Below are positions 1-34,109 of a stretch of DNA of 34,109 nucleotides, piece by piece (position 1 is the stretch's first letter; every line of letters starts with the position of its first letter). The position numbers and the translations under genes were made by a program. The notes under the pieces were generated by a model. The model was not told where the DNA came from and ran no database searches. It saw only the letters and a program-made list of their open reading frames with translations. The DNA lies in assembly GCA_030668645.1 (NCBI GenBank), contig DAOVFC010000001.1:1-34109 (forward strand). Direction: 5' to 3'. The stretch comes from Candidatus Bathyarchaeota archaeon (GTDB lineage: Archaea > Thermoproteota > Bathyarchaeia > Bathyarchaeales > Bathycorpusculaceae).

Positions 1-579
1 TATGGCAGCGCCCTGGCGGTTATGAACGAGGGATTTTGGCGTACGCCTTTAGGCGACTTGGAGATCGACGGTGAGTTAGCCAACCAGATTGTGCGTGAGT
101 CACGCATAGTGGATGTTGACGATTCTGCGCATAGGTTTGAACACTCAATTGAAGTTCAACTTCCGTTTCTCCAGTACCTTTACGGTTCAGAGTTCAGAAT
201 AGTGCCCATCTGCTTTTTGATGCAGGATCTAACCTCAGCAAGAGAGGTCGGCCAAGCAGTAGCCAAGGTTTTAGCTGGGAAAAACGGAGTTATCATAGCC
301 TCTTCGGATATGACGCATTATGAGCCTCAAGAAAGTGCAGAGAGAAAGGATAAGATGGTCCTTGAAGCTGTGGAGGCTATGAATGAACCGAAACTTTATT
401 CGGTTATTGAGGCTCACCGCGTTAGTGCTTGTGGTTATGGTCCAATAGCCGCTTTGATTACCGCCGCTAAGATTTTGGGAGTAAAAGAGGCAAAACTATT
501 ATGTCACAAAACCAGTGGAGATGTAACTGGGGACTACTCAAGTGTGGTTGGGTACGCCGCCGTATGCTTTACAAAATAG
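1..579 (+). CDS. MEMO1-family protein (AmmeMemoRadiSam system protein B-like), 5-prime end cut by the window edge
   Basis: The frame is open from nt 1 (YGSALAV precedes the listed ATG at 22). MEMO-like blocks RFEHSIEVQLPFLQY and ASSDMTHYEP are present. The gene ends 9 nt before mvk. Confidence 0.75.
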   Translation, partial: YGSALAVMNEGFWRTPLGDLEIDGELANQIVRESRIVDVDDSAHRFEHSIEVQLPFLQYLYGSEFRIVPICFLMQDLTSAREVGQAVAKVLAGKNGVIIASSDMTHYEPQESAERKDKMVLEAVEAMNEPKLYSVIEAHRVSACGYGPIAALITAAKILGVKEAKLLCHKTSGDVTGDYSSVVGYAAVCFTK

Positions 580-588
580 TGGTGTAAA

Positions 589-1572
589 ATGGGGGTTGTT
601 GCCTCAGCTCCCGCTAAGATAATACTTTTCGGAGAACACTTCGTAGTCTACGGCGAACCAGCCATAGTCCTAGCTATAGACAAAAGAACATACGCGAAAG
701 CGGAAAAACGCCACGATGAAAGCCTACACCTACGGTCAAAAAACCTTAACCTCGCCGGATGCTTCGAAAAAGAAAACTTCAAAGTTGAACAAGGCGACGC
801 AAGAGAAGCAAGATTGAAACTTGAACCTATAAAGCTGGCTGTGGAGAAGGTCTTAGAAATTCACGGAGAGAGTGTAGGCTTGAACGTTGAAGTCAGCTCA
901 ACAGTTCCTGTCGCCGCAGGTTTGGGGTCATCCGCAGCCGTGGCAGCCGCCGTGACAGCCGCTGTTGGTGCACTTTTAAGCGAAAAACTGTCAAAAGAAG
1001 ACGTGTTCCGCATCTCCTATGAAGCGGAAAAAGTTGTTCATGGAACCCCATCCGGGATAGACCCCGCAATTTCAACCTTCGGCGGCACACTTCTGTTTCA
1101 AACGGACACCGGGTTTAAGCCCTTAAACGTGAAAAACGATGTTCCGCTTGTTATCGGAGACACGTGCATCGAAAGGTCTACGCGTGTATTGGTTGCAAAG
1201 GTGCGGAACATGAGGGAGAGGTATCCGCATGTTGTGAAATTCATGATGAGAGCTGAACGTGAAATCGTTTTGAGAGCAATAGACGCGCTTAAAGGAAGCG
1301 ATTTGCAGACTCTTGGAGATTTAATGAATCTAAACCAAGCGTTGCTCTACGGATTAGGAGTCTCACACGAATCTTTAGAGCGGCTTATAAACGCTGCACG
1401 TAAGGCTGGTGCCTTAGGCGCAAAACTAACCGGTGCGGGCGGTGGCGGATGCATGATAGCCTTGGCAGAAAACGAAAAAGTTGAGCAAGTTTCGGAAGCC
1501 ATTCAAAGGGCGGGTGGAAGAACCTTCACAGCTAAGAAAACGGATGAGGGTGTCAGGATTGAGCAAGCCTAG
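589..1572 (+). CDS. mvk: Mevalonate kinase (GHMP kinase)
   Basis: N-terminal APAKIILFGEHFVVYG, GHMP motif PVAAGLGSSAAVAAAV and C-terminal KLTGAGGGGCMIAL. Confidence 0.9.
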   Translation: MGVVASAPAKIILFGEHFVVYGEPAIVLAIDKRTYAKAEKRHDESLHLRSKNLNLAGCFEKENFKVEQGDAREARLKLEPIKLAVEKVLEIHGESVGLNVEVSSTVPVAAGLGSSAAVAAAVTAAVGALLSEKLSKEDVFRISYEAEKVVHGTPSGIDPAISTFGGTLLFQTDTGFKPLNVKNDVPLVIGDTCIERSTRVLVAKVRNMRERYPHVVKFMMRAEREIVLRAIDALKGSDLQTLGDLMNLNQALLYGLGVSHESLERLINAARKAGALGAKLTGAGGGGCMIALAENEKVEQVSEAIQRAGGRTFTAKKTDEGVRIEQA

Positions 1573-2359
1573 AACCACTGTTCTGAAGATCGGCGGCTCG
1601 GTCATAACCGACAAGCATGGAGAGCTTAAAGCTCAAATGCAAGTTATAAACCGTTTAGCGGATGAGATTCGAAAAGTCGACATCCAAAATCTTATAATAG
1701 TCCACGGCGGCGGAAGCTTCGGACATCCACCAGCGGAAAAATACAGAATTAAAGAAGGGTTCAAAAAGGATTCTCAAAGAGTCGGCTTTTCCGAAACACA
1801 TCATGTTATGACGGTGCTCAACGGTTTATTCATGGATGCGTTGATATGGCGTAGTATTCCAGCGGTGAGCGTCACGTCTTCATCATGTATAATGACAAAA
1901 AACGGTCGAATCCAACGTTTTGAGGATGCACCTTTGAAGGCGCTGTTAGAAATGGGGTTCATACCTGTCCTCTACGGAGACGCTGTGCTGGACACGGAAC
2001 TGGGCTTCACAATATTATCAGGTGATCAGATAGTTTCCACGCTTGCAACGAGATTCAACGCAGAACGCATCATAATAGGCGTTGACGTTGACGGACTGTA
2101 CGACGCTGACCCAAAGGTTAAGAAATCCGCGAGAATATTCGAGCATCTAACGTTAAAAGAGCTTAAAAGCCTTCATAGCAAACTTCACAAGCCAACATCA
2201 CACGATGTCACAGGCGGCATGTTCGGCAAGATAGACGAGCTTATACCAGCAATCAAGCAGGGAATCCCCACAATCATCGTGAACGCCACAAAACCAAACT
2301 ATATTTACAAGGCGCTTAAAGGAGAAAAAGTGAGAGGTACATTAATCGAGAGGGAGTGA
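1544..2359 (+). CDS. ipk: Isopentenyl phosphate kinase (amino acid kinase fold)
   Basis: VLKIGGSVITDK and VHGGGSFGHP motifs. The listed ORF start at 1481 gives a 92-nt overlap with mvk. The in-frame ATG at 1544 (or TTG at 1559) is more plausible. Confidence 0.85.
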   Translation: MRVSGLSKPRTTVLKIGGSVITDKHGELKAQMQVINRLADEIRKVDIQNLIIVHGGGSFGHPPAEKYRIKEGFKKDSQRVGFSETHHVMTVLNGLFMDALIWRSIPAVSVTSSSCIMTKNGRIQRFEDAPLKALLEMGFIPVLYGDAVLDTELGFTILSGDQIVSTLATRFNAERIIIGVDVDGLYDADPKVKKSARIFEHLTLKELKSLHSKLHKPTSHDVTGGMFGKIDELIPAIKQGIPTIIVNATKPNYIYKALKGEKVRGTLIERE

Positions 2360-2362
2360 GAG

Positions 2363-3466
2363 TTGGCTAAAGAAATAAGAAAACGCAAAGCGGACCACAT
2401 CAGAATTTCTCTAAACCAGAACGTTCAGGCTAGAAAAACCACGACAGGCTTTGAAGACATACATTTCGTTCACAAGGCTTTGCCAGAGATTGACAGGAAA
2501 AAAATAGACCTGTCAACAACCGTGTTTAACCACAAGTTCGAGGCGCCGTTAATCGTGGGTGCGATAACAGGCGGAACAGAAGAGGCAAAAAAAATCAACG
2601 CGGTTATCGCTGAGGCTGTGGAAAAGCTGGGTCTGGGAATGGGTGTTGGAAGCCAAAGGGCGGCGATAGAAAACAAGAAACTCGAAAAAACCTTTGCAAT
2701 AGCTAGGAAAAAGGCTCCAACAGCCTTTCTAATAGCGAACCTAGGCGGACCACAACTCGTGAAGGGGTACGACATAAACGAGGTTAAAAAAGCCATAGAA
2801 ATGATTGAAGCAGACGCTGTCGCAATACACCTGAACCCGCTTCAGGAGGCGATTCAGCCGGAAGGAGAAACAGACTTTAGAGGACTTCTAGAAAAAATAG
2901 GCGGAATCGCCAGAAAGCTGGATACACCTGTGATTGTCAAGGAAACAGGCGCAGGCGTAGCGGCTGAGGAAGCGGAAAAATTTGAAGCCAAGAGTATTAA
3001 AGGCATAGATGTGAGCGGGGCAGGCGGCACAAGCTGGGCAGCGGTTGAGCATTACCGAGCAAAAAGGCATAGAAAAAGTTTCCAACGCAGATTAGGCGAC
3101 GTTTTCTGGGACTGGGGCATACCAACGGCGGCAAGCCTAGTCGAAGTCTCCCAAACCGTGAGCATTCCGGTTATCGCTTCCGGAGGAATACGCACCGGAA
3201 CGGACATGGCTAAAGCCTTAGCCTTGGGTGCAAGCCTAACAAGTCTCTCGGCTCCGATATTGAGAGCGGCGGTCAAAGGCGTAAAAGAAACAAAGAGTGA
3301 ACTTTCGCTTTTAATGGAAGAATTAAGAAACACAATGTTCCTTGTAGGCGCGGATTCCGTGCAAGCATTGCGCAAAAAGCCTGTTGTCATAACCGGGAAA
3401 ACCGCAGAATGGTTGCGGATAAGAGGGTTTAATCCTGAAAAATACGCCCAGAGAAGGGAAGGTTAA
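2363..3466 (+). CDS. fni: Isopentenyl-diphosphate delta-isomerase, type 2 (FMN-dependent)
   Basis: TIM-barrel IDI2 blocks GAITGG, VIVKETGAG and ASGGIRTGTD. TTG start 3 nt after ipk. Confidence 0.9.
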   Translation: MAKEIRKRKADHIRISLNQNVQARKTTTGFEDIHFVHKALPEIDRKKIDLSTTVFNHKFEAPLIVGAITGGTEEAKKINAVIAEAVEKLGLGMGVGSQRAAIENKKLEKTFAIARKKAPTAFLIANLGGPQLVKGYDINEVKKAIEMIEADAVAIHLNPLQEAIQPEGETDFRGLLEKIGGIARKLDTPVIVKETGAGVAAEEAEKFEAKSIKGIDVSGAGGTSWAAVEHYRAKRHRKSFQRRLGDVFWDWGIPTAASLVEVSQTVSIPVIASGGIRTGTDMAKALALGASLTSLSAPILRAAVKGVKETKSELSLLMEELRNTMFLVGADSVQALRKKPVVITGKTAEWLRIRGFNPEKYAQRREG

Positions 3467-3469
3467 AAT

Positions 3470-4540
3470 TTGGATATTGAAAAACTCCTCCAAGAAAAAG
3501 CAGCGTTAATAGACAAAGTTATTGAGAAATATATTCCGAGAGAATTTTCTGAAAACGCAACAGTTTTCGAGTTAAATCCGCCGCGTTACGCCTACAACCT
3601 ATATGCGCTGAACAAAGCAGTCTCCAAGCCTATCTGGGAGTTCCTTGACAGAGGCGGAAAAAGATGGCGACCGGCACTTTTCCTTTTAATCTGCGAAGCG
3701 TTAGGCAAAAACCCAGACGATTTCGCTGACTTTGCCATAATCCCGGAGATAATCCACAACGGAACGCTGATGATAGATGATATAGAGGACGCCTCAGAGT
3801 TTCGAAGGGGGAAACCGTGCACGTACAAGATCTTCGGCTTAGACATAGCCATAAACGCTGGAAACGCCATGTACTATCTGCCGCTTCTGCCACTAATAAA
3901 AAACAGAGAAAGAATTTCCGCAGAAAAGCTCTGCAGGATATACGAAACCTACGTGCAAGAGATGATTAGCCTAAGCTTCGGTCAAGCGATGGACATAACG
4001 TGGCACAAAGGCTTGGCAAACGCAAACGAAATTAACGAAAGAGATTACCTGCAAATGTGTGCTTACAAGACGGGTACTTTAGCGAGGATGGCTGCAAAAA
4101 TCGCCGCTGTCTTGGCTGACGCAACCCCTGAACTTGTTGAAAGGCTTGGACGTTTTGCCGAGAGTGTAGGTGTAGCCTTTCAGGTGCAAGACGATGTCTT
4201 GGATTTAACAAGCGTAGACTTTGCCAAAAAGAAGGGTGGACGCGGACAAGACATAACAGAAGGAAAACGAACCCTCGTTGTCATCCACACCTTAAAAACC
4301 GCAGAGCCTAAAGATAGAGAAAGACTCATCGAGATCCTTAACATGCACACCACCAATCAAAAGCTTAGGGACGAAGCCATAGCGATTATGCAAAAATACG
4401 GTTCAATAGAGTACGTGAAAGGGTTCGCCGGAAGAATGGTTGAGGAAAGCTGGAGGGAAGTTGAAACGCTTTTGCCGATTTCGGAAGCGAAGGAAAGGTT
4501 AAACGCCTTCGCAAGATACCTGATTGAAAGGGAAATCTGA
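3470..4540 (+). CDS. idsA: Geranylgeranyl diphosphate synthase (trans-polyprenyl synthetase)
   Basis: First and second Asp-rich motifs LMIDDIEDASEFRRGK and FQVQDDVLD. Lies 3 nt after fni. Confidence 0.85.
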   Translation: MDIEKLLQEKAALIDKVIEKYIPREFSENATVFELNPPRYAYNLYALNKAVSKPIWEFLDRGGKRWRPALFLLICEALGKNPDDFADFAIIPEIIHNGTLMIDDIEDASEFRRGKPCTYKIFGLDIAINAGNAMYYLPLLPLIKNRERISAEKLCRIYETYVQEMISLSFGQAMDITWHKGLANANEINERDYLQMCAYKTGTLARMAAKIAAVLADATPELVERLGRFAESVGVAFQVQDDVLDLTSVDFAKKKGGRGQDITEGKRTLVVIHTLKTAEPKDRERLIEILNMHTTNQKLRDEAIAIMQKYGSIEYVKGFAGRMVEESWREVETLLPISEAKERLNAFARYLIEREI

Positions 4541-4570
4541 AGTCTCAGCTTACGAAAGAGAGTTAAACCG

Positions 4571-6325
4571 TTGAAAAAAGAAGAGAATACGGAACTCAGA
4601 GAACTGATTCGAAAGTTTGCTTTGCTAAACGCTATTCAACACCACGGCAAAGCACAAGCAGGACCGGTTATCGGAAAACTGCTGGCTGAAAGGCGAGAAT
4701 TAAGAGCGAAAGTCAAGGAAATATCCGATCTTGTTGAAGAAATCGTTCAAGAGGTTAACAGCCTCCCGTTAAGCGAACAGAGATGTATCGTTGAAGAGAA
4801 ATGGCCCGAGACGCTTGTCAAGGAAAGAATTGAGGAGGAAAAGCGTCTTCCGCCCTTACCGAACGTGAATAGATACACTCAAGTGGTTACACGTTTTTCG
4901 CCTAATCCAGACTGTGTCCTGCACCTAGGTTCGGCGAGAGCCATAGTTTTATGCTACGAGTACGCGCGCATGTACAAGGGTAAATTTTTGCTACGGTTTG
5001 AAGACACGGATCCGAAGCTGAAAAGACCGGTTTTGGAGCTTTATGACTGTGTAAGAGAGGATTTGGCTTGGCTTGGGTGCAAGCCCGACGAGGAATACAT
5101 TCAGAGCGATAGAATACTCGTTTATTACGACTACGCTGAAAAATTGCTGAAGGATGGAAACGCTTACGTCTGCACGTGCCAACCGCAGAAGTTCAGAGAA
5201 AGAACGCTAGCCAAAAAACCATGCGAATGTCGTGATTTGCCACCTGAGGAACAGCTTGAGAGATGGACACGCATGCTGCAGGGCGGCTACGGAGAAGGTG
5301 AGGTCGTGGTACGTGTGAAAACAGATTTGAACCATCCGAACCCAGCGGTTCGAGACTGGCCTGCACTGCGAGTCATCGACTCCGAAAAGTATCCTCATCC
5401 ACGCGTCGGAAGCAAATATCATGTCTGGCCACTTTACAATTTCGCCTGTGGAATAGACGACCACTTGATGAGTGTAACACATATAATCCGTGGAAAAGAA
5501 CACCTAACAAACAAGGTTCGTCAAGAATACATGTACAAGTATTTAGGCTGGCGGTATCCGGACTCCATACACTACGGCAGACTCAAAATCAAAGGAGCAT
5601 CCCTAAGCAAGTCAAAAATCGTTCAGGGAATAAGGGAAGGTCTCTTCAAGGGTTGGGATGACCCCCGCTTGGCAACTTTCGCAGCTTTGAGACGGCGTGG
5701 GATAACGCCGGAAGCGATTAAGAGACTGATAATCGACGTCGGACCCAAAACTTCAGATGTTGTTCTAAGCTGGGAGAACCTTTACGCGCACAACCGTAAA
5801 ATCTTGGATCCGAAAGCAAACAGATACTTCTTCGTGTACAACCCGATAGAACTGACGGTTAAAAGCATCCCTGAACCGTTCACGTCAAAGATCAACTTGC
5901 ACCCGGACCATCCTGAAAGAGGAGTCAGAGAATACACGGTAAAGCCTGAAGGAGAAGACAGACATGCACGTTTCTGGGTTTCAAGAGAAGATGTGGACGC
6001 TTCGAGAGTTGGAGATATGATTCGCCTCATGGAGTTGTTCAACATAAGAATCGAGAAAGTGAGTGCGTGTTCGGCTGAAGCGGTTTTCACCAGCGAATCC
6101 TACAGGGAGGCAAGAAAGGTGGGAGCACCGCTTATTCACTGGATACTCATAGGAGCCGATATGCCGTGTCAAGTTGCTATGCCTGATGCAACATTGGCGG
6201 AGGGAATAGCTGAAAAAGTTTGCAAACAATTAAAGTCAGACGATACGATTCAGTTTGAGAGATTCGGCTTCGTCAGAGTCGACAGGGTTAACACGAAATT
6301 AACGGCTTACTACGCCCATAGATGA
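4571..6325 (+). CDS. gltX: Glutamyl-tRNA synthetase, archaeal/eukaryal type
   Basis: Class I HIGH-type motif RFSPNPDCVLHLGSARA and KMSKS-type LSKSK. The N-terminal ALLNAIQHHGKAQAGPVIGKLL domain is typical of archaeal GluRS. Confidence 0.9.
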   Translation: MKKEENTELRELIRKFALLNAIQHHGKAQAGPVIGKLLAERRELRAKVKEISDLVEEIVQEVNSLPLSEQRCIVEEKWPETLVKERIEEEKRLPPLPNVNRYTQVVTRFSPNPDCVLHLGSARAIVLCYEYARMYKGKFLLRFEDTDPKLKRPVLELYDCVREDLAWLGCKPDEEYIQSDRILVYYDYAEKLLKDGNAYVCTCQPQKFRERTLAKKPCECRDLPPEEQLERWTRMLQGGYGEGEVVVRVKTDLNHPNPAVRDWPALRVIDSEKYPHPRVGSKYHVWPLYNFACGIDDHLMSVTHIIRGKEHLTNKVRQEYMYKYLGWRYPDSIHYGRLKIKGASLSKSKIVQGIREGLFKGWDDPRLATFAALRRRGITPEAIKRLIIDVGPKTSDVVLSWENLYAHNRKILDPKANRYFFVYNPIELTVKSIPEPFTSKINLHPDHPERGVREYTVKPEGEDRHARFWVSREDVDASRVGDMIRLMELFNIRIEKVSACSAEAVFTSESYREARKVGAPLIHWILIGADMPCQVAMPDATLAEGIAEKVCKQLKSDDTIQFERFGFVRVDRVNTKLTAYYAHR

Positions 6326-6361
6326 TGGAAGGAGCGAACAGAATTGCGCAAACAAGACAAG

Positions 6362-6643
6362 ATGGTTATATGGCCTGTTTACTTCGATTCGACGAAAACG
6401 AGAAATGAAGGAAGGCGAATCCCGAAAAGTTTGGCGGTGGCGTCTCCCAAAATTTTGGAGATAAAACAAGCGGTGGCAAAACTCGGTTTAGATCATGAAC
6501 TTGTATTGGATGCTGACTATCCGAAGACTCCTCGGCTGAAAACAGGTATGCTGTTGGTGGCAAAAAAGGAACCGAAAAACCAGATAATCAAAAAGATTGC
6601 TAAGCAGCTACCGAAAATCCGCAGTGCAGCCACAACAAAATAG
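6362..6643 (+). CDS. srp19: Signal recognition particle protein SRP19
   Basis: MVIWPVYFDSTKTRNEGRRIPK is the SRP19 signature N-terminus. ATG 6362 is preferred over TTG 6344. Confidence 0.8.
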   Translation: MVIWPVYFDSTKTRNEGRRIPKSLAVASPKILEIKQAVAKLGLDHELVLDADYPKTPRLKTGMLLVAKKEPKNQIIKKIAKQLPKIRSAATTK

Positions 6644-7050
6644 GGTTTAACTTATCTTATGTAGCGCGCGCTGTTACTTGCACATCCAGATGCTCTCCAT
6701 CAAACGATATTATTTAAAGGTGGAACAGTCACCACGCAGTATTATTGAGTCGACCCTTTAGAAGCCATTGGGAATGTGCTCTAATTCGAACTTTACGATT
6801 TTATTTATCATTTCTTTGTTCATGTTGATTTCTTCTCATTTGGAATGTGAATCCAGCAATCTTCGCTCCTTTGCCCACGTAAACATAGTGTCCGAGTACA
6901 CGATTACTGCCTGTTTCAACGTTTTTCCCCGCGGACGAAGCGTCAGACCTTTGTGTCTTCTCTTATCTTAGCGGTTTTATCAACAATCGCAGTGGACGTA
7001 AACACCCTTCACAAGAGAAAAACCGTTGAGACGTTAATCCTCTTTTTGAA

Positions 7051-7980
7051 CTAGACATCCTTGGTGACTTTTTTACTGTATTCGTCCCAGCTCTTGATTA
7101 TTTCATTTAGAAGTTCGGGCTGTAGGTTGTAGAAGGCTTCGACATCCTTCTCTTTAAAGAAAACCCTCACAGCGAAAGTTCTCTGAAGCCTGTCTAGTCC
7201 AACACTCCCCATGTAACCCATGTAGTCTGTAGCGACGGTCACCTCAGGTTTCTTTACAAACACTTCCTTGTGCCTATTGTAGAAGGAGTCGATGACCGGA
7301 GCGATGCAGTTTTCGATCAACCCTGCATTTGTAATGTCCCCGGGGAGGGTGGGTGGGAAACCCACTCTGAACGTATAGTCAACTATATCCTTTTTGGAGT
7401 AGTTCAAGATTCGGCTGTCTAAGATTTGTTTGTTAGGGATATCCATGAGGTTGTGGGTAGGCGTGTAGATCTTTGTGTAGTTAACCGTTATCTCCCTGAC
7501 TTGACCTTCCACGTTTCCTATCTTCACGTAGTCTGATACTGTGAAGGGTCTGGATATCATGATGTATAATCCTGCTAGGAAGTTTCCAACGGTCTGTGTG
7601 GCGGCGAAACCTATGGCAGCACCGCTTAGGGCAGAGAGGCTCAGAATAACGCTTGTGTCTATGTTGAATATTGGGAGGATTATGGTTATAGCGGTGGCAA
7701 AGATGACGATTCGCGCGATCACCTTGAACACGTTTTCTATGTGCTCCACCAAACCAATCCTTTTAGAATACCGCTTGATCGCTCCTCCAACCACTCGATC
7801 GGCGACGATCGCCCCGACTAAAACGATGACCGCCTTCAAAGCCAGAACCATGTTGTCTAAGGTAACAAAATCTAAGCTTCCTAGCTCTTGGAGAACGTCC
7901 CATTGCGCTGCGAAATAGCTGATTGCACCCATAGCTACGATGATCAAGATTATAGCCGTAGCATAAGCAATCCTATTCAT
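7051..7980 (-). CDS. Small-conductance mechanosensitive channel (MscS family)
   Basis: Three N-terminal TM helices, then the MscS pore/beta-domain block GNFLAGLYIMISRPFTVSDYVKIGNVEGQVREI. Confidence 0.75.
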   Translation of the reverse strand: MNRIAYATAIILIIVAMGAISYFAAQWDVLQELGSLDFVTLDNMVLALKAVIVLVGAIVADRVVGGAIKRYSKRIGLVEHIENVFKVIARIVIFATAITIILPIFNIDTSVILSLSALSGAAIGFAATQTVGNFLAGLYIMISRPFTVSDYVKIGNVEGQVREITVNYTKIYTPTHNLMDIPNKQILDSRILNYSKKDIVDYTFRVGFPPTLPGDITNAGLIENCIAPVIDSFYNRHKEVFVKKPEVTVATDYMGYMGSVGLDRLQRTFAVRVFFKEKDVEAFYNLQPELLNEIIKSWDEYSKKVTKDV

Positions 7981-8430
7981 CCATGTACACCACTGATCAA
8001 TCGCTTAGGTGCCTTCGGATTTTATTCTCGGTCGGAACATGTCTCATGCATCCTTTCTTCCACTTCTTCCTCCAACTCACTCACTGCCATGATTATGGAT
8101 TTTTTCATAGATTGCCTTCAACAAATGTTTCTCGCGCGCGCTTAAATTCTTTCCTTCTTTCGTTTCAAGTAAGATCTTTAAGGATTTATATAAAAGACTT
8201 GCTATTTTTCATCTAAATCGAAAATCCTTTATATAGTGGCATATATACCTAACTAATATGGTTCAACGGTTTCTTTGACCGTTAGACGACTTTAACGCTG
8301 CTTCATTCAGGTATATGAGGAAATCGAATTTGTTCTTGGAACAACATGTTTTCCTCGCATCTCGAAGCGCGACGTAACATCTCCCCTCTTTGAAGCTGCG
8401 CAAAACCACAACATAGGGTGATTATACAAG

Positions 8431-9606
8431 ATGCAGAGTATAGAAAATCATAGTTCAACCTCCTTAAGGAGCCTAGAAACTACTCAACGGGTTCTAAAAA
8501 TATTGTTCTTAGAGCCTCAGCCGTGTATACGAGCTTTAAAATATGCTATTGGATTGAGACACTGTCTGGGAAACAACGTATCCCTCTGTTTTGGGCATTC
8601 CGGACACTCACTAAGCAGGTTATACGGGTTTGGGGAAGAGTATTTCGATCAAATAATTCAGCTTGATCCGGAAAAAATCAGTGACGATATGCGTAGAATC
8701 ATTAACAAGTATAAGCCTCACATCATTCACAGTCATAACGCGCCAAACATCTTGACATTGACAGCCATTGATGTTGCTGAGGACATACCTGTAATCCATG
8801 ATGTGCATGAAGTTCTATCCGTCCATAATTCGGGTTTCTTTAGGGATGACGATGAAGAAAAATTAGCGAGGTACCGTGAGGAGGAAAGAAGAGCTTGCGA
8901 AGAGAGCGGCGGGCGGATTTATGCTACAGATGGAATTAAAAGATACGTTCAACAACGATACAATGTTGATGCTCAAAACGATATTGTATTTTACAACTAT
9001 GCCTCTAAATCAGTAATGCCTCAACATTTTAAGAAGAAAATATCCAATAAAGATAAAGAAACACATATAGTATATATCGGATGCGTTACCAGCGTTGTAA
9101 AGGGAAGTCATTATGACCTAAGAGAAATCTTCAGAAGAATAGCTGATCATAAAATTCACGTTCACATTTACCCCACAAGCGACCACATAACAAAAAGCAA
9201 TAGAACATATAAAAAATTAGCTGAACGCAACAGATTCATACATTGCCATGATACTTTAGGCTGCAAGAACTTGCTTTATGAGATAACACAGTATGATTTT
9301 GGTTGGGTAGGATTTAACGGTGCCAAAAATGGGAACCATTTAGACATCGCCCTTCCGAACAAGGTTCTCGAATATGTTAGCAGCGGTCTGCCAGTTATAG
9401 CGTTCCCGCATAAAACAATTCAGCGTTTCATAGAGAAATACGGCATAGGCTTGATCATTAAAGACGTTGACGAATTACCTGAAACTTTAAGAAATGTAAA
9501 CGTCTCTGAGTTAGAAGGACATGTTATGAGATGTAGACATAAATTGACTGTAGAAAGTAAGATTTCCAAACTTGTTGATTTCTACAACAAGATGATGGAG
9601 AATTAA
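8431..9606 (+). CDS. Glycosyltransferase, GT-B fold (group 1/GT4-like)
   Basis: C-terminal nucleotide-sugar block ALPNKVLEYVSSGLPVIAF (E-x7-E region). AT-rich relative to the flanks. Confidence 0.65.
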   Translation: MQSIENHSSTSLRSLETTQRVLKILFLEPQPCIRALKYAIGLRHCLGNNVSLCFGHSGHSLSRLYGFGEEYFDQIIQLDPEKISDDMRRIINKYKPHIIHSHNAPNILTLTAIDVAEDIPVIHDVHEVLSVHNSGFFRDDDEEKLARYREEERRACEESGGRIYATDGIKRYVQQRYNVDAQNDIVFYNYASKSVMPQHFKKKISNKDKETHIVYIGCVTSVVKGSHYDLREIFRRIADHKIHVHIYPTSDHITKSNRTYKKLAERNRFIHCHDTLGCKNLLYEITQYDFGWVGFNGAKNGNHLDIALPNKVLEYVSSGLPVIAFPHKTIQRFIEKYGIGLIIKDVDELPETLRNVNVSELEGHVMRCRHKLTVESKISKLVDFYNKMMEN

Positions 9607-9609
9607 CGG

Positions 9610-10569
9610 ATGGTGATTGAAACGGTTAATAAGGTAAACGTGCTGGATAACCCCTTTACCTACAATGAACACCTGAAGATTGAACAATCAGCAATGAAAA
9701 AGATTGAGTCGCAATACTGGACGCTTCTCTTGACGAGAAATGGAGCCGAGACTGTTCAGTTAACCGCGGAGTCGATTATGCATCAGACGATTCCTCCAGT
9801 AAGCATGTGCATCGTTGACGACGGTTCAAGCGACGATACACCCCTCATTCTTGAAGAATTAAGACATAAATATCCCGAAAGAGTCAACGTTGTCACTCTC
9901 CAGGATGAAGGCTACGATATCCGACGAGTAGTAAAAAACATTAATGTCGGGGTAGAGGCGCAGAAAAAAGAAAAAATCAAAGCAGAATACATAATGATTA
10001 GCGGGGATGATTGCGTATACCCTCCACGTTATGCTGAGCATATCCTAGTCAAGATGAACAGAGATCATAGAATTGTTGTTGCATCAGGAGATATAGAGGG
10101 GATCCCCCACCCTGATGTAACCCCGAGGGGATCGGGGCGTTTTATAAGGACCAGATTCTTTCATAAAATAGGAGGGCATTTCCCTCCCTACTATGGCTAT
10201 GAGGGATGGATATTTCAAAAAGCCTTACAGTTAGGCTACTCCACTAAAAATTACTCAGACATTCGGTATCGTCATCTCCGCGAGCTGGGGAAACAACATG
10301 GATTCATAACTTGGGGATTAGCAATGAAATGTTTAGGATATCACCCTCTTGAAGTTCTATACCGCTGTATAAAATATGTTCTAATAGATCGCCGTGTGCC
10401 CGTGGGATATATACGCGTATTATGGAACTACTTCATCCAACCCTTAACAGTAAAGGGAGACCCCTATTACCACTCCTTCGATGAGGATGTTCGAACCTAT
10501 ATACGAGAGAAACAGAAGCGCAGAACAATTCATGAAATAGCCAACCTCTTGGGATTAAACAAAAGATAA
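9610..10569 (+). CDS. Glycosyltransferase family 2
   Basis: LLLTRNGAETV...IVDDGSSDDT and ISGDD motifs of GT-A/GT2 enzymes. Lies 3 nt after the preceding glycosyltransferase gene. Confidence 0.75.
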   Translation: MVIETVNKVNVLDNPFTYNEHLKIEQSAMKKIESQYWTLLLTRNGAETVQLTAESIMHQTIPPVSMCIVDDGSSDDTPLILEELRHKYPERVNVVTLQDEGYDIRRVVKNINVGVEAQKKEKIKAEYIMISGDDCVYPPRYAEHILVKMNRDHRIVVASGDIEGIPHPDVTPRGSGRFIRTRFFHKIGGHFPPYYGYEGWIFQKALQLGYSTKNYSDIRYRHLRELGKQHGFITWGLAMKCLGYHPLEVLYRCIKYVLIDRRVPVGYIRVLWNYFIQPLTVKGDPYYHSFDEDVRTYIREKQKRRTIHEIANLLGLNKR

Positions 10570-10733
10570 ATCAAGTGAAATGAAGGTCTTAATGGCTGGT
10601 TCAGATGTATGTGTAAGAAAAATAGCACCCGATTCATGTTAATTTCCTCTTATTTAGAATGCGAACCCAGCGCGCATTGTAAAGTCGAGGAAAATTTAAA
10701 AAGATTTTCGATTTGAATGGAAGATAGCAAATC

Positions 10734-10740
10734 TTATATA
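10734..10740 (+). promoter_or_regulatory. Candidate archaeal TATA box (TTATATA)
   Basis: AT-rich TATA-like heptamer about 39 nt upstream of the ATG at 10779. Confidence 0.3.
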
Positions 10741-10778
10741 CTGACTTTTGCAAATATCGTTCCAAGTTAAGAGTGAAA

Positions 10779-10922
10779 ATGTTGAGTGAACCACAACCAC
10801 CATCTGTCTCGAAGATAGAAATTACCTTAGACGCTGATCTAATGAACAATCTGAAGACGAAGGTTGATGCCGCAAACAAAGCCCGCGCGGTTTATGAGCG
10901 TGAGTTTCCTGTTGGAAAATAA
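10779..10922 (+). CDS. 47-aa micro-ORF, possibly ribbon-helix-helix-like
   Basis: My own translation (below the ORF-track cutoff): [63 protein letters not shown] resembles an RHH strand-helix start. Overlaps the start region of the next gene. Confidence 0.3.
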
Positions 10923-11457
10923 AACTCTTGAGGAAAGAAAGACTCTAACCCTTATTAAGCTTAGAGGTTACAAGCTGATAAGACGCGAGAAACAAGAGGA
11001 TACCATCAATTTCATAGTTAAACTTCCAAGAGGGAAAAAAGCAGTTATCTGGTGCATGCCGAACCGCAAAGTGGTGGGAGTAGCCATTGTTAGAAAACTA
11101 AGAAAATTTATGGATGCAGTTGAAGTTGAAAAAGGAATTATAGTTGCTAACACACGATACACTTGGGCTTCTAAAAGAGAAGGAAGGAAATATGGTATAG
11201 AGCTGATTCCGAAACGTATTCCGTCCTTTAACATTTTCAAGCACAAGTTGGTACCGAAACATGAAATTCTTCCACCTGAGAAAGCAAGAGACCTGTTAGA
11301 AAAGTATCATATAAAGCCGTATCAACTTCCCCGAATTAAAGCATCAGATGTAGCTGTAATTGTAATAGGTGCAAAGCCAGGAGACATCATTAAAATCACC
11401 AGAAAAAGCCCTACAGCAGGAAAACACGTTGCATATAGATTCGTCGCTCCTGGATAA
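10894..11457 (+). CDS. rpoH: RNA polymerase subunit Rpo5/RpoH with an N-terminal Rpb5-jaw-like (restriction-endonuclease-fold) domain
   Basis: The C-terminal part from 11242 ([36 protein letters not shown]...[27 protein letters not shown]) is canonical RpoH. About 115 extra N-terminal aa carry [23 protein letters not shown] and [14 protein letters not shown]. The start could be 10864, 10867 or 10894. Confidence 0.8.
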
Positions 11458-11493
11458 CGCATAGATTTGAAGAATAAATGTGATTAGTGCAAC

Positions 11494-12714
11494 ATGGATA
11501 ATGAAATGTTAAAAGACTGGCGTAAACGAAGTAAGCGTGGCTATTTCGTCAGCACCTCCCCCGAATATGAATTGCTACTGAAAGATGACAGCGTTGAAAA
11601 GTGGATTACGAAGTTAAAACAGAAAGATGGATGGAGAACAACTGTTCCCAGTTTTCTGAGAACCTTGTACAAATTCACTAAATACTCAGGTAAGAGCCCG
11701 AAGGAATTGATCGATATCGCGTCTAGCACCAAAAAACTTGACCAGCGAGAAGAATTGACTTCTGCCTCTCCTGCAATCACGGAGCTTGTGCAAGGGTTTA
11801 TAAATAAACTGCTAAGTTCTGATAAACGAGAAAGGGCAAGACACGTAAGGACTTGCCTGACGTCCTTTTTCAAAGCGAACGGCGTCTCTTTAGAGCTTGA
11901 AACTATTCCTAGGGTGCCCAAAAAAGAAGAGTTTATTCCAAGCAAAGAACAGATTTACGCTATGGCAGACTATGTCGGTTCTCTTCGAAACCGAGCTATA
12001 ATCCTATGTATGTATCAGAGCGGACTAGGAATAACCGCCTTACGGAACCTCAAATATGGACATGTCAAAAAACAGCTTGAAAAAAACAGAGTTCCAGTAA
12101 GAATTCGCATCACGTCCCGTATTAATAGAAAGTCTTCGCAAGTGCCGTTTTATGCTTTTTTTGGAGCCGAGGCTTGCGATTCTTTGAGAGCCTACATTAA
12201 CGAGAGGGAAAGAAAAATTCAAAAAATGAGGGAAAAAGGAGCTAACGTAAGAGAGTTGACGGCAAACAGTCCCTTATTTGCATCTGAAGGAAAAAACGTG
12301 CCCTTTGGAGACAAAATGGCGGTCTCAAGCATCTGGCGCGTTGTTAAAGACGCGGCGGAGCGGGCTGGCTTGCAAAAAGAAAAAATTCAACCCAATTACC
12401 TGAGAAAAGCATTCGAAGCAGAGTTAAACAGGTCACTTATAGACGAAGAAGCGAAGAAATATCTGATGGGAAGCCCCATTCAAGGCATAAAATATAACGT
12501 CAACAAAGTTGAACAAAAATATTTAATACGCAACTTCAGCAGAGCAGAACTTAGCAAACTGACAGTTGTCAAAGAGTTTGTTCAATCGCTCGGAATAAAG
12601 GAACTCGAAATAAAAATACAAAAAGGCTTAGAACAGAACCCGCAAATGACAGAAATGGAAGCCGTAAGATTCATTGTGCGTAAAGAATTTGCATCAGACT
12701 CTAAAAAGAATTGA
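11494..12714 (+). CDS. Tyrosine recombinase/integrase-like protein with non-canonical active-site residues
   Basis: SAM-like N-domain (SFLRTLYKFTKYSGKSPKELIDI, TCLTSFFKANGV). Catalytic-domain blocks RNRAIILCMYQSGLGITALRNLKYGHV, NYLRKAFEAEL and YLMGSPIQGIKY. Confidence 0.8.
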   Translation: MDNEMLKDWRKRSKRGYFVSTSPEYELLLKDDSVEKWITKLKQKDGWRTTVPSFLRTLYKFTKYSGKSPKELIDIASSTKKLDQREELTSASPAITELVQGFINKLLSSDKRERARHVRTCLTSFFKANGVSLELETIPRVPKKEEFIPSKEQIYAMADYVGSLRNRAIILCMYQSGLGITALRNLKYGHVKKQLEKNRVPVRIRITSRINRKSSQVPFYAFFGAEACDSLRAYINERERKIQKMREKGANVRELTANSPLFASEGKNVPFGDKMAVSSIWRVVKDAAERAGLQKEKIQPNYLRKAFEAELNRSLIDEEAKKYLMGSPIQGIKYNVNKVEQKYLIRNFSRAELSKLTVVKEFVQSLGIKELEIKIQKGLEQNPQMTEMEAVRFIVRKEFASDSKKN

Positions 12715-12844
12715 AAATGGATAATTACGCGTGAAAGTGTTGCAAAAACAGATTTCGGAATTTTTTCTACTTTAGAAGGGAATCCAGTTGATTGATCCAC
12801 TGGTTAAACTCTTTTCATACATACTTCGTAAGTGTAGAGTTGAC

Positions 12845-13243
12845 CTAACCTATCTTTTCTTCGCCAATTAAAACAGCATTTATAACTCCATTTTGTCCAG
12901 GACGAGAGGTGACACGCGCCAAACCCAGAGAAGTCTCTATCACGGCGCCTTTAGTCATCACGCCCCTTCGGTTGTAGTCAACATTCGCAGGGTTCTTAAC
13001 AACACGCACAATCTCAACCTTCTCTGTTTTCCCACCCTTCGGGTCCGTTACACACGCGTATTTATCCCTTAAAACCTTAACCTTTACATTCCCTCCTCTT
13101 CCTCGAGCAATCTTCCGTTTCGGTTCACCTAAGGTGGTTTCGACTGGAAAAGAGCCTCGTTCGAACCTTCTCTTTACTCTGTAAGCTCGTTTCCTGCCTC
13201 CTGAAGACTTTTTCTTGTGTAAGTCGCCGTGCCAAACACCCAC
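12845..13243 (-). CDS. rps8e: 30S ribosomal protein S8e
   Basis: MGVWHGDLHKKKSSGGRKR...NPANVDYNRRGVMTKGAVIET is typical S8e. Confidence 0.9.
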   Translation of the reverse strand: MGVWHGDLHKKKSSGGRKRAYRVKRRFERGSFPVETTLGEPKRKIARGRGGNVKVKVLRDKYACVTDPKGGKTEKVEIVRVVKNPANVDYNRRGVMTKGAVIETSLGLARVTSRPGQNGVINAVLIGEEKIG

Positions 13244-13320
13244 TTTTGTTCCTCCTAGGCTTGTTAACTTAAGTGTCCACTATCAACGTCATTTTACATA
13301 TAAACCTATCCGTTTCCTGC

Positions 13321-13872
13321 TTAAGGCTCATGCTTCGAGAAGTCTTCGAAAACGTTTTTTAGCTGTCTTTTCAGCATTGAAATGTTATGGCTTAAGCCGA
13401 AATAATCGGCGAAATACTCCGTTGTTCTCAGGATGGTTGAACGACCCTTTTTTTCACGGGAAATTAAACCCATCCTCTTCAGTTCTTTGATGTGGCCGTA
13501 GGCGTGGTGTCCACGCACATCAACAACCCTTTTTTGCGTAACGGGCTGCCGATAGGCTACGTAAGAAAGCGTTTTCAAAGGTCCCCTAGAAAGCAGCGGC
13601 CTCTTGACTAGTTTCCTAACCTTTGGCGTGAACCCCGCCTTCAACTGCAAAACATATCTCTCATCTTTCAACTCCAGAATCTCCAGCGCGGTGTTCCTGC
13701 TCGTGTACTCCCGCCTAAGCAGTTTCACGAGTTTTCGAGTCTTGTTTTTGGAACGCGTTTTCAAAACCGAACATAGCTCTTTTACATCTAATGGACGGCC
13801 CGCAACATACAGGGCAGCCTCTACCAGAGTTAGATCACGTTGTGAATGTTCCGCTGTCTGTCCCTTCTGCAA
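13321..13872 (-). CDS. scpB: Segregation and condensation protein B
   Basis: VEAALYVAGRPLDVKEL and two winged-helix repeats. Last gene of the smc-scpA-scpB operon, overlapping scpA by 38 nt. Confidence 0.85.
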   Translation of the reverse strand: MQKGQTAEHSQRDLTLVEAALYVAGRPLDVKELCSVLKTRSKNKTRKLVKLLRREYTSRNTALEILELKDERYVLQLKAGFTPKVRKLVKRPLLSRGPLKTLSYVAYRQPVTQKRVVDVRGHHAYGHIKELKRMGLISREKKGRSTILRTTEYFADYFGLSHNISMLKRQLKNVFEDFSKHEP

Positions 13873-14539
13873 TGCTTAAATCTCCAACGGTTACGTAAAT
13901 CTCCTCGGTTTCCTCATCTTGCCACAGATTCACCGTTCTCCTCTGCGCCAAGAATAACAAAAGAATGAAAGTTCGGATGGTTTCCATTCTGTCCATCCCC
14001 CTTATGAACTTTGAGAAGGATATTATCCCGCTTCCTTTTACACTCCGCAGCAAAGCAGCATGAAGCTTCTCCATCTGAGCTTCAATTTCCATCAGATACA
14101 AATCTATTTGAGGCAGAATTTCAGAAGGAGTTGGAAGAACAGGTTCCGCAGCTACTTTCTCAACGTGAACCAGTTTTTCACCCTTCAAAACGTCGTCCAA
14201 AACTTCGAGCAAATTCCGTATTGTTGTGGAGGTTAACTCGTGTCTAAGCGGCAGAAACAGCGGTGGAGGAAGGAAATCTCGTGGAACCCTCGGCGGCGGT
14301 GGCTCTTCAAGCTTGAGCAAAAGCTTGGACTTCAGCAGATACACCAACGCCGAAGAGTCTAGGGCTACTCCGGAGGCTCTGAAGTCCACTTGCCCCCTCT
14401 TCTCCATCTCCTCAAGAAACGTTGTAAGCAGATACGCTATTTTAATGTTCCATGGCGTGAGCCTCTCCAGTTTGCGGAAATCAAAAAGAATGTTCCACGG
14501 AGGATACAGATAAAACGGCTTCTTGAAAGTTAGGGACAC
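13835..14539 (-). CDS. scpA: Segregation and condensation protein A (kleisin)
   Basis: ScpA-like size and blocks (FRASGVALDSSALVYLLKSKLLL, MDRMETIRTFILLLFLAQR). Shares one nt with the smc stop. Confidence 0.8.
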   Translation of the reverse strand: MSLTFKKPFYLYPPWNILFDFRKLERLTPWNIKIAYLLTTFLEEMEKRGQVDFRASGVALDSSALVYLLKSKLLLKLEEPPPPRVPRDFLPPPLFLPLRHELTSTTIRNLLEVLDDVLKGEKLVHVEKVAAEPVLPTPSEILPQIDLYLMEIEAQMEKLHAALLRSVKGSGIISFSKFIRGMDRMETIRTFILLLFLAQRRTVNLWQDEETEEIYVTVGDLSIAEGTDSGTFTT

Positions 14540-17500
14540 TAAGCCGCAGCCTCCAGAAATCTCGCTGAGATGACGTTTGAAACCCCGTTTCGTTCATAAA
14601 CCCCATAAACCTTCTGCGCCTTGTTCACAACTTCGGGCTTTAACGTTATGATGACGAACTGGGATTTCTCAGATTCTTCTAGAAGAAGGCTGGCGAGCTT
14701 AGACATGTGAAAAGCATCCAGATGCGCGTCTATTTCGTCAAGTATGTAGAAGGATGCTGGCGCGAACTCTTGTATGGCGAAGATAAAGGCAACAGCGGCG
14801 ACCGAACGCTCTCCACCGCTGGCTCCACTTACGACTATTGAGGGTTTGTTCGGAAACTGAACGAGCACGTCAATACCGCCTGAGAACGGTTCATCCAAGT
14901 TCTCAAGCTTCAAAACCGCGTTTCCGCCGTCGGTGAGCTTAGAGAAGTATTTTTGGAGGTTCTGGTTGATTTTCTCGAAAGCTCCCATGAAGACTCTGCG
15001 CTTCTTGCGGTCGATTTTATCCATAAATTGTAAAATTGCTTGCTTTTCTCTTTCCAGCTCGTTCATTCTTAATGAAAGCTCCTTGTAGCGGGCGATCTGT
15101 TCAGCGTAGTGTGAAAGGGCAAGCTGGTTCACAGCACCTATTCTCTCAAGCTCAAACTGCATCATTTTTATGGAGGTTTCAGCCTCTCCAACTTGTCTCT
15201 GCGACACTTCTAGGGGTTGTTCGTAGCCTATCTGTTTAAGCTGGTTTCGGTGCTGTTCCAGCTGCAAAAGAGATGTTTGGATGCTGAGTTGAAGCTGATT
15301 AAGCACACGGCTTGTTTGCTCGTACTCGGAATCGAGCTTACGCAATTCCTTGTCTACGTCGTCGATCTGCACCGTGAATTTTCTTGCTTCCTCTCTCGCG
15401 GATAAAACAGTCTTCGAAAGCTCGATGCGGCTTTTTTCAAGTTCTGAAAGCTCCTGTTTTAACCCTTCCCTTTCCCGAAGCGCCTCTTCTGTTTCTTTCT
15501 CCACCCTTCGTAACTGCTGCTTAACCTTTGAAAGCCGGATTTTTGCGTTTCTGTAGCCCACTCTTAGAACGTTTTCAAATTGCGACTGCAGCGTCGAGAT
15601 TTCCGTTTGAACAGTGCCGAGTTTTTGCCTCAGCGTAATTATTTCCTCAGCGAGTCTCTCCCTTTTGATTTCCATTTCTTGGATGTGCGTTGGGTCTGTT
15701 CTCAGTCTTAGAGCTGCCAGTTCCCTCCGCAGTTTCCGCATTTCCCTCTGGATTGAGGTTTTTTCAGTCTTGTACTGCCATATCCTTGTCTTTTCTTTTA
15801 CGATTTCTTTTTGAAGTCGGTTGACGGAGAGATTTATTCTTCTAACGTTGGTCTTTGTTCTTTTCACGTTTCTCTTAACCCTTGCTATTTCTCTGTCCAG
15901 TGTGGTTATCGCCTCTGATAACCGAGTGATTTCAACGCGGGTTCTGCCAATTTCCTCCTCAAAGGAAGCTAGGTCTCCGCTTCTTCCTGAAAGATGCTGC
16001 TGGAGGGCCGTAACAGCTTCATCTAGGCTTTTGATGGCTTTTGCGCTTGGAATGATCGCCGAAAAATCTATCGGAGCGCGGTAATAACCGCTTTCCAGAG
16101 CGCCGCCAACTTCGTAGAGGTCTCCGTTAACCGTAACCGTGCGGTAACCCTCATTAGATGATAGTGCAAAAGCAACTTTCTCGTTCGAGACTATCAGGGT
16201 GTCTCCGAAGACGCAGTGCACCGCTGGTTCGTACTGCTTTGCGTATTTCATGAAGGATGATGCCGCTCCGTTTACACTCCCCTTTTTCGGAACCTTCAAT
16301 GATTTAACGTTTGAGACGCCATGAATCGGAATTATCTTTATTCTCCCAAGCTTCATTCTTCTCAGCGTTTCCGTGCACGCGAAAGCTGCGTCAAAGTCTT
16401 TGACAATCACAGCGTCCAACCATCCCGCTGCCGCAACCTCTATTGCTCGTTCATAAACCTTATCAACTTTGACTAGGTTGCGCAGTCTACCGTACACGCC
16501 GGGGATTACGCCTAATTCGCCGAGTTCCTCAACGCTTCTTAGGGCGTTTTCTTCGGTTGCCACGGTTTCCGCCAGTTTCTTTTGCGTTGCGAACTCTATC
16601 ACAGCTTTCCGTGCGGAGTCAGCGATTTTTCCAGCTTCAGCTATTTCTCTTCCTATTGCTTCTTTCTGTGCGGTTCTGTGCTCCAGCGTTCGCTCAAGGT
16701 TTTTCAGCCAGATTTTCTGCTCCTTCTGCACCTTCTCAAGTTCGACTAGGGATTTCTCAAGTTCCTCAAGCGTCACGGTGAACCCCTCCTTGCGGTCCGT
16801 CATGCTCTTAAGCCTTCTTGCACAGATTTTGATTGCTGTTCGGCTCTTAGCATGCTCAGACCTTAAGTCGGCAACCCTCTTGTAGAGTTTGTCAATCTGT
16901 TGTTCAATTTCGCGGATTTTTTTGCTGTTTTCACCTAGGTTTTCCCAAAGTCGAGTGGTTTCTTCCGCAAGTGCGTCGTGCTCCGTTTGTTTCGCTGTTA
17001 TTTCATCAGAAATGCGTTCATGCCCACGTTTCAGCCTTCGGATTTTTAAACGGTTTTCATGAATCTCTTTCTTGATGGATTGATATTGCTGAAGGTTGTT
17101 TTCTCTAATCCGCTTCAAACCTTCAAGACTTACCTTTCCAGAGCTTATCCTAGTCTTCAACTCTGTTAGCTTCGACTTCAATTCACCGATTCTTATTTGA
17201 ACCTTTAATACCTCAGCGCCGCCCTCTTCAACCATCTCTGAGCTCAGTTTCCGCCATTCACTTTCAATACCCTTCCTCTTAGATCTAAACCGTTCCCGAA
17301 GCAGCCTTAATTTTTCAACTTTCCTTCCAACTTCGTCGACTTTTGAAGAAACAGCCTTTATCTTCCTCTGGATTTGCGCCATCTCGTTGGAGAGCCGCAC
17401 CGCTTCGAATCGCTTGATTTCGTTTCGGATAAAAGCGTACCTGAGCAGTTCGTTGCGCTCCCTTTCTAAATCGTCAACTCTTTTTTGCACTTCGTCGATT

Positions 17501-18093
17501 CTGCCCATGGCCGTACGTATTGATATGTCCGCTGCTCGGAGTTTTTCTTCGGCTTCAGCCTTCGCAGCGTCATACTGCGCTATTCCGATGAGGCCTTCGA
17601 TTATTTTCCTGCGTTCAGAGGAGGAAATATCCGTTAAGCGTGTTATTGTGCCTTGCAGAATGAGGTTCTGGCTTGTTGAGCTTATTCCAGCCATGGAAAG
17701 CGCATCTAAAATGCGCGTTCTGGAGATTCTTCTGCCGTTAAGCCTGTACACACTTTGGCCGTTTCGGTGAACCTCACGTGAGATGGTAACGGTGGTTGTG
17801 TCGATGGGTATGCGTCCATCATGGTTATCAAACTGAATCAGAACCTTAGCAACCTTCGCTCTTTCCAACCCAGCCTTTTCCGAACCGTGAAAAATCAGTT
17901 TTGCAGCGCTTTCCGCACGAAGCCTCCTCGAGCTTAACTCGCCTAACGCAAACAAGACAGCGTCCACAATGTTCGTTTTTCCGCTTCCATTAGGACCGGT
18001 GAATACTGTGAAGCCCCTGTCAAGATGTACCTTAACGTTTTTAGGTCCGAATGATTTGAAGCCTCTAAGCTCGATTTTTTTAATGTAGGGCAT
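14539..18093 (-). CDS. smc: Chromosome segregation ATPase SMC
   Basis: Walker A GPNGSGKTN, long coiled coils, a hinge, signature SGGERS and Walker B FYILDEIDAHLD. 1184 aa. Confidence 0.95.
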   Translation of the reverse strand: MPYIKKIELRGFKSFGPKNVKVHLDRGFTVFTGPNGSGKTNIVDAVLFALGELSSRRLRAESAAKLIFHGSEKAGLERAKVAKVLIQFDNHDGRIPIDTTTVTISREVHRNGQSVYRLNGRRISRTRILDALSMAGISSTSQNLILQGTITRLTDISSSERRKIIEGLIGIAQYDAAKAEAEEKLRAADISIRTAMGRIDEVQKRVDDLERERNELLRYAFIRNEIKRFEAVRLSNEMAQIQRKIKAVSSKVDEVGRKVEKLRLLRERFRSKRKGIESEWRKLSSEMVEEGGAEVLKVQIRIGELKSKLTELKTRISSGKVSLEGLKRIRENNLQQYQSIKKEIHENRLKIRRLKRGHERISDEITAKQTEHDALAEETTRLWENLGENSKKIREIEQQIDKLYKRVADLRSEHAKSRTAIKICARRLKSMTDRKEGFTVTLEELEKSLVELEKVQKEQKIWLKNLERTLEHRTAQKEAIGREIAEAGKIADSARKAVIEFATQKKLAETVATEENALRSVEELGELGVIPGVYGRLRNLVKVDKVYERAIEVAAAGWLDAVIVKDFDAAFACTETLRRMKLGRIKIIPIHGVSNVKSLKVPKKGSVNGAASSFMKYAKQYEPAVHCVFGDTLIVSNEKVAFALSSNEGYRTVTVNGDLYEVGGALESGYYRAPIDFSAIIPSAKAIKSLDEAVTALQQHLSGRSGDLASFEEEIGRTRVEITRLSEAITTLDREIARVKRNVKRTKTNVRRINLSVNRLQKEIVKEKTRIWQYKTEKTSIQREMRKLRRELAALRLRTDPTHIQEMEIKRERLAEEIITLRQKLGTVQTEISTLQSQFENVLRVGYRNAKIRLSKVKQQLRRVEKETEEALREREGLKQELSELEKSRIELSKTVLSAREEARKFTVQIDDVDKELRKLDSEYEQTSRVLNQLQLSIQTSLLQLEQHRNQLKQIGYEQPLEVSQRQVGEAETSIKMMQFELERIGAVNQLALSHYAEQIARYKELSLRMNELEREKQAILQFMDKIDRKKRRVFMGAFEKINQNLQKYFSKLTDGGNAVLKLENLDEPFSGGIDVLVQFPNKPSIVVSGASGGERSVAAVAFIFAIQEFAPASFYILDEIDAHLDAFHMSKLASLLLEESEKSQFVIITLKPEVVNKAQKVYGVYERNGVSNVISARFLEAAA

Positions 18094-18220
18094 CCAGCTT
18101 ACGCCCTCACCTTACCCTCAGCTTACACTCATAGTTGTAAACAGTTCTATAGGACTTTTCTATAAAAAACTATCTAATTTTAATTAGATTTCTGACAAAA
18201 ACAACACGAAAATGAAAAGC

Positions 18221-18739
18221 TTATTTTCTGACTTTCAAACCATATCTCGTAGCCATTTTCTTGACAAAGCTTTTTACGCACCGGTCTTTGCCGTAAACAA
18301 GCAGATAACCATCGCTTTGTACACTACAGGAGAGACCGTTCGCCTCAGCCAATTTTTTTAATTCTTTAATCGGCATTTCAGCTGAAAGCCTAACACGAAT
18401 CCACTTCTGTTCTCGCGGAAGCCCCGGAACAAATCTTGCCTCTTCAATCTCCTCCACACACTCTTTTCTGGACGCTTCCTCAAGCTTCTCCAACCACTCA
18501 TGAACAGATTCAACGCCGAACCGTTCTTGCGCTCTAGAAACAAGGCATATCTCAACTTTTTCAAGGTATTCTTCAATTTTTCGGGCGGTCTCTCCGCGTT
18601 GCGGGTCAGCCTTCAAAATCGTTATCATAGTTTTAGCGGATTTTAAGTCGCTTATTACACCTGCCGGAACAGCTACGTCTCTTCTACGAAATTCAGCAAC
18701 TATATCCTCTAAAACTTTCCATGTCGCCAAATATCCCAT
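18221..18739 (-). CDS. Uncharacterised conserved archaeal protein (possibly DUF2096-like), first gene upstream of smc
   Basis: 172-aa ORF with protein-like composition, on the same strand as smc with a 127-nt gap. The family name is from memory only. Confidence 0.55.
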   Translation of the reverse strand: MGYLATWKVLEDIVAEFRRRDVAVPAGVISDLKSAKTMITILKADPQRGETARKIEEYLEKVEICLVSRAQERFGVESVHEWLEKLEEASRKECVEEIEEARFVPGLPREQKWIRVRLSAEMPIKELKKLAEANGLSCSVQSDGYLLVYGKDRCVKSFVKKMATRYGLKVRK

Positions 18740-18910
18740 GATAAACTCACGGTCTTCTGTCCAGCTATCACAGTAAACACTTGCCAGTATAAAGGAATTA
18801 CCATCCAGCCGGGAAACCTACATCAAAACTAAAATAATCCTGATGCCGCGCCGCATTTTCTATCAGTTGAAATGGAGAAAAATGCAATAGGTGATCAGGA
18901 AGGACAGGGA

Positions 18911-19114
18911 ATGGGAATCGAAGCTCTAAAAGAGTAGATCACAGAACTGAAAGCTCGAATCGAAGAGTTAGAGGGCGACAGAAAAAGGAAATCACCTTTG
19001 CAACGTGGCGAACTAGAACAGATATTATCCGCTCGTGTTCACGTTTTAGATAAGATTTTTCTGGCATTCTTGAAAAATTTTTCAGACCATCTATGCGTAT
19101 TCGCCGTCGTTTGA
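18911..19114 (+). pseudogene. Coiled-coil ORF interrupted by an in-frame TAG at 18935-18937
   Basis: My own translation: MGIEALKE*ITELKARIEELEGDRKRKSPLQRGELEQILSARVHVLDKIFLAFLKNFSDHLCVFAVV*. The sequence stays protein-like across the stop. Confidence 0.3.
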
Positions 19115-19416
19115 GCTGAGAGGTTAAGATTTCTGCAAAACTTAGCATGCCTTCAAGGTCACATTTGCCCTGAAGTGTTTTTAGTCACTGAGATGTACCA
19201 TGAGAAATTGAGGGAACCTAGTACTGTATACAGTGCGTGTTTCACTCTGTTTTCTGTTGAACATCTAAGCGGCCAAAGGGCATGTTGATGCTCGGCAACT
19301 AGTCCTATGACGGGTATGATTGATTTTTGCCCACACATTAAGAAACTTATTCGCAGAACAGGTTCAAAATTAAATATATGGTCAATTTGTCAGTTATTTC
19401 TATTCTAGAGGAAACC

Positions 19417-19423
19417 TTTAAAA
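19417..19423 (+). promoter_or_regulatory. Candidate archaeal TATA box (TTTAAAA)
   Basis: About 40 nt upstream of the GTG at 19463, at the head of the four-gene small-protein operon. Confidence 0.3.
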
Positions 19424-19462
19424 GGAAAACTAAGTATATGGGTAAAGTGAACCGATGAGCGT

Positions 19463-19582
19463 GTGCCTTTGCCAAGAAAATATCGAAGGATAAAAGTTAA
19501 AGGGCATTACCGGGCTGTCGCACGGGATTCAAGTGGAAGATTCAAGAAAGTAAAGAAATGGAGTAGTAAGAAAGAGAGGTGA
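19463..19582 (+). CDS. 39-aa highly basic micro-ORF
   Basis: My own translation: VPLPRKYRRIKVKGHYRAVARDSSGRFKKVKKWSSKKER. Its TGA overlaps the GTG of the next ORF (GTGA), which suggests translational coupling. Confidence 0.3.
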   Translation: MPLPRKYRRIKVKGHYRAVARDSSGRFKKVKKWSSKKER

Positions 19583-19878
19583 ATGCTAAGATGGCGTATG
19601 ATCATGATGAAATAGCAAATAGGCTTGCTAAGAAATCTGGATCGAGACATAGAAGGAAAGGGGTTGATATCGTTTCTAAGGGTAGGGCTATAGAAGTTGC
19701 AGTCACTCAAGGTGATATGTATGCATCCGTTGGGCAACTCAAACGATCAAGGGCGCGCAAGAAGTATATGGCGGTTCCGGCTCCTATGATTCCGGATGCG
19801 AGAAGGTTGCTCAAAGGTTCGGGAATCGGAATAATGAATACAAGAGGACGGATTCGAAAAAGGTCAAGAAAGAAATAA
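19579..19878 (+). CDS. Small basic protein with a PD-(D/E)XK-like core (GVDIV...IEVAVTQ) and an Arg/Lys tail
   Basis: 99-aa ORF (alternative ATG at 19591). KGVDIVSKGRAIEVAVTQGD resembles the D...E-x-K strands of minimal nucleases such as Hjc/YraN, but with Ala in the Lys position. C-terminal RGRIRKRSRKK. Confidence 0.5.
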   Translation: MNAKMAYDHDEIANRLAKKSGSRHRRKGVDIVSKGRAIEVAVTQGDMYASVGQLKRSRARKKYMAVPAPMIPDARRLLKGSGIGIMNTRGRIRKRSRKK

Positions 19879-19917
19879 TTAAGATTATAAGAAAATGAAT
19901 GAAGATGAAATTAAGAA

Positions 19918-20148
19918 ATGGCATTAATTGCCTTAATTTTCCTTGTAGGATTTGGTATCTTTCCCATCGTAGTTCTTGAATGGTTCATTAAGAATGTTAC
20001 TACACCAATAGGAACGATTGAACAATTCGCAAAAGTTCTTAGCTCGTCGAACCCATGGATGTGGGGTTTTGGATTACTAGGCATCGCTATAACGGGTTTA
20101 ATCACGGCAACCATATGGGCGTGGATCAAAGAGAAAATAGGATTGTGA
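19918..20148 (+). CDS. Small membrane protein with two predicted TM helices
   Basis: Hydrophobic stretches LIALIFLVGFGIFPIVVLEWFI and WMWGFGLLGIAITGLITATIWAWI. The overlapping minus-strand ORF looks non-coding. Confidence 0.6.
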   Translation: MALIALIFLVGFGIFPIVVLEWFIKNVTTPIGTIEQFAKVLSSSNPWMWGFGLLGIAITGLITATIWAWIKEKIGL

Positions 20149-20157
20149 CGCCCAACA

Positions 20158-20796
20158 TTGAGATTACGTCCGCGCGATTGCATTGTTGATAAAATACAAC
20201 AATGTAAGGATTGTGAAAAATACTCTCAAGTCCTGTGCATGAAGCCTAAGCCTTACGTTAAGTTTCAGGTTCTTGAAAGGTGGAGGCCAACGAAAGTGAA
20301 GGTGCTTTTCATTGCAGAGTCACCGCCAAAGGATGGAAATGAGGGGTATTTCTACAATGAGAAAACAGAAGGTAGACTTAAAGACAAAATCTTCAATTTG
20401 CTGGATATACCTGAAGAAAAAGCCGAGAGAGGATTGCAAAGGTTTAAACAAAGAAATTTCCTCCTCATCGACACCGTTAAATGTAGGTTAGACAAGTCGC
20501 AGGGAAAAAGTCCCCCTCCCTATGTCATTAAGAGATGCGCTGAAAACTTTTTGCAAAAAGAAATAGACGGTTTGAAGCCAGATAAAATCTGCGTACTGGG
20601 TAGGACTGCCCTAAAGGGTTTGAAGGCTATTACCACTTTTAGAAAGGGGCTAAACGGAGTTAGAAAAATAACAGAGCATTGTGGAAAAGAGCTGACGATA
20701 TCAGGTTATGAAATCATTCTATGCGTTTTTCCGAGTAATCGAAACAGGAAATATCAATCATGCATAGAATCCGTTTTTGGTCTCTGGGTTCCATAA
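20158..20796 (+). CDS. Uracil-DNA glycosylase superfamily protein, Fe-S (family 4/5-like) type with divergent catalytic motifs
   Basis: Cys pattern C-x2-C (CKDC, 20203-20214) plus VKCR-x17-C, as in family 4 UDGs. Motif A reads FIAESPP (20308-20328) and motif B reads VFPSNRN. TTG start 10 nt after the membrane ORF. Confidence 0.7.
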   Translation: MRLRPRDCIVDKIQQCKDCEKYSQVLCMKPKPYVKFQVLERWRPTKVKVLFIAESPPKDGNEGYFYNEKTEGRLKDKIFNLLDIPEEKAERGLQRFKQRNFLLIDTVKCRLDKSQGKSPPPYVIKRCAENFLQKEIDGLKPDKICVLGRTALKGLKAITTFRKGLNGVRKITEHCGKELTISGYEIILCVFPSNRNRKYQSCIESVFGLWVP

Positions 20797-20819
20797 GGTC
20801 ACAAGAGTTCATGCCGTCG

Positions 20820-20850
20820 CGCCGGGGGTGGGATTTGAACACCTGGGCGT
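20820..20850 (-). other. tRNA 3-prime-end-like remnant (T-arm plus acceptor strand), not an intact tRNA
   Basis: The minus strand reads AGGTG-TTCAAAT-CCCAC-CCCCGGC-G. The T-loop and acceptor strand are recognisable, but the 5-prime T-stem strand is 2 nt short. No matching GCCGGGG 5-prime acceptor, D-arm or anticodon arm was found. Confidence 0.35.
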
Positions 20851-21232
20851 GGAGATATCACTTGCGAACCTCTCTTTTTAGTACGCACGCGCAGAAGTTT
20901 TTGGACGCCGTTGCCGCGTTGGAAAAGCTCGGCTGGATTACGTTTATGCTTGCTGTCCCAGAATATAATAAGCGGATGCTGAAAGGAAAAGTCAATAAAG
21001 TAAAAGTAATTCTCGCAAAATTTTCTTTTCCATACAGCCGGAGAATCGGTGGGGAGCACACTCACTTCACCAGAGGGACTATAAAGAATGGCTTAAGGAA
21101 GCATCCATAAACCACTTAAGTCTAGCGCTTAGACGTCTTGCACAGCTAAACCAAACAAAAGTCTACCCGTTCTGGCGGAACCCTGCTTTTCAAGATAGTG
21201 CATGCATTTTAACTCTCTCAGAATACCAAAGA

Positions 21233-21239
21233 TTTTATA
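21233..21239 (+). promoter_or_regulatory. Candidate archaeal TATA box (TTTTATA)
   Basis: Ends 22 nt upstream of the ATG at 21262. The spacing fits a leaderless or short-leader transcript. Confidence 0.35.
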
Positions 21240-21261
21240 CAATCGCAGACAATGTGTTTTC

Positions 21262-24200
21262 ATGGCACAAACCCGTCTCCCCGTCATCCAGGTAGCTCCT
21301 GAAAAAAGAGAAGAACTTGACGAAAAACTAAGGGAGATTTATCAAAACCTTAAGAACAAGTTTAAGGTTTTTGGGACTTTTCAGGACGTACTGGTCAAGT
21401 CAAAAGATTATCATTCAAAAGATTTGAAAGATGAACAATCACCAGAGGAATTCGCCAAAAGAGCAGTAATTGAACCACTCATTGAGTTTTTAGGATATGA
21501 ATTCGTCCCTGAGACTATCCTACCTTCACCTGGGGGCAGGAAAAAGCCTGATTACACAATTAGACCCAGAAGTAAGGATAAGCCAATCTTCTACGTAGAA
21601 GCAGAACCAATCAATATTGATCTGAATAGCAAAGACCATGGAGTCTCACAGGTAAAAGATTGGCTGATATCTAGAGCTTCTAAGACTGATTATGGTATTG
21701 CCACCGATGGACTTCAATGGATTCTACTAAAATTTGACACTGCATCAGCGCAAAGTAAAGAGTTCCTAAAAGTGGATCTGAGACCTGTCTTCTTAAAATT
21801 GCTTAACCCAGCTGCCTTTGTCAGTAAAAAAGAAGTAGAAAAAATAGAGGAAGATTTCCTCACTTACCACCGTGAATACGTTTCGTTGTTCCTAGAAGGC
21901 TACTTGGAGAGAATTGAGAAAAAGAAGGAGGAAATCTCAAAGAGGTTCTATAATGATTACGTAAGATATGTTTTTGGGTACGATCAGAAGGGTGACACCA
22001 TTCAAGGCACATGTCTGTTGAAGAGAGTAGTGACACCTTCGGGTGCAAACTACAATGATGCAAACTCATTTTCAGTTGTGTTTATGAATAGGATTATCTT
22101 CATCAAATTCCTTGAAGAAAAAGGAATAGTGCCAAAGAACCTACTGAAGAAAATGCTTGAAAATTACAAACATTCAAGGACTCCAGCTTCATTTTATGAA
22201 ACTTATCTGAAACCTCTCTTCTATGAGGTTTTTAACAAGAGTAAAGATGGTAGAACCTCTACAGTAAAAAACAACTCTCTCTACAGTCAGATCCCCTATT
22301 TGAATGGTGGACTGTTTAGGGAAGTAATCGAATCCGAAAAGAATTTTAACATAGAAAATGAGGGTGTTGAACTTGTCATAGAGAACCTTTTGGATCGCTA
22401 TGAATTCGGTTTAGAGTCGGACATAAACCCAGACATATTGGGCTATATTTTTGAGAAAACAATTAACTTCATTTCTGGAACTGGCACAAACCAGCAGAAA
22501 ATGCAGGGAGCATACTACACCCCTGATGATACTGTGGGATTTATCATAGAGGAAACGTTGACACCCGTTGTTTTCAGAAAAATGATTGATGGTTTGAAGA
22601 AGGCGGGATGGAGCGATACCGATCTGAAGGGGTATAATTCAATAGAAGACATACTGGACCCGGTGCACGTGCCCAAGAATCCAATGCACATCAAGAAAAT
22701 GATTGAATCATTAGGACTGCTTAGAGTTCTTGATCCAGCTTGTGGTTCAGGTCACTTCTTAACTGCTATGCTCTCATTGATTCTGAGAGTAAAGGAAAGC
22801 TTGTTGAGAGCAATTCCTGAAGACGTTGATAGATACAGGCTGAAGAGAGAGATAATATCTCAAAATCTATTCGGAGTTGATATTGATGAAAATGCAATCG
22901 AAATAGCCAGATTGAGACTATGGCTATCGATAATAGAAGAAGTTGAAGATCTAGAACATATTGAGACGCTACCAAATATAGATTTCAACATTATTGCAGG
23001 AAATAGCCTCATAGGTTTATTGGATGAAAATCTCTTGACGCATCCTCTGATAAACCTGTTGGAAGACCCACACGTACAAGGGACACTAGAAAATTTAAGA
23101 GAATTTTATGGAAACAAGATAGATGAAGTCAGAGATCTTCTCGGCAGGATGAAGTTGAAGGACACTATCAAAGCTTACGAGACCCTTTTAGGCGTTTACT
23201 CTGTAGAATCGGGAGAACGAGCTGTCAAAGTTAGGGATTTGCTAGAAAAGATCAGAGACAAGTTATACGAAGTCATTAGCAACTCGTATCTCGATTTTCT
23301 CCACGAAAACGGCAATCTGAAAAAAAGTGAATTCGATGAAATAAGCAAGAACCTATCGAGTAGAATGCCTTTTCACTGGAAAATCGATTTTGAAAATGTC
23401 TTCGCAGAAGGCGGATTTGATGTAGTTGTGGGGAATCCACCATATGTAGAAGATAGGAACTACAACAAAACTGATCTCAGAATCATCAAATCTCAGAAGG
23501 AGATCAAGAAGGGAAGAAAAAAAGTCAGAGAACCTCTTTTCTACGTTTCAAATAATTGCAGAAACACTCATGCCTATTTCATTGAAAGATCAATTAAACT
23601 ATTAAAGCGAAACGGCAGGTTTGGGTTCATTGTCCCAATCGCTCTTGTGTCCACTGATAGAATGGGCTCTATAAGAGAGTTTATTCATGACAACTCAAGC
23701 GAAGTGAAATACTTCAGTTTCGATGATCGCCCCGGCAAGATATTTAGTGGTTTGGAGCATTGTAGAGCCACAATCGTAATCACAGAAAAGGATACAGAGG
23801 CAAAGAAAGTGATTACGAGCAAATATCACAGGTGGTTCTCTAGGGACAGAGCTAAACTCTTCAAGGATCTTAAAACTAGTGATTGGACAGTTGAAAATCC
23901 AGAAGAAACAGTACCGAAAATAGGGACAAAGATCGAAAAGAGAATACTCACGAAACTTCAACAAAAATCAAAGGGAAAGGCCCTTAGAGACTTCGAGAAA
24001 GCTGATGGAGCAAAAATTTGGTATTATAATGCGCCACAGTATTGGATACACGCTCATACAGAAGATTACCTACCGGAAGTTGAACACTATAACAGTTGCA
24101 GGGAGAACGACAAGACCAGAGAAAAAATACCATATGACTTGAGAGAGAGAAAGATATCATCACATTATAAACCTTTGACTTTCGAGTCAGAAAATTCATT

Positions 24201-24567
24201 TGTCGTCAATAGTTTAATGAACAGTTCTTTATTCTACTGGTGGTTTGTCGTGTGGTCTGATGGTCGAGATCTCTTAGCCCAACATATCAAGTGTTTTCCC
24301 CTCGACCTAGACAATTTCTCTGAAAATCTGAAAAAGAGACTAAAGCCACTGATTAACGAACTGATGAGAAGCTACGATGAAAATTCTAACCTCAAAATTA
24401 ATCTGAGATCTGGTGGATATGTGATAAAAATAAAGGAGATAATCCCATCAAAATCGATAAGTATCATTGATCAAATTGATGATGTATTCGCAGATTACTT
24501 TGGATTTATCGAAGAGGAAAGAAGGTTTATCAAGGAATTTGATATAGGATTCAGAATTAAGGATTAG
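21262..24567 (+). CDS. Type IIG restriction-modification fusion (N-terminal HsdR-N/PD-(D/E)XK-like domain, gamma-class N6-adenine methyltransferase, C-terminal TaqI-like specificity domain)
   Basis: KPDYTIRP...IFYVEAEP and GIATDGLQWILLKF in the N-domain. GAYYTPDD, VLDPACGSGHFL, LFGVDIDENAIEIARLRL and VVGNPPYV (NPPY at 23434-23445). C-terminal LMNSSLFYWWFVVWSDGRDL. Met21 of the listed ORF is preferred as the start. Confidence 0.85.
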   Translation: MAQTRLPVIQVAPEKREELDEKLREIYQNLKNKFKVFGTFQDVLVKSKDYHSKDLKDEQSPEEFAKRAVIEPLIEFLGYEFVPETILPSPGGRKKPDYTIRPRSKDKPIFYVEAEPINIDLNSKDHGVSQVKDWLISRASKTDYGIATDGLQWILLKFDTASAQSKEFLKVDLRPVFLKLLNPAAFVSKKEVEKIEEDFLTYHREYVSLFLEGYLERIEKKKEEISKRFYNDYVRYVFGYDQKGDTIQGTCLLKRVVTPSGANYNDANSFSVVFMNRIIFIKFLEEKGIVPKNLLKKMLENYKHSRTPASFYETYLKPLFYEVFNKSKDGRTSTVKNNSLYSQIPYLNGGLFREVIESEKNFNIENEGVELVIENLLDRYEFGLESDINPDILGYIFEKTINFISGTGTNQQKMQGAYYTPDDTVGFIIEETLTPVVFRKMIDGLKKAGWSDTDLKGYNSIEDILDPVHVPKNPMHIKKMIESLGLLRVLDPACGSGHFLTAMLSLILRVKESLLRAIPEDVDRYRLKREIISQNLFGVDIDENAIEIARLRLWLSIIEEVEDLEHIETLPNIDFNIIAGNSLIGLLDENLLTHPLINLLEDPHVQGTLENLREFYGNKIDEVRDLLGRMKLKDTIKAYETLLGVYSVESGERAVKVRDLLEKIRDKLYEVISNSYLDFLHENGNLKKSEFDEISKNLSSRMPFHWKIDFENVFAEGGFDVVVGNPPYVEDRNYNKTDLRIIKSQKEIKKGRKKVREPLFYVSNNCRNTHAYFIERSIKLLKRNGRFGFIVPIALVSTDRMGSIREFIHDNSSEVKYFSFDDRPGKIFSGLEHCRATIVITEKDTEAKKVITSKYHRWFSRDRAKLFKDLKTSDWTVENPEETVPKIGTKIEKRILTKLQQKSKGKALRDFEKADGAKIWYYNAPQYWIHAHTEDYLPEVEHYNSCRENDKTREKIPYDLRERKISSHYKPLTFESENSFVVNSLMNSSLFYWWFVVWSDGRDLLAQHIKCFPLDLDNFSENLKKRLKPLINELMRSYDENSNLKINLRSGGYVIKIKEIIPSKSISIIDQIDDVFADYFGFIEEERRFIKEFDIGFRIKD

Positions 24568-24612
24568 GTAAGCAGGTCTGTCCCTAAAGTCATAAACGCT
24601 TATGTCTACTCT

Positions 24613-24626
24613 CATTGTTAACAATG
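24613..24626. repeat. Perfect 14-nt palindrome CATTGTTAACAATG between convergent genes
   Basis: Read directly from the sequence, 46 nt after the type IIG stop. Could be a hairpin or a dimeric binding site. Confidence 0.5.
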
Positions 24627-24672
24627 TGTAAAACTCATTTAACTCCTCAGTGAACCAACAAAGATTTTTCCT

Positions 24673-25390
24673 CTATAGTTCACGCTTTCTTGTTTTGTAT
24701 TGCATGGTGTGCATGTCGATGAGGGCTCCGGTTGCGATTGCGTTTACTCCTGTTGAAAAAGCTATAAGTACAAGGAGGGTGTCATGCAGGTTCTCTGTCC
24801 AACCACTCGGCCAACTAATTATGCAGTAAACGGTTGAAGCAATTATGACGATTCCATGCATGCATAGTTGACGATGTATTGATAGAATTGGAAATAGTCC
24901 CTTGAATCCAACGCTAAGGGGTGCCACGGTGCGCGTTCCCAAATTAGCCCCTTATCATCGCCATACAACCAGCTGTAGACATCTGCAAGGCCGTCATAAG
25001 AGCTGTAGGTTTCAGGAGGCCATTGCGTAATTGTGTGCCAAAAACGAACTCCGTAATCATGAACGTCGATGGTTCCCTTCGGAGGACGAGGTGTACCGCC
25101 AACCGCTATTAAATAAGACATGAAGTTGATGTATGGGGTGAGTTCGTTCCAGTCTAATTCAACAGCGATATATGGAAGTTCACCAACGCCAAATTCATCG
25201 TGCACTAATGCGCCACTTGGGTCGTTGATGTACACTTTTTGGGATCCACCTGCAGTGCTGTAGCCGACGATTACAACCGTATGTTCGATACCCCTCATGA
25301 CCAGAAGTATAGGCCTCTCTCTGTCTATCCAATATGTTACAGGCGAATACGATGATGGAGGCAGAATCTTCAGAAAGCGAAAATAGAATA
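24673..25390 (-). pseudogene. Decayed papain-like (C39-like) cysteine peptidase gene, lacking its N-terminus and frameshifted near the C-terminal TM region
   Basis: ERPILLVMRGIEHTVVIVGY...KVYINDPSG is the His-containing block of C39-like peptidases. No room or start exists for the Cys-containing N-terminal half before the psmA promoter. The two-TM tail (24673-24942) is in another frame. Confidence 0.45.
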
Positions 25391-25485
25391 CTAAGGAAAA
25401 GTCCAGAACAAATAGGAAAAGGTTTTTAGTTCAGTTGTAATATGAAAGTCTGCAAGCAGGTTTAGAATGTGTGAGGTAAAAATAA

Positions 25486-26202
25486 ATGTCTATGTTTGCA
25501 GCACCAGGTGCATACGACCGTGTGATAACCGTTTTTTCACCGGACGGTCGATTGTTTCAAGTTGAGTACGCAATGGAGCTGGTTAACCGTGGAGCAACGA
25601 TTTTGGGAATAAAGTGCTCCGAGGGAGTGGTTTTAGGAGCAGAGGAAACTGTTGAAACATCCCTTGAGGATTCGGAAGGCTCATGGAAAATTTTCAAGAT
25701 CGATGACCATGTGGCCGCGGGTATAGTGGGTTTAAGCTCAGACGCACGCACACTCATAGACCAGGCACGCATATACGCTCAAAGCAACAAGCTAACCTAC
25801 GATGAGCCGATAGACCTTGAAGTGATAACGAAGAGGATATGTGACATAAAACAGCTTTACACGCAGCACGCAGGTGTGAGACCGTTCGGAGTTTCACTAA
25901 TCTTCGGCGGAGTGGACAAGACTGGAAACCGACTGTTCGGCACGCACGCAAGCGGAGCGTACAGGGGCTACAAGGCTACGGCTATGGGTGCGGGAAGAGA
26001 AACCGTGCTGAACATACTGAAGGAGGAATACCGTGAGGACATGAGTCTTGAAGACGCAGTAAGGCTTGCCGTAAAATGCTTGACGAAAGCCCTAGAAGCC
26101 AGACAGTTAGCTCCGAGAATAAAGATTGCAGTTATTCCTTCAGCAACCAAGAAGATGAAAATGCTCAGCGACGAAAAAATCGAAGGTTACATTAAGGGTT
26201 AG
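25486..26202 (+). CDS. psmA: Proteasome subunit alpha
   Basis: YDRVITVFSPDGRLFQVEYAME signature N-terminus. Confidence 0.95.
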   Translation: MSMFAAPGAYDRVITVFSPDGRLFQVEYAMELVNRGATILGIKCSEGVVLGAEETVETSLEDSEGSWKIFKIDDHVAAGIVGLSSDARTLIDQARIYAQSNKLTYDEPIDLEVITKRICDIKQLYTQHAGVRPFGVSLIFGGVDKTGNRLFGTHASGAYRGYKATAMGAGRETVLNILKEEYREDMSLEDAVRLAVKCLTKALEARQLAPRIKIAVIPSATKKMKMLSDEKIEGYIKG

Positions 26203-26216
26203 GCTAGTGAAAACGG

Positions 26217-26906
26217 ATGAGCGAACGTTACACAGTTGCGCGCATAACCCGTGACGGTGAACACTTTGAGGTTCTGGTCAAACCTGAGAGAGCGTTAGAC
26301 TACCGCCTGGGCAGAATATCTGCGGTAACACAAGTTTTGGCGGCGGAAACCATATTTTCGGACGCGAACAAAGGCACAAAAGTTTCGGAGGAAACGCTAC
26401 GCAAAGCCTTTGGAACAACGGAAACGTTGAAAATAGCGGAAACAATACTGAAAAAAGGAACGATACAACTGACAACGGAACAACGCAGAAAAATGACTGA
26501 AGAGAAGAGAAAACAGATAATAGCGTTCATAGCGAGGCAGTGCGCCGATCCGAGAACAAACCTTCCGCATCCGCCCTTACGCGTAGAACAGGCAATGGAG
26601 CAAATACACCATCCAATAGATCCGTTCAAACCGGCGGAAGAACAGGCGAAAGACGTAATCAAACTGTTACGTCCAATCTTACCGTTAAAAATGGAGCAGA
26701 CTGCGATCAGCGTCCGCATACCAGCCGAGTACGCAGCAAAAGCCTACGGAACAATAAAGGCATTCGGAACAATAAAACGTGAAGAATGGCGTGCAGACGG
26801 CTCGTGGTACGGAATCCTTGAGATACCTGCAGGCTTATATGGACCGCTTCTGGAAAAGCTAGGGGAAGTAACGAAAGGAAACGCAGAAGCGAAGATAACA
26901 TCTTAA
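26217..26906 (+). CDS. Ribosome maturation protein SBDS/Sdo1 homologue
   Basis: VARITRDGEHFEVLVKPERALDYR (FYSH domain) and its position directly after psmA, as in the archaeal exosome superoperon. Confidence 0.9.
   Translation: MSERYTVARITRDGEHFEVLVKPERALDYRLGRISAVTQVLAAETIFSDANKGTKVSEETLRKAFGTTETLKIAETILKKGTIQLTTEQRRKMTEEKRKQIIAFIARQCADPRTNLPHPPLRVEQAMEQIHHPIDPFKPAEEQAKDVIKLLRPILPLKMEQTAISVRIPAEYAAKAYGTIKAFGTIKREEWRADGSWYGILEIPAGLYGPLLEKLGEVTKGNAEAKITS
26748..26776 (+). repeat. Direct repeat GGAACAATAAA x2 at 18-nt spacing inside the SBDS gene
   Basis: Copies at 26748-26758 and 26766-26776, encoding GTIKAFGTIK. Confidence 0.5.
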
Positions 26907-26931
26907 ATAATGGTAATTAGGTTGTGAAAAC

Positions 26932-27672
26932 ATGCCAACATTTTTCGAAAGAAGAGAGATTGTAACCCCGGGAGATCTGCTCGCAGAAGGCGAATACGTA
27001 GCGGGTGAAAACACGTACAAGGAAGACAAGAAAATCTACGCCTCAAGAATTGGACTCATAGAGTATGGAGACAGAAACATAAGCGTTGTAGCTTTAAGAG
27101 CGTTCTACATCCCGAGAATAGGAGACACCGTCATAGGAACAATCACGGAGATGGGATTCAGCGGATGGACCGTTGACATAAACGCGCCATACCTAGCCTT
27201 GCTGAGGGCATCGGATGTTCTGAACAGACCGTTCAGACCGCAGAGGGACGACTTATCTGCAGTTCTGAATGTGGGTGACCTGGTAATTGCGAAGATAGTC
27301 GCCTATGACCGAGCGCATGATCCACAGCTAACAGTGGGTGAGCCGGGACTCGGAAGAATAACACGTGGACAAATAGTGAAAGTTACCCCGACAAAGATTC
27401 CCCGCATAATCGGAAGAAAAGGTTCGATGATAAGTATGATAAAACAGGAAACAGACTGCCACATAACCCTCGGACACAATGGAGTCATATTGATAACCGG
27501 CAAAAAACTTGAAGACGAACAGTTAGCAGTGATGGTCATCCATAAAATTGATGAAGAATCTCACATAAGCGGTTTAACAGACCGAATAACCCAGATGATT
27601 AAAGAGGAAAAAACTAAAACAAAGAAAAGGAGGAAAGTAAAGAATGAGTCAAAAATCCGAGAAGCTAATTGA
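26932..27672 (+). CDS. rrp4: Exosome complex RNA-binding subunit Rrp4 (S1 plus KH)
   Basis: S1 block [23 protein letters not shown] and KH block [23 protein letters not shown]. Confidence 0.9.
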
Positions 27673-28381
27673 TAAAAAAGGTTTAAGACTGGATGGAAGA
27701 AAACCTGACCAATTAAGACCTATAAAAATTGAGGTAGCCATCTTAGCAAACGCAGACGGCTCAGCATACATTCAACAGGGAAAAAACAAAATTCTAGCCG
27801 CTGTGTACGGTCCAAAAGAGGCGCATCCGAAACATCTATCGCTTCCAGATCGGACCCGTCTAAGATGCCGTTACCATATGGCACCTTTCTCCGTGCAGGA
27901 ACGCAAATCACCGGCGCCTTCAAGAAGGGAGAGAGAGCTTTCAAAAGTCATTCGAGAATCCCTTGAACCCTCAATCTTCCTTGAGTATTACCCGCGAACG
28001 TCCATAGACATCTTCATAGAAGTTCTGCAGGCAGATGGAGGGACAAGATGCGCAAGCATCACGGCGGCGTCACTAGCTTTGGCAGATGCGGGTATACCCA
28101 TGCGAGATCTGGTGGCTGCATGCGCAGCTGGAAAAATTGACGACACAATAGTGTTGGATTTAATGGACACTGAGGACAAAAAGGGGGGCGCCGATGTGCC
28201 TGTAGCTCTGATGTCGAATTTGAACGCAATAACGCTGCTTCAGATGGACGGAACCCTGTCGCTTAAGGAGTTCGAAAAGGCAGTGAATCTAGCTCTTAAA
28301 GGATGCATGAAGATTTACGCTTTACAGAAAGAAGCGTTAAAGGCAAAGTACATGAATGTTAAGGAGGCTGCTAAAGAGTAA
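27644..28381 (+). CDS. rrp41: Exosome complex exonuclease Rrp41 (RNase PH domain)
   Basis: [17 protein letters not shown]...[21 protein letters not shown]. Overlaps the rrp4 end. Confidence 0.9.
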
Positions 28382-29175
28382 TGTCATCAATAGTTGTTCG
28401 TGTGAAAAAGAAACAGATTGAACAGCTGATTGCGAAGGGAAAAAGGCTGGACGGCAGAGGCTTAACAGACTATCGTGAGATACAGATTGAACAGGGAGTC
28501 GTTGAACGTGCAGAGGGCTCAGCGCGTGTGCTTCTCGGAAAAACTGAAGTGCTGGCTGGAATAAAAATCGAAGTAGGCACACCGTATTCAGACACACCAA
28601 ACGAAGGAGTGTTAACCGTGAACGCTGAACTCGTGCCTTTGGCTTCACCGACATTCGAGCCTGGACCGCCGAGTGAAAACGCAATAGAACTGGCGAGAGT
28701 CGTTGACAGAGGAATACGGGAGTCAAAAGCCATCGATCTAGAAAAACTATGCATCAAACCTGGCAAAAAAGTATTCATTGTTTTCGTAGACGTCTACGTA
28801 CTCAACCATGACGGAAACCTAATAGACGCCTCAGCCTTAGCCGCCCTCGCCGCTCTGCTCAACACGAAGATGTTCAACTACGAATTGGAAGAAGACGACG
28901 TGAAGATAAAACCAGGCCGCAAGCCGCTTCCGATTAGAAAGCATCCGATAGCGATTACCTGTGCGAAAATAAACGGTAAACTCGTCGTTGATCCGTGGCT
29001 TGAAGAGGAACAAATAATGGACGCTAGACTCACGATGACTACGGACGATGATGGAAATATTTGCGCGATACAGAAAGGCGGCAGCGGATGGTTCACATCA
29101 AAGCAGGTGTTGGAAACCGCTAAAATAGCTAAAGAGAAGGCTAAGGAACTGCGCAAAAAACTGGTGAAAGCCTAG
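28381..29175 (+). CDS. rrp42: Exosome complex subunit Rrp42 (RNase PH-like)
   Basis: GKRLDGRGLTDYREIQIEQGVVERAEGSARVLLGKTEVLAGIK. Start overlaps the rrp41 stop. Confidence 0.9.
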   Translation: MSSIVVRVKKKQIEQLIAKGKRLDGRGLTDYREIQIEQGVVERAEGSARVLLGKTEVLAGIKIEVGTPYSDTPNEGVLTVNAELVPLASPTFEPGPPSENAIELARVVDRGIRESKAIDLEKLCIKPGKKVFIVFVDVYVLNHDGNLIDASALAALAALLNTKMFNYELEEDDVKIKPGRKPLPIRKHPIAITCAKINGKLVVDPWLEEEQIMDARLTMTTDDDGNICAIQKGGSGWFTSKQVLETAKIAKEKAKELRKKLVKA

Positions 29176-29468
29176 TGGGGAAGAGAACCAAAAAAGTGGG
29201 CCCAACACGTGGTTTCGGAGCCAAATACGGCAGTGCAGTTAGGAAACGCTACATCAAGATAGTCTCAGAGATGAGAAAGCCGCACAGATGCCCCCAATGC
29301 GGATTCACAGCCGTTAAGAGAGTAAGCGTCGGCGTTTGGAGATGCAAGAAATGCGGATTCACATTCACCGGAGGAGCGTACACACCGACCACTAAGCTTG
29401 GAATCGTGGCAAGACGCCTGGCTAAGGGAACGCCAAAGGAAGAAGCTGTAGCAAAGGGAACCAGGTAG
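29175..29468 (+). CDS. rpl37ae: 50S ribosomal protein L37Ae (zinc ribbon)
   Basis: GAKYGSAVRKRY...CPQCG...CKKCGFTFTGGAY. Confidence 0.9.
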   Translation: MGKRTKKVGPTRGFGAKYGSAVRKRYIKIVSEMRKPHRCPQCGFTAVKRVSVGVWRCKKCGFTFTGGAYTPTTKLGIVARRLAKGTPKEEAVAKGTR

Positions 29469-29582
29469 CCTAAACTTCAAGTGAACTAGGTATTGACCAA
29501 TACAAAGCATACGCTACTGACAGCATCGCGAAGACCACAAGCACCATAAGGTCCTTTCACACATCAAATTTTCCCACATAAA

Positions 29583-29855
29583 TTGGAAGTGAAAACCACG
29601 AAAGCAAACGCTGTCGTGCGGTTAAGGTTTCCCTCAAAGAAACATCTAGAAATCACTTACGACGCCTTAAAACCGGAGACCGATAAGCCTCCTCCCACAA
29701 CACGCTCAAAAACGCTTATAGAAAAAACAGAGAATTTCTTAGTTTTGAAAATTGAAGCAAGAGATGTTGTGGCTTTGAGAGCGACGGTAAACGCTTATTT
29801 AAGATGGATTTCCAGTGTTTACGACTGCTTACTCACGCTTTCAAAAGAACAGTAA
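29583..29855 (+). CDS. pcc1: KEOPS subunit Pcc1-like protein
   Basis: About 90 aa with VVRLRFPSKKHLEITYDALKPE and ARDVVALRATVNAYLRWI (Pcc1 LRA-x-VN-x-L block). Sits at the expected superoperon position. Confidence 0.7.
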   Translation: MEVKTTKANAVVRLRFPSKKHLEITYDALKPETDKPPPTTRSKTLIEKTENFLVLKIEARDVVALRATVNAYLRWISSVYDCLLTLSKEQ

Positions 29856-29991
29856 GCCACCCTACCTTCAATAAATTTACCTCCTCAACTGTTTTTGGCT
29901 ACCTTAACATGAAATTCCAGAGTTAGAGGGGAATTTTGAGAAGCAAAGCTTATGTATTACAATGTATTCTGTTTTCTTTGTGGAAAAAGTT

Positions 29992-30318
29992 ATGCTGGGA
30001 AAAAGCACCGTGATTACTGTGCGTCTTTCACGCAGGGATTTAGAAAGGGTGGAAGCCGTGAGAGACCTTGAGAACGTTAACCGTTCCACCTTGCTTAAGG
30101 AGTTTATCGAAGATGGATTACGCCGAAGAGTTACCCGCCTCTACCGAAAGGAGAGGTTAACCGCTCGACGAGCTGCCGAAATATTGGGAATCCCTCTACG
30201 GGAGTTCCTTGAAATGCTAGAGAGGGAAGGCATTCCCGTTAACTGGGATTCAGAAATCGTCAAGGAATATCTGAGGACGAGATACGGGGAATCGAGTGTT
30301 GCCTCAAGCGGTATCTGA
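29992..30318 (+). CDS. Antitoxin, RHH domain fused to a UPF0175 (COG2886-like) HTH domain
   Basis: KSTVITVRLSRRDLERVEAV...RSTLLKEFIEDGLRRR (RHH), then LYRKERLTARRAAEILGIPLREFLEMLEREGIPV (UPF0175). ATG 29992 is preferred over 29962. Confidence 0.7.
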   Translation: MLGKSTVITVRLSRRDLERVEAVRDLENVNRSTLLKEFIEDGLRRRVTRLYRKERLTARRAAEILGIPLREFLEMLEREGIPVNWDSEIVKEYLRTRYGESSVASSGI

Positions 30319-30850
30319 CGCTGGACCGCTGATCCATTTAGCCCAGATAGACAAGCTGCATCCCATTAAGAAGCTTTTCAACAAGGTATCAATCACTTCT
30401 GAAGTTAAGAGGGAAGCGGTTGACGAGGGAATTAGACTCGGTCACGCCGACGCTCAGGTCATAAGGAAAGCCGTAGAAGATGGGTGGATCATAATTGAGA
30501 CTGTTTCTGACACTGTAGCTTCAGCCGCTGAAAGGTTAGCGGAAGGCGAAAACATATCTCGAACTGACGCCAAGACGCTTCTGTTGGCGAGAGAAAGCGA
30601 AGCGGAGATATTGGTTGATGAGAAAACCCTTTCAGACCTTGCGAAGATGTACGGACTTAAAGTTTGGAACACATGGACGATACTGTTGGAGAGCCTCAGA
30701 AGAGGATTCATCGAAATCTCCGACATAGAGTCCGCCATAACCGAACTCGGCGAGAAAAGACACAAACTAAAGAATAAACAAGCCACCGAAACACTCAAAG
30801 CAGCAAGACTCATAGTTTCTCGCAGAAAAGAAAGGAACCTCAGTGCCTAA
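30296..30850 (+). CDS. PIN-like toxin (DUF3368/COG2405-type nucleic-acid-binding protein)
   Basis: VSDAGPLIHLAQIDKLHPIKKLF...ITSEVKREAVDEG is the N-terminal signature of the family that pairs with UPF0175. GTG start overlaps the antitoxin end. Confidence 0.7.
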   Translation: MLPQAVSDAGPLIHLAQIDKLHPIKKLFNKVSITSEVKREAVDEGIRLGHADAQVIRKAVEDGWIIIETVSDTVASAAERLAEGENISRTDAKTLLLARESEAEILVDEKTLSDLAKMYGLKVWNTWTILLESLRRGFIEISDIESAITELGEKRHKLKNKQATETLKAARLIVSRRKERNLSA

Positions 30851-31186
30851 GCTGAGGTTGGCCGAGTAAAGAAAGAAGTCTTTTTGCGCGTGCAAGCGGA
30901 TTAATATAACTATATGAAACGTACTGTGCGATATCCCAATTCTTGCGTTTTTAAATTGGTAGAGCACGCGCTTGGAGTCAAGTAGGCGAGGTATGTTAAA
31001 AACAATAGTTTTCAGGGAATAGCCGCGAGACTCAGGAAGAGTGGCACATACTGCCCCCCCTAAGCCTTCAGAGACTGTAATCATTATCAGATAAATGGAT
31101 TGAAATGTTCAAAAGTATAGGGGGTAGGTGCTATTGGAGAAAATTTCGCCCAAAAACTCTAAAAATCGGCTCAAAAAAGGAAATTG

Positions 31187-31200
31187 TGGAGACGTCTCCA
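31187..31200. promoter_or_regulatory. Perfect 14-nt palindrome TGGAGACGTCTCCA upstream of the pfdB promoter
   Basis: Read directly from the sequence, about 50 nt upstream of the TATA-like element at 31249-31256. Confidence 0.3.
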
Positions 31201-31248
31201 TCATTGGTTATCTAAATTATCAATCGCAATTGAACACTTAAGAAAATG

Positions 31249-31256
31249 CTTAATTA
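31249..31256 (+). promoter_or_regulatory. Candidate archaeal TATA box (TTAATTAA)
   Basis: Ends 25 nt upstream of the ATG at 31282. Confidence 0.3.
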
Positions 31257-31281
31257 ACAGGCGTGTACTACTGCTGTGCAG

Positions 31282-31668
31282 ATGGAAGGATGTAAAGTGA
31301 GTGAAGAAATCTCGAGGCTCCCACCCAGAGTTCAGGAACGATTGTTGAGGCTTCAACAGCTTCAGCAAACGCTCCAGTCGATTCTTGTGCAGAAGCAGCA
31401 GGTGGAACTTGAACTAACAGAGATTGAGCAGGCTTCAAGTGAACTGCAGAAACTGGCTGATGACGCAGTTATATACAAGTCCGTAGGCTCGCTTCTCGTA
31501 AAATCAGAAAAAAACAAGGTAACCTCGGATTTGAATGACCGGAAAGAACTGCTTAACATGCGGGCGAGTGTCTTGGGCAAGCAGGAAGAACGCCTACGGG
31601 GGCAGCTGAAGGATCTGCAGACGAAACTTCAGCAGGACTTAAGTCAGGTTTCCCCTTCTCTGCCATAG
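31282..31668 (+). CDS. pfdB: Prefoldin subunit beta
   Basis: Two heptad-rich coiled coils flanking the hairpin block AVIYKSVGSLLVKSEK. ATG 31282 is preferred over GTG 31276. Confidence 0.85.
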   Translation: MEGCKVSEEISRLPPRVQERLLRLQQLQQTLQSILVQKQQVELELTEIEQASSELQKLADDAVIYKSVGSLLVKSEKNKVTSDLNDRKELLNMRASVLGKQEERLRGQLKDLQTKLQQDLSQVSPSLP

Positions 31669-31675
31669 CAAGTTT

Positions 31676-31990
31676 TTGGTGGAATTAGTGGAAGAACTAG
31701 GTATTCCAGAATTAACCAGTGAACAAATTGAAAAATTATGTTTAACCGCGGAGAAAACCGCTAGAGAGTATGTTTTGTCAAAGGTTCCTCCAAAAAGAGT
31801 GGAGGAACTAAACGTAAATGTTGAAACCGAGGGCGCAAAACCCGTGAGATTGAATGTTGAAGTTAACGTTTCCTTGTCGCCTCTGATGAAAAGCTTTGAT
31901 GTGCAAAAACTTGTTGACGAGGCTGTGAAGGAAGCTTTCGTCTCTGCGGAAAAATTTTTGAGGGAGCTGAAGTGTCTTTCCTCGAGGTAA
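31676..31990 (+). CDS. Small conserved archaeal protein of unknown function (possibly DUF3194-like)
   Basis: 104-aa ORF directly after pfdB and overlapping the next gene. Protein-like composition. The family name is from memory only. Confidence 0.5.
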   Translation: MVELVEELGIPELTSEQIEKLCLTAEKTAREYVLSKVPPKRVEELNVNVETEGAKPVRLNVEVNVSLSPLMKSFDVQKLVDEAVKEAFVSAEKFLRELKCLSSR

Positions 31991-32955
31991 AAAGAGTTTT
32001 AGACGATGTGAACGCGAAGCGTGTTGTTTTGTTATGTCACCACAACGCCGACCCGGATGCAATATGTTCGGCTTACGCCTTCGCAGGCTTGTTAAAACGT
32101 TTAAAACCGGAACTTGAAGCTGAAATCGTAGCTTCCCATGGAATAAGCCGTCTCGCAAAACATCTCTTAAACCATTTGCCAATCGAAGTGAAAACACAGC
32201 CTAACATGGAAGACGCCGACGCGATAGTGCTGTTGGATACCAACACGATTCAGCAGCTGAATAACTTAGCTGAAAAAGTGAAGACCTCGAAAGCGCCGAT
32301 CATCGTAATTGATCATCATGCAGCTCATCCTGAAACAGAACGCTTAGCGAAGATATGCATAACCGATGAAAACGCTTCATCAACATGCGAGATTGTTTAC
32401 GGGTTTTTTAAGCAGACGAACACTGAATTAGGTGAAAACGAGGCTAAGGCGTTATTTCTAGGCATAGCCTTTGACACACGCCATTTCATCCTAGCTAACT
32501 CCTCCACACTAAAGACAGTTGCAGAGCTGGTCGACTCCGGTGTAAACGTGCAGGAAGCGTTATCCCTGCTTTCACTGCCCATGGTTTTCTCCGAACGCGT
32601 TGCAAGGTTAAAAGCCTGCAAGAGAGTTAGATTTCTGAAAGTTGGGGAATGGATAGTCGCGCTTTCACACGTCAGCGCCTACCAAGCTTCTGCAGCCAGA
32701 GCCCTAATCGACATAGGCGCCCATGTCGCAGTTGTGGCTGGACAAAAAAATGAGAATCTAGAGATCAGCCTGCGCTCCAGCCGCGAGTTCTACGAAAAAA
32801 CACGTGTGCACCTCGGCAGAGACATTGCAAAGCCTCTAGGCGAGTATCTTCACGGTATGGGCGGTGGACACTCCACCGCTGCCGGCGTCAACGGTGTAGG
32901 CGACGTTGAGATAGGGCTTAAACGTTGTTTATGGCTCTTGAAGGAAAGCATATAA
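31972..32955 (+). CDS. DHH-family phosphoesterase (NrnA/RecJ-like)
   Basis: DHH motifs VLLCHHNADPDAICSA, VLLDTN, VIDHHA and GIAFDTRHF, plus the DHHA1-type GGGHSTAAG. Confidence 0.8.
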   Translation: MSFLEVKRVLDDVNAKRVVLLCHHNADPDAICSAYAFAGLLKRLKPELEAEIVASHGISRLAKHLLNHLPIEVKTQPNMEDADAIVLLDTNTIQQLNNLAEKVKTSKAPIIVIDHHAAHPETERLAKICITDENASSTCEIVYGFFKQTNTELGENEAKALFLGIAFDTRHFILANSSTLKTVAELVDSGVNVQEALSLLSLPMVFSERVARLKACKRVRFLKVGEWIVALSHVSAYQASAARALIDIGAHVAVVAGQKNENLEISLRSSREFYEKTRVHLGRDIAKPLGEYLHGMGGGHSTAAGVNGVGDVEIGLKRCLWLLKESI

Positions 32956-33690
32956 TTTTCAGGGAGAACGTACAGTTTTGAGGCTTCGCTGAAGGTTACT
33001 TACGCTTCCTAAAGATTTTGGAGCCTTCCATGTCGGTGACGTATTCAAAAACCAACCTTGACGAGCTTGCAGGCTTGTTTTAATCTTTTAGCGGCTTGGA
33101 AGTGGAATTCGTCGTTTTCTCTTGTGAAGAATCTCGTTGTACGCCCTGCAGCGCGCGTGGTTCAGGCGTTGGAAACTTTTCAACTGTTCAACAACCCTTC
33201 ATTTTCTTACCTCTGGTCTACCTGAAGACCTCTTAAACTGTCACTATATTTTTCTCGCCTTTTGAGGGGTATCATAACTCTATGTTGTTTCAGGATAGGG
33301 CTCTTTTTGCAGCCGACCCCCCTCCCCCGTTTTTCCCTTTCTAATTCATCTCAGATTGTTTGCTGCTTAGCTTTCTCAGCATTATAATCAACGCTGAAAG
33401 TCTTCACAGACCGCCTTCTGAGTCTCCAGCTCTCGCCTACATAAAGCCTCAGCAATCAAATCCACAATTACACCATCTTCGGGCATTAACCATCAACTCT
33501 CCATACTTCTCCGCTTGGCTTTTATCTTCGCGCGCTATATCAAACATGTGAAATAGCCAACGCTAAGCAGGGTTTTCAGGAGATATCTCCAGCGTTATCG
33601 CCTTTGAAGGATAAAGTAGTTAACTCGCATTCAAGTAGCTACTCTTAAATGAGCGGAATACTTCGCAAATAATCGGGCAGGCACATATAA

Positions 33691-34109
33691 ATGGCGTTGA
33701 TCGAAACAAGAAATCTCACGTACACCTATCCGGGAGGGACAAAACCATCCCTTTTGAACGTCTCCATAAAAATAGAGAAGGGAGAATTCACCCTGATCAC
33801 CGGCCCGAGTGGATGTGGAAAAACAACGCTTTGTCGGTGCTTCAATGGATTAATCCCGCATTTCTACCAAGGCGAACTCAAAGGAGAAGTAGTGGTTGCG
33901 GGGTTAAAAGTGGCTGAGAAACAGATATATGAGCTGGCAAAGCATGTGGGTCTTGTTTTTCAAAATCCAGAGAACCAGCTTTTCGCGTTGTCTGTGGAAA
34001 AAGATGTGGCGTTCGGACTTGAAAATCTTGGAGTTCCGAGGGAAAAGTTGCGTACGAGGGTGGATTGGGCGCTGCGGCTCACGGGCATACAGGACCTGAG
34101 GGAAAGAGC
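33691..34109 (+). CDS. ECF/ABC transporter ATP-binding protein, 3-prime end cut by the window edge
   Basis: My own translation from ATG 33691: MALIETRNLTYTYPGG...GEFTLITGPSGCGKTTL (Walker A)...VGLVFQNPENQLF. The frame is open to the window end. Confidence 0.85.
   Translation, partial: MALIETRNLTYTYPGGTKPSLLNVSIKIEKGEFTLITGPSGCGKTTLCRCFNGLIPHFYQGELKGEVVVAGLKVAEKQIYELAKHVGLVFQNPENQLFALSVEKDVAFGLENLGVPREKLRTRVDWALRLTGIQDLRER

What the first reader, a model, noticed from the sequence alone, without database searches (positions are those of the whole stretch)
10894..11457. Full-length, eukaryote-style two-domain Rpb5 homologue instead of the short archaeal RpoH
The last ~72 aa are a textbook archaeal Rpo5/RpoH: [10 protein letters not shown]...[10 protein letters not shown]...[27 protein letters not shown].

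The same ORF carries about 115 additional N-terminal residues. These line up block by block with my recollection of the N-terminal jaw domain of yeast Rpb5:
- Yeast DRGY matches LRGYKL here.
- Yeast LWVEFCDEPSVGVKT matches [17 protein letters not shown].
- Yeast GIFVYQNNITPSA matches [14 protein letters not shown].
- Yeast IETF, just before HELVPKH, matches IELI before HKLVPKH.

That domain has a restriction-endonuclease (Mrr-like) fold. As in Rpb5, I see no (D/E)-x-K catalytic triad here: WCM sits where Mrr has Q-x-K.

Standard descriptions treat the Rpb5 N-domain as eukaryote-specific and archaeal subunit H as the C-domain only. An archaeal gene encoding both domains would therefore bear on the origin of the eukaryotic RNAP jaw.
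Basis: partly seen in the sequence, partly recalled or inferred. Interest (0 to 1): 0.8.

Follow-up and report, generated by a model that had tools for sequence, protein, structure and literature searches.

The report
Archaeal RNA polymerase subunit with eukaryote-type jaw
This Bathyarchaeia gene encodes RNA polymerase subunit Rpo5/H with an extra N-terminal, catalytically dead nuclease-fold domain that matches the "jaw" domain of eukaryotic Rpb5, a domain textbooks call eukaryote-specific, and the same two-domain form is widespread in Bathyarchaeia and Asgard archaea.

Summary
The ORF at 10894-11457 (+) is real and is under purifying selection in both halves. Residues 112-184 are a canonical Rpo5/RpoH domain (Pfam 1e-30; NCBIfam equivalog above cutoff).

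Residues ~9-108 form an Mrr-type restriction-endonuclease fold whose catalytic residues are lost (N39; W53-C54-M55 in place of Q-x-K). Three results tie this domain to the eukaryotic Rpb5 N domain:
- A profile of the N domain alone finds eukaryotic RPB5 as the seven best PDB matches (1e-5).
- The same kind of profile retrieves true Rpb5_N proteins from 1.8 billion representatives.
- hhalign against eukaryotic Rpb5 N domains gives 98.5% probability.

The AlphaFold model superposes on full-length RPB5 (TM 0.70-0.79), whereas archaeal subunit H covers only half. The domain lacks the eukaryotic helical insertion, misses PF03871, and is at least as close to active Mrr nucleases, so it looks like an intermediate.

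Two-domain forms occur in many Bathyarchaeia and in Heimdall-, Hod-, Thor- and Jordarchaeia. They are never next to rpoB, and a large Bathyarchaeia rpoB clade has no rpoH upstream. That this is the only Rpo5 in its genome remains inferred.

Nine literature searches (seven of them full-text) found no description. One paper states that no archaeon has this domain.

The parts
10894..11457 (+). rpo5L: gene for a 187-aa two-domain Rpo5/Rpb5-type RNA polymerase subunit. An alternative in-frame TTG start lies at 10912. The stop codon is at 11455-11457.
   Evidence: ORF. Pfam and NCBIfam hits. More than 120 homologous clusters of ~180 aa. dN/dS 0.25 (N half) and 0.12 (C half) against L001/L002. AF2 pLDDT 88.9, pTM 0.79.
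10918..11217 (+). N-terminal domain (residues ~9-108): a catalytically dead Mrr-type restriction-endonuclease fold (helix-3 strands-helix-strand-helix-strand), homologous to the Rpb5 N/jaw domain. Net charge +16.
   Evidence: Mrr_cat, residues 19-105, 1.3e-6, above the gathering cutoff. N-only profile against PDB: RPB5 on top. hhalign against eukaryotic Rpb5 N 2.2e-15 and against Mrr 2.5e-18. Secondary structure. Charge.
11008..11010 (+). Asn39 codon at the position of the catalytic Asp of Mrr nucleases (GiD motif).
   Evidence: hhalign A3 against A6 aligns EDTINFIV with DGGIDIVV. Alignment A1.
11050..11058 (+). Trp53-Cys54-Met55 codons at the position of the Mrr Q-x-K catalytic motif. The active site is lost.
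   Evidence: hhalign aligns AVIWCM with AIIQCK. No D/E-x-K is conserved among the long forms; the invariant N-domain residues are R24, G62, V63, T90, E103, I105 and P110.
11227..11445 (+). C-terminal Rpo5/RpoH/Rpb5_C domain (residues 112-184), the part that docks on the largest RNAP subunit in solved archaeal and eukaryotic polymerases.
   Evidence: PF01191 1.1e-30. NF007129 105 bits, above the cutoff of 83. 4qiw_H 4.9e-24. Foldseek against archaeal subunit H chains: TMt 0.85-0.90, rmsd 1.6-2.0.
10779..10922 (+). Small upstream ORF (47 aa, ribbon-helix-helix-like) that overlaps the rpo5L start by 29 nt. A TATA-like TTATATA lies at 10734-10740. It is possibly co-transcribed. This is context, not shown to be part of the function.
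   Evidence: ORF. A homologous ORF sits at the same place in L001 and L002. Sequence read directly.

Best explanation
The gene encodes the Rpo5 (subunit H) of this Bathyarchaeia archaeon's RNA polymerase in a full-length, Rpb5-like form.

The C-terminal domain anchors the protein to the largest subunit, as in every solved archaeal and eukaryotic polymerase. This is inferred from family membership.

The N-terminal domain is an Mrr-type restriction-endonuclease fold that has lost its catalytic Asp and Q/E-x-K residues, so it cannot cut DNA. It packs against the C domain as in Rpb5. Being strongly basic here (+16), it most likely lines the downstream-DNA channel as a 'lower jaw / guard rail'. It would fill the space that Rpo13 fills in Sulfolobales and the Rpb5 N domain fills in eukaryotes, and it may offer a docking surface for factors such as TFB. 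These functional points are inferred.

Evolutionarily it is the short, insertion-free version of the eukaryotic Rpb5 jaw domain. It links that domain to active Mrr nucleases.

The gene has left the rpoH-rpoB-rpoA operon. The short rpoH is probably absent from genomes that carry the long form (indirect evidence only).
For: **Domain identities**
-.

**Homology of the N domain to the Rpb5 N domain**
- N-only profile against PDB sequences: the top seven hits are all eukaryotic RPB5, at 1.1e-5 to 3.2e-4.
- N-only profile against 1.84e9 representatives retrieves proteins that Pfam confirms as RNA_pol_Rpb5_N: P0214 at 3.5e-10, P0254 at 2.4e-6, P0275 at 2.2e-5.
- hhalign archaeal N against eukaryotic N: 98.5% probability, 2.2e-15. 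Eukaryotic N against Mrr gives only 4.6e-7, so the archaeal domain bridges the two.

**Structure**
- AF2 pLDDT 88.9.
- The 34 best Foldseek PDB hits are all full-length RPB5 chains: E = 1e-15 to 1e-10, TMq 0.59-0.79 (0.70-0.79 where about 190-210 columns align). The best is 7vba_E (TMq 0.78, rmsd 2.9).
- Archaeal subunit H covers only the C half (TMq 0.38).

**Dead active site**
-.

**Purifying selection**
-.

**Stable housekeeping gene**
- Each Bathyarchaeia subclade and the Heimdall group keeps its own conserved synteny around the gene.

**Probably the only Rpo5**
- 0 of 31 long-form loci lie next to rpoB, while 44 of the 53 short-rpoH loci show rpoB directly downstream.
- No long-form assembly gave a second hit in the GTDB scan.
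- All 51 metagenomic rpoB loci whose RpoB is at least 66% identical to a Bathyarchaeia-named RpoB lack any Rpb5_C within 3.5 kb (two have under 500 bp of upstream sequence). Of the 29 other loci, 23 have rpoH directly upstream.
- Accession numbers in PMC13257274 put Thor- and Helarchaeota Rpo5 far from Rpo1.

**Distribution**
- Bathyarchaeia, Jordarchaeales, Heimdallarchaeota, Hodarchaeales and Thorarchaeota.
Against: - The window protein gives no hit to Pfam RNA_pol_Rpb5_N. The best Asgard form scores 15.6 bits against a cutoff of 27.
- By hhalign the N domain is slightly closer to active Mrr nucleases (2.5e-18) than to the eukaryotic Rpb5 N domain (2.2e-15).
- Both comparison sets were picked from hits of the archaeal profile, which inflates both values.
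- The N-domain model alone matches EndoMS/NucS (4.5e-6) better than Rpb5 (5.7e-4) in Foldseek.
- C-domain identities show no special Asgard-eukaryote affinity.
- In the window the gene lies in a GC-poor stretch next to a tyrosine recombinase.
- No same-genome proof exists that a short rpoH is absent.
- No biochemical evidence exists that the protein is in the polymerase.
Confidence: 0.7

Rival explanations
1. Convergent fusion. Archaea (perhaps more than once) and the eukaryotic stem independently fused an inactivated Mrr-like domain to the N terminus of Rpo5. The archaeal N domain would then be an analogue, not the ancestor or orthologue, of the Rpb5 jaw.
For: - The archaeal N domain scores a little better against Mrr nucleases than against the eukaryotic Rpb5 N domain, and it hits Mrr_cat rather than PF03871.
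- Bathyarchaeia and Heimdall N domains are only ~20-25% identical.
- Standalone dead-REase paralogues, and proteins with two or three such domains before Rpb5_C, show that this domain is mobile in these lineages.
- C domains show no Asgard-eukaryote affinity.
Against: - The domain order and linker are the same, and the predicted inter-domain packing matches (TM 0.70-0.79 over both domains).
- The eukaryotic N domain is far closer to the archaeal N domain (2.2e-15) than to Mrr (4.6e-7).
- Both have lost the catalytic motif.
- The form is present in Heimdall/Hodarchaeales, named in the literature as the closest relatives of eukaryotes.
Confidence: 0.17
2. Accessory paralogue. The long protein exists alongside a canonical short RpoH. 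It is either not a stoichiometric RNAP subunit, or it is an alternative subunit, for example a regulatory or mobile-element-associated variant.
For: - It is never in the rpo operon.
- In the window and in L001, L002 and L081 it neighbours a tyrosine recombinase and lies in a low-GC stretch.
- Some Bathyarchaeia do have a short rpoH at rpoB (L021, L030, L046, L051, L070).
Against: - The C domain is as conserved as canonical RpoH: 61% identity to short forms, and the equivalog model is passed.
- Synteny is stable and lineage-specific, with no integrase in most clades.
- No att-like repeats were found.
- A whole Bathyarchaeia rpoB clade (51 of 51 loci) has no rpoH upstream.
- No second hit appeared in any long-form assembly.
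Confidence: 0.1
3. The N domain is an active nuclease (a restriction- or defence-type activity tethered to RNAP).
For: Mrr_cat hit above the gathering threshold. The Asp of the GiD motif is retained in the Heimdall and some Bathyarchaeia forms.
Against: - The (Q/E)-x-K motif is absent in every long form examined (WCM, ARF, RVI, KVA).
- The window protein also has Asn in place of the catalytic Asp.
- No acidic or Lys residue is invariant at the active site.
Confidence: 0.02
4. Annotation artefact. The true start is near 11230 and the upstream 330 nt are not translated.
For: NCBI records for several homologues annotate only the last 72-91 aa.
Against: - The frame is open in all homologues.
- dN/dS is 0.25 over the N half.
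- The fold is predicted with high confidence.
- Homology to Rpb5_N and Mrr is significant.
- A 'short' Heimdall entry, P0169, was shown to be a missed non-ATG start.
Confidence: 0.01

Closest known systems
Eukaryotic Rpb5 / RPABC1 (shared subunit of Pol I, II and III; PF03871 + PF01191), and its homologues in ASFV and other large DNA viruses
   Same: - Two-domain architecture: an N-terminal dead REase-fold domain, a short linker, then the Rpb5_C domain.
- Conserved RGY, hydrophobic strand-P-x-x-VGV, GIIV and xTxxA blocks.
- The predicted relative orientation of the domains matches (TM 0.70-0.79).
- No catalytic residues.
   Different: - About 20-30 residues shorter. It lacks the helical insertion between the first helix and the sheet (a 15-column gap in hhalign).
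- It does not reach the PF03871 threshold.
- The N domain is strongly basic in the window protein.
- It is encoded in an archaeon with a single RNAP.
Archaeal Rpo5 / RpoH (subunit H), ~75-90 aa, e.g. 4qiw_H, 8cro_H, 7ok0_H
   Same: The C-terminal 75 residues are ~59-61% identical and have the same fold (TMt 0.85-0.90). It passes the NCBIfam equivalog model for subunit H.
   Different: It carries ~110 extra N-terminal residues that form a folded domain. The gene is not upstream of rpoB-rpoA.
Mrr_cat (PF04471) restriction endonucleases and inactive derivatives (NA-iREase1, PF22722); the EndoMS/NucS C-terminal nuclease domain as a structural neighbour
   Same: Same alpha-beta-beta-beta-alpha-beta core. 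HMM hit above the Mrr_cat cutoff. hhalign 99% probability. Foldseek 5gkj_B at 4.5e-6.
   Different: The catalytic D...(Q/E)xK is replaced (N39, W53-C54-M55). There is no winged-helix or other DNA-recognition module. It is fused to an RNAP subunit.
Rpo13 of Sulfolobales/Desulfurococcales (a functional analogue)
   Same: By inference it occupies the space between Rpo5 and Rpo1 beside the downstream DNA. PMC3479171 describes that space as filled by Rpo13 in Sulfolobus and by the Rpb5 N domain in eukaryotes.
   Different: The fold is unrelated (Rpo13 is a small helix-turn-helix protein). Rpo13 is a separate polypeptide. This position was not tested here.

Membership tests
Rpo5/RpoH/Rpb5 C-terminal domain family (PF01191; NCBIfam NF007129) | Sequence match to the family models above the curated cutoffs | tested here: met
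   PF01191: 105.6 bits against a cutoff of 23.5, full model length, residues 112-184. NF007129 equivalog: 105.3 bits against a cutoff of 83.
Rpo5/RpoH/Rpb5 C-terminal domain family (PF01191; NCBIfam NF007129) | Fold of subunit H | tested here: met
   Predicted model against 9bct_H, 8cro_H and 7ok0_H: TMt 0.87-0.90, rmsd 1.6-2.0 Å, 59% identity. This is a prediction, not an experimental structure.
Rpo5/RpoH/Rpb5 C-terminal domain family (PF01191; NCBIfam NF007129) | Gene immediately upstream of rpoB-rpoA (typical of archaea but not strictly defining) | tested here: not met
   There is no rpoB in the window. 0 of 31 long-form loci lie next to rpoB, against 44 of 53 short-form loci with rpoB directly downstream.
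Rpo5/RpoH/Rpb5 C-terminal domain family (PF01191; NCBIfam NF007129) | Stoichiometric incorporation into RNA polymerase | not testable with these tools
   Needs RNAP purification with mass spectrometry, or cryo-EM.
Full-length Rpb5 / RPABC1 (PF03871 + PF01191) | REase-like N-terminal domain directly preceding Rpb5_C in one polypeptide | tested here: met
   Domain map. AF2 secondary structure. Full-length Foldseek alignments to RPB5 chains over about 190-210 columns.
Full-length Rpb5 / RPABC1 (PF03871 + PF01191) | Match to Pfam RNA_pol_Rpb5_N above the gathering score (27 bits) | tested here: not met
   The window protein gives no hit at E <= 1. The best archaeal long form scores 15.6-18.8 bits. 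PF03871 covers only the first ~90 residues of Rpb5, including the eukaryote-specific insertion.
Full-length Rpb5 / RPABC1 (PF03871 + PF01191) | Significant sequence homology of the N domain alone to eukaryotic Rpb5 N domains | tested here: met
   hmmsearch against PDB: RPB5 at 1.1e-5 to 3.2e-4, top seven hits. Against 1.84e9 representatives, PF03871-confirmed proteins at 3.5e-10 to 1e-4. hhalign: 98.5% probability, 2.2e-15 (the comparison set was chosen from hits, so the value is inflated).
Full-length Rpb5 / RPABC1 (PF03871 + PF01191) | Helical insertion between helix 1 and the beta-sheet of the N domain (eukaryotic Rpb5 N is ~140 aa) | tested here: not met
   The archaeal N domain is ~105 aa. 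hhalign needs a 15-column gap at that position.
Full-length Rpb5 / RPABC1 (PF03871 + PF01191) | N domain lines the downstream-DNA channel (lower jaw) and binds TFIIB-type factors | not testable with these tools
   Inferred from the predicted domain orientation, the basic charge, and the description of Rpb5 N as a 'guard rail' in PMC3479171.
Mrr_cat restriction endonucleases (PF04471) | Match to the family model above the gathering score | tested here: met
   28.9 bits against a cutoff of 21, residues 19-105. hhalign against Mrr nucleases 2.5e-18.
Mrr_cat restriction endonucleases (PF04471) | Catalytic D ... (Q/E)-x-K residues | tested here: not met
   N39 replaces the Asp. W53-C54-M55 replace Q-C-K. 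No long form retains the x-K motif. It should therefore not be filed as a nuclease.

The most novel reading that the evidence does not exclude
The Rpb5 jaw domain of all eukaryotic nuclear RNA polymerases is not a eukaryotic invention. On this reading an Mrr-type nuclease domain was inactivated and fused to Rpo5 in archaea before eukaryogenesis. It survives today in Heimdall/Hodarchaeales, other Asgard lineages and Bathyarchaeia, and it was inherited by the first eukaryotes, which only added a helical insertion. In the archaea that carry it, the long protein is the sole Rpo5, and it replaces Rpo13-like factors in holding downstream DNA.
Probability: 0.55. Interest if true: 0.8.

Novelty: new variant of a known kind. 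Interest (0 to 1): 0.72.

Why it matters
Rpb5 is one of the five subunits shared by Pol I, II and III. Its N-terminal domain forms the lower jaw that guides downstream DNA and is a target of TFIIB, TFIIF, URI/Bud27 and the hepatitis B virus protein HBx.

[quoted passage not shown] They use it as an example of eukaryote-specific elaboration of the transcription machinery.

A conserved archaeal two-domain Rpo5, present in the Asgard lineages nearest to eukaryotes and in Bathyarchaeia, would have four consequences:
- It moves the origin of the jaw domain back into Archaea.
- It supplies the missing sequence link between Rpb5 N and active Mrr nucleases.
- It adds an entry to the list of 'eukaryotic signature' features of Asgard archaea.
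- It gives a tractable system (recombinant archaeal RNAP with or without the N domain) to ask what the jaw domain does in a simple polymerase.

It also exposes a systematic annotation error: the ORF is truncated to 72-91 aa in several NCBI records.

Tried and rejected
1. **Linking long-form Rpo5 and RpoB to the same MAG through NCBI protein accession numbers**. Most cluster members carry no accession, so this led nowhere.
2. **Matching 'longest contig' lengths between long-form clusters and RpoB clusters or loci** to find shared contigs. No matches.
3. **The look-up of encoding contigs for the window's own protein.** It is not on record.
4. **Searching for att-like direct repeats around the GC-poor stretch with the recombinase**. 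Nothing convincing, so an integrated element is not supported.
5. **C-domain pairwise identities as a quick phylogenetic signal for an Asgard-eukaryote link**. No signal; the domain is too short and the Heimdall forms are divergent.
6. **Foldseek with the N domain alone**. It confirms a generic PD-(D/E)XK fold but does not single out Rpb5 (EndoMS ranks first). Structure of the isolated domain therefore cannot decide orthology.
7. **A Heimdall 'short' protein, P0169,** looked like a natural N-less form. It proved to be a gene call that missed a non-ATG start.
8. **The sigma-70 promoter and terminator scan** is uninformative for an archaeon.
9. **Nine literature searches, seven of them full-text** (plus reading 17-19, 37, 38, 80, 81). 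I found no description of an archaeal two-domain Rpo5. The library lacks most subscription journals, so prior description cannot be excluded.
Full report
**1. The observation**

The window is a chromosomal fragment of an archaeon whose closest relatives are MAGs labelled Candidatus Bathyarchaeia. It carries:
- mevalonate-pathway genes, GluRS and ribosomal protein S8e;
- SMC/ScpAB and proteasome alpha;
- the exosome superoperon.

The nearest relatives of the gene of interest are those Bathyarchaeia MAGs.

It encodes 187 aa from ATG 10894. An in-frame TTG at 10912 would give 181 aa, the commonest length among homologues. Both starts include the whole N-terminal region.

Pfam finds three families:
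- RNA_pol_Rpb5_C over residues 112-184, E = 1.1e-30, full model length;
- Mrr_cat over residues 19-105, E = 1.3e-6, 28.9 bits against a gathering score of 21;
- NA-iREase1, below threshold.

RNA_pol_Rpb5_N (PF03871) is not hit. NCBIfam's equivalog model for subunit H is passed at 105 bits against a cutoff of 83. There is only one such gene in the window.

**2. The N-terminal region is coding and constrained**

- More than 120 database clusters (at 90% identity) share the same ~180-aa two-domain layout at 58-92% identity.
- Conserved residues (EERK, LRGYKL) lie upstream of every internal Met.
- Against the two closest genomic relatives, dN/dS is about 0.25 for the N half and about 0.12 for the C half.
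- AlphaFold2, run on a 44-sequence alignment, gives pLDDT 88.9 and pTM 0.79. Only residues 1-7 are disordered. The N domain reads helix, three strands, helix, strand, helix, strand.

A start near 11230 is therefore excluded.

**3. What the N domain is**

Alignment of 20-44 long forms shows no conserved D/E-x-K. hhalign against bona fide Mrr nucleases aligns EDTINFIV with DGGIDIVV and AVIWCM with AIIQCK. Asn39 therefore replaces the catalytic Asp, and W53-C54-M55 replace Q-x-K. Other long forms have ARF, RVI or KVA at that place. The domain is a dead Mrr-type REase fold.

Four independent results tie this domain to the Rpb5 N domain.

(a) A profile built from N domains only (no C domain) was searched against all PDB sequences.
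- The seven best hits are eukaryotic RPB5: Drosophila 1.1e-5, human 2.3e-5, Arabidopsis 3.2e-4.
- The alignment covers RPB5 residues ~56-117.
- No nuclease in the PDB scores better than 0.2.

(b) An N-only profile was searched with HMMER against 1.84 billion representatives and gave 282 hits.
- The hits include proteins that Pfam confirms as RNA_pol_Rpb5_N + Rpb5_C: P0214 at 3.5e-10, P0254 (human-like) at 2.4e-6, P0275 at 2.2e-5.
- Classical Mrr nucleases with intact D...QCK appear at 1e-6 to 1e-4.

(c) Profile-profile comparison:
- archaeal N against eukaryotic Rpb5 N: 98.5% probability, E = 2.2e-15, with one 15-column gap where eukaryotes have a helical insertion;
- archaeal N against Mrr: 99.0%, 2.5e-18;
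- eukaryotic N against Mrr: only 92.6%, 4.6e-7.

The archaeal domain thus sits between the other two. Both comparison sets were drawn from hits of the archaeal profile, so the absolute values are inflated.

(d) Foldseek of the full-length model against the PDB:
- The 34 best hits are all full-length RPB5 chains of Pol I, II, III, IV and V and of ASFV.
- E = 1e-15 to 1e-10; TMq 0.59-0.79, and 0.70-0.79 where about 190-210 columns align. The best is 7vba_E at 0.78, rmsd 2.9 Å.
- Archaeal subunit H chains cover only the C half (TMq ~0.38).
- The predicted packing of the two domains is therefore Rpb5-like.

The N-domain model alone matches EndoMS/NucS (4.5e-6) ahead of Rpb5 chains (5.7e-4 to 5e-2, rmsd 2.2-2.5 Å over ~80 columns). 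The isolated fold is generic. The specific link rests on sequence profiles and architecture.

The failure to hit PF03871 has a technical explanation. That model covers only the first ~90 residues of Rpb5, including the eukaryote-specific insertion. The second half of genuine Rpb5 N domains itself gives weak Mrr_cat hits.

**4. Distribution and context**

A scan of one genome per GTDB species found long forms in about 20 Bathyarchaeia species, a Jordarchaeales MAG, and several MAGs labelled Heimdall- or Thorarchaeota.

A second protein search, seeded with a Heimdall form, returned 50 clusters. NCBI names them 'DNA-directed RNA polymerase subunit H' or 'RpoH/Rpb5 C-terminal domain-containing protein' from Heimdallarchaeota/Heimdallarchaeaceae. 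Further representatives are named Hodarchaeales and Thorarchaeota.

Heimdall forms add a 50-90-aa Lys/Pro/Thr-rich tail (net charge +12 to +31). One Jordarchaeales form and one unclassified Asgard-type form (L036) have acidic tails. The window's N domain itself is strongly basic, at +16.

Within each subclade the gene sits in its own conserved neighbourhood:
- window, L001 and L002: RHH-like ORF, rpo5L, tyrosine recombinase, S8e, ScpB;
- Heimdall: BpsA_C, OapC, rpo5L.

This argues for a stable chromosomal gene rather than mobile cargo. No att-like repeats flank the GC-poor stretch in the window.

**5. Is it the only Rpo5?**

There is no direct same-genome proof. The indirect evidence is consistent.
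- None of the 31 long-form loci is adjacent to rpoB. Of the 53 short-rpoH loci in the same GTDB scan, 44 show rpoB (usually with rpoA1) directly downstream.
- No long-form assembly produced a second hit. That scan was pattern-based, so the absence is weak evidence.
- A metagenome scan for rpoB returned 80 loci. Of these, 23 have a short rpoH immediately upstream and 57 have no Rpb5_C domain within 3.5 kb on either side. Fifty-three of the 57 have at least 900 bp of upstream sequence. None has an N domain nearby.
- The split follows phylogeny. All 51 loci whose RpoB is at least 66% identical to that of L124 lack rpoH. The database relatives of L124's RpoB are named Bathyarchaeia or Bathyarchaeota down to about 55% identity.
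- Accession numbers listed in PMC13257274 place the Rpo5 of a Thor- and a Helarchaeota genome hundreds of genes away from Rpo1. Rpo8 lies two genes from Rpo1 in the Helarchaeota genome.

A large Bathyarchaeia clade, and apparently some Asgard lineages, therefore have rpo operons without rpoH, as expected if the unlinked long gene supplies the subunit. Other Bathyarchaeia (L021, L030, L046, L051, L070) keep the classical short rpoH-rpoB arrangement.

**6. Mechanism**

*Shown.* This is a two-domain protein. The C domain is a canonical Rpo5. The N domain is a dead Mrr-like fold homologous to Rpb5 N. Both halves are under purifying selection.

*Inferred from the family.* The C domain docks on the largest subunit, as in all solved archaeal and eukaryotic RNAPs. 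The N domain, held in the Rpb5-like orientation, lies along the downstream DNA channel. PMC3479171 describes the Rpb5 N domain as a 'guard rail' for incoming DNA, and describes the equivalent space in Sulfolobus as filled by Rpo13. The basic N domain in Bathyarchaeia, or the basic tail in Heimdall, would favour DNA contact.

*Weak hint.* TFB, TBP, Alba and SSB-like OB-fold genes, and standalone dead-REase paralogues, occur near rpo5L in some Bathyarchaeia loci. This is not evidence of factor interactions.

**7. Comparison with what is known**

The protein is a member of the Rpo5/RpoH/Rpb5_C family, and all sequence and fold criteria are met. It has the architecture of eukaryotic Rpb5, but it lacks the eukaryotic insertion and fails PF03871. 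It is best described as a minimal, archaeal variant of full-length Rpb5. It should not be filed as an Mrr nuclease, because the catalytic residues are missing.

The literature retrieved states the opposite of what is seen here:
[quoted passage not shown] - the PD-(D/E)XK survey lists Rpb5 N as Eukaryota only (PMC3424549).

A 2026 paper on archaeal RNAP small subunits models Rpo5 of Thor- and Helarchaeota but discusses only Rpo6 and Rpo8.

Nine literature searches, seven of them full-text, found no description of an archaeal long Rpo5.

The sequences themselves are numerous in databases. JGI even labels some 'RNA polymerase I, II and III subunit RPABC1'. Several NCBI records truncate the ORF to its last 72-91 codons, which may explain why the form went unnoticed.

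**8. Verdict**

The main uncertainties are:
- whether the archaeal and eukaryotic N domains share a fusion ancestor or arose by convergent fusion;
- whether the long protein is the sole Rpo5 in its genome;
- whether someone has already reported this outside the searchable literature.

I rate it a new variant of a known kind, with high evolutionary interest.

Noticed in passing
window 10779-10922 (+); TATA-like TTATATA at 10734-10740: A 47-aa ribbon-helix-helix-like ORF (…[18 protein letters not shown]…) lies directly upstream of rpo5L and overlaps its start by 29 nt. A homologous ORF sits at the same place in L001 and L002. The window copy diverges at its C terminus, possibly through a frameshift.
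   Followed up: partly
window 11494-12714 (+): A 406-aa tyrosine recombinase (Phage_integrase, 1.8e-11) lies immediately downstream of rpo5L. The pairing is conserved in L001 and L002 (75% identity) and L081 (57%), but is absent from other long-form clades. No att-like repeats were found.
   Followed up: partly
window 8000-13000 and 19000-25000: Two GC-poor stretches (0.38-0.43, against 0.44-0.49 in most of the rest). The first holds GT4, GT2, rpo5L and the recombinase. The second holds a 1121-aa MmeI/Eco57I-like type IIL restriction-modification enzyme (21202-24567). The glycosyltransferases are not syntenic in L001 or L002.
   Followed up: partly
window 25486-31668: Archaeal exosome superoperon (proteasome alpha, SBDS, Rrp4, Rrp41, Rrp42, L37ae, Pcc1, prefoldin beta). 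A UPF0175 + PIN toxin-antitoxin-like pair is inserted at 29962-30850.
   Followed up: no
L029, L032, L035, L041, L064, L082 (Heimdall-type); L018 (Jordarchaeales); L036: Asgard long Rpo5 proteins carry a third part. In Heimdall-type forms it is a 50-90-aa Lys/Pro/Thr-rich repeat tail resembling histone H1/HC2 (net +12 to +31). In L018 and L036 it is an acidic tail.
   Followed up: partly
P0191 (481 aa), P0219 (436), P0220 (378), P0244 (293), P0237 (561): Some proteins have two or three REase-like domains before Rpb5_C. One has a Cpn60/TCP1 apical-like segment inserted before the end of Rpb5_C. P0191 and P0237 carry NCBI accessions; the organism part of their names was cut off in the output, so their lineage is not known.
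   Followed up: partly
L081:11418-11984; L003:838-1194; P0209, P0217, P0222, P0212: Standalone paralogues of the dead-REase domain (~190-250 aa, with no Rpb5_C). Some lie close to rpo5L, next to OB_Ssb-like, TFB, TBP-fragment and Alba genes. P0212 has a weak TFIIB-type zinc-ribbon hit in front of the domain.
   Followed up: partly
database records OGD57471.1, MGD0805021.1, MFQ6074875.1, MCW4053904.1, MGD8564904.1; P0169: NCBI annotation often calls only the last 72-91 codons of the long ORF as 'subunit H'. One Heimdall entry misses a non-ATG start. JGI names some Bathyarchaeia proteins 'RNA polymerase I, II and III subunit RPABC1'.
   Followed up: yes
Pfam PF03871 against P0254, P0275, P0315, P0272: The RNA_pol_Rpb5_N model covers only the first ~90 residues of the eukaryotic N domain. 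The second half of genuine Rpb5 N domains gives weak Mrr_cat hits. This explains why the archaeal long forms are filed under Mrr_cat.
   Followed up: yes
L085-L164 (metagenomic rpoB loci): All 51 rpoB loci of one Bathyarchaeia RpoB clade lack rpoH upstream. Instead they often have a divergently oriented ~118-aa gene and a NadA-like gene upstream. Four further rpoH-less loci (L140, L153, L159, L161) have ribosomal protein L37e upstream and probably belong to another lineage.
   Followed up: partly

Follow-up and report, generated by a model that had tools for sequence, protein, structure and literature searches.

Positions 19463–20796 of a 34,109 nt stretch of DNA from Candidatus Bathyarchaeota archaeon (GCA_030668645.1 DAOVFC010000001.1), referred to here as the window, display four tightly spaced open reading frames on the + strand, ORF1 to ORF4, followed by an MmeI-like type IIG restriction-modification (RM) gene. 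The host is a Bathyarchaeota-like archaeon. The cluster is a recent mosaic. Rather than a dedicated four-gene machine, it probably (probability about 0.6) represents cargo, mosaic in composition, of a decayed integrative element or defense island. Related loci are designated below by L numbers.

Gene Layout

The first-pass annotation had described the four open reading frames and the RM gene from the DNA alone, and most of this description is borne out. ORF1 (positions 19463–19582) starts at a GTG codon and encodes the 39 aa Arg/Lys-rich peptide that had been claimed. Its real start is probably the TTG at position 19469, since homologs begin with MPRKY; from this codon the peptide has 37 aa, a pI of 11.7 and 16 Lys plus Arg residues. 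ORF2 (positions 19579–19878) overlaps the peptide gene at a GTGA sequence and is, as had been stated, an open reading frame of 99 aa. The likely start is the ATG at position 19591, which is used by gene callers and by all homologs and gives a chain length of 95 aa. ORF3 (positions 19918–20148) encodes 76 aa and ORF4 (positions 20158–20796), with a TTG start, encodes 212 aa. The four are more than chance open reading frames. ORF1, ORF2 and ORF4 have homologs elsewhere, with a coding-like substitution pattern, and ORF3 has homologs in L017/L018 and L030/L031. Compared with L005, ORF1 has 16 codons with synonymous changes and 10 with non-synonymous ones, the latter mostly Lys/Arg.

ORF2 and ORF3 are separated by 39 nt, and ORF4 begins 9 nt past the ORF3 stop codon. 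The location on one strand, the ORF1/ORF2 overlap and the short gaps suggest co-transcription of ORF1–ORF4, and thus there may be some functional coupling in this lineage. A TATA-like box had also been proposed. The sequence TTTAAAA is present at positions 19427–19433, about 30–35 nt upstream of the ORF1 start, within a conserved segment TCTAGAGGAAAC-CTTTAAAA (positions 19404–19434, + strand) that is a putative promoter. The motif TCTAGAGG is common to L017 and occurs in two copies in L005, where the coding part is only 66% identical.

The RM gene (positions 21202–24567, + strand) has a predicted chain length of 1121 aa and a possible second start at position 21263. The type IIG assignment stands; the 465 nt gap that had been given between ORF4 and this gene fits the internal ATG at 21263 only, and the distance to the first ATG is 405 nt. 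Analysis by Pfam shows Eco57I (E-value = 1.1e-30), N6_Mtase, MmeI_Mtase, MmeI_hel and a weak HSDR_N_2 match, and PADLOC shows REase_MTase_IIG (1.4e-81). The open reading frame has the full set of the MmeI family, i.e. a fused nuclease, a helical spacer, a gamma-class N6-methyltransferase and a target recognition domain.

The spacer between ORF4 and the RM gene (positions 20797–21201) is decayed sequence that contains no intact gene and no tRNA or Rfam match. Positions 21003–21098 resemble an intergenic stretch of L012. A 116 aa open reading frame at positions 20760–21110 was considered as a fifth gene and rejected; it has no family match and resembles only non-coding L012 DNA. Positions 20826–20850 look like a tRNA T-arm by eye and were considered as a tRNA or att site, but ARAGORN and Rfam (gathering threshold and E ≤ 10) are negative and the stem is broken.

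Distribution of the Four Genes

The four genes are found together only in L011, which is an identical contig, and in L017/L018, which have 88% nt identity to the window. In L017 a full tyrosine integrase (XerC/D-like) is followed by the same four genes in the same order, and here the ORF4 homolog, a gene similar to those of uracil-DNA glycosylases (UDGs) and called UDG-like below, is frameshifted and truncated. A metagenome scan for ORF2 loci, with the narrower ORF2 alignment A2 as query, gave 19 further loci, none of which has the UDG-like gene; it is also missing from L005–L010. Conversely, ORF2 is missing from the UDG loci L001–L004, L012–L015, L019 and L039–L041. At the other close UDG loci the gene upstream of UDG differs, or there is none. 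ORF1–ORF4 thus do not constitute a conserved system but a patchwork whose pieces move independently.

These data bear on the candidate defense module that had been suggested for this cluster. In the strict form of this proposal the nuclease-like, membrane and glycosylase-like proteins would act jointly, possibly with the RM enzyme, as one new anti-virus system of several components. The operon-like layout, the same gene order in L017/L018 and the adjacent RM gene are in its favor, as is L030, where an ORF3 homolog is near an ORF2 homolog and a TIR protein. However the set recurs across genomes only in the trivial sense of one lineage (88%–100% nt identity), which includes a broken UDG-like gene, and this lack of co-occurrence largely refutes the proposal. 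PADLOC-DB v2 has no model that is matched by ORF1–ORF4 (E ≤ 1); in the neighborhood only the RM enzyme gives matches. The RM gene is tied to ORF1–ORF4, and to ORF4 itself, only in this strain (the identical contig), and therefore it is a neighbor and not a partner. A single four-gene defense system is considered highly improbable.

ORF1 and ORF2

ORF2 encodes a minimal protein of the PD-(D/E)xK fold with a basic tail. The protein has no sequence match in Pfam, NCBIfam, PHROG, PADLOC or the PDB, and Pfam scans of 65 members of its family and a profile search of PDB sequences are likewise negative. A word search finds 13 clusters of this family, and a profile search finds 89 representative clusters. 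The first-pass annotation had called ORF2 nuclease-like, and this is upheld by the fold. The AF2 model (pLDDT 92) displays the element order a-b-b-a-b-a-b-b, and in BFVD it is most similar to an MmcB-like phage protein of the PD-(D/E)xK fold (TM 0.73, probability 1.0, E-value = 7e-4). Several entries annotated as restriction endonucleases are also similar to the model, and one of the best BFVD fold matches is an uncultured archaeal virus protein. Fold matches in the PDB are weak and insignificant (E ≥ 0.17).

ORF2 has a G(P/V)D...x8-9...(I/V)EV motif, which in part resembles that of PD-(D/E)xK proteins. Among the 65 members D26 is invariant and E35 is nearly invariant (≥90%). The third position of the ExK element is Ala, Glu or Lys, and the lysine is thus not conserved, unlike in the MmcB-like proteins. 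Since the lysine is not conserved and the PDB fold matches are insignificant, ORF2 may bind DNA rather than cut it. Further differences of ORF2 from the MmcB-like proteins are a length that is less by about 50 residues, the strongly basic tail at the C-terminus, the optional basic module at the N-terminus (ORF1), and the lack of Pfam or PDB sequence matches even when the 65-member profile is used.

ORF1 appears as this optional N-terminal module of the ORF2 family. It is kept ahead of ORF2 in L005/L006/L029 and in L017/L018, it forms an in-frame fusion with ORF2 in P0030, L026/L027 and L028, and it is absent in about half of the ORF2 lineages. Judged by these sequences, ORF1 and ORF2 are one unit, the split form of one small protein. 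A programmed frameshift that joins the two was considered and rejected; the frames are offset in opposite directions in the window and in L005, and there is no slippery heptamer. ORF1 and ORF2 are therefore treated as separate genes that are fused elsewhere.

The neighbors of ORF2 are heterogeneous and include HFX_2341-like, HD, KAP NTPase, EcoRII-C and UvrD proteins, one integrase and housekeeping genes. A consistent partner was sought by a Pfam survey of 60 neighboring proteins and nothing was found to be recurrent except ORF1. A small self-contained unit with its own putative promoter in many unrelated contexts could be a toxin-antitoxin or abortive-infection addiction cassette, in which ORF1 and ORF2, with or without ORF3, comprise a small nuclease toxin that is checked by the basic peptide or by the membrane protein. 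Such a cassette would explain the scattered and mobile distribution of ORF1/ORF2, and the nuclease-like fold with invariant D26 and nearly invariant E35 is consistent with it, as is the split into two overlapping genes in this lineage. However the in-frame fusion of ORF1 to ORF2 in several lineages and its frequent absence are unlike an antitoxin, ORF3 is rarely present, and no toxin-antitoxin or abortive-infection model in PADLOC or Pfam is matched. An addiction cassette appears very unlikely.

ORF3 and the Conserved Upstream Block

The ORF3 protein was described as having two transmembrane segments, and two hydrophobic segments are indeed present at about aa positions 1–27 and 48–71 (Kyte-Doolittle, window of 19). 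ORF3 is lineage-restricted. It has 91% identity in L017/L018 and 61% identity in L030/L031, and just two close clusters are found, each with a chain length of 84 aa. The homolog in L030/L031 is 1.4 kb from the ORF2 homolog and on the opposite strand.

A non-coding block of about 70 nt with an imperfect inverted repeat (GAGGGAAC-N22-GTTTCACTC) is located at positions 19208–19280 (+ strand) and is always linked to the UDG-like gene. It is found upstream of this gene in the window and L011, in L017/L018, L001–L003, L039 and L040, and in none of the loci that have ORF2 only. The genes between the block and the ORF4 homolog differ by lineage, or there are none. A small RNA in the block was considered and rejected (fold z-scores of −1.5 to −1.9 on the + strand, worse on the − strand, and no Rfam match); the block sequences are too similar to one another for covariation. 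A conserved, divergent small gene nearby (a 69 aa open reading frame at positions 18939–19148, − strand) was also rejected, as its weak tblastn matches in L041 and L008 are not intact open reading frames.

The Variable Island and Its Integration Site

The cluster is located in a horizontally acquired, variable island of about 6.6 kb (positions 18740–25330), between the DUF2096 gene, which is part of an SMC/ScpAB cluster, and psmA. The GC content of the island is 0.403, compared with 0.463 on both flanks. The Bathyarchaeota MAG L016 is syntenic, with 59%–85% identity of the flanking genes, and has none of the island genes; at the same gap there are instead genes for a GNAT, an FprA-like and an HTH protein, together with a fragment of an integrase. 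The island also has a 151 aa open reading frame (positions 24843–25298, − strand), possibly a fragment, with no homolog in L016. Its Pfam match to Peptidase_C39_2 (E-value = 0.0049) is weak and covers residues 3–26 only, which align with the end of the domain found in C39-like peptidases.

At the island edge the decayed 3′ end of a tyrosine integrase (…QYVTGEYDDGGRIFRKRK*) spans 23 codons at positions 25315–25383 (+ strand). Both the C-terminal end of the L008 integrase and a 69 aa integrase fragment that L016 has at this position are matched by it, and positions 25328–25455 have 82% identity to L016. The remnant identifies the site upstream of psmA as an integration hot spot.

Relatives of ORF2 are found beside similar features. 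In L008 no further gene separates the ORF2 homolog from a 128 nt att-like direct repeat; the integrase is located at the opposite end, and the repeats include the integrase 3′ end. In L017 the ORF2 homolog adjoins the integrase. A tRNA-Ala gene is at a distance of 1.2 kb from the homolog in L027, and in L032 the homolog is about 140 nt past the 3′ end of a tRNA. The island edge, with its integrase 3′ remnant, is in this respect similar to those of archaeal integrative elements with tyrosine integrases, in which att lies over the 3′ end of the integrase or a tRNA gene, as are L008 with its repeats and L017 with its full integrase by the same genes. The island differs from such elements in that an intact integrase, paired att repeats and genes for replication or structure are all lacking, and ORF2 is accompanied by two unrelated integrase types. 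A direct repeat of the att-like region at positions 25290–25490 was sought at the left end of the island and was not found. Because the island itself has neither an intact integrase nor flanking repeats, its status as an integrative element is inferred from the remnants and from its relatives.

The first-pass annotation had offered, as an equal alternative to defense, the remnant of a small integrated virus or plasmid. The low GC content, the absence from the syntenic MAG and the integrase remnant agree with an integrated element; a known virus or plasmid core is not borne out. Searches by Pfam and PHROG of the island and related loci show no replication, capsid or packaging genes, PHROG matches of the cluster proteins are lacking or marginal, and protein and DNA scans of 2.9 million IMG/VR contigs show no relative of ORF2 or ORF4. 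In the strict form of this alternative the cluster is a small provirus or plasmid remnant and ORF1–ORF4 are maintenance genes (regulation, excision or resolution, membrane, genome repair) that have no defense role. The integrases, att repeats and tRNA genes that adjoin ORF2 relatives argue for it, as do the phage and archaeal virus fold matches of ORF2 and the frequency of UDG-like domains in viral and plasmid genomes (the phrog_17 phage DNA-polymerase family, E-value = 0.0016; PDB 9qhs). The IMG/VR and gene-content results argue against it, together with the ORF4 relatives that are in BREX or OLD neighborhoods with no integrase, and it is rather unlikely.

ORF4, a Divergent Member of the UDG Superfamily

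ORF4 had been described as a 212 aa Fe-S protein of the UDG superfamily. The superfamily assignment is borne out by a match to Pfam UDG PF03167 at E-value = 2.8e-12 (47 bits, cut-off 24.3). The structural model is poor (pLDDT 58); with this low-confidence model the best Foldseek matches in the PDB are proteins of family 4 (UDGa), UdgX and family 5, with 1UI1, 1L9G and UdgX among them. Compared with these proteins (e.g. T. thermophilus 1UI0, T. maritima 1L9G and M. smegmatis UdgX), which share its Pfam match and are its closest structural neighbors, ORF4 has an identity of less than 22%. It is also far under the NCBIfam cut-offs for family 4, with 24.2 bits against 125.3 for TIGR00758 and 22.6 bits against 250 for NF040953.

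The Fe-S part of the description also agrees with the alignment. C25 and C28 (CKDC) are present in all full-length members of the ORF4 family except P0010, C109 is invariant and C127 is near-invariant, and the latter two align to the Cys of KCRPP and the next Cys of TmUDG and TthUDG. The CxxC...C...C pattern thus matches the 4Fe-4S ligands of family 4, UdgX and family 5, and a cluster is predicted. ORF4 also keeps the motif-A Glu, the “KCR” segment and the “LG.tAl” strand of these proteins.

The active-site motifs are altered. Motif A of family 4 is defined as GE(A/G)PG (PMC10359453); in ORF4 it is AESPP, and just the invariant E54 and one Pro are kept. In UdgX, N91 and H178 hold the uracil, “like the other UDGs” (PMC10359453). 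D105, which is invariant in the ORF4 family, aligns to Asn80 of T. thermophilus UDG (N91 in UdgX). Motif B is FPS in ORF4 and (F/Y)PS or (F/Y)PG in the family; the His is lost and its position is taken by the near-invariant F191, which is Tyr in one of the 12 members. In family-1 UDG the replacement of Asn by Asp creates cytosine excision (PMC3989344, PMC11289083). A comparable change of specificity in ORF4 may be considered by analogy, and this analogy is drawn from family 1 and not from family 4.

The ORF4 family is small and patchy, with 12 clusters among 5.8 billion sequences. This bears on the explanation that ORF4 is a divergent housekeeping glycosylase for repair of uracil or deaminated bases that is by chance beside unrelated small genes. 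The Pfam UDG match, the family-4-type Fe-S ligands and the retained motif-A Glu are consistent with such a function, and relatives with 40% identity (L012/L013) are in ordinary metabolic or transport neighborhoods, with an ABC transporter alongside and no defense genes. However the gene is missing at this site in the syntenic MAG and the family is tiny, the NCBIfam scores are far under the family-4 cut-offs, and both uracil contacts (PMC10359453) are replaced. Family-4 UDGs are core repair genes, whereas ORF4 is encoded in variable islands, beside defense genes. A housekeeping role is therefore quite doubtful.

Neighborhoods of ORF4 and a Possible Link to Defense

The defense neighborhood that had been proposed for the whole cluster is found for ORF4 only and not for the other open reading frames. 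In the window the ORF4 neighbor is the type IIG RM gene. L001, which has a close ORF4 relative, has BREX PglX, BrxC-like and BrxL genes and a PD-Lambda-3_A-like protein nearby, and in L019/L039, also close relatives, an OLD/GajA-like (Gabija-like) nuclease and a BglII-like fragment adjoin. This association comprises about three independent neighborhoods only, too few for statistics. Defense islands and integration hot spots overlap, and thus the adjacency of ORF4 to defense genes may reflect mere shared mobility.

DNA glycosylases with a defense role are known (PMC13160076, PMC10273834). Brig1 and Brig3, which act on phage DNA with glucosyl-hmC or hmC, and base-excision restriction enzymes such as R.PabI may be set beside ORF4. 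In these cases a single enzyme takes a base out of the invading DNA, and its gene is part of a mobile defense locus (PMC13160076, PMC11611026, PMC10273834). The ORF4 relatives that adjoin RM, BREX and OLD genes would resemble them in concept. ORF4 differs from Brig1, Brig3 and R.PabI in that it is archaeal, has the Fe-S family-4 scaffold, and has no detected sequence relationship to them or PADLOC match. ORF4 is a candidate stand-alone defense glycosylase with a non-uracil specificity. In a more specific proposal, the ORF4 proteins would be a small archaeal clade of Fe-S glycosylases that is derived from family 4 and was retargeted, by the Asn-to-Asp and His-to-Phe replacements, from uracil to a cytosine-type base or modified pyrimidine. 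ORF4 would then be a single-gene “restriction glycosylase” located at a cassette-capturing site, the conserved block of about 70 nt, which would take up cassettes repeatedly, the ORF1–ORF3 cassette among them. This proposal is unlikely and is offered as speculation.

Proposed Origin of the Cluster

In the preferred reading, that of a mosaic cargo, a low-GC segment of about 6.6 kb would have inserted at the hot spot, between psmA and the DUF2096 gene, and two independent units would have been joined within it into one transcription unit. Unit A would consist of its own promoter region, ORF1, ORF2 and ORF3. ORF1 and ORF2 together would provide a very basic N-terminal module and a nuclease-fold domain of about 95 aa with a basic tail, and may represent a DNA-binding or DNA-cutting protein that belongs to integrative elements and tends to be located at their edges, by att sites. 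ORF3 would be a small membrane protein that is a loose companion of these two. Unit B would consist of the upstream block of about 70 nt and ORF4. The interval between the block and ORF4 appears to take different genes in different lineages, and in the window Unit A would have been inserted there.

ORF4 keeps the Fe-S scaffold and the motif-A glutamate, with both uracil-reading residues swapped (Asn to Asp and motif-B His to Phe). We infer that it may flip out and excise, or at least bind, a base other than uracil, the most plausible target being a cytosine-type base or modified pyrimidine. It may function as a stand-alone defense-island gene beside RM, BREX or OLD-type systems, where it would make abasic sites in foreign DNA.

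Operon-like clusters can adjoin RM genes without being systems, and the one described here is a recent mosaic. The ORF1/ORF2 family is compact and unannotated, with about 89 clusters. In uncultured archaea it is a marker of where integrative elements end, and it could therefore help to delimit such elements. Should ORF4 excise a base other than uracil from foreign DNA, the few known defense glycosylases would gain an archaeal member that contains Fe-S. ORF4 would then also represent a natural Asn-to-Asp specificity switch, of a kind known so far from engineered family-1 UDGs, and may be a source of new base-specific glycosylases.

The four-gene cluster and its chromosomal setting

The four open reading frames of the cluster are all on the forward strand. 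ORF1, the Arg/Lys-rich peptide (positions 19463–19582, 39 aa), shares a GTGA overlap with ORF2 (19579–19878, 99 aa). ORF3 (19918–20148) has a chain length of 76 aa with two hydrophobic spans, and ORF4 (20158–20796, 212 aa) begins 9 nt 3′ of ORF3 and displays a Pfam UDG match (2.8e-12). A TTTAAAA element is found about 30 nt upstream of ORF1, and the next gene after ORF4 is that of an MmeI-like type IIG enzyme (21202/21263–24567). The layout described in the first-pass annotation, i.e. four same-strand ORFs behind a TATA-like box, including a two-TM protein and a UDG-superfamily protein, with a type IIG RM enzyme downstream, is correct in every checkable detail. Judging from homologues, the products of ORF1 and ORF2 would be slightly shorter than first drawn: the true start of ORF1 is probably TTG 19469 (MPRKY..., 37 aa) and that of ORF2 probably ATG 19591, giving 95 aa. 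Both proteins are extremely basic, with a pI of 11.7 for ORF1 and 11.6 for ORF2.

The window is archaeal: SMC, ScpA, ScpB and S8e lie to one side of the cluster, proteasome alpha and exosome genes to the other. When GTDB representative genomes were scanned with the neighbouring DUF2096 protein, one locus was obtained, in a Candidatus Bathyarchaeota MAG (L016) that is collinear with the window, every flanking gene having 59–85% protein identity. Counterparts of ORF1–4, the RM gene and a 151 aa ORF were not found in this syntenic MAG. The gap between the DUF2096 gene and psmA (proteasome alpha) is 3.1 kb in L016 and carries a different cargo, i.e. GNAT, an FprA-like flavoprotein, an HTH protein and a 69 aa C-terminal tyrosine integrase fragment. 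An integrase of this kind has left its final 23 codons in the window at 25315–25383, and the GC content is 0.40 in region 18740–25330 vs 0.46 on both sides. The cluster therefore belongs to a variable island that was acquired horizontally and occupies an integration hot spot. The earlier suggestion of an integrated virus or plasmid remnant is supported in the general sense of an island or element remnant; this support does not extend to its being the core of a known family of viruses or plasmids. No paired boundary repeats of the island survive in the window.

Decayed 3′ ends of one integrase type (...GFEYVTG.Y.DGG.IFRKRK and stop) are present at 25315–25383 (+) and, as a frameshifted second copy near the window end, at 32999–33131 (−), as well as at 6999–7208 of L016. 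In both the window and L016 such a remnant is located just upstream of psmA. For the 151 aa ORF (24843–25298, − strand) the sole match is a weak one, covering the final ~25 positions of a C39-like peptidase domain; the ORF is probably a fragment of a gene within the island. The spacer at 20797–21201 has no intact gene; positions 21003–21098 resemble non-coding DNA of contig L012, which also bears a 40% UDG homologue, and a broken tRNA T-arm-like sequence is found near 20826–20850.

A second low-GC island (0.41) at positions 6400–12800 is also absent from L016. It contains an MscS-like channel gene (7051–7980, − strand), two glycosyltransferase genes (8431–9606 and 9610–10569) and a full 406 aa tyrosine integrase gene (11494–12714) that adjoins the S8e gene. 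Directly ahead of the integrase is a 197 aa protein (10864–11457, + strand) with an Mrr_cat-like PD-(D/E)xK domain (E = 1.5e-6) and an RNA polymerase Rpb5 C-terminal (RpoH) domain (E = 1.3e-30), a long RpoH/Rpb5-like architecture that is unusual for an archaeon.

Distribution of the four genes

ORF4 and ORF2 have only a dozen homologous clusters each in a collection of 5.8 billion sequences. The whole set is present in L011, which is identical in sequence to the window. Loci L017/L018 show 88% identity over window positions 19212–20459; in L017 a full XerC/D-like integrase is followed by ORF1 (97% aa identity), ORF2 (88%) and ORF3 (91%), and then by a UDG-like gene that is frameshifted and cut off past ~100 codons. 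Elsewhere ORF2 and ORF4 occur apart. ORF2 is without ORF4 in L005/L006/L029, where ORF1 and ORF2 precede an unrelated 74 aa ORF, in L007, where ORF2 is alone, and in L008–L010; none of the 19 ORF2 loci from a JGI metagenome scan has the UDG-like gene. ORF4 is without ORF2 in L001–L004, preceded by an unrelated 185 aa coiled-coil/TM protein, in L039/L019, preceded by a BglII-like 185 aa protein, and in L040, L041 and L012–L015. ORF3 has two close clusters; a further, 61% homologue in L030/L031 lies close to an ORF2 homologue and is encoded on the opposite strand. The four genes have therefore come to lie side by side in this lineage only, and the earlier candidacy of the set as a new defence system is without support. 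In L030, a TIR_2/CAP12-Pycsar-type TIR domain protein (276–941) with a C-terminal TM and zinc-ribbon region adjoins the ORF3 and ORF2 homologues.

The ORF1/ORF2 unit

ORF1 is a real gene: it differs from its L005 counterpart at 37 of 114 nucleotides, with 16 codons changing synonymously and 10 mostly swapping K and R. Its sequence is joined in frame to ORF2 in homologous protein P0030, L026/L027 and L028 and is missing from about half of ORF2 genes; ORF1 is thus an optional module at the N-terminus of ORF2 that has become a separate gene in this lineage. The motif TCTAGAGGAAA..TTTA, or TCTAGAGGAAA(N2)TTTA, is upstream of ORF1 in the window (19404–19420), in L017 (2061) and in L005, where it is duplicated (9832 and 9852), and the loci that carry it are as little as 66% identical. 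Its presence ahead of ORF1 in all three suggests that the unit has its own putative promoter or operator.

Searching 1.84 billion representatives with a profile yields 89 ORF2 clusters, nearly all stand-alone and about 95–100 aa. The family has no match in Pfam, NCBIfam, PHROGs, PADLOC or PDB sequences. Its motif is HD..A..(I/L)A...G(P/V)D(I/V)-x8-9-(I/V)EV...QL...Y.A.P...G(I/V)G(I/V)M...G.I.KR, with D26 invariant and E35 nearly so. AlphaFold yields a confident model (pLDDT 92) that gives only weak matches in the PDB (Cdn1, FAAP24, YaeQ and AF1548, all E ≥ 0.17); in BFVD it matches phage MmcB-like PD-(D/E)xK proteins (TM 0.73, E = 7e-4), a number of entries labelled “restriction endonuclease” and a single protein from an uncultured archaeal virus. 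The “minimal nuclease-like core” first proposed for ORF2 therefore stands. The family has no conserved Lys, and ORF2 may bind DNA rather than cut it.

In L008 an ~8.3 kb element lies between 128-nt direct repeats (87.5% identical, at 111–237 and 8440–8566), with an integrase at one end and the ORF2 homologue as last gene at the other. A STAND/KAP-like ATPase is also inside this element. An integrase precedes ORF1/ORF2 in L017, a tRNA-Ala is 1.2 kb upstream of the ORF2 relative in L027, and ORF2 starts ~140 nt past the 3′ end of a tRNA gene in L032. The remaining neighbours are heterogeneous. We infer that ORF2 is a small protein of integrative elements that binds or cuts DNA; a toxin-like role in addiction is the weaker alternative. 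The PD-(D/E)xK family to which ORF2 belongs is minimal and unannotated, has a basic N-terminal module that can be detached, and occurs at the edges of archaeal integrative elements.

ORF4 and its upstream block

The solved structures nearest to ORF4 are family-4 UDGs, UdgX and family 5, by a poor model (pLDDT 58). Like family-4 UDGs, ORF4 has a 4Fe-4S ligand pattern (an N-terminal CxxC, invariant C109 and near-invariant C127) and retains the motif-A Glu (AESPP). In the HMMER alignment “...fllidtvkCr...C...” of ORF4 falls on “vyitnivkCrpp...C” of the Thermus and Thermotoga enzymes. Unlike family-4 UDGs, invariant D105 falls on Asn80 (N91 in UdgX) in the same alignment, and motif B is FPS or YPG rather than HPS; scores with NCBIfam family-4 models are far below the cut-offs. 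Thus ORF4 is a member of the UDG superfamily built on a family-4 scaffold, but by the defining residues it does not count as a family-4 UDG. In UdgX uracil is hydrogen-bonded by N91 and H178, “like the other UDGs” (PMC10359453), and replacing the equivalent Asn by Asp gives family-1 UDGs the ability to excise cytosine (PMC3989344; PMC11289083). A putatively changed base specificity of ORF4 is a reasonable inference from these residues.

A ~70-nt non-coding block (window 19208–19280) with an imperfect inverted repeat is upstream of every close ORF4 relative (70–100% identity) with upstream DNA, the broken copy of L017/L018 being counted and L019 and L041 excluded. The DNA between block and gene ranges from 87 nt in L040, with no gene in between, up to a whole gene, and in the window consists of ORF1–3. 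At the junction in L001, 14 nt are duplicated in tandem. The block was not found in IMG/VR and has no Rfam match and no significant fold; it may be an operator, an att-like site or a cassette-insertion hot spot.

The neighbour of ORF4 in the window is the type IIG enzyme. In L001–L004 a BREX cluster (PglXI-type methyltransferase, 1e-113, BrxC/PglY-like and BrxL) is near the ORF4 relative, accompanied by a PD-Lambda-3_A-like protein, and in L019 an OLD/GajA-like ATPase-TOPRIM nuclease abuts it. An ABC transporter adjoins the 40% relatives in L012/L013. ORF4 belongs to a small clade of UDG-like Fe-S proteins of predicted function in which the base pocket is rewired; its members recur next to defence systems and are linked to a conserved block upstream.
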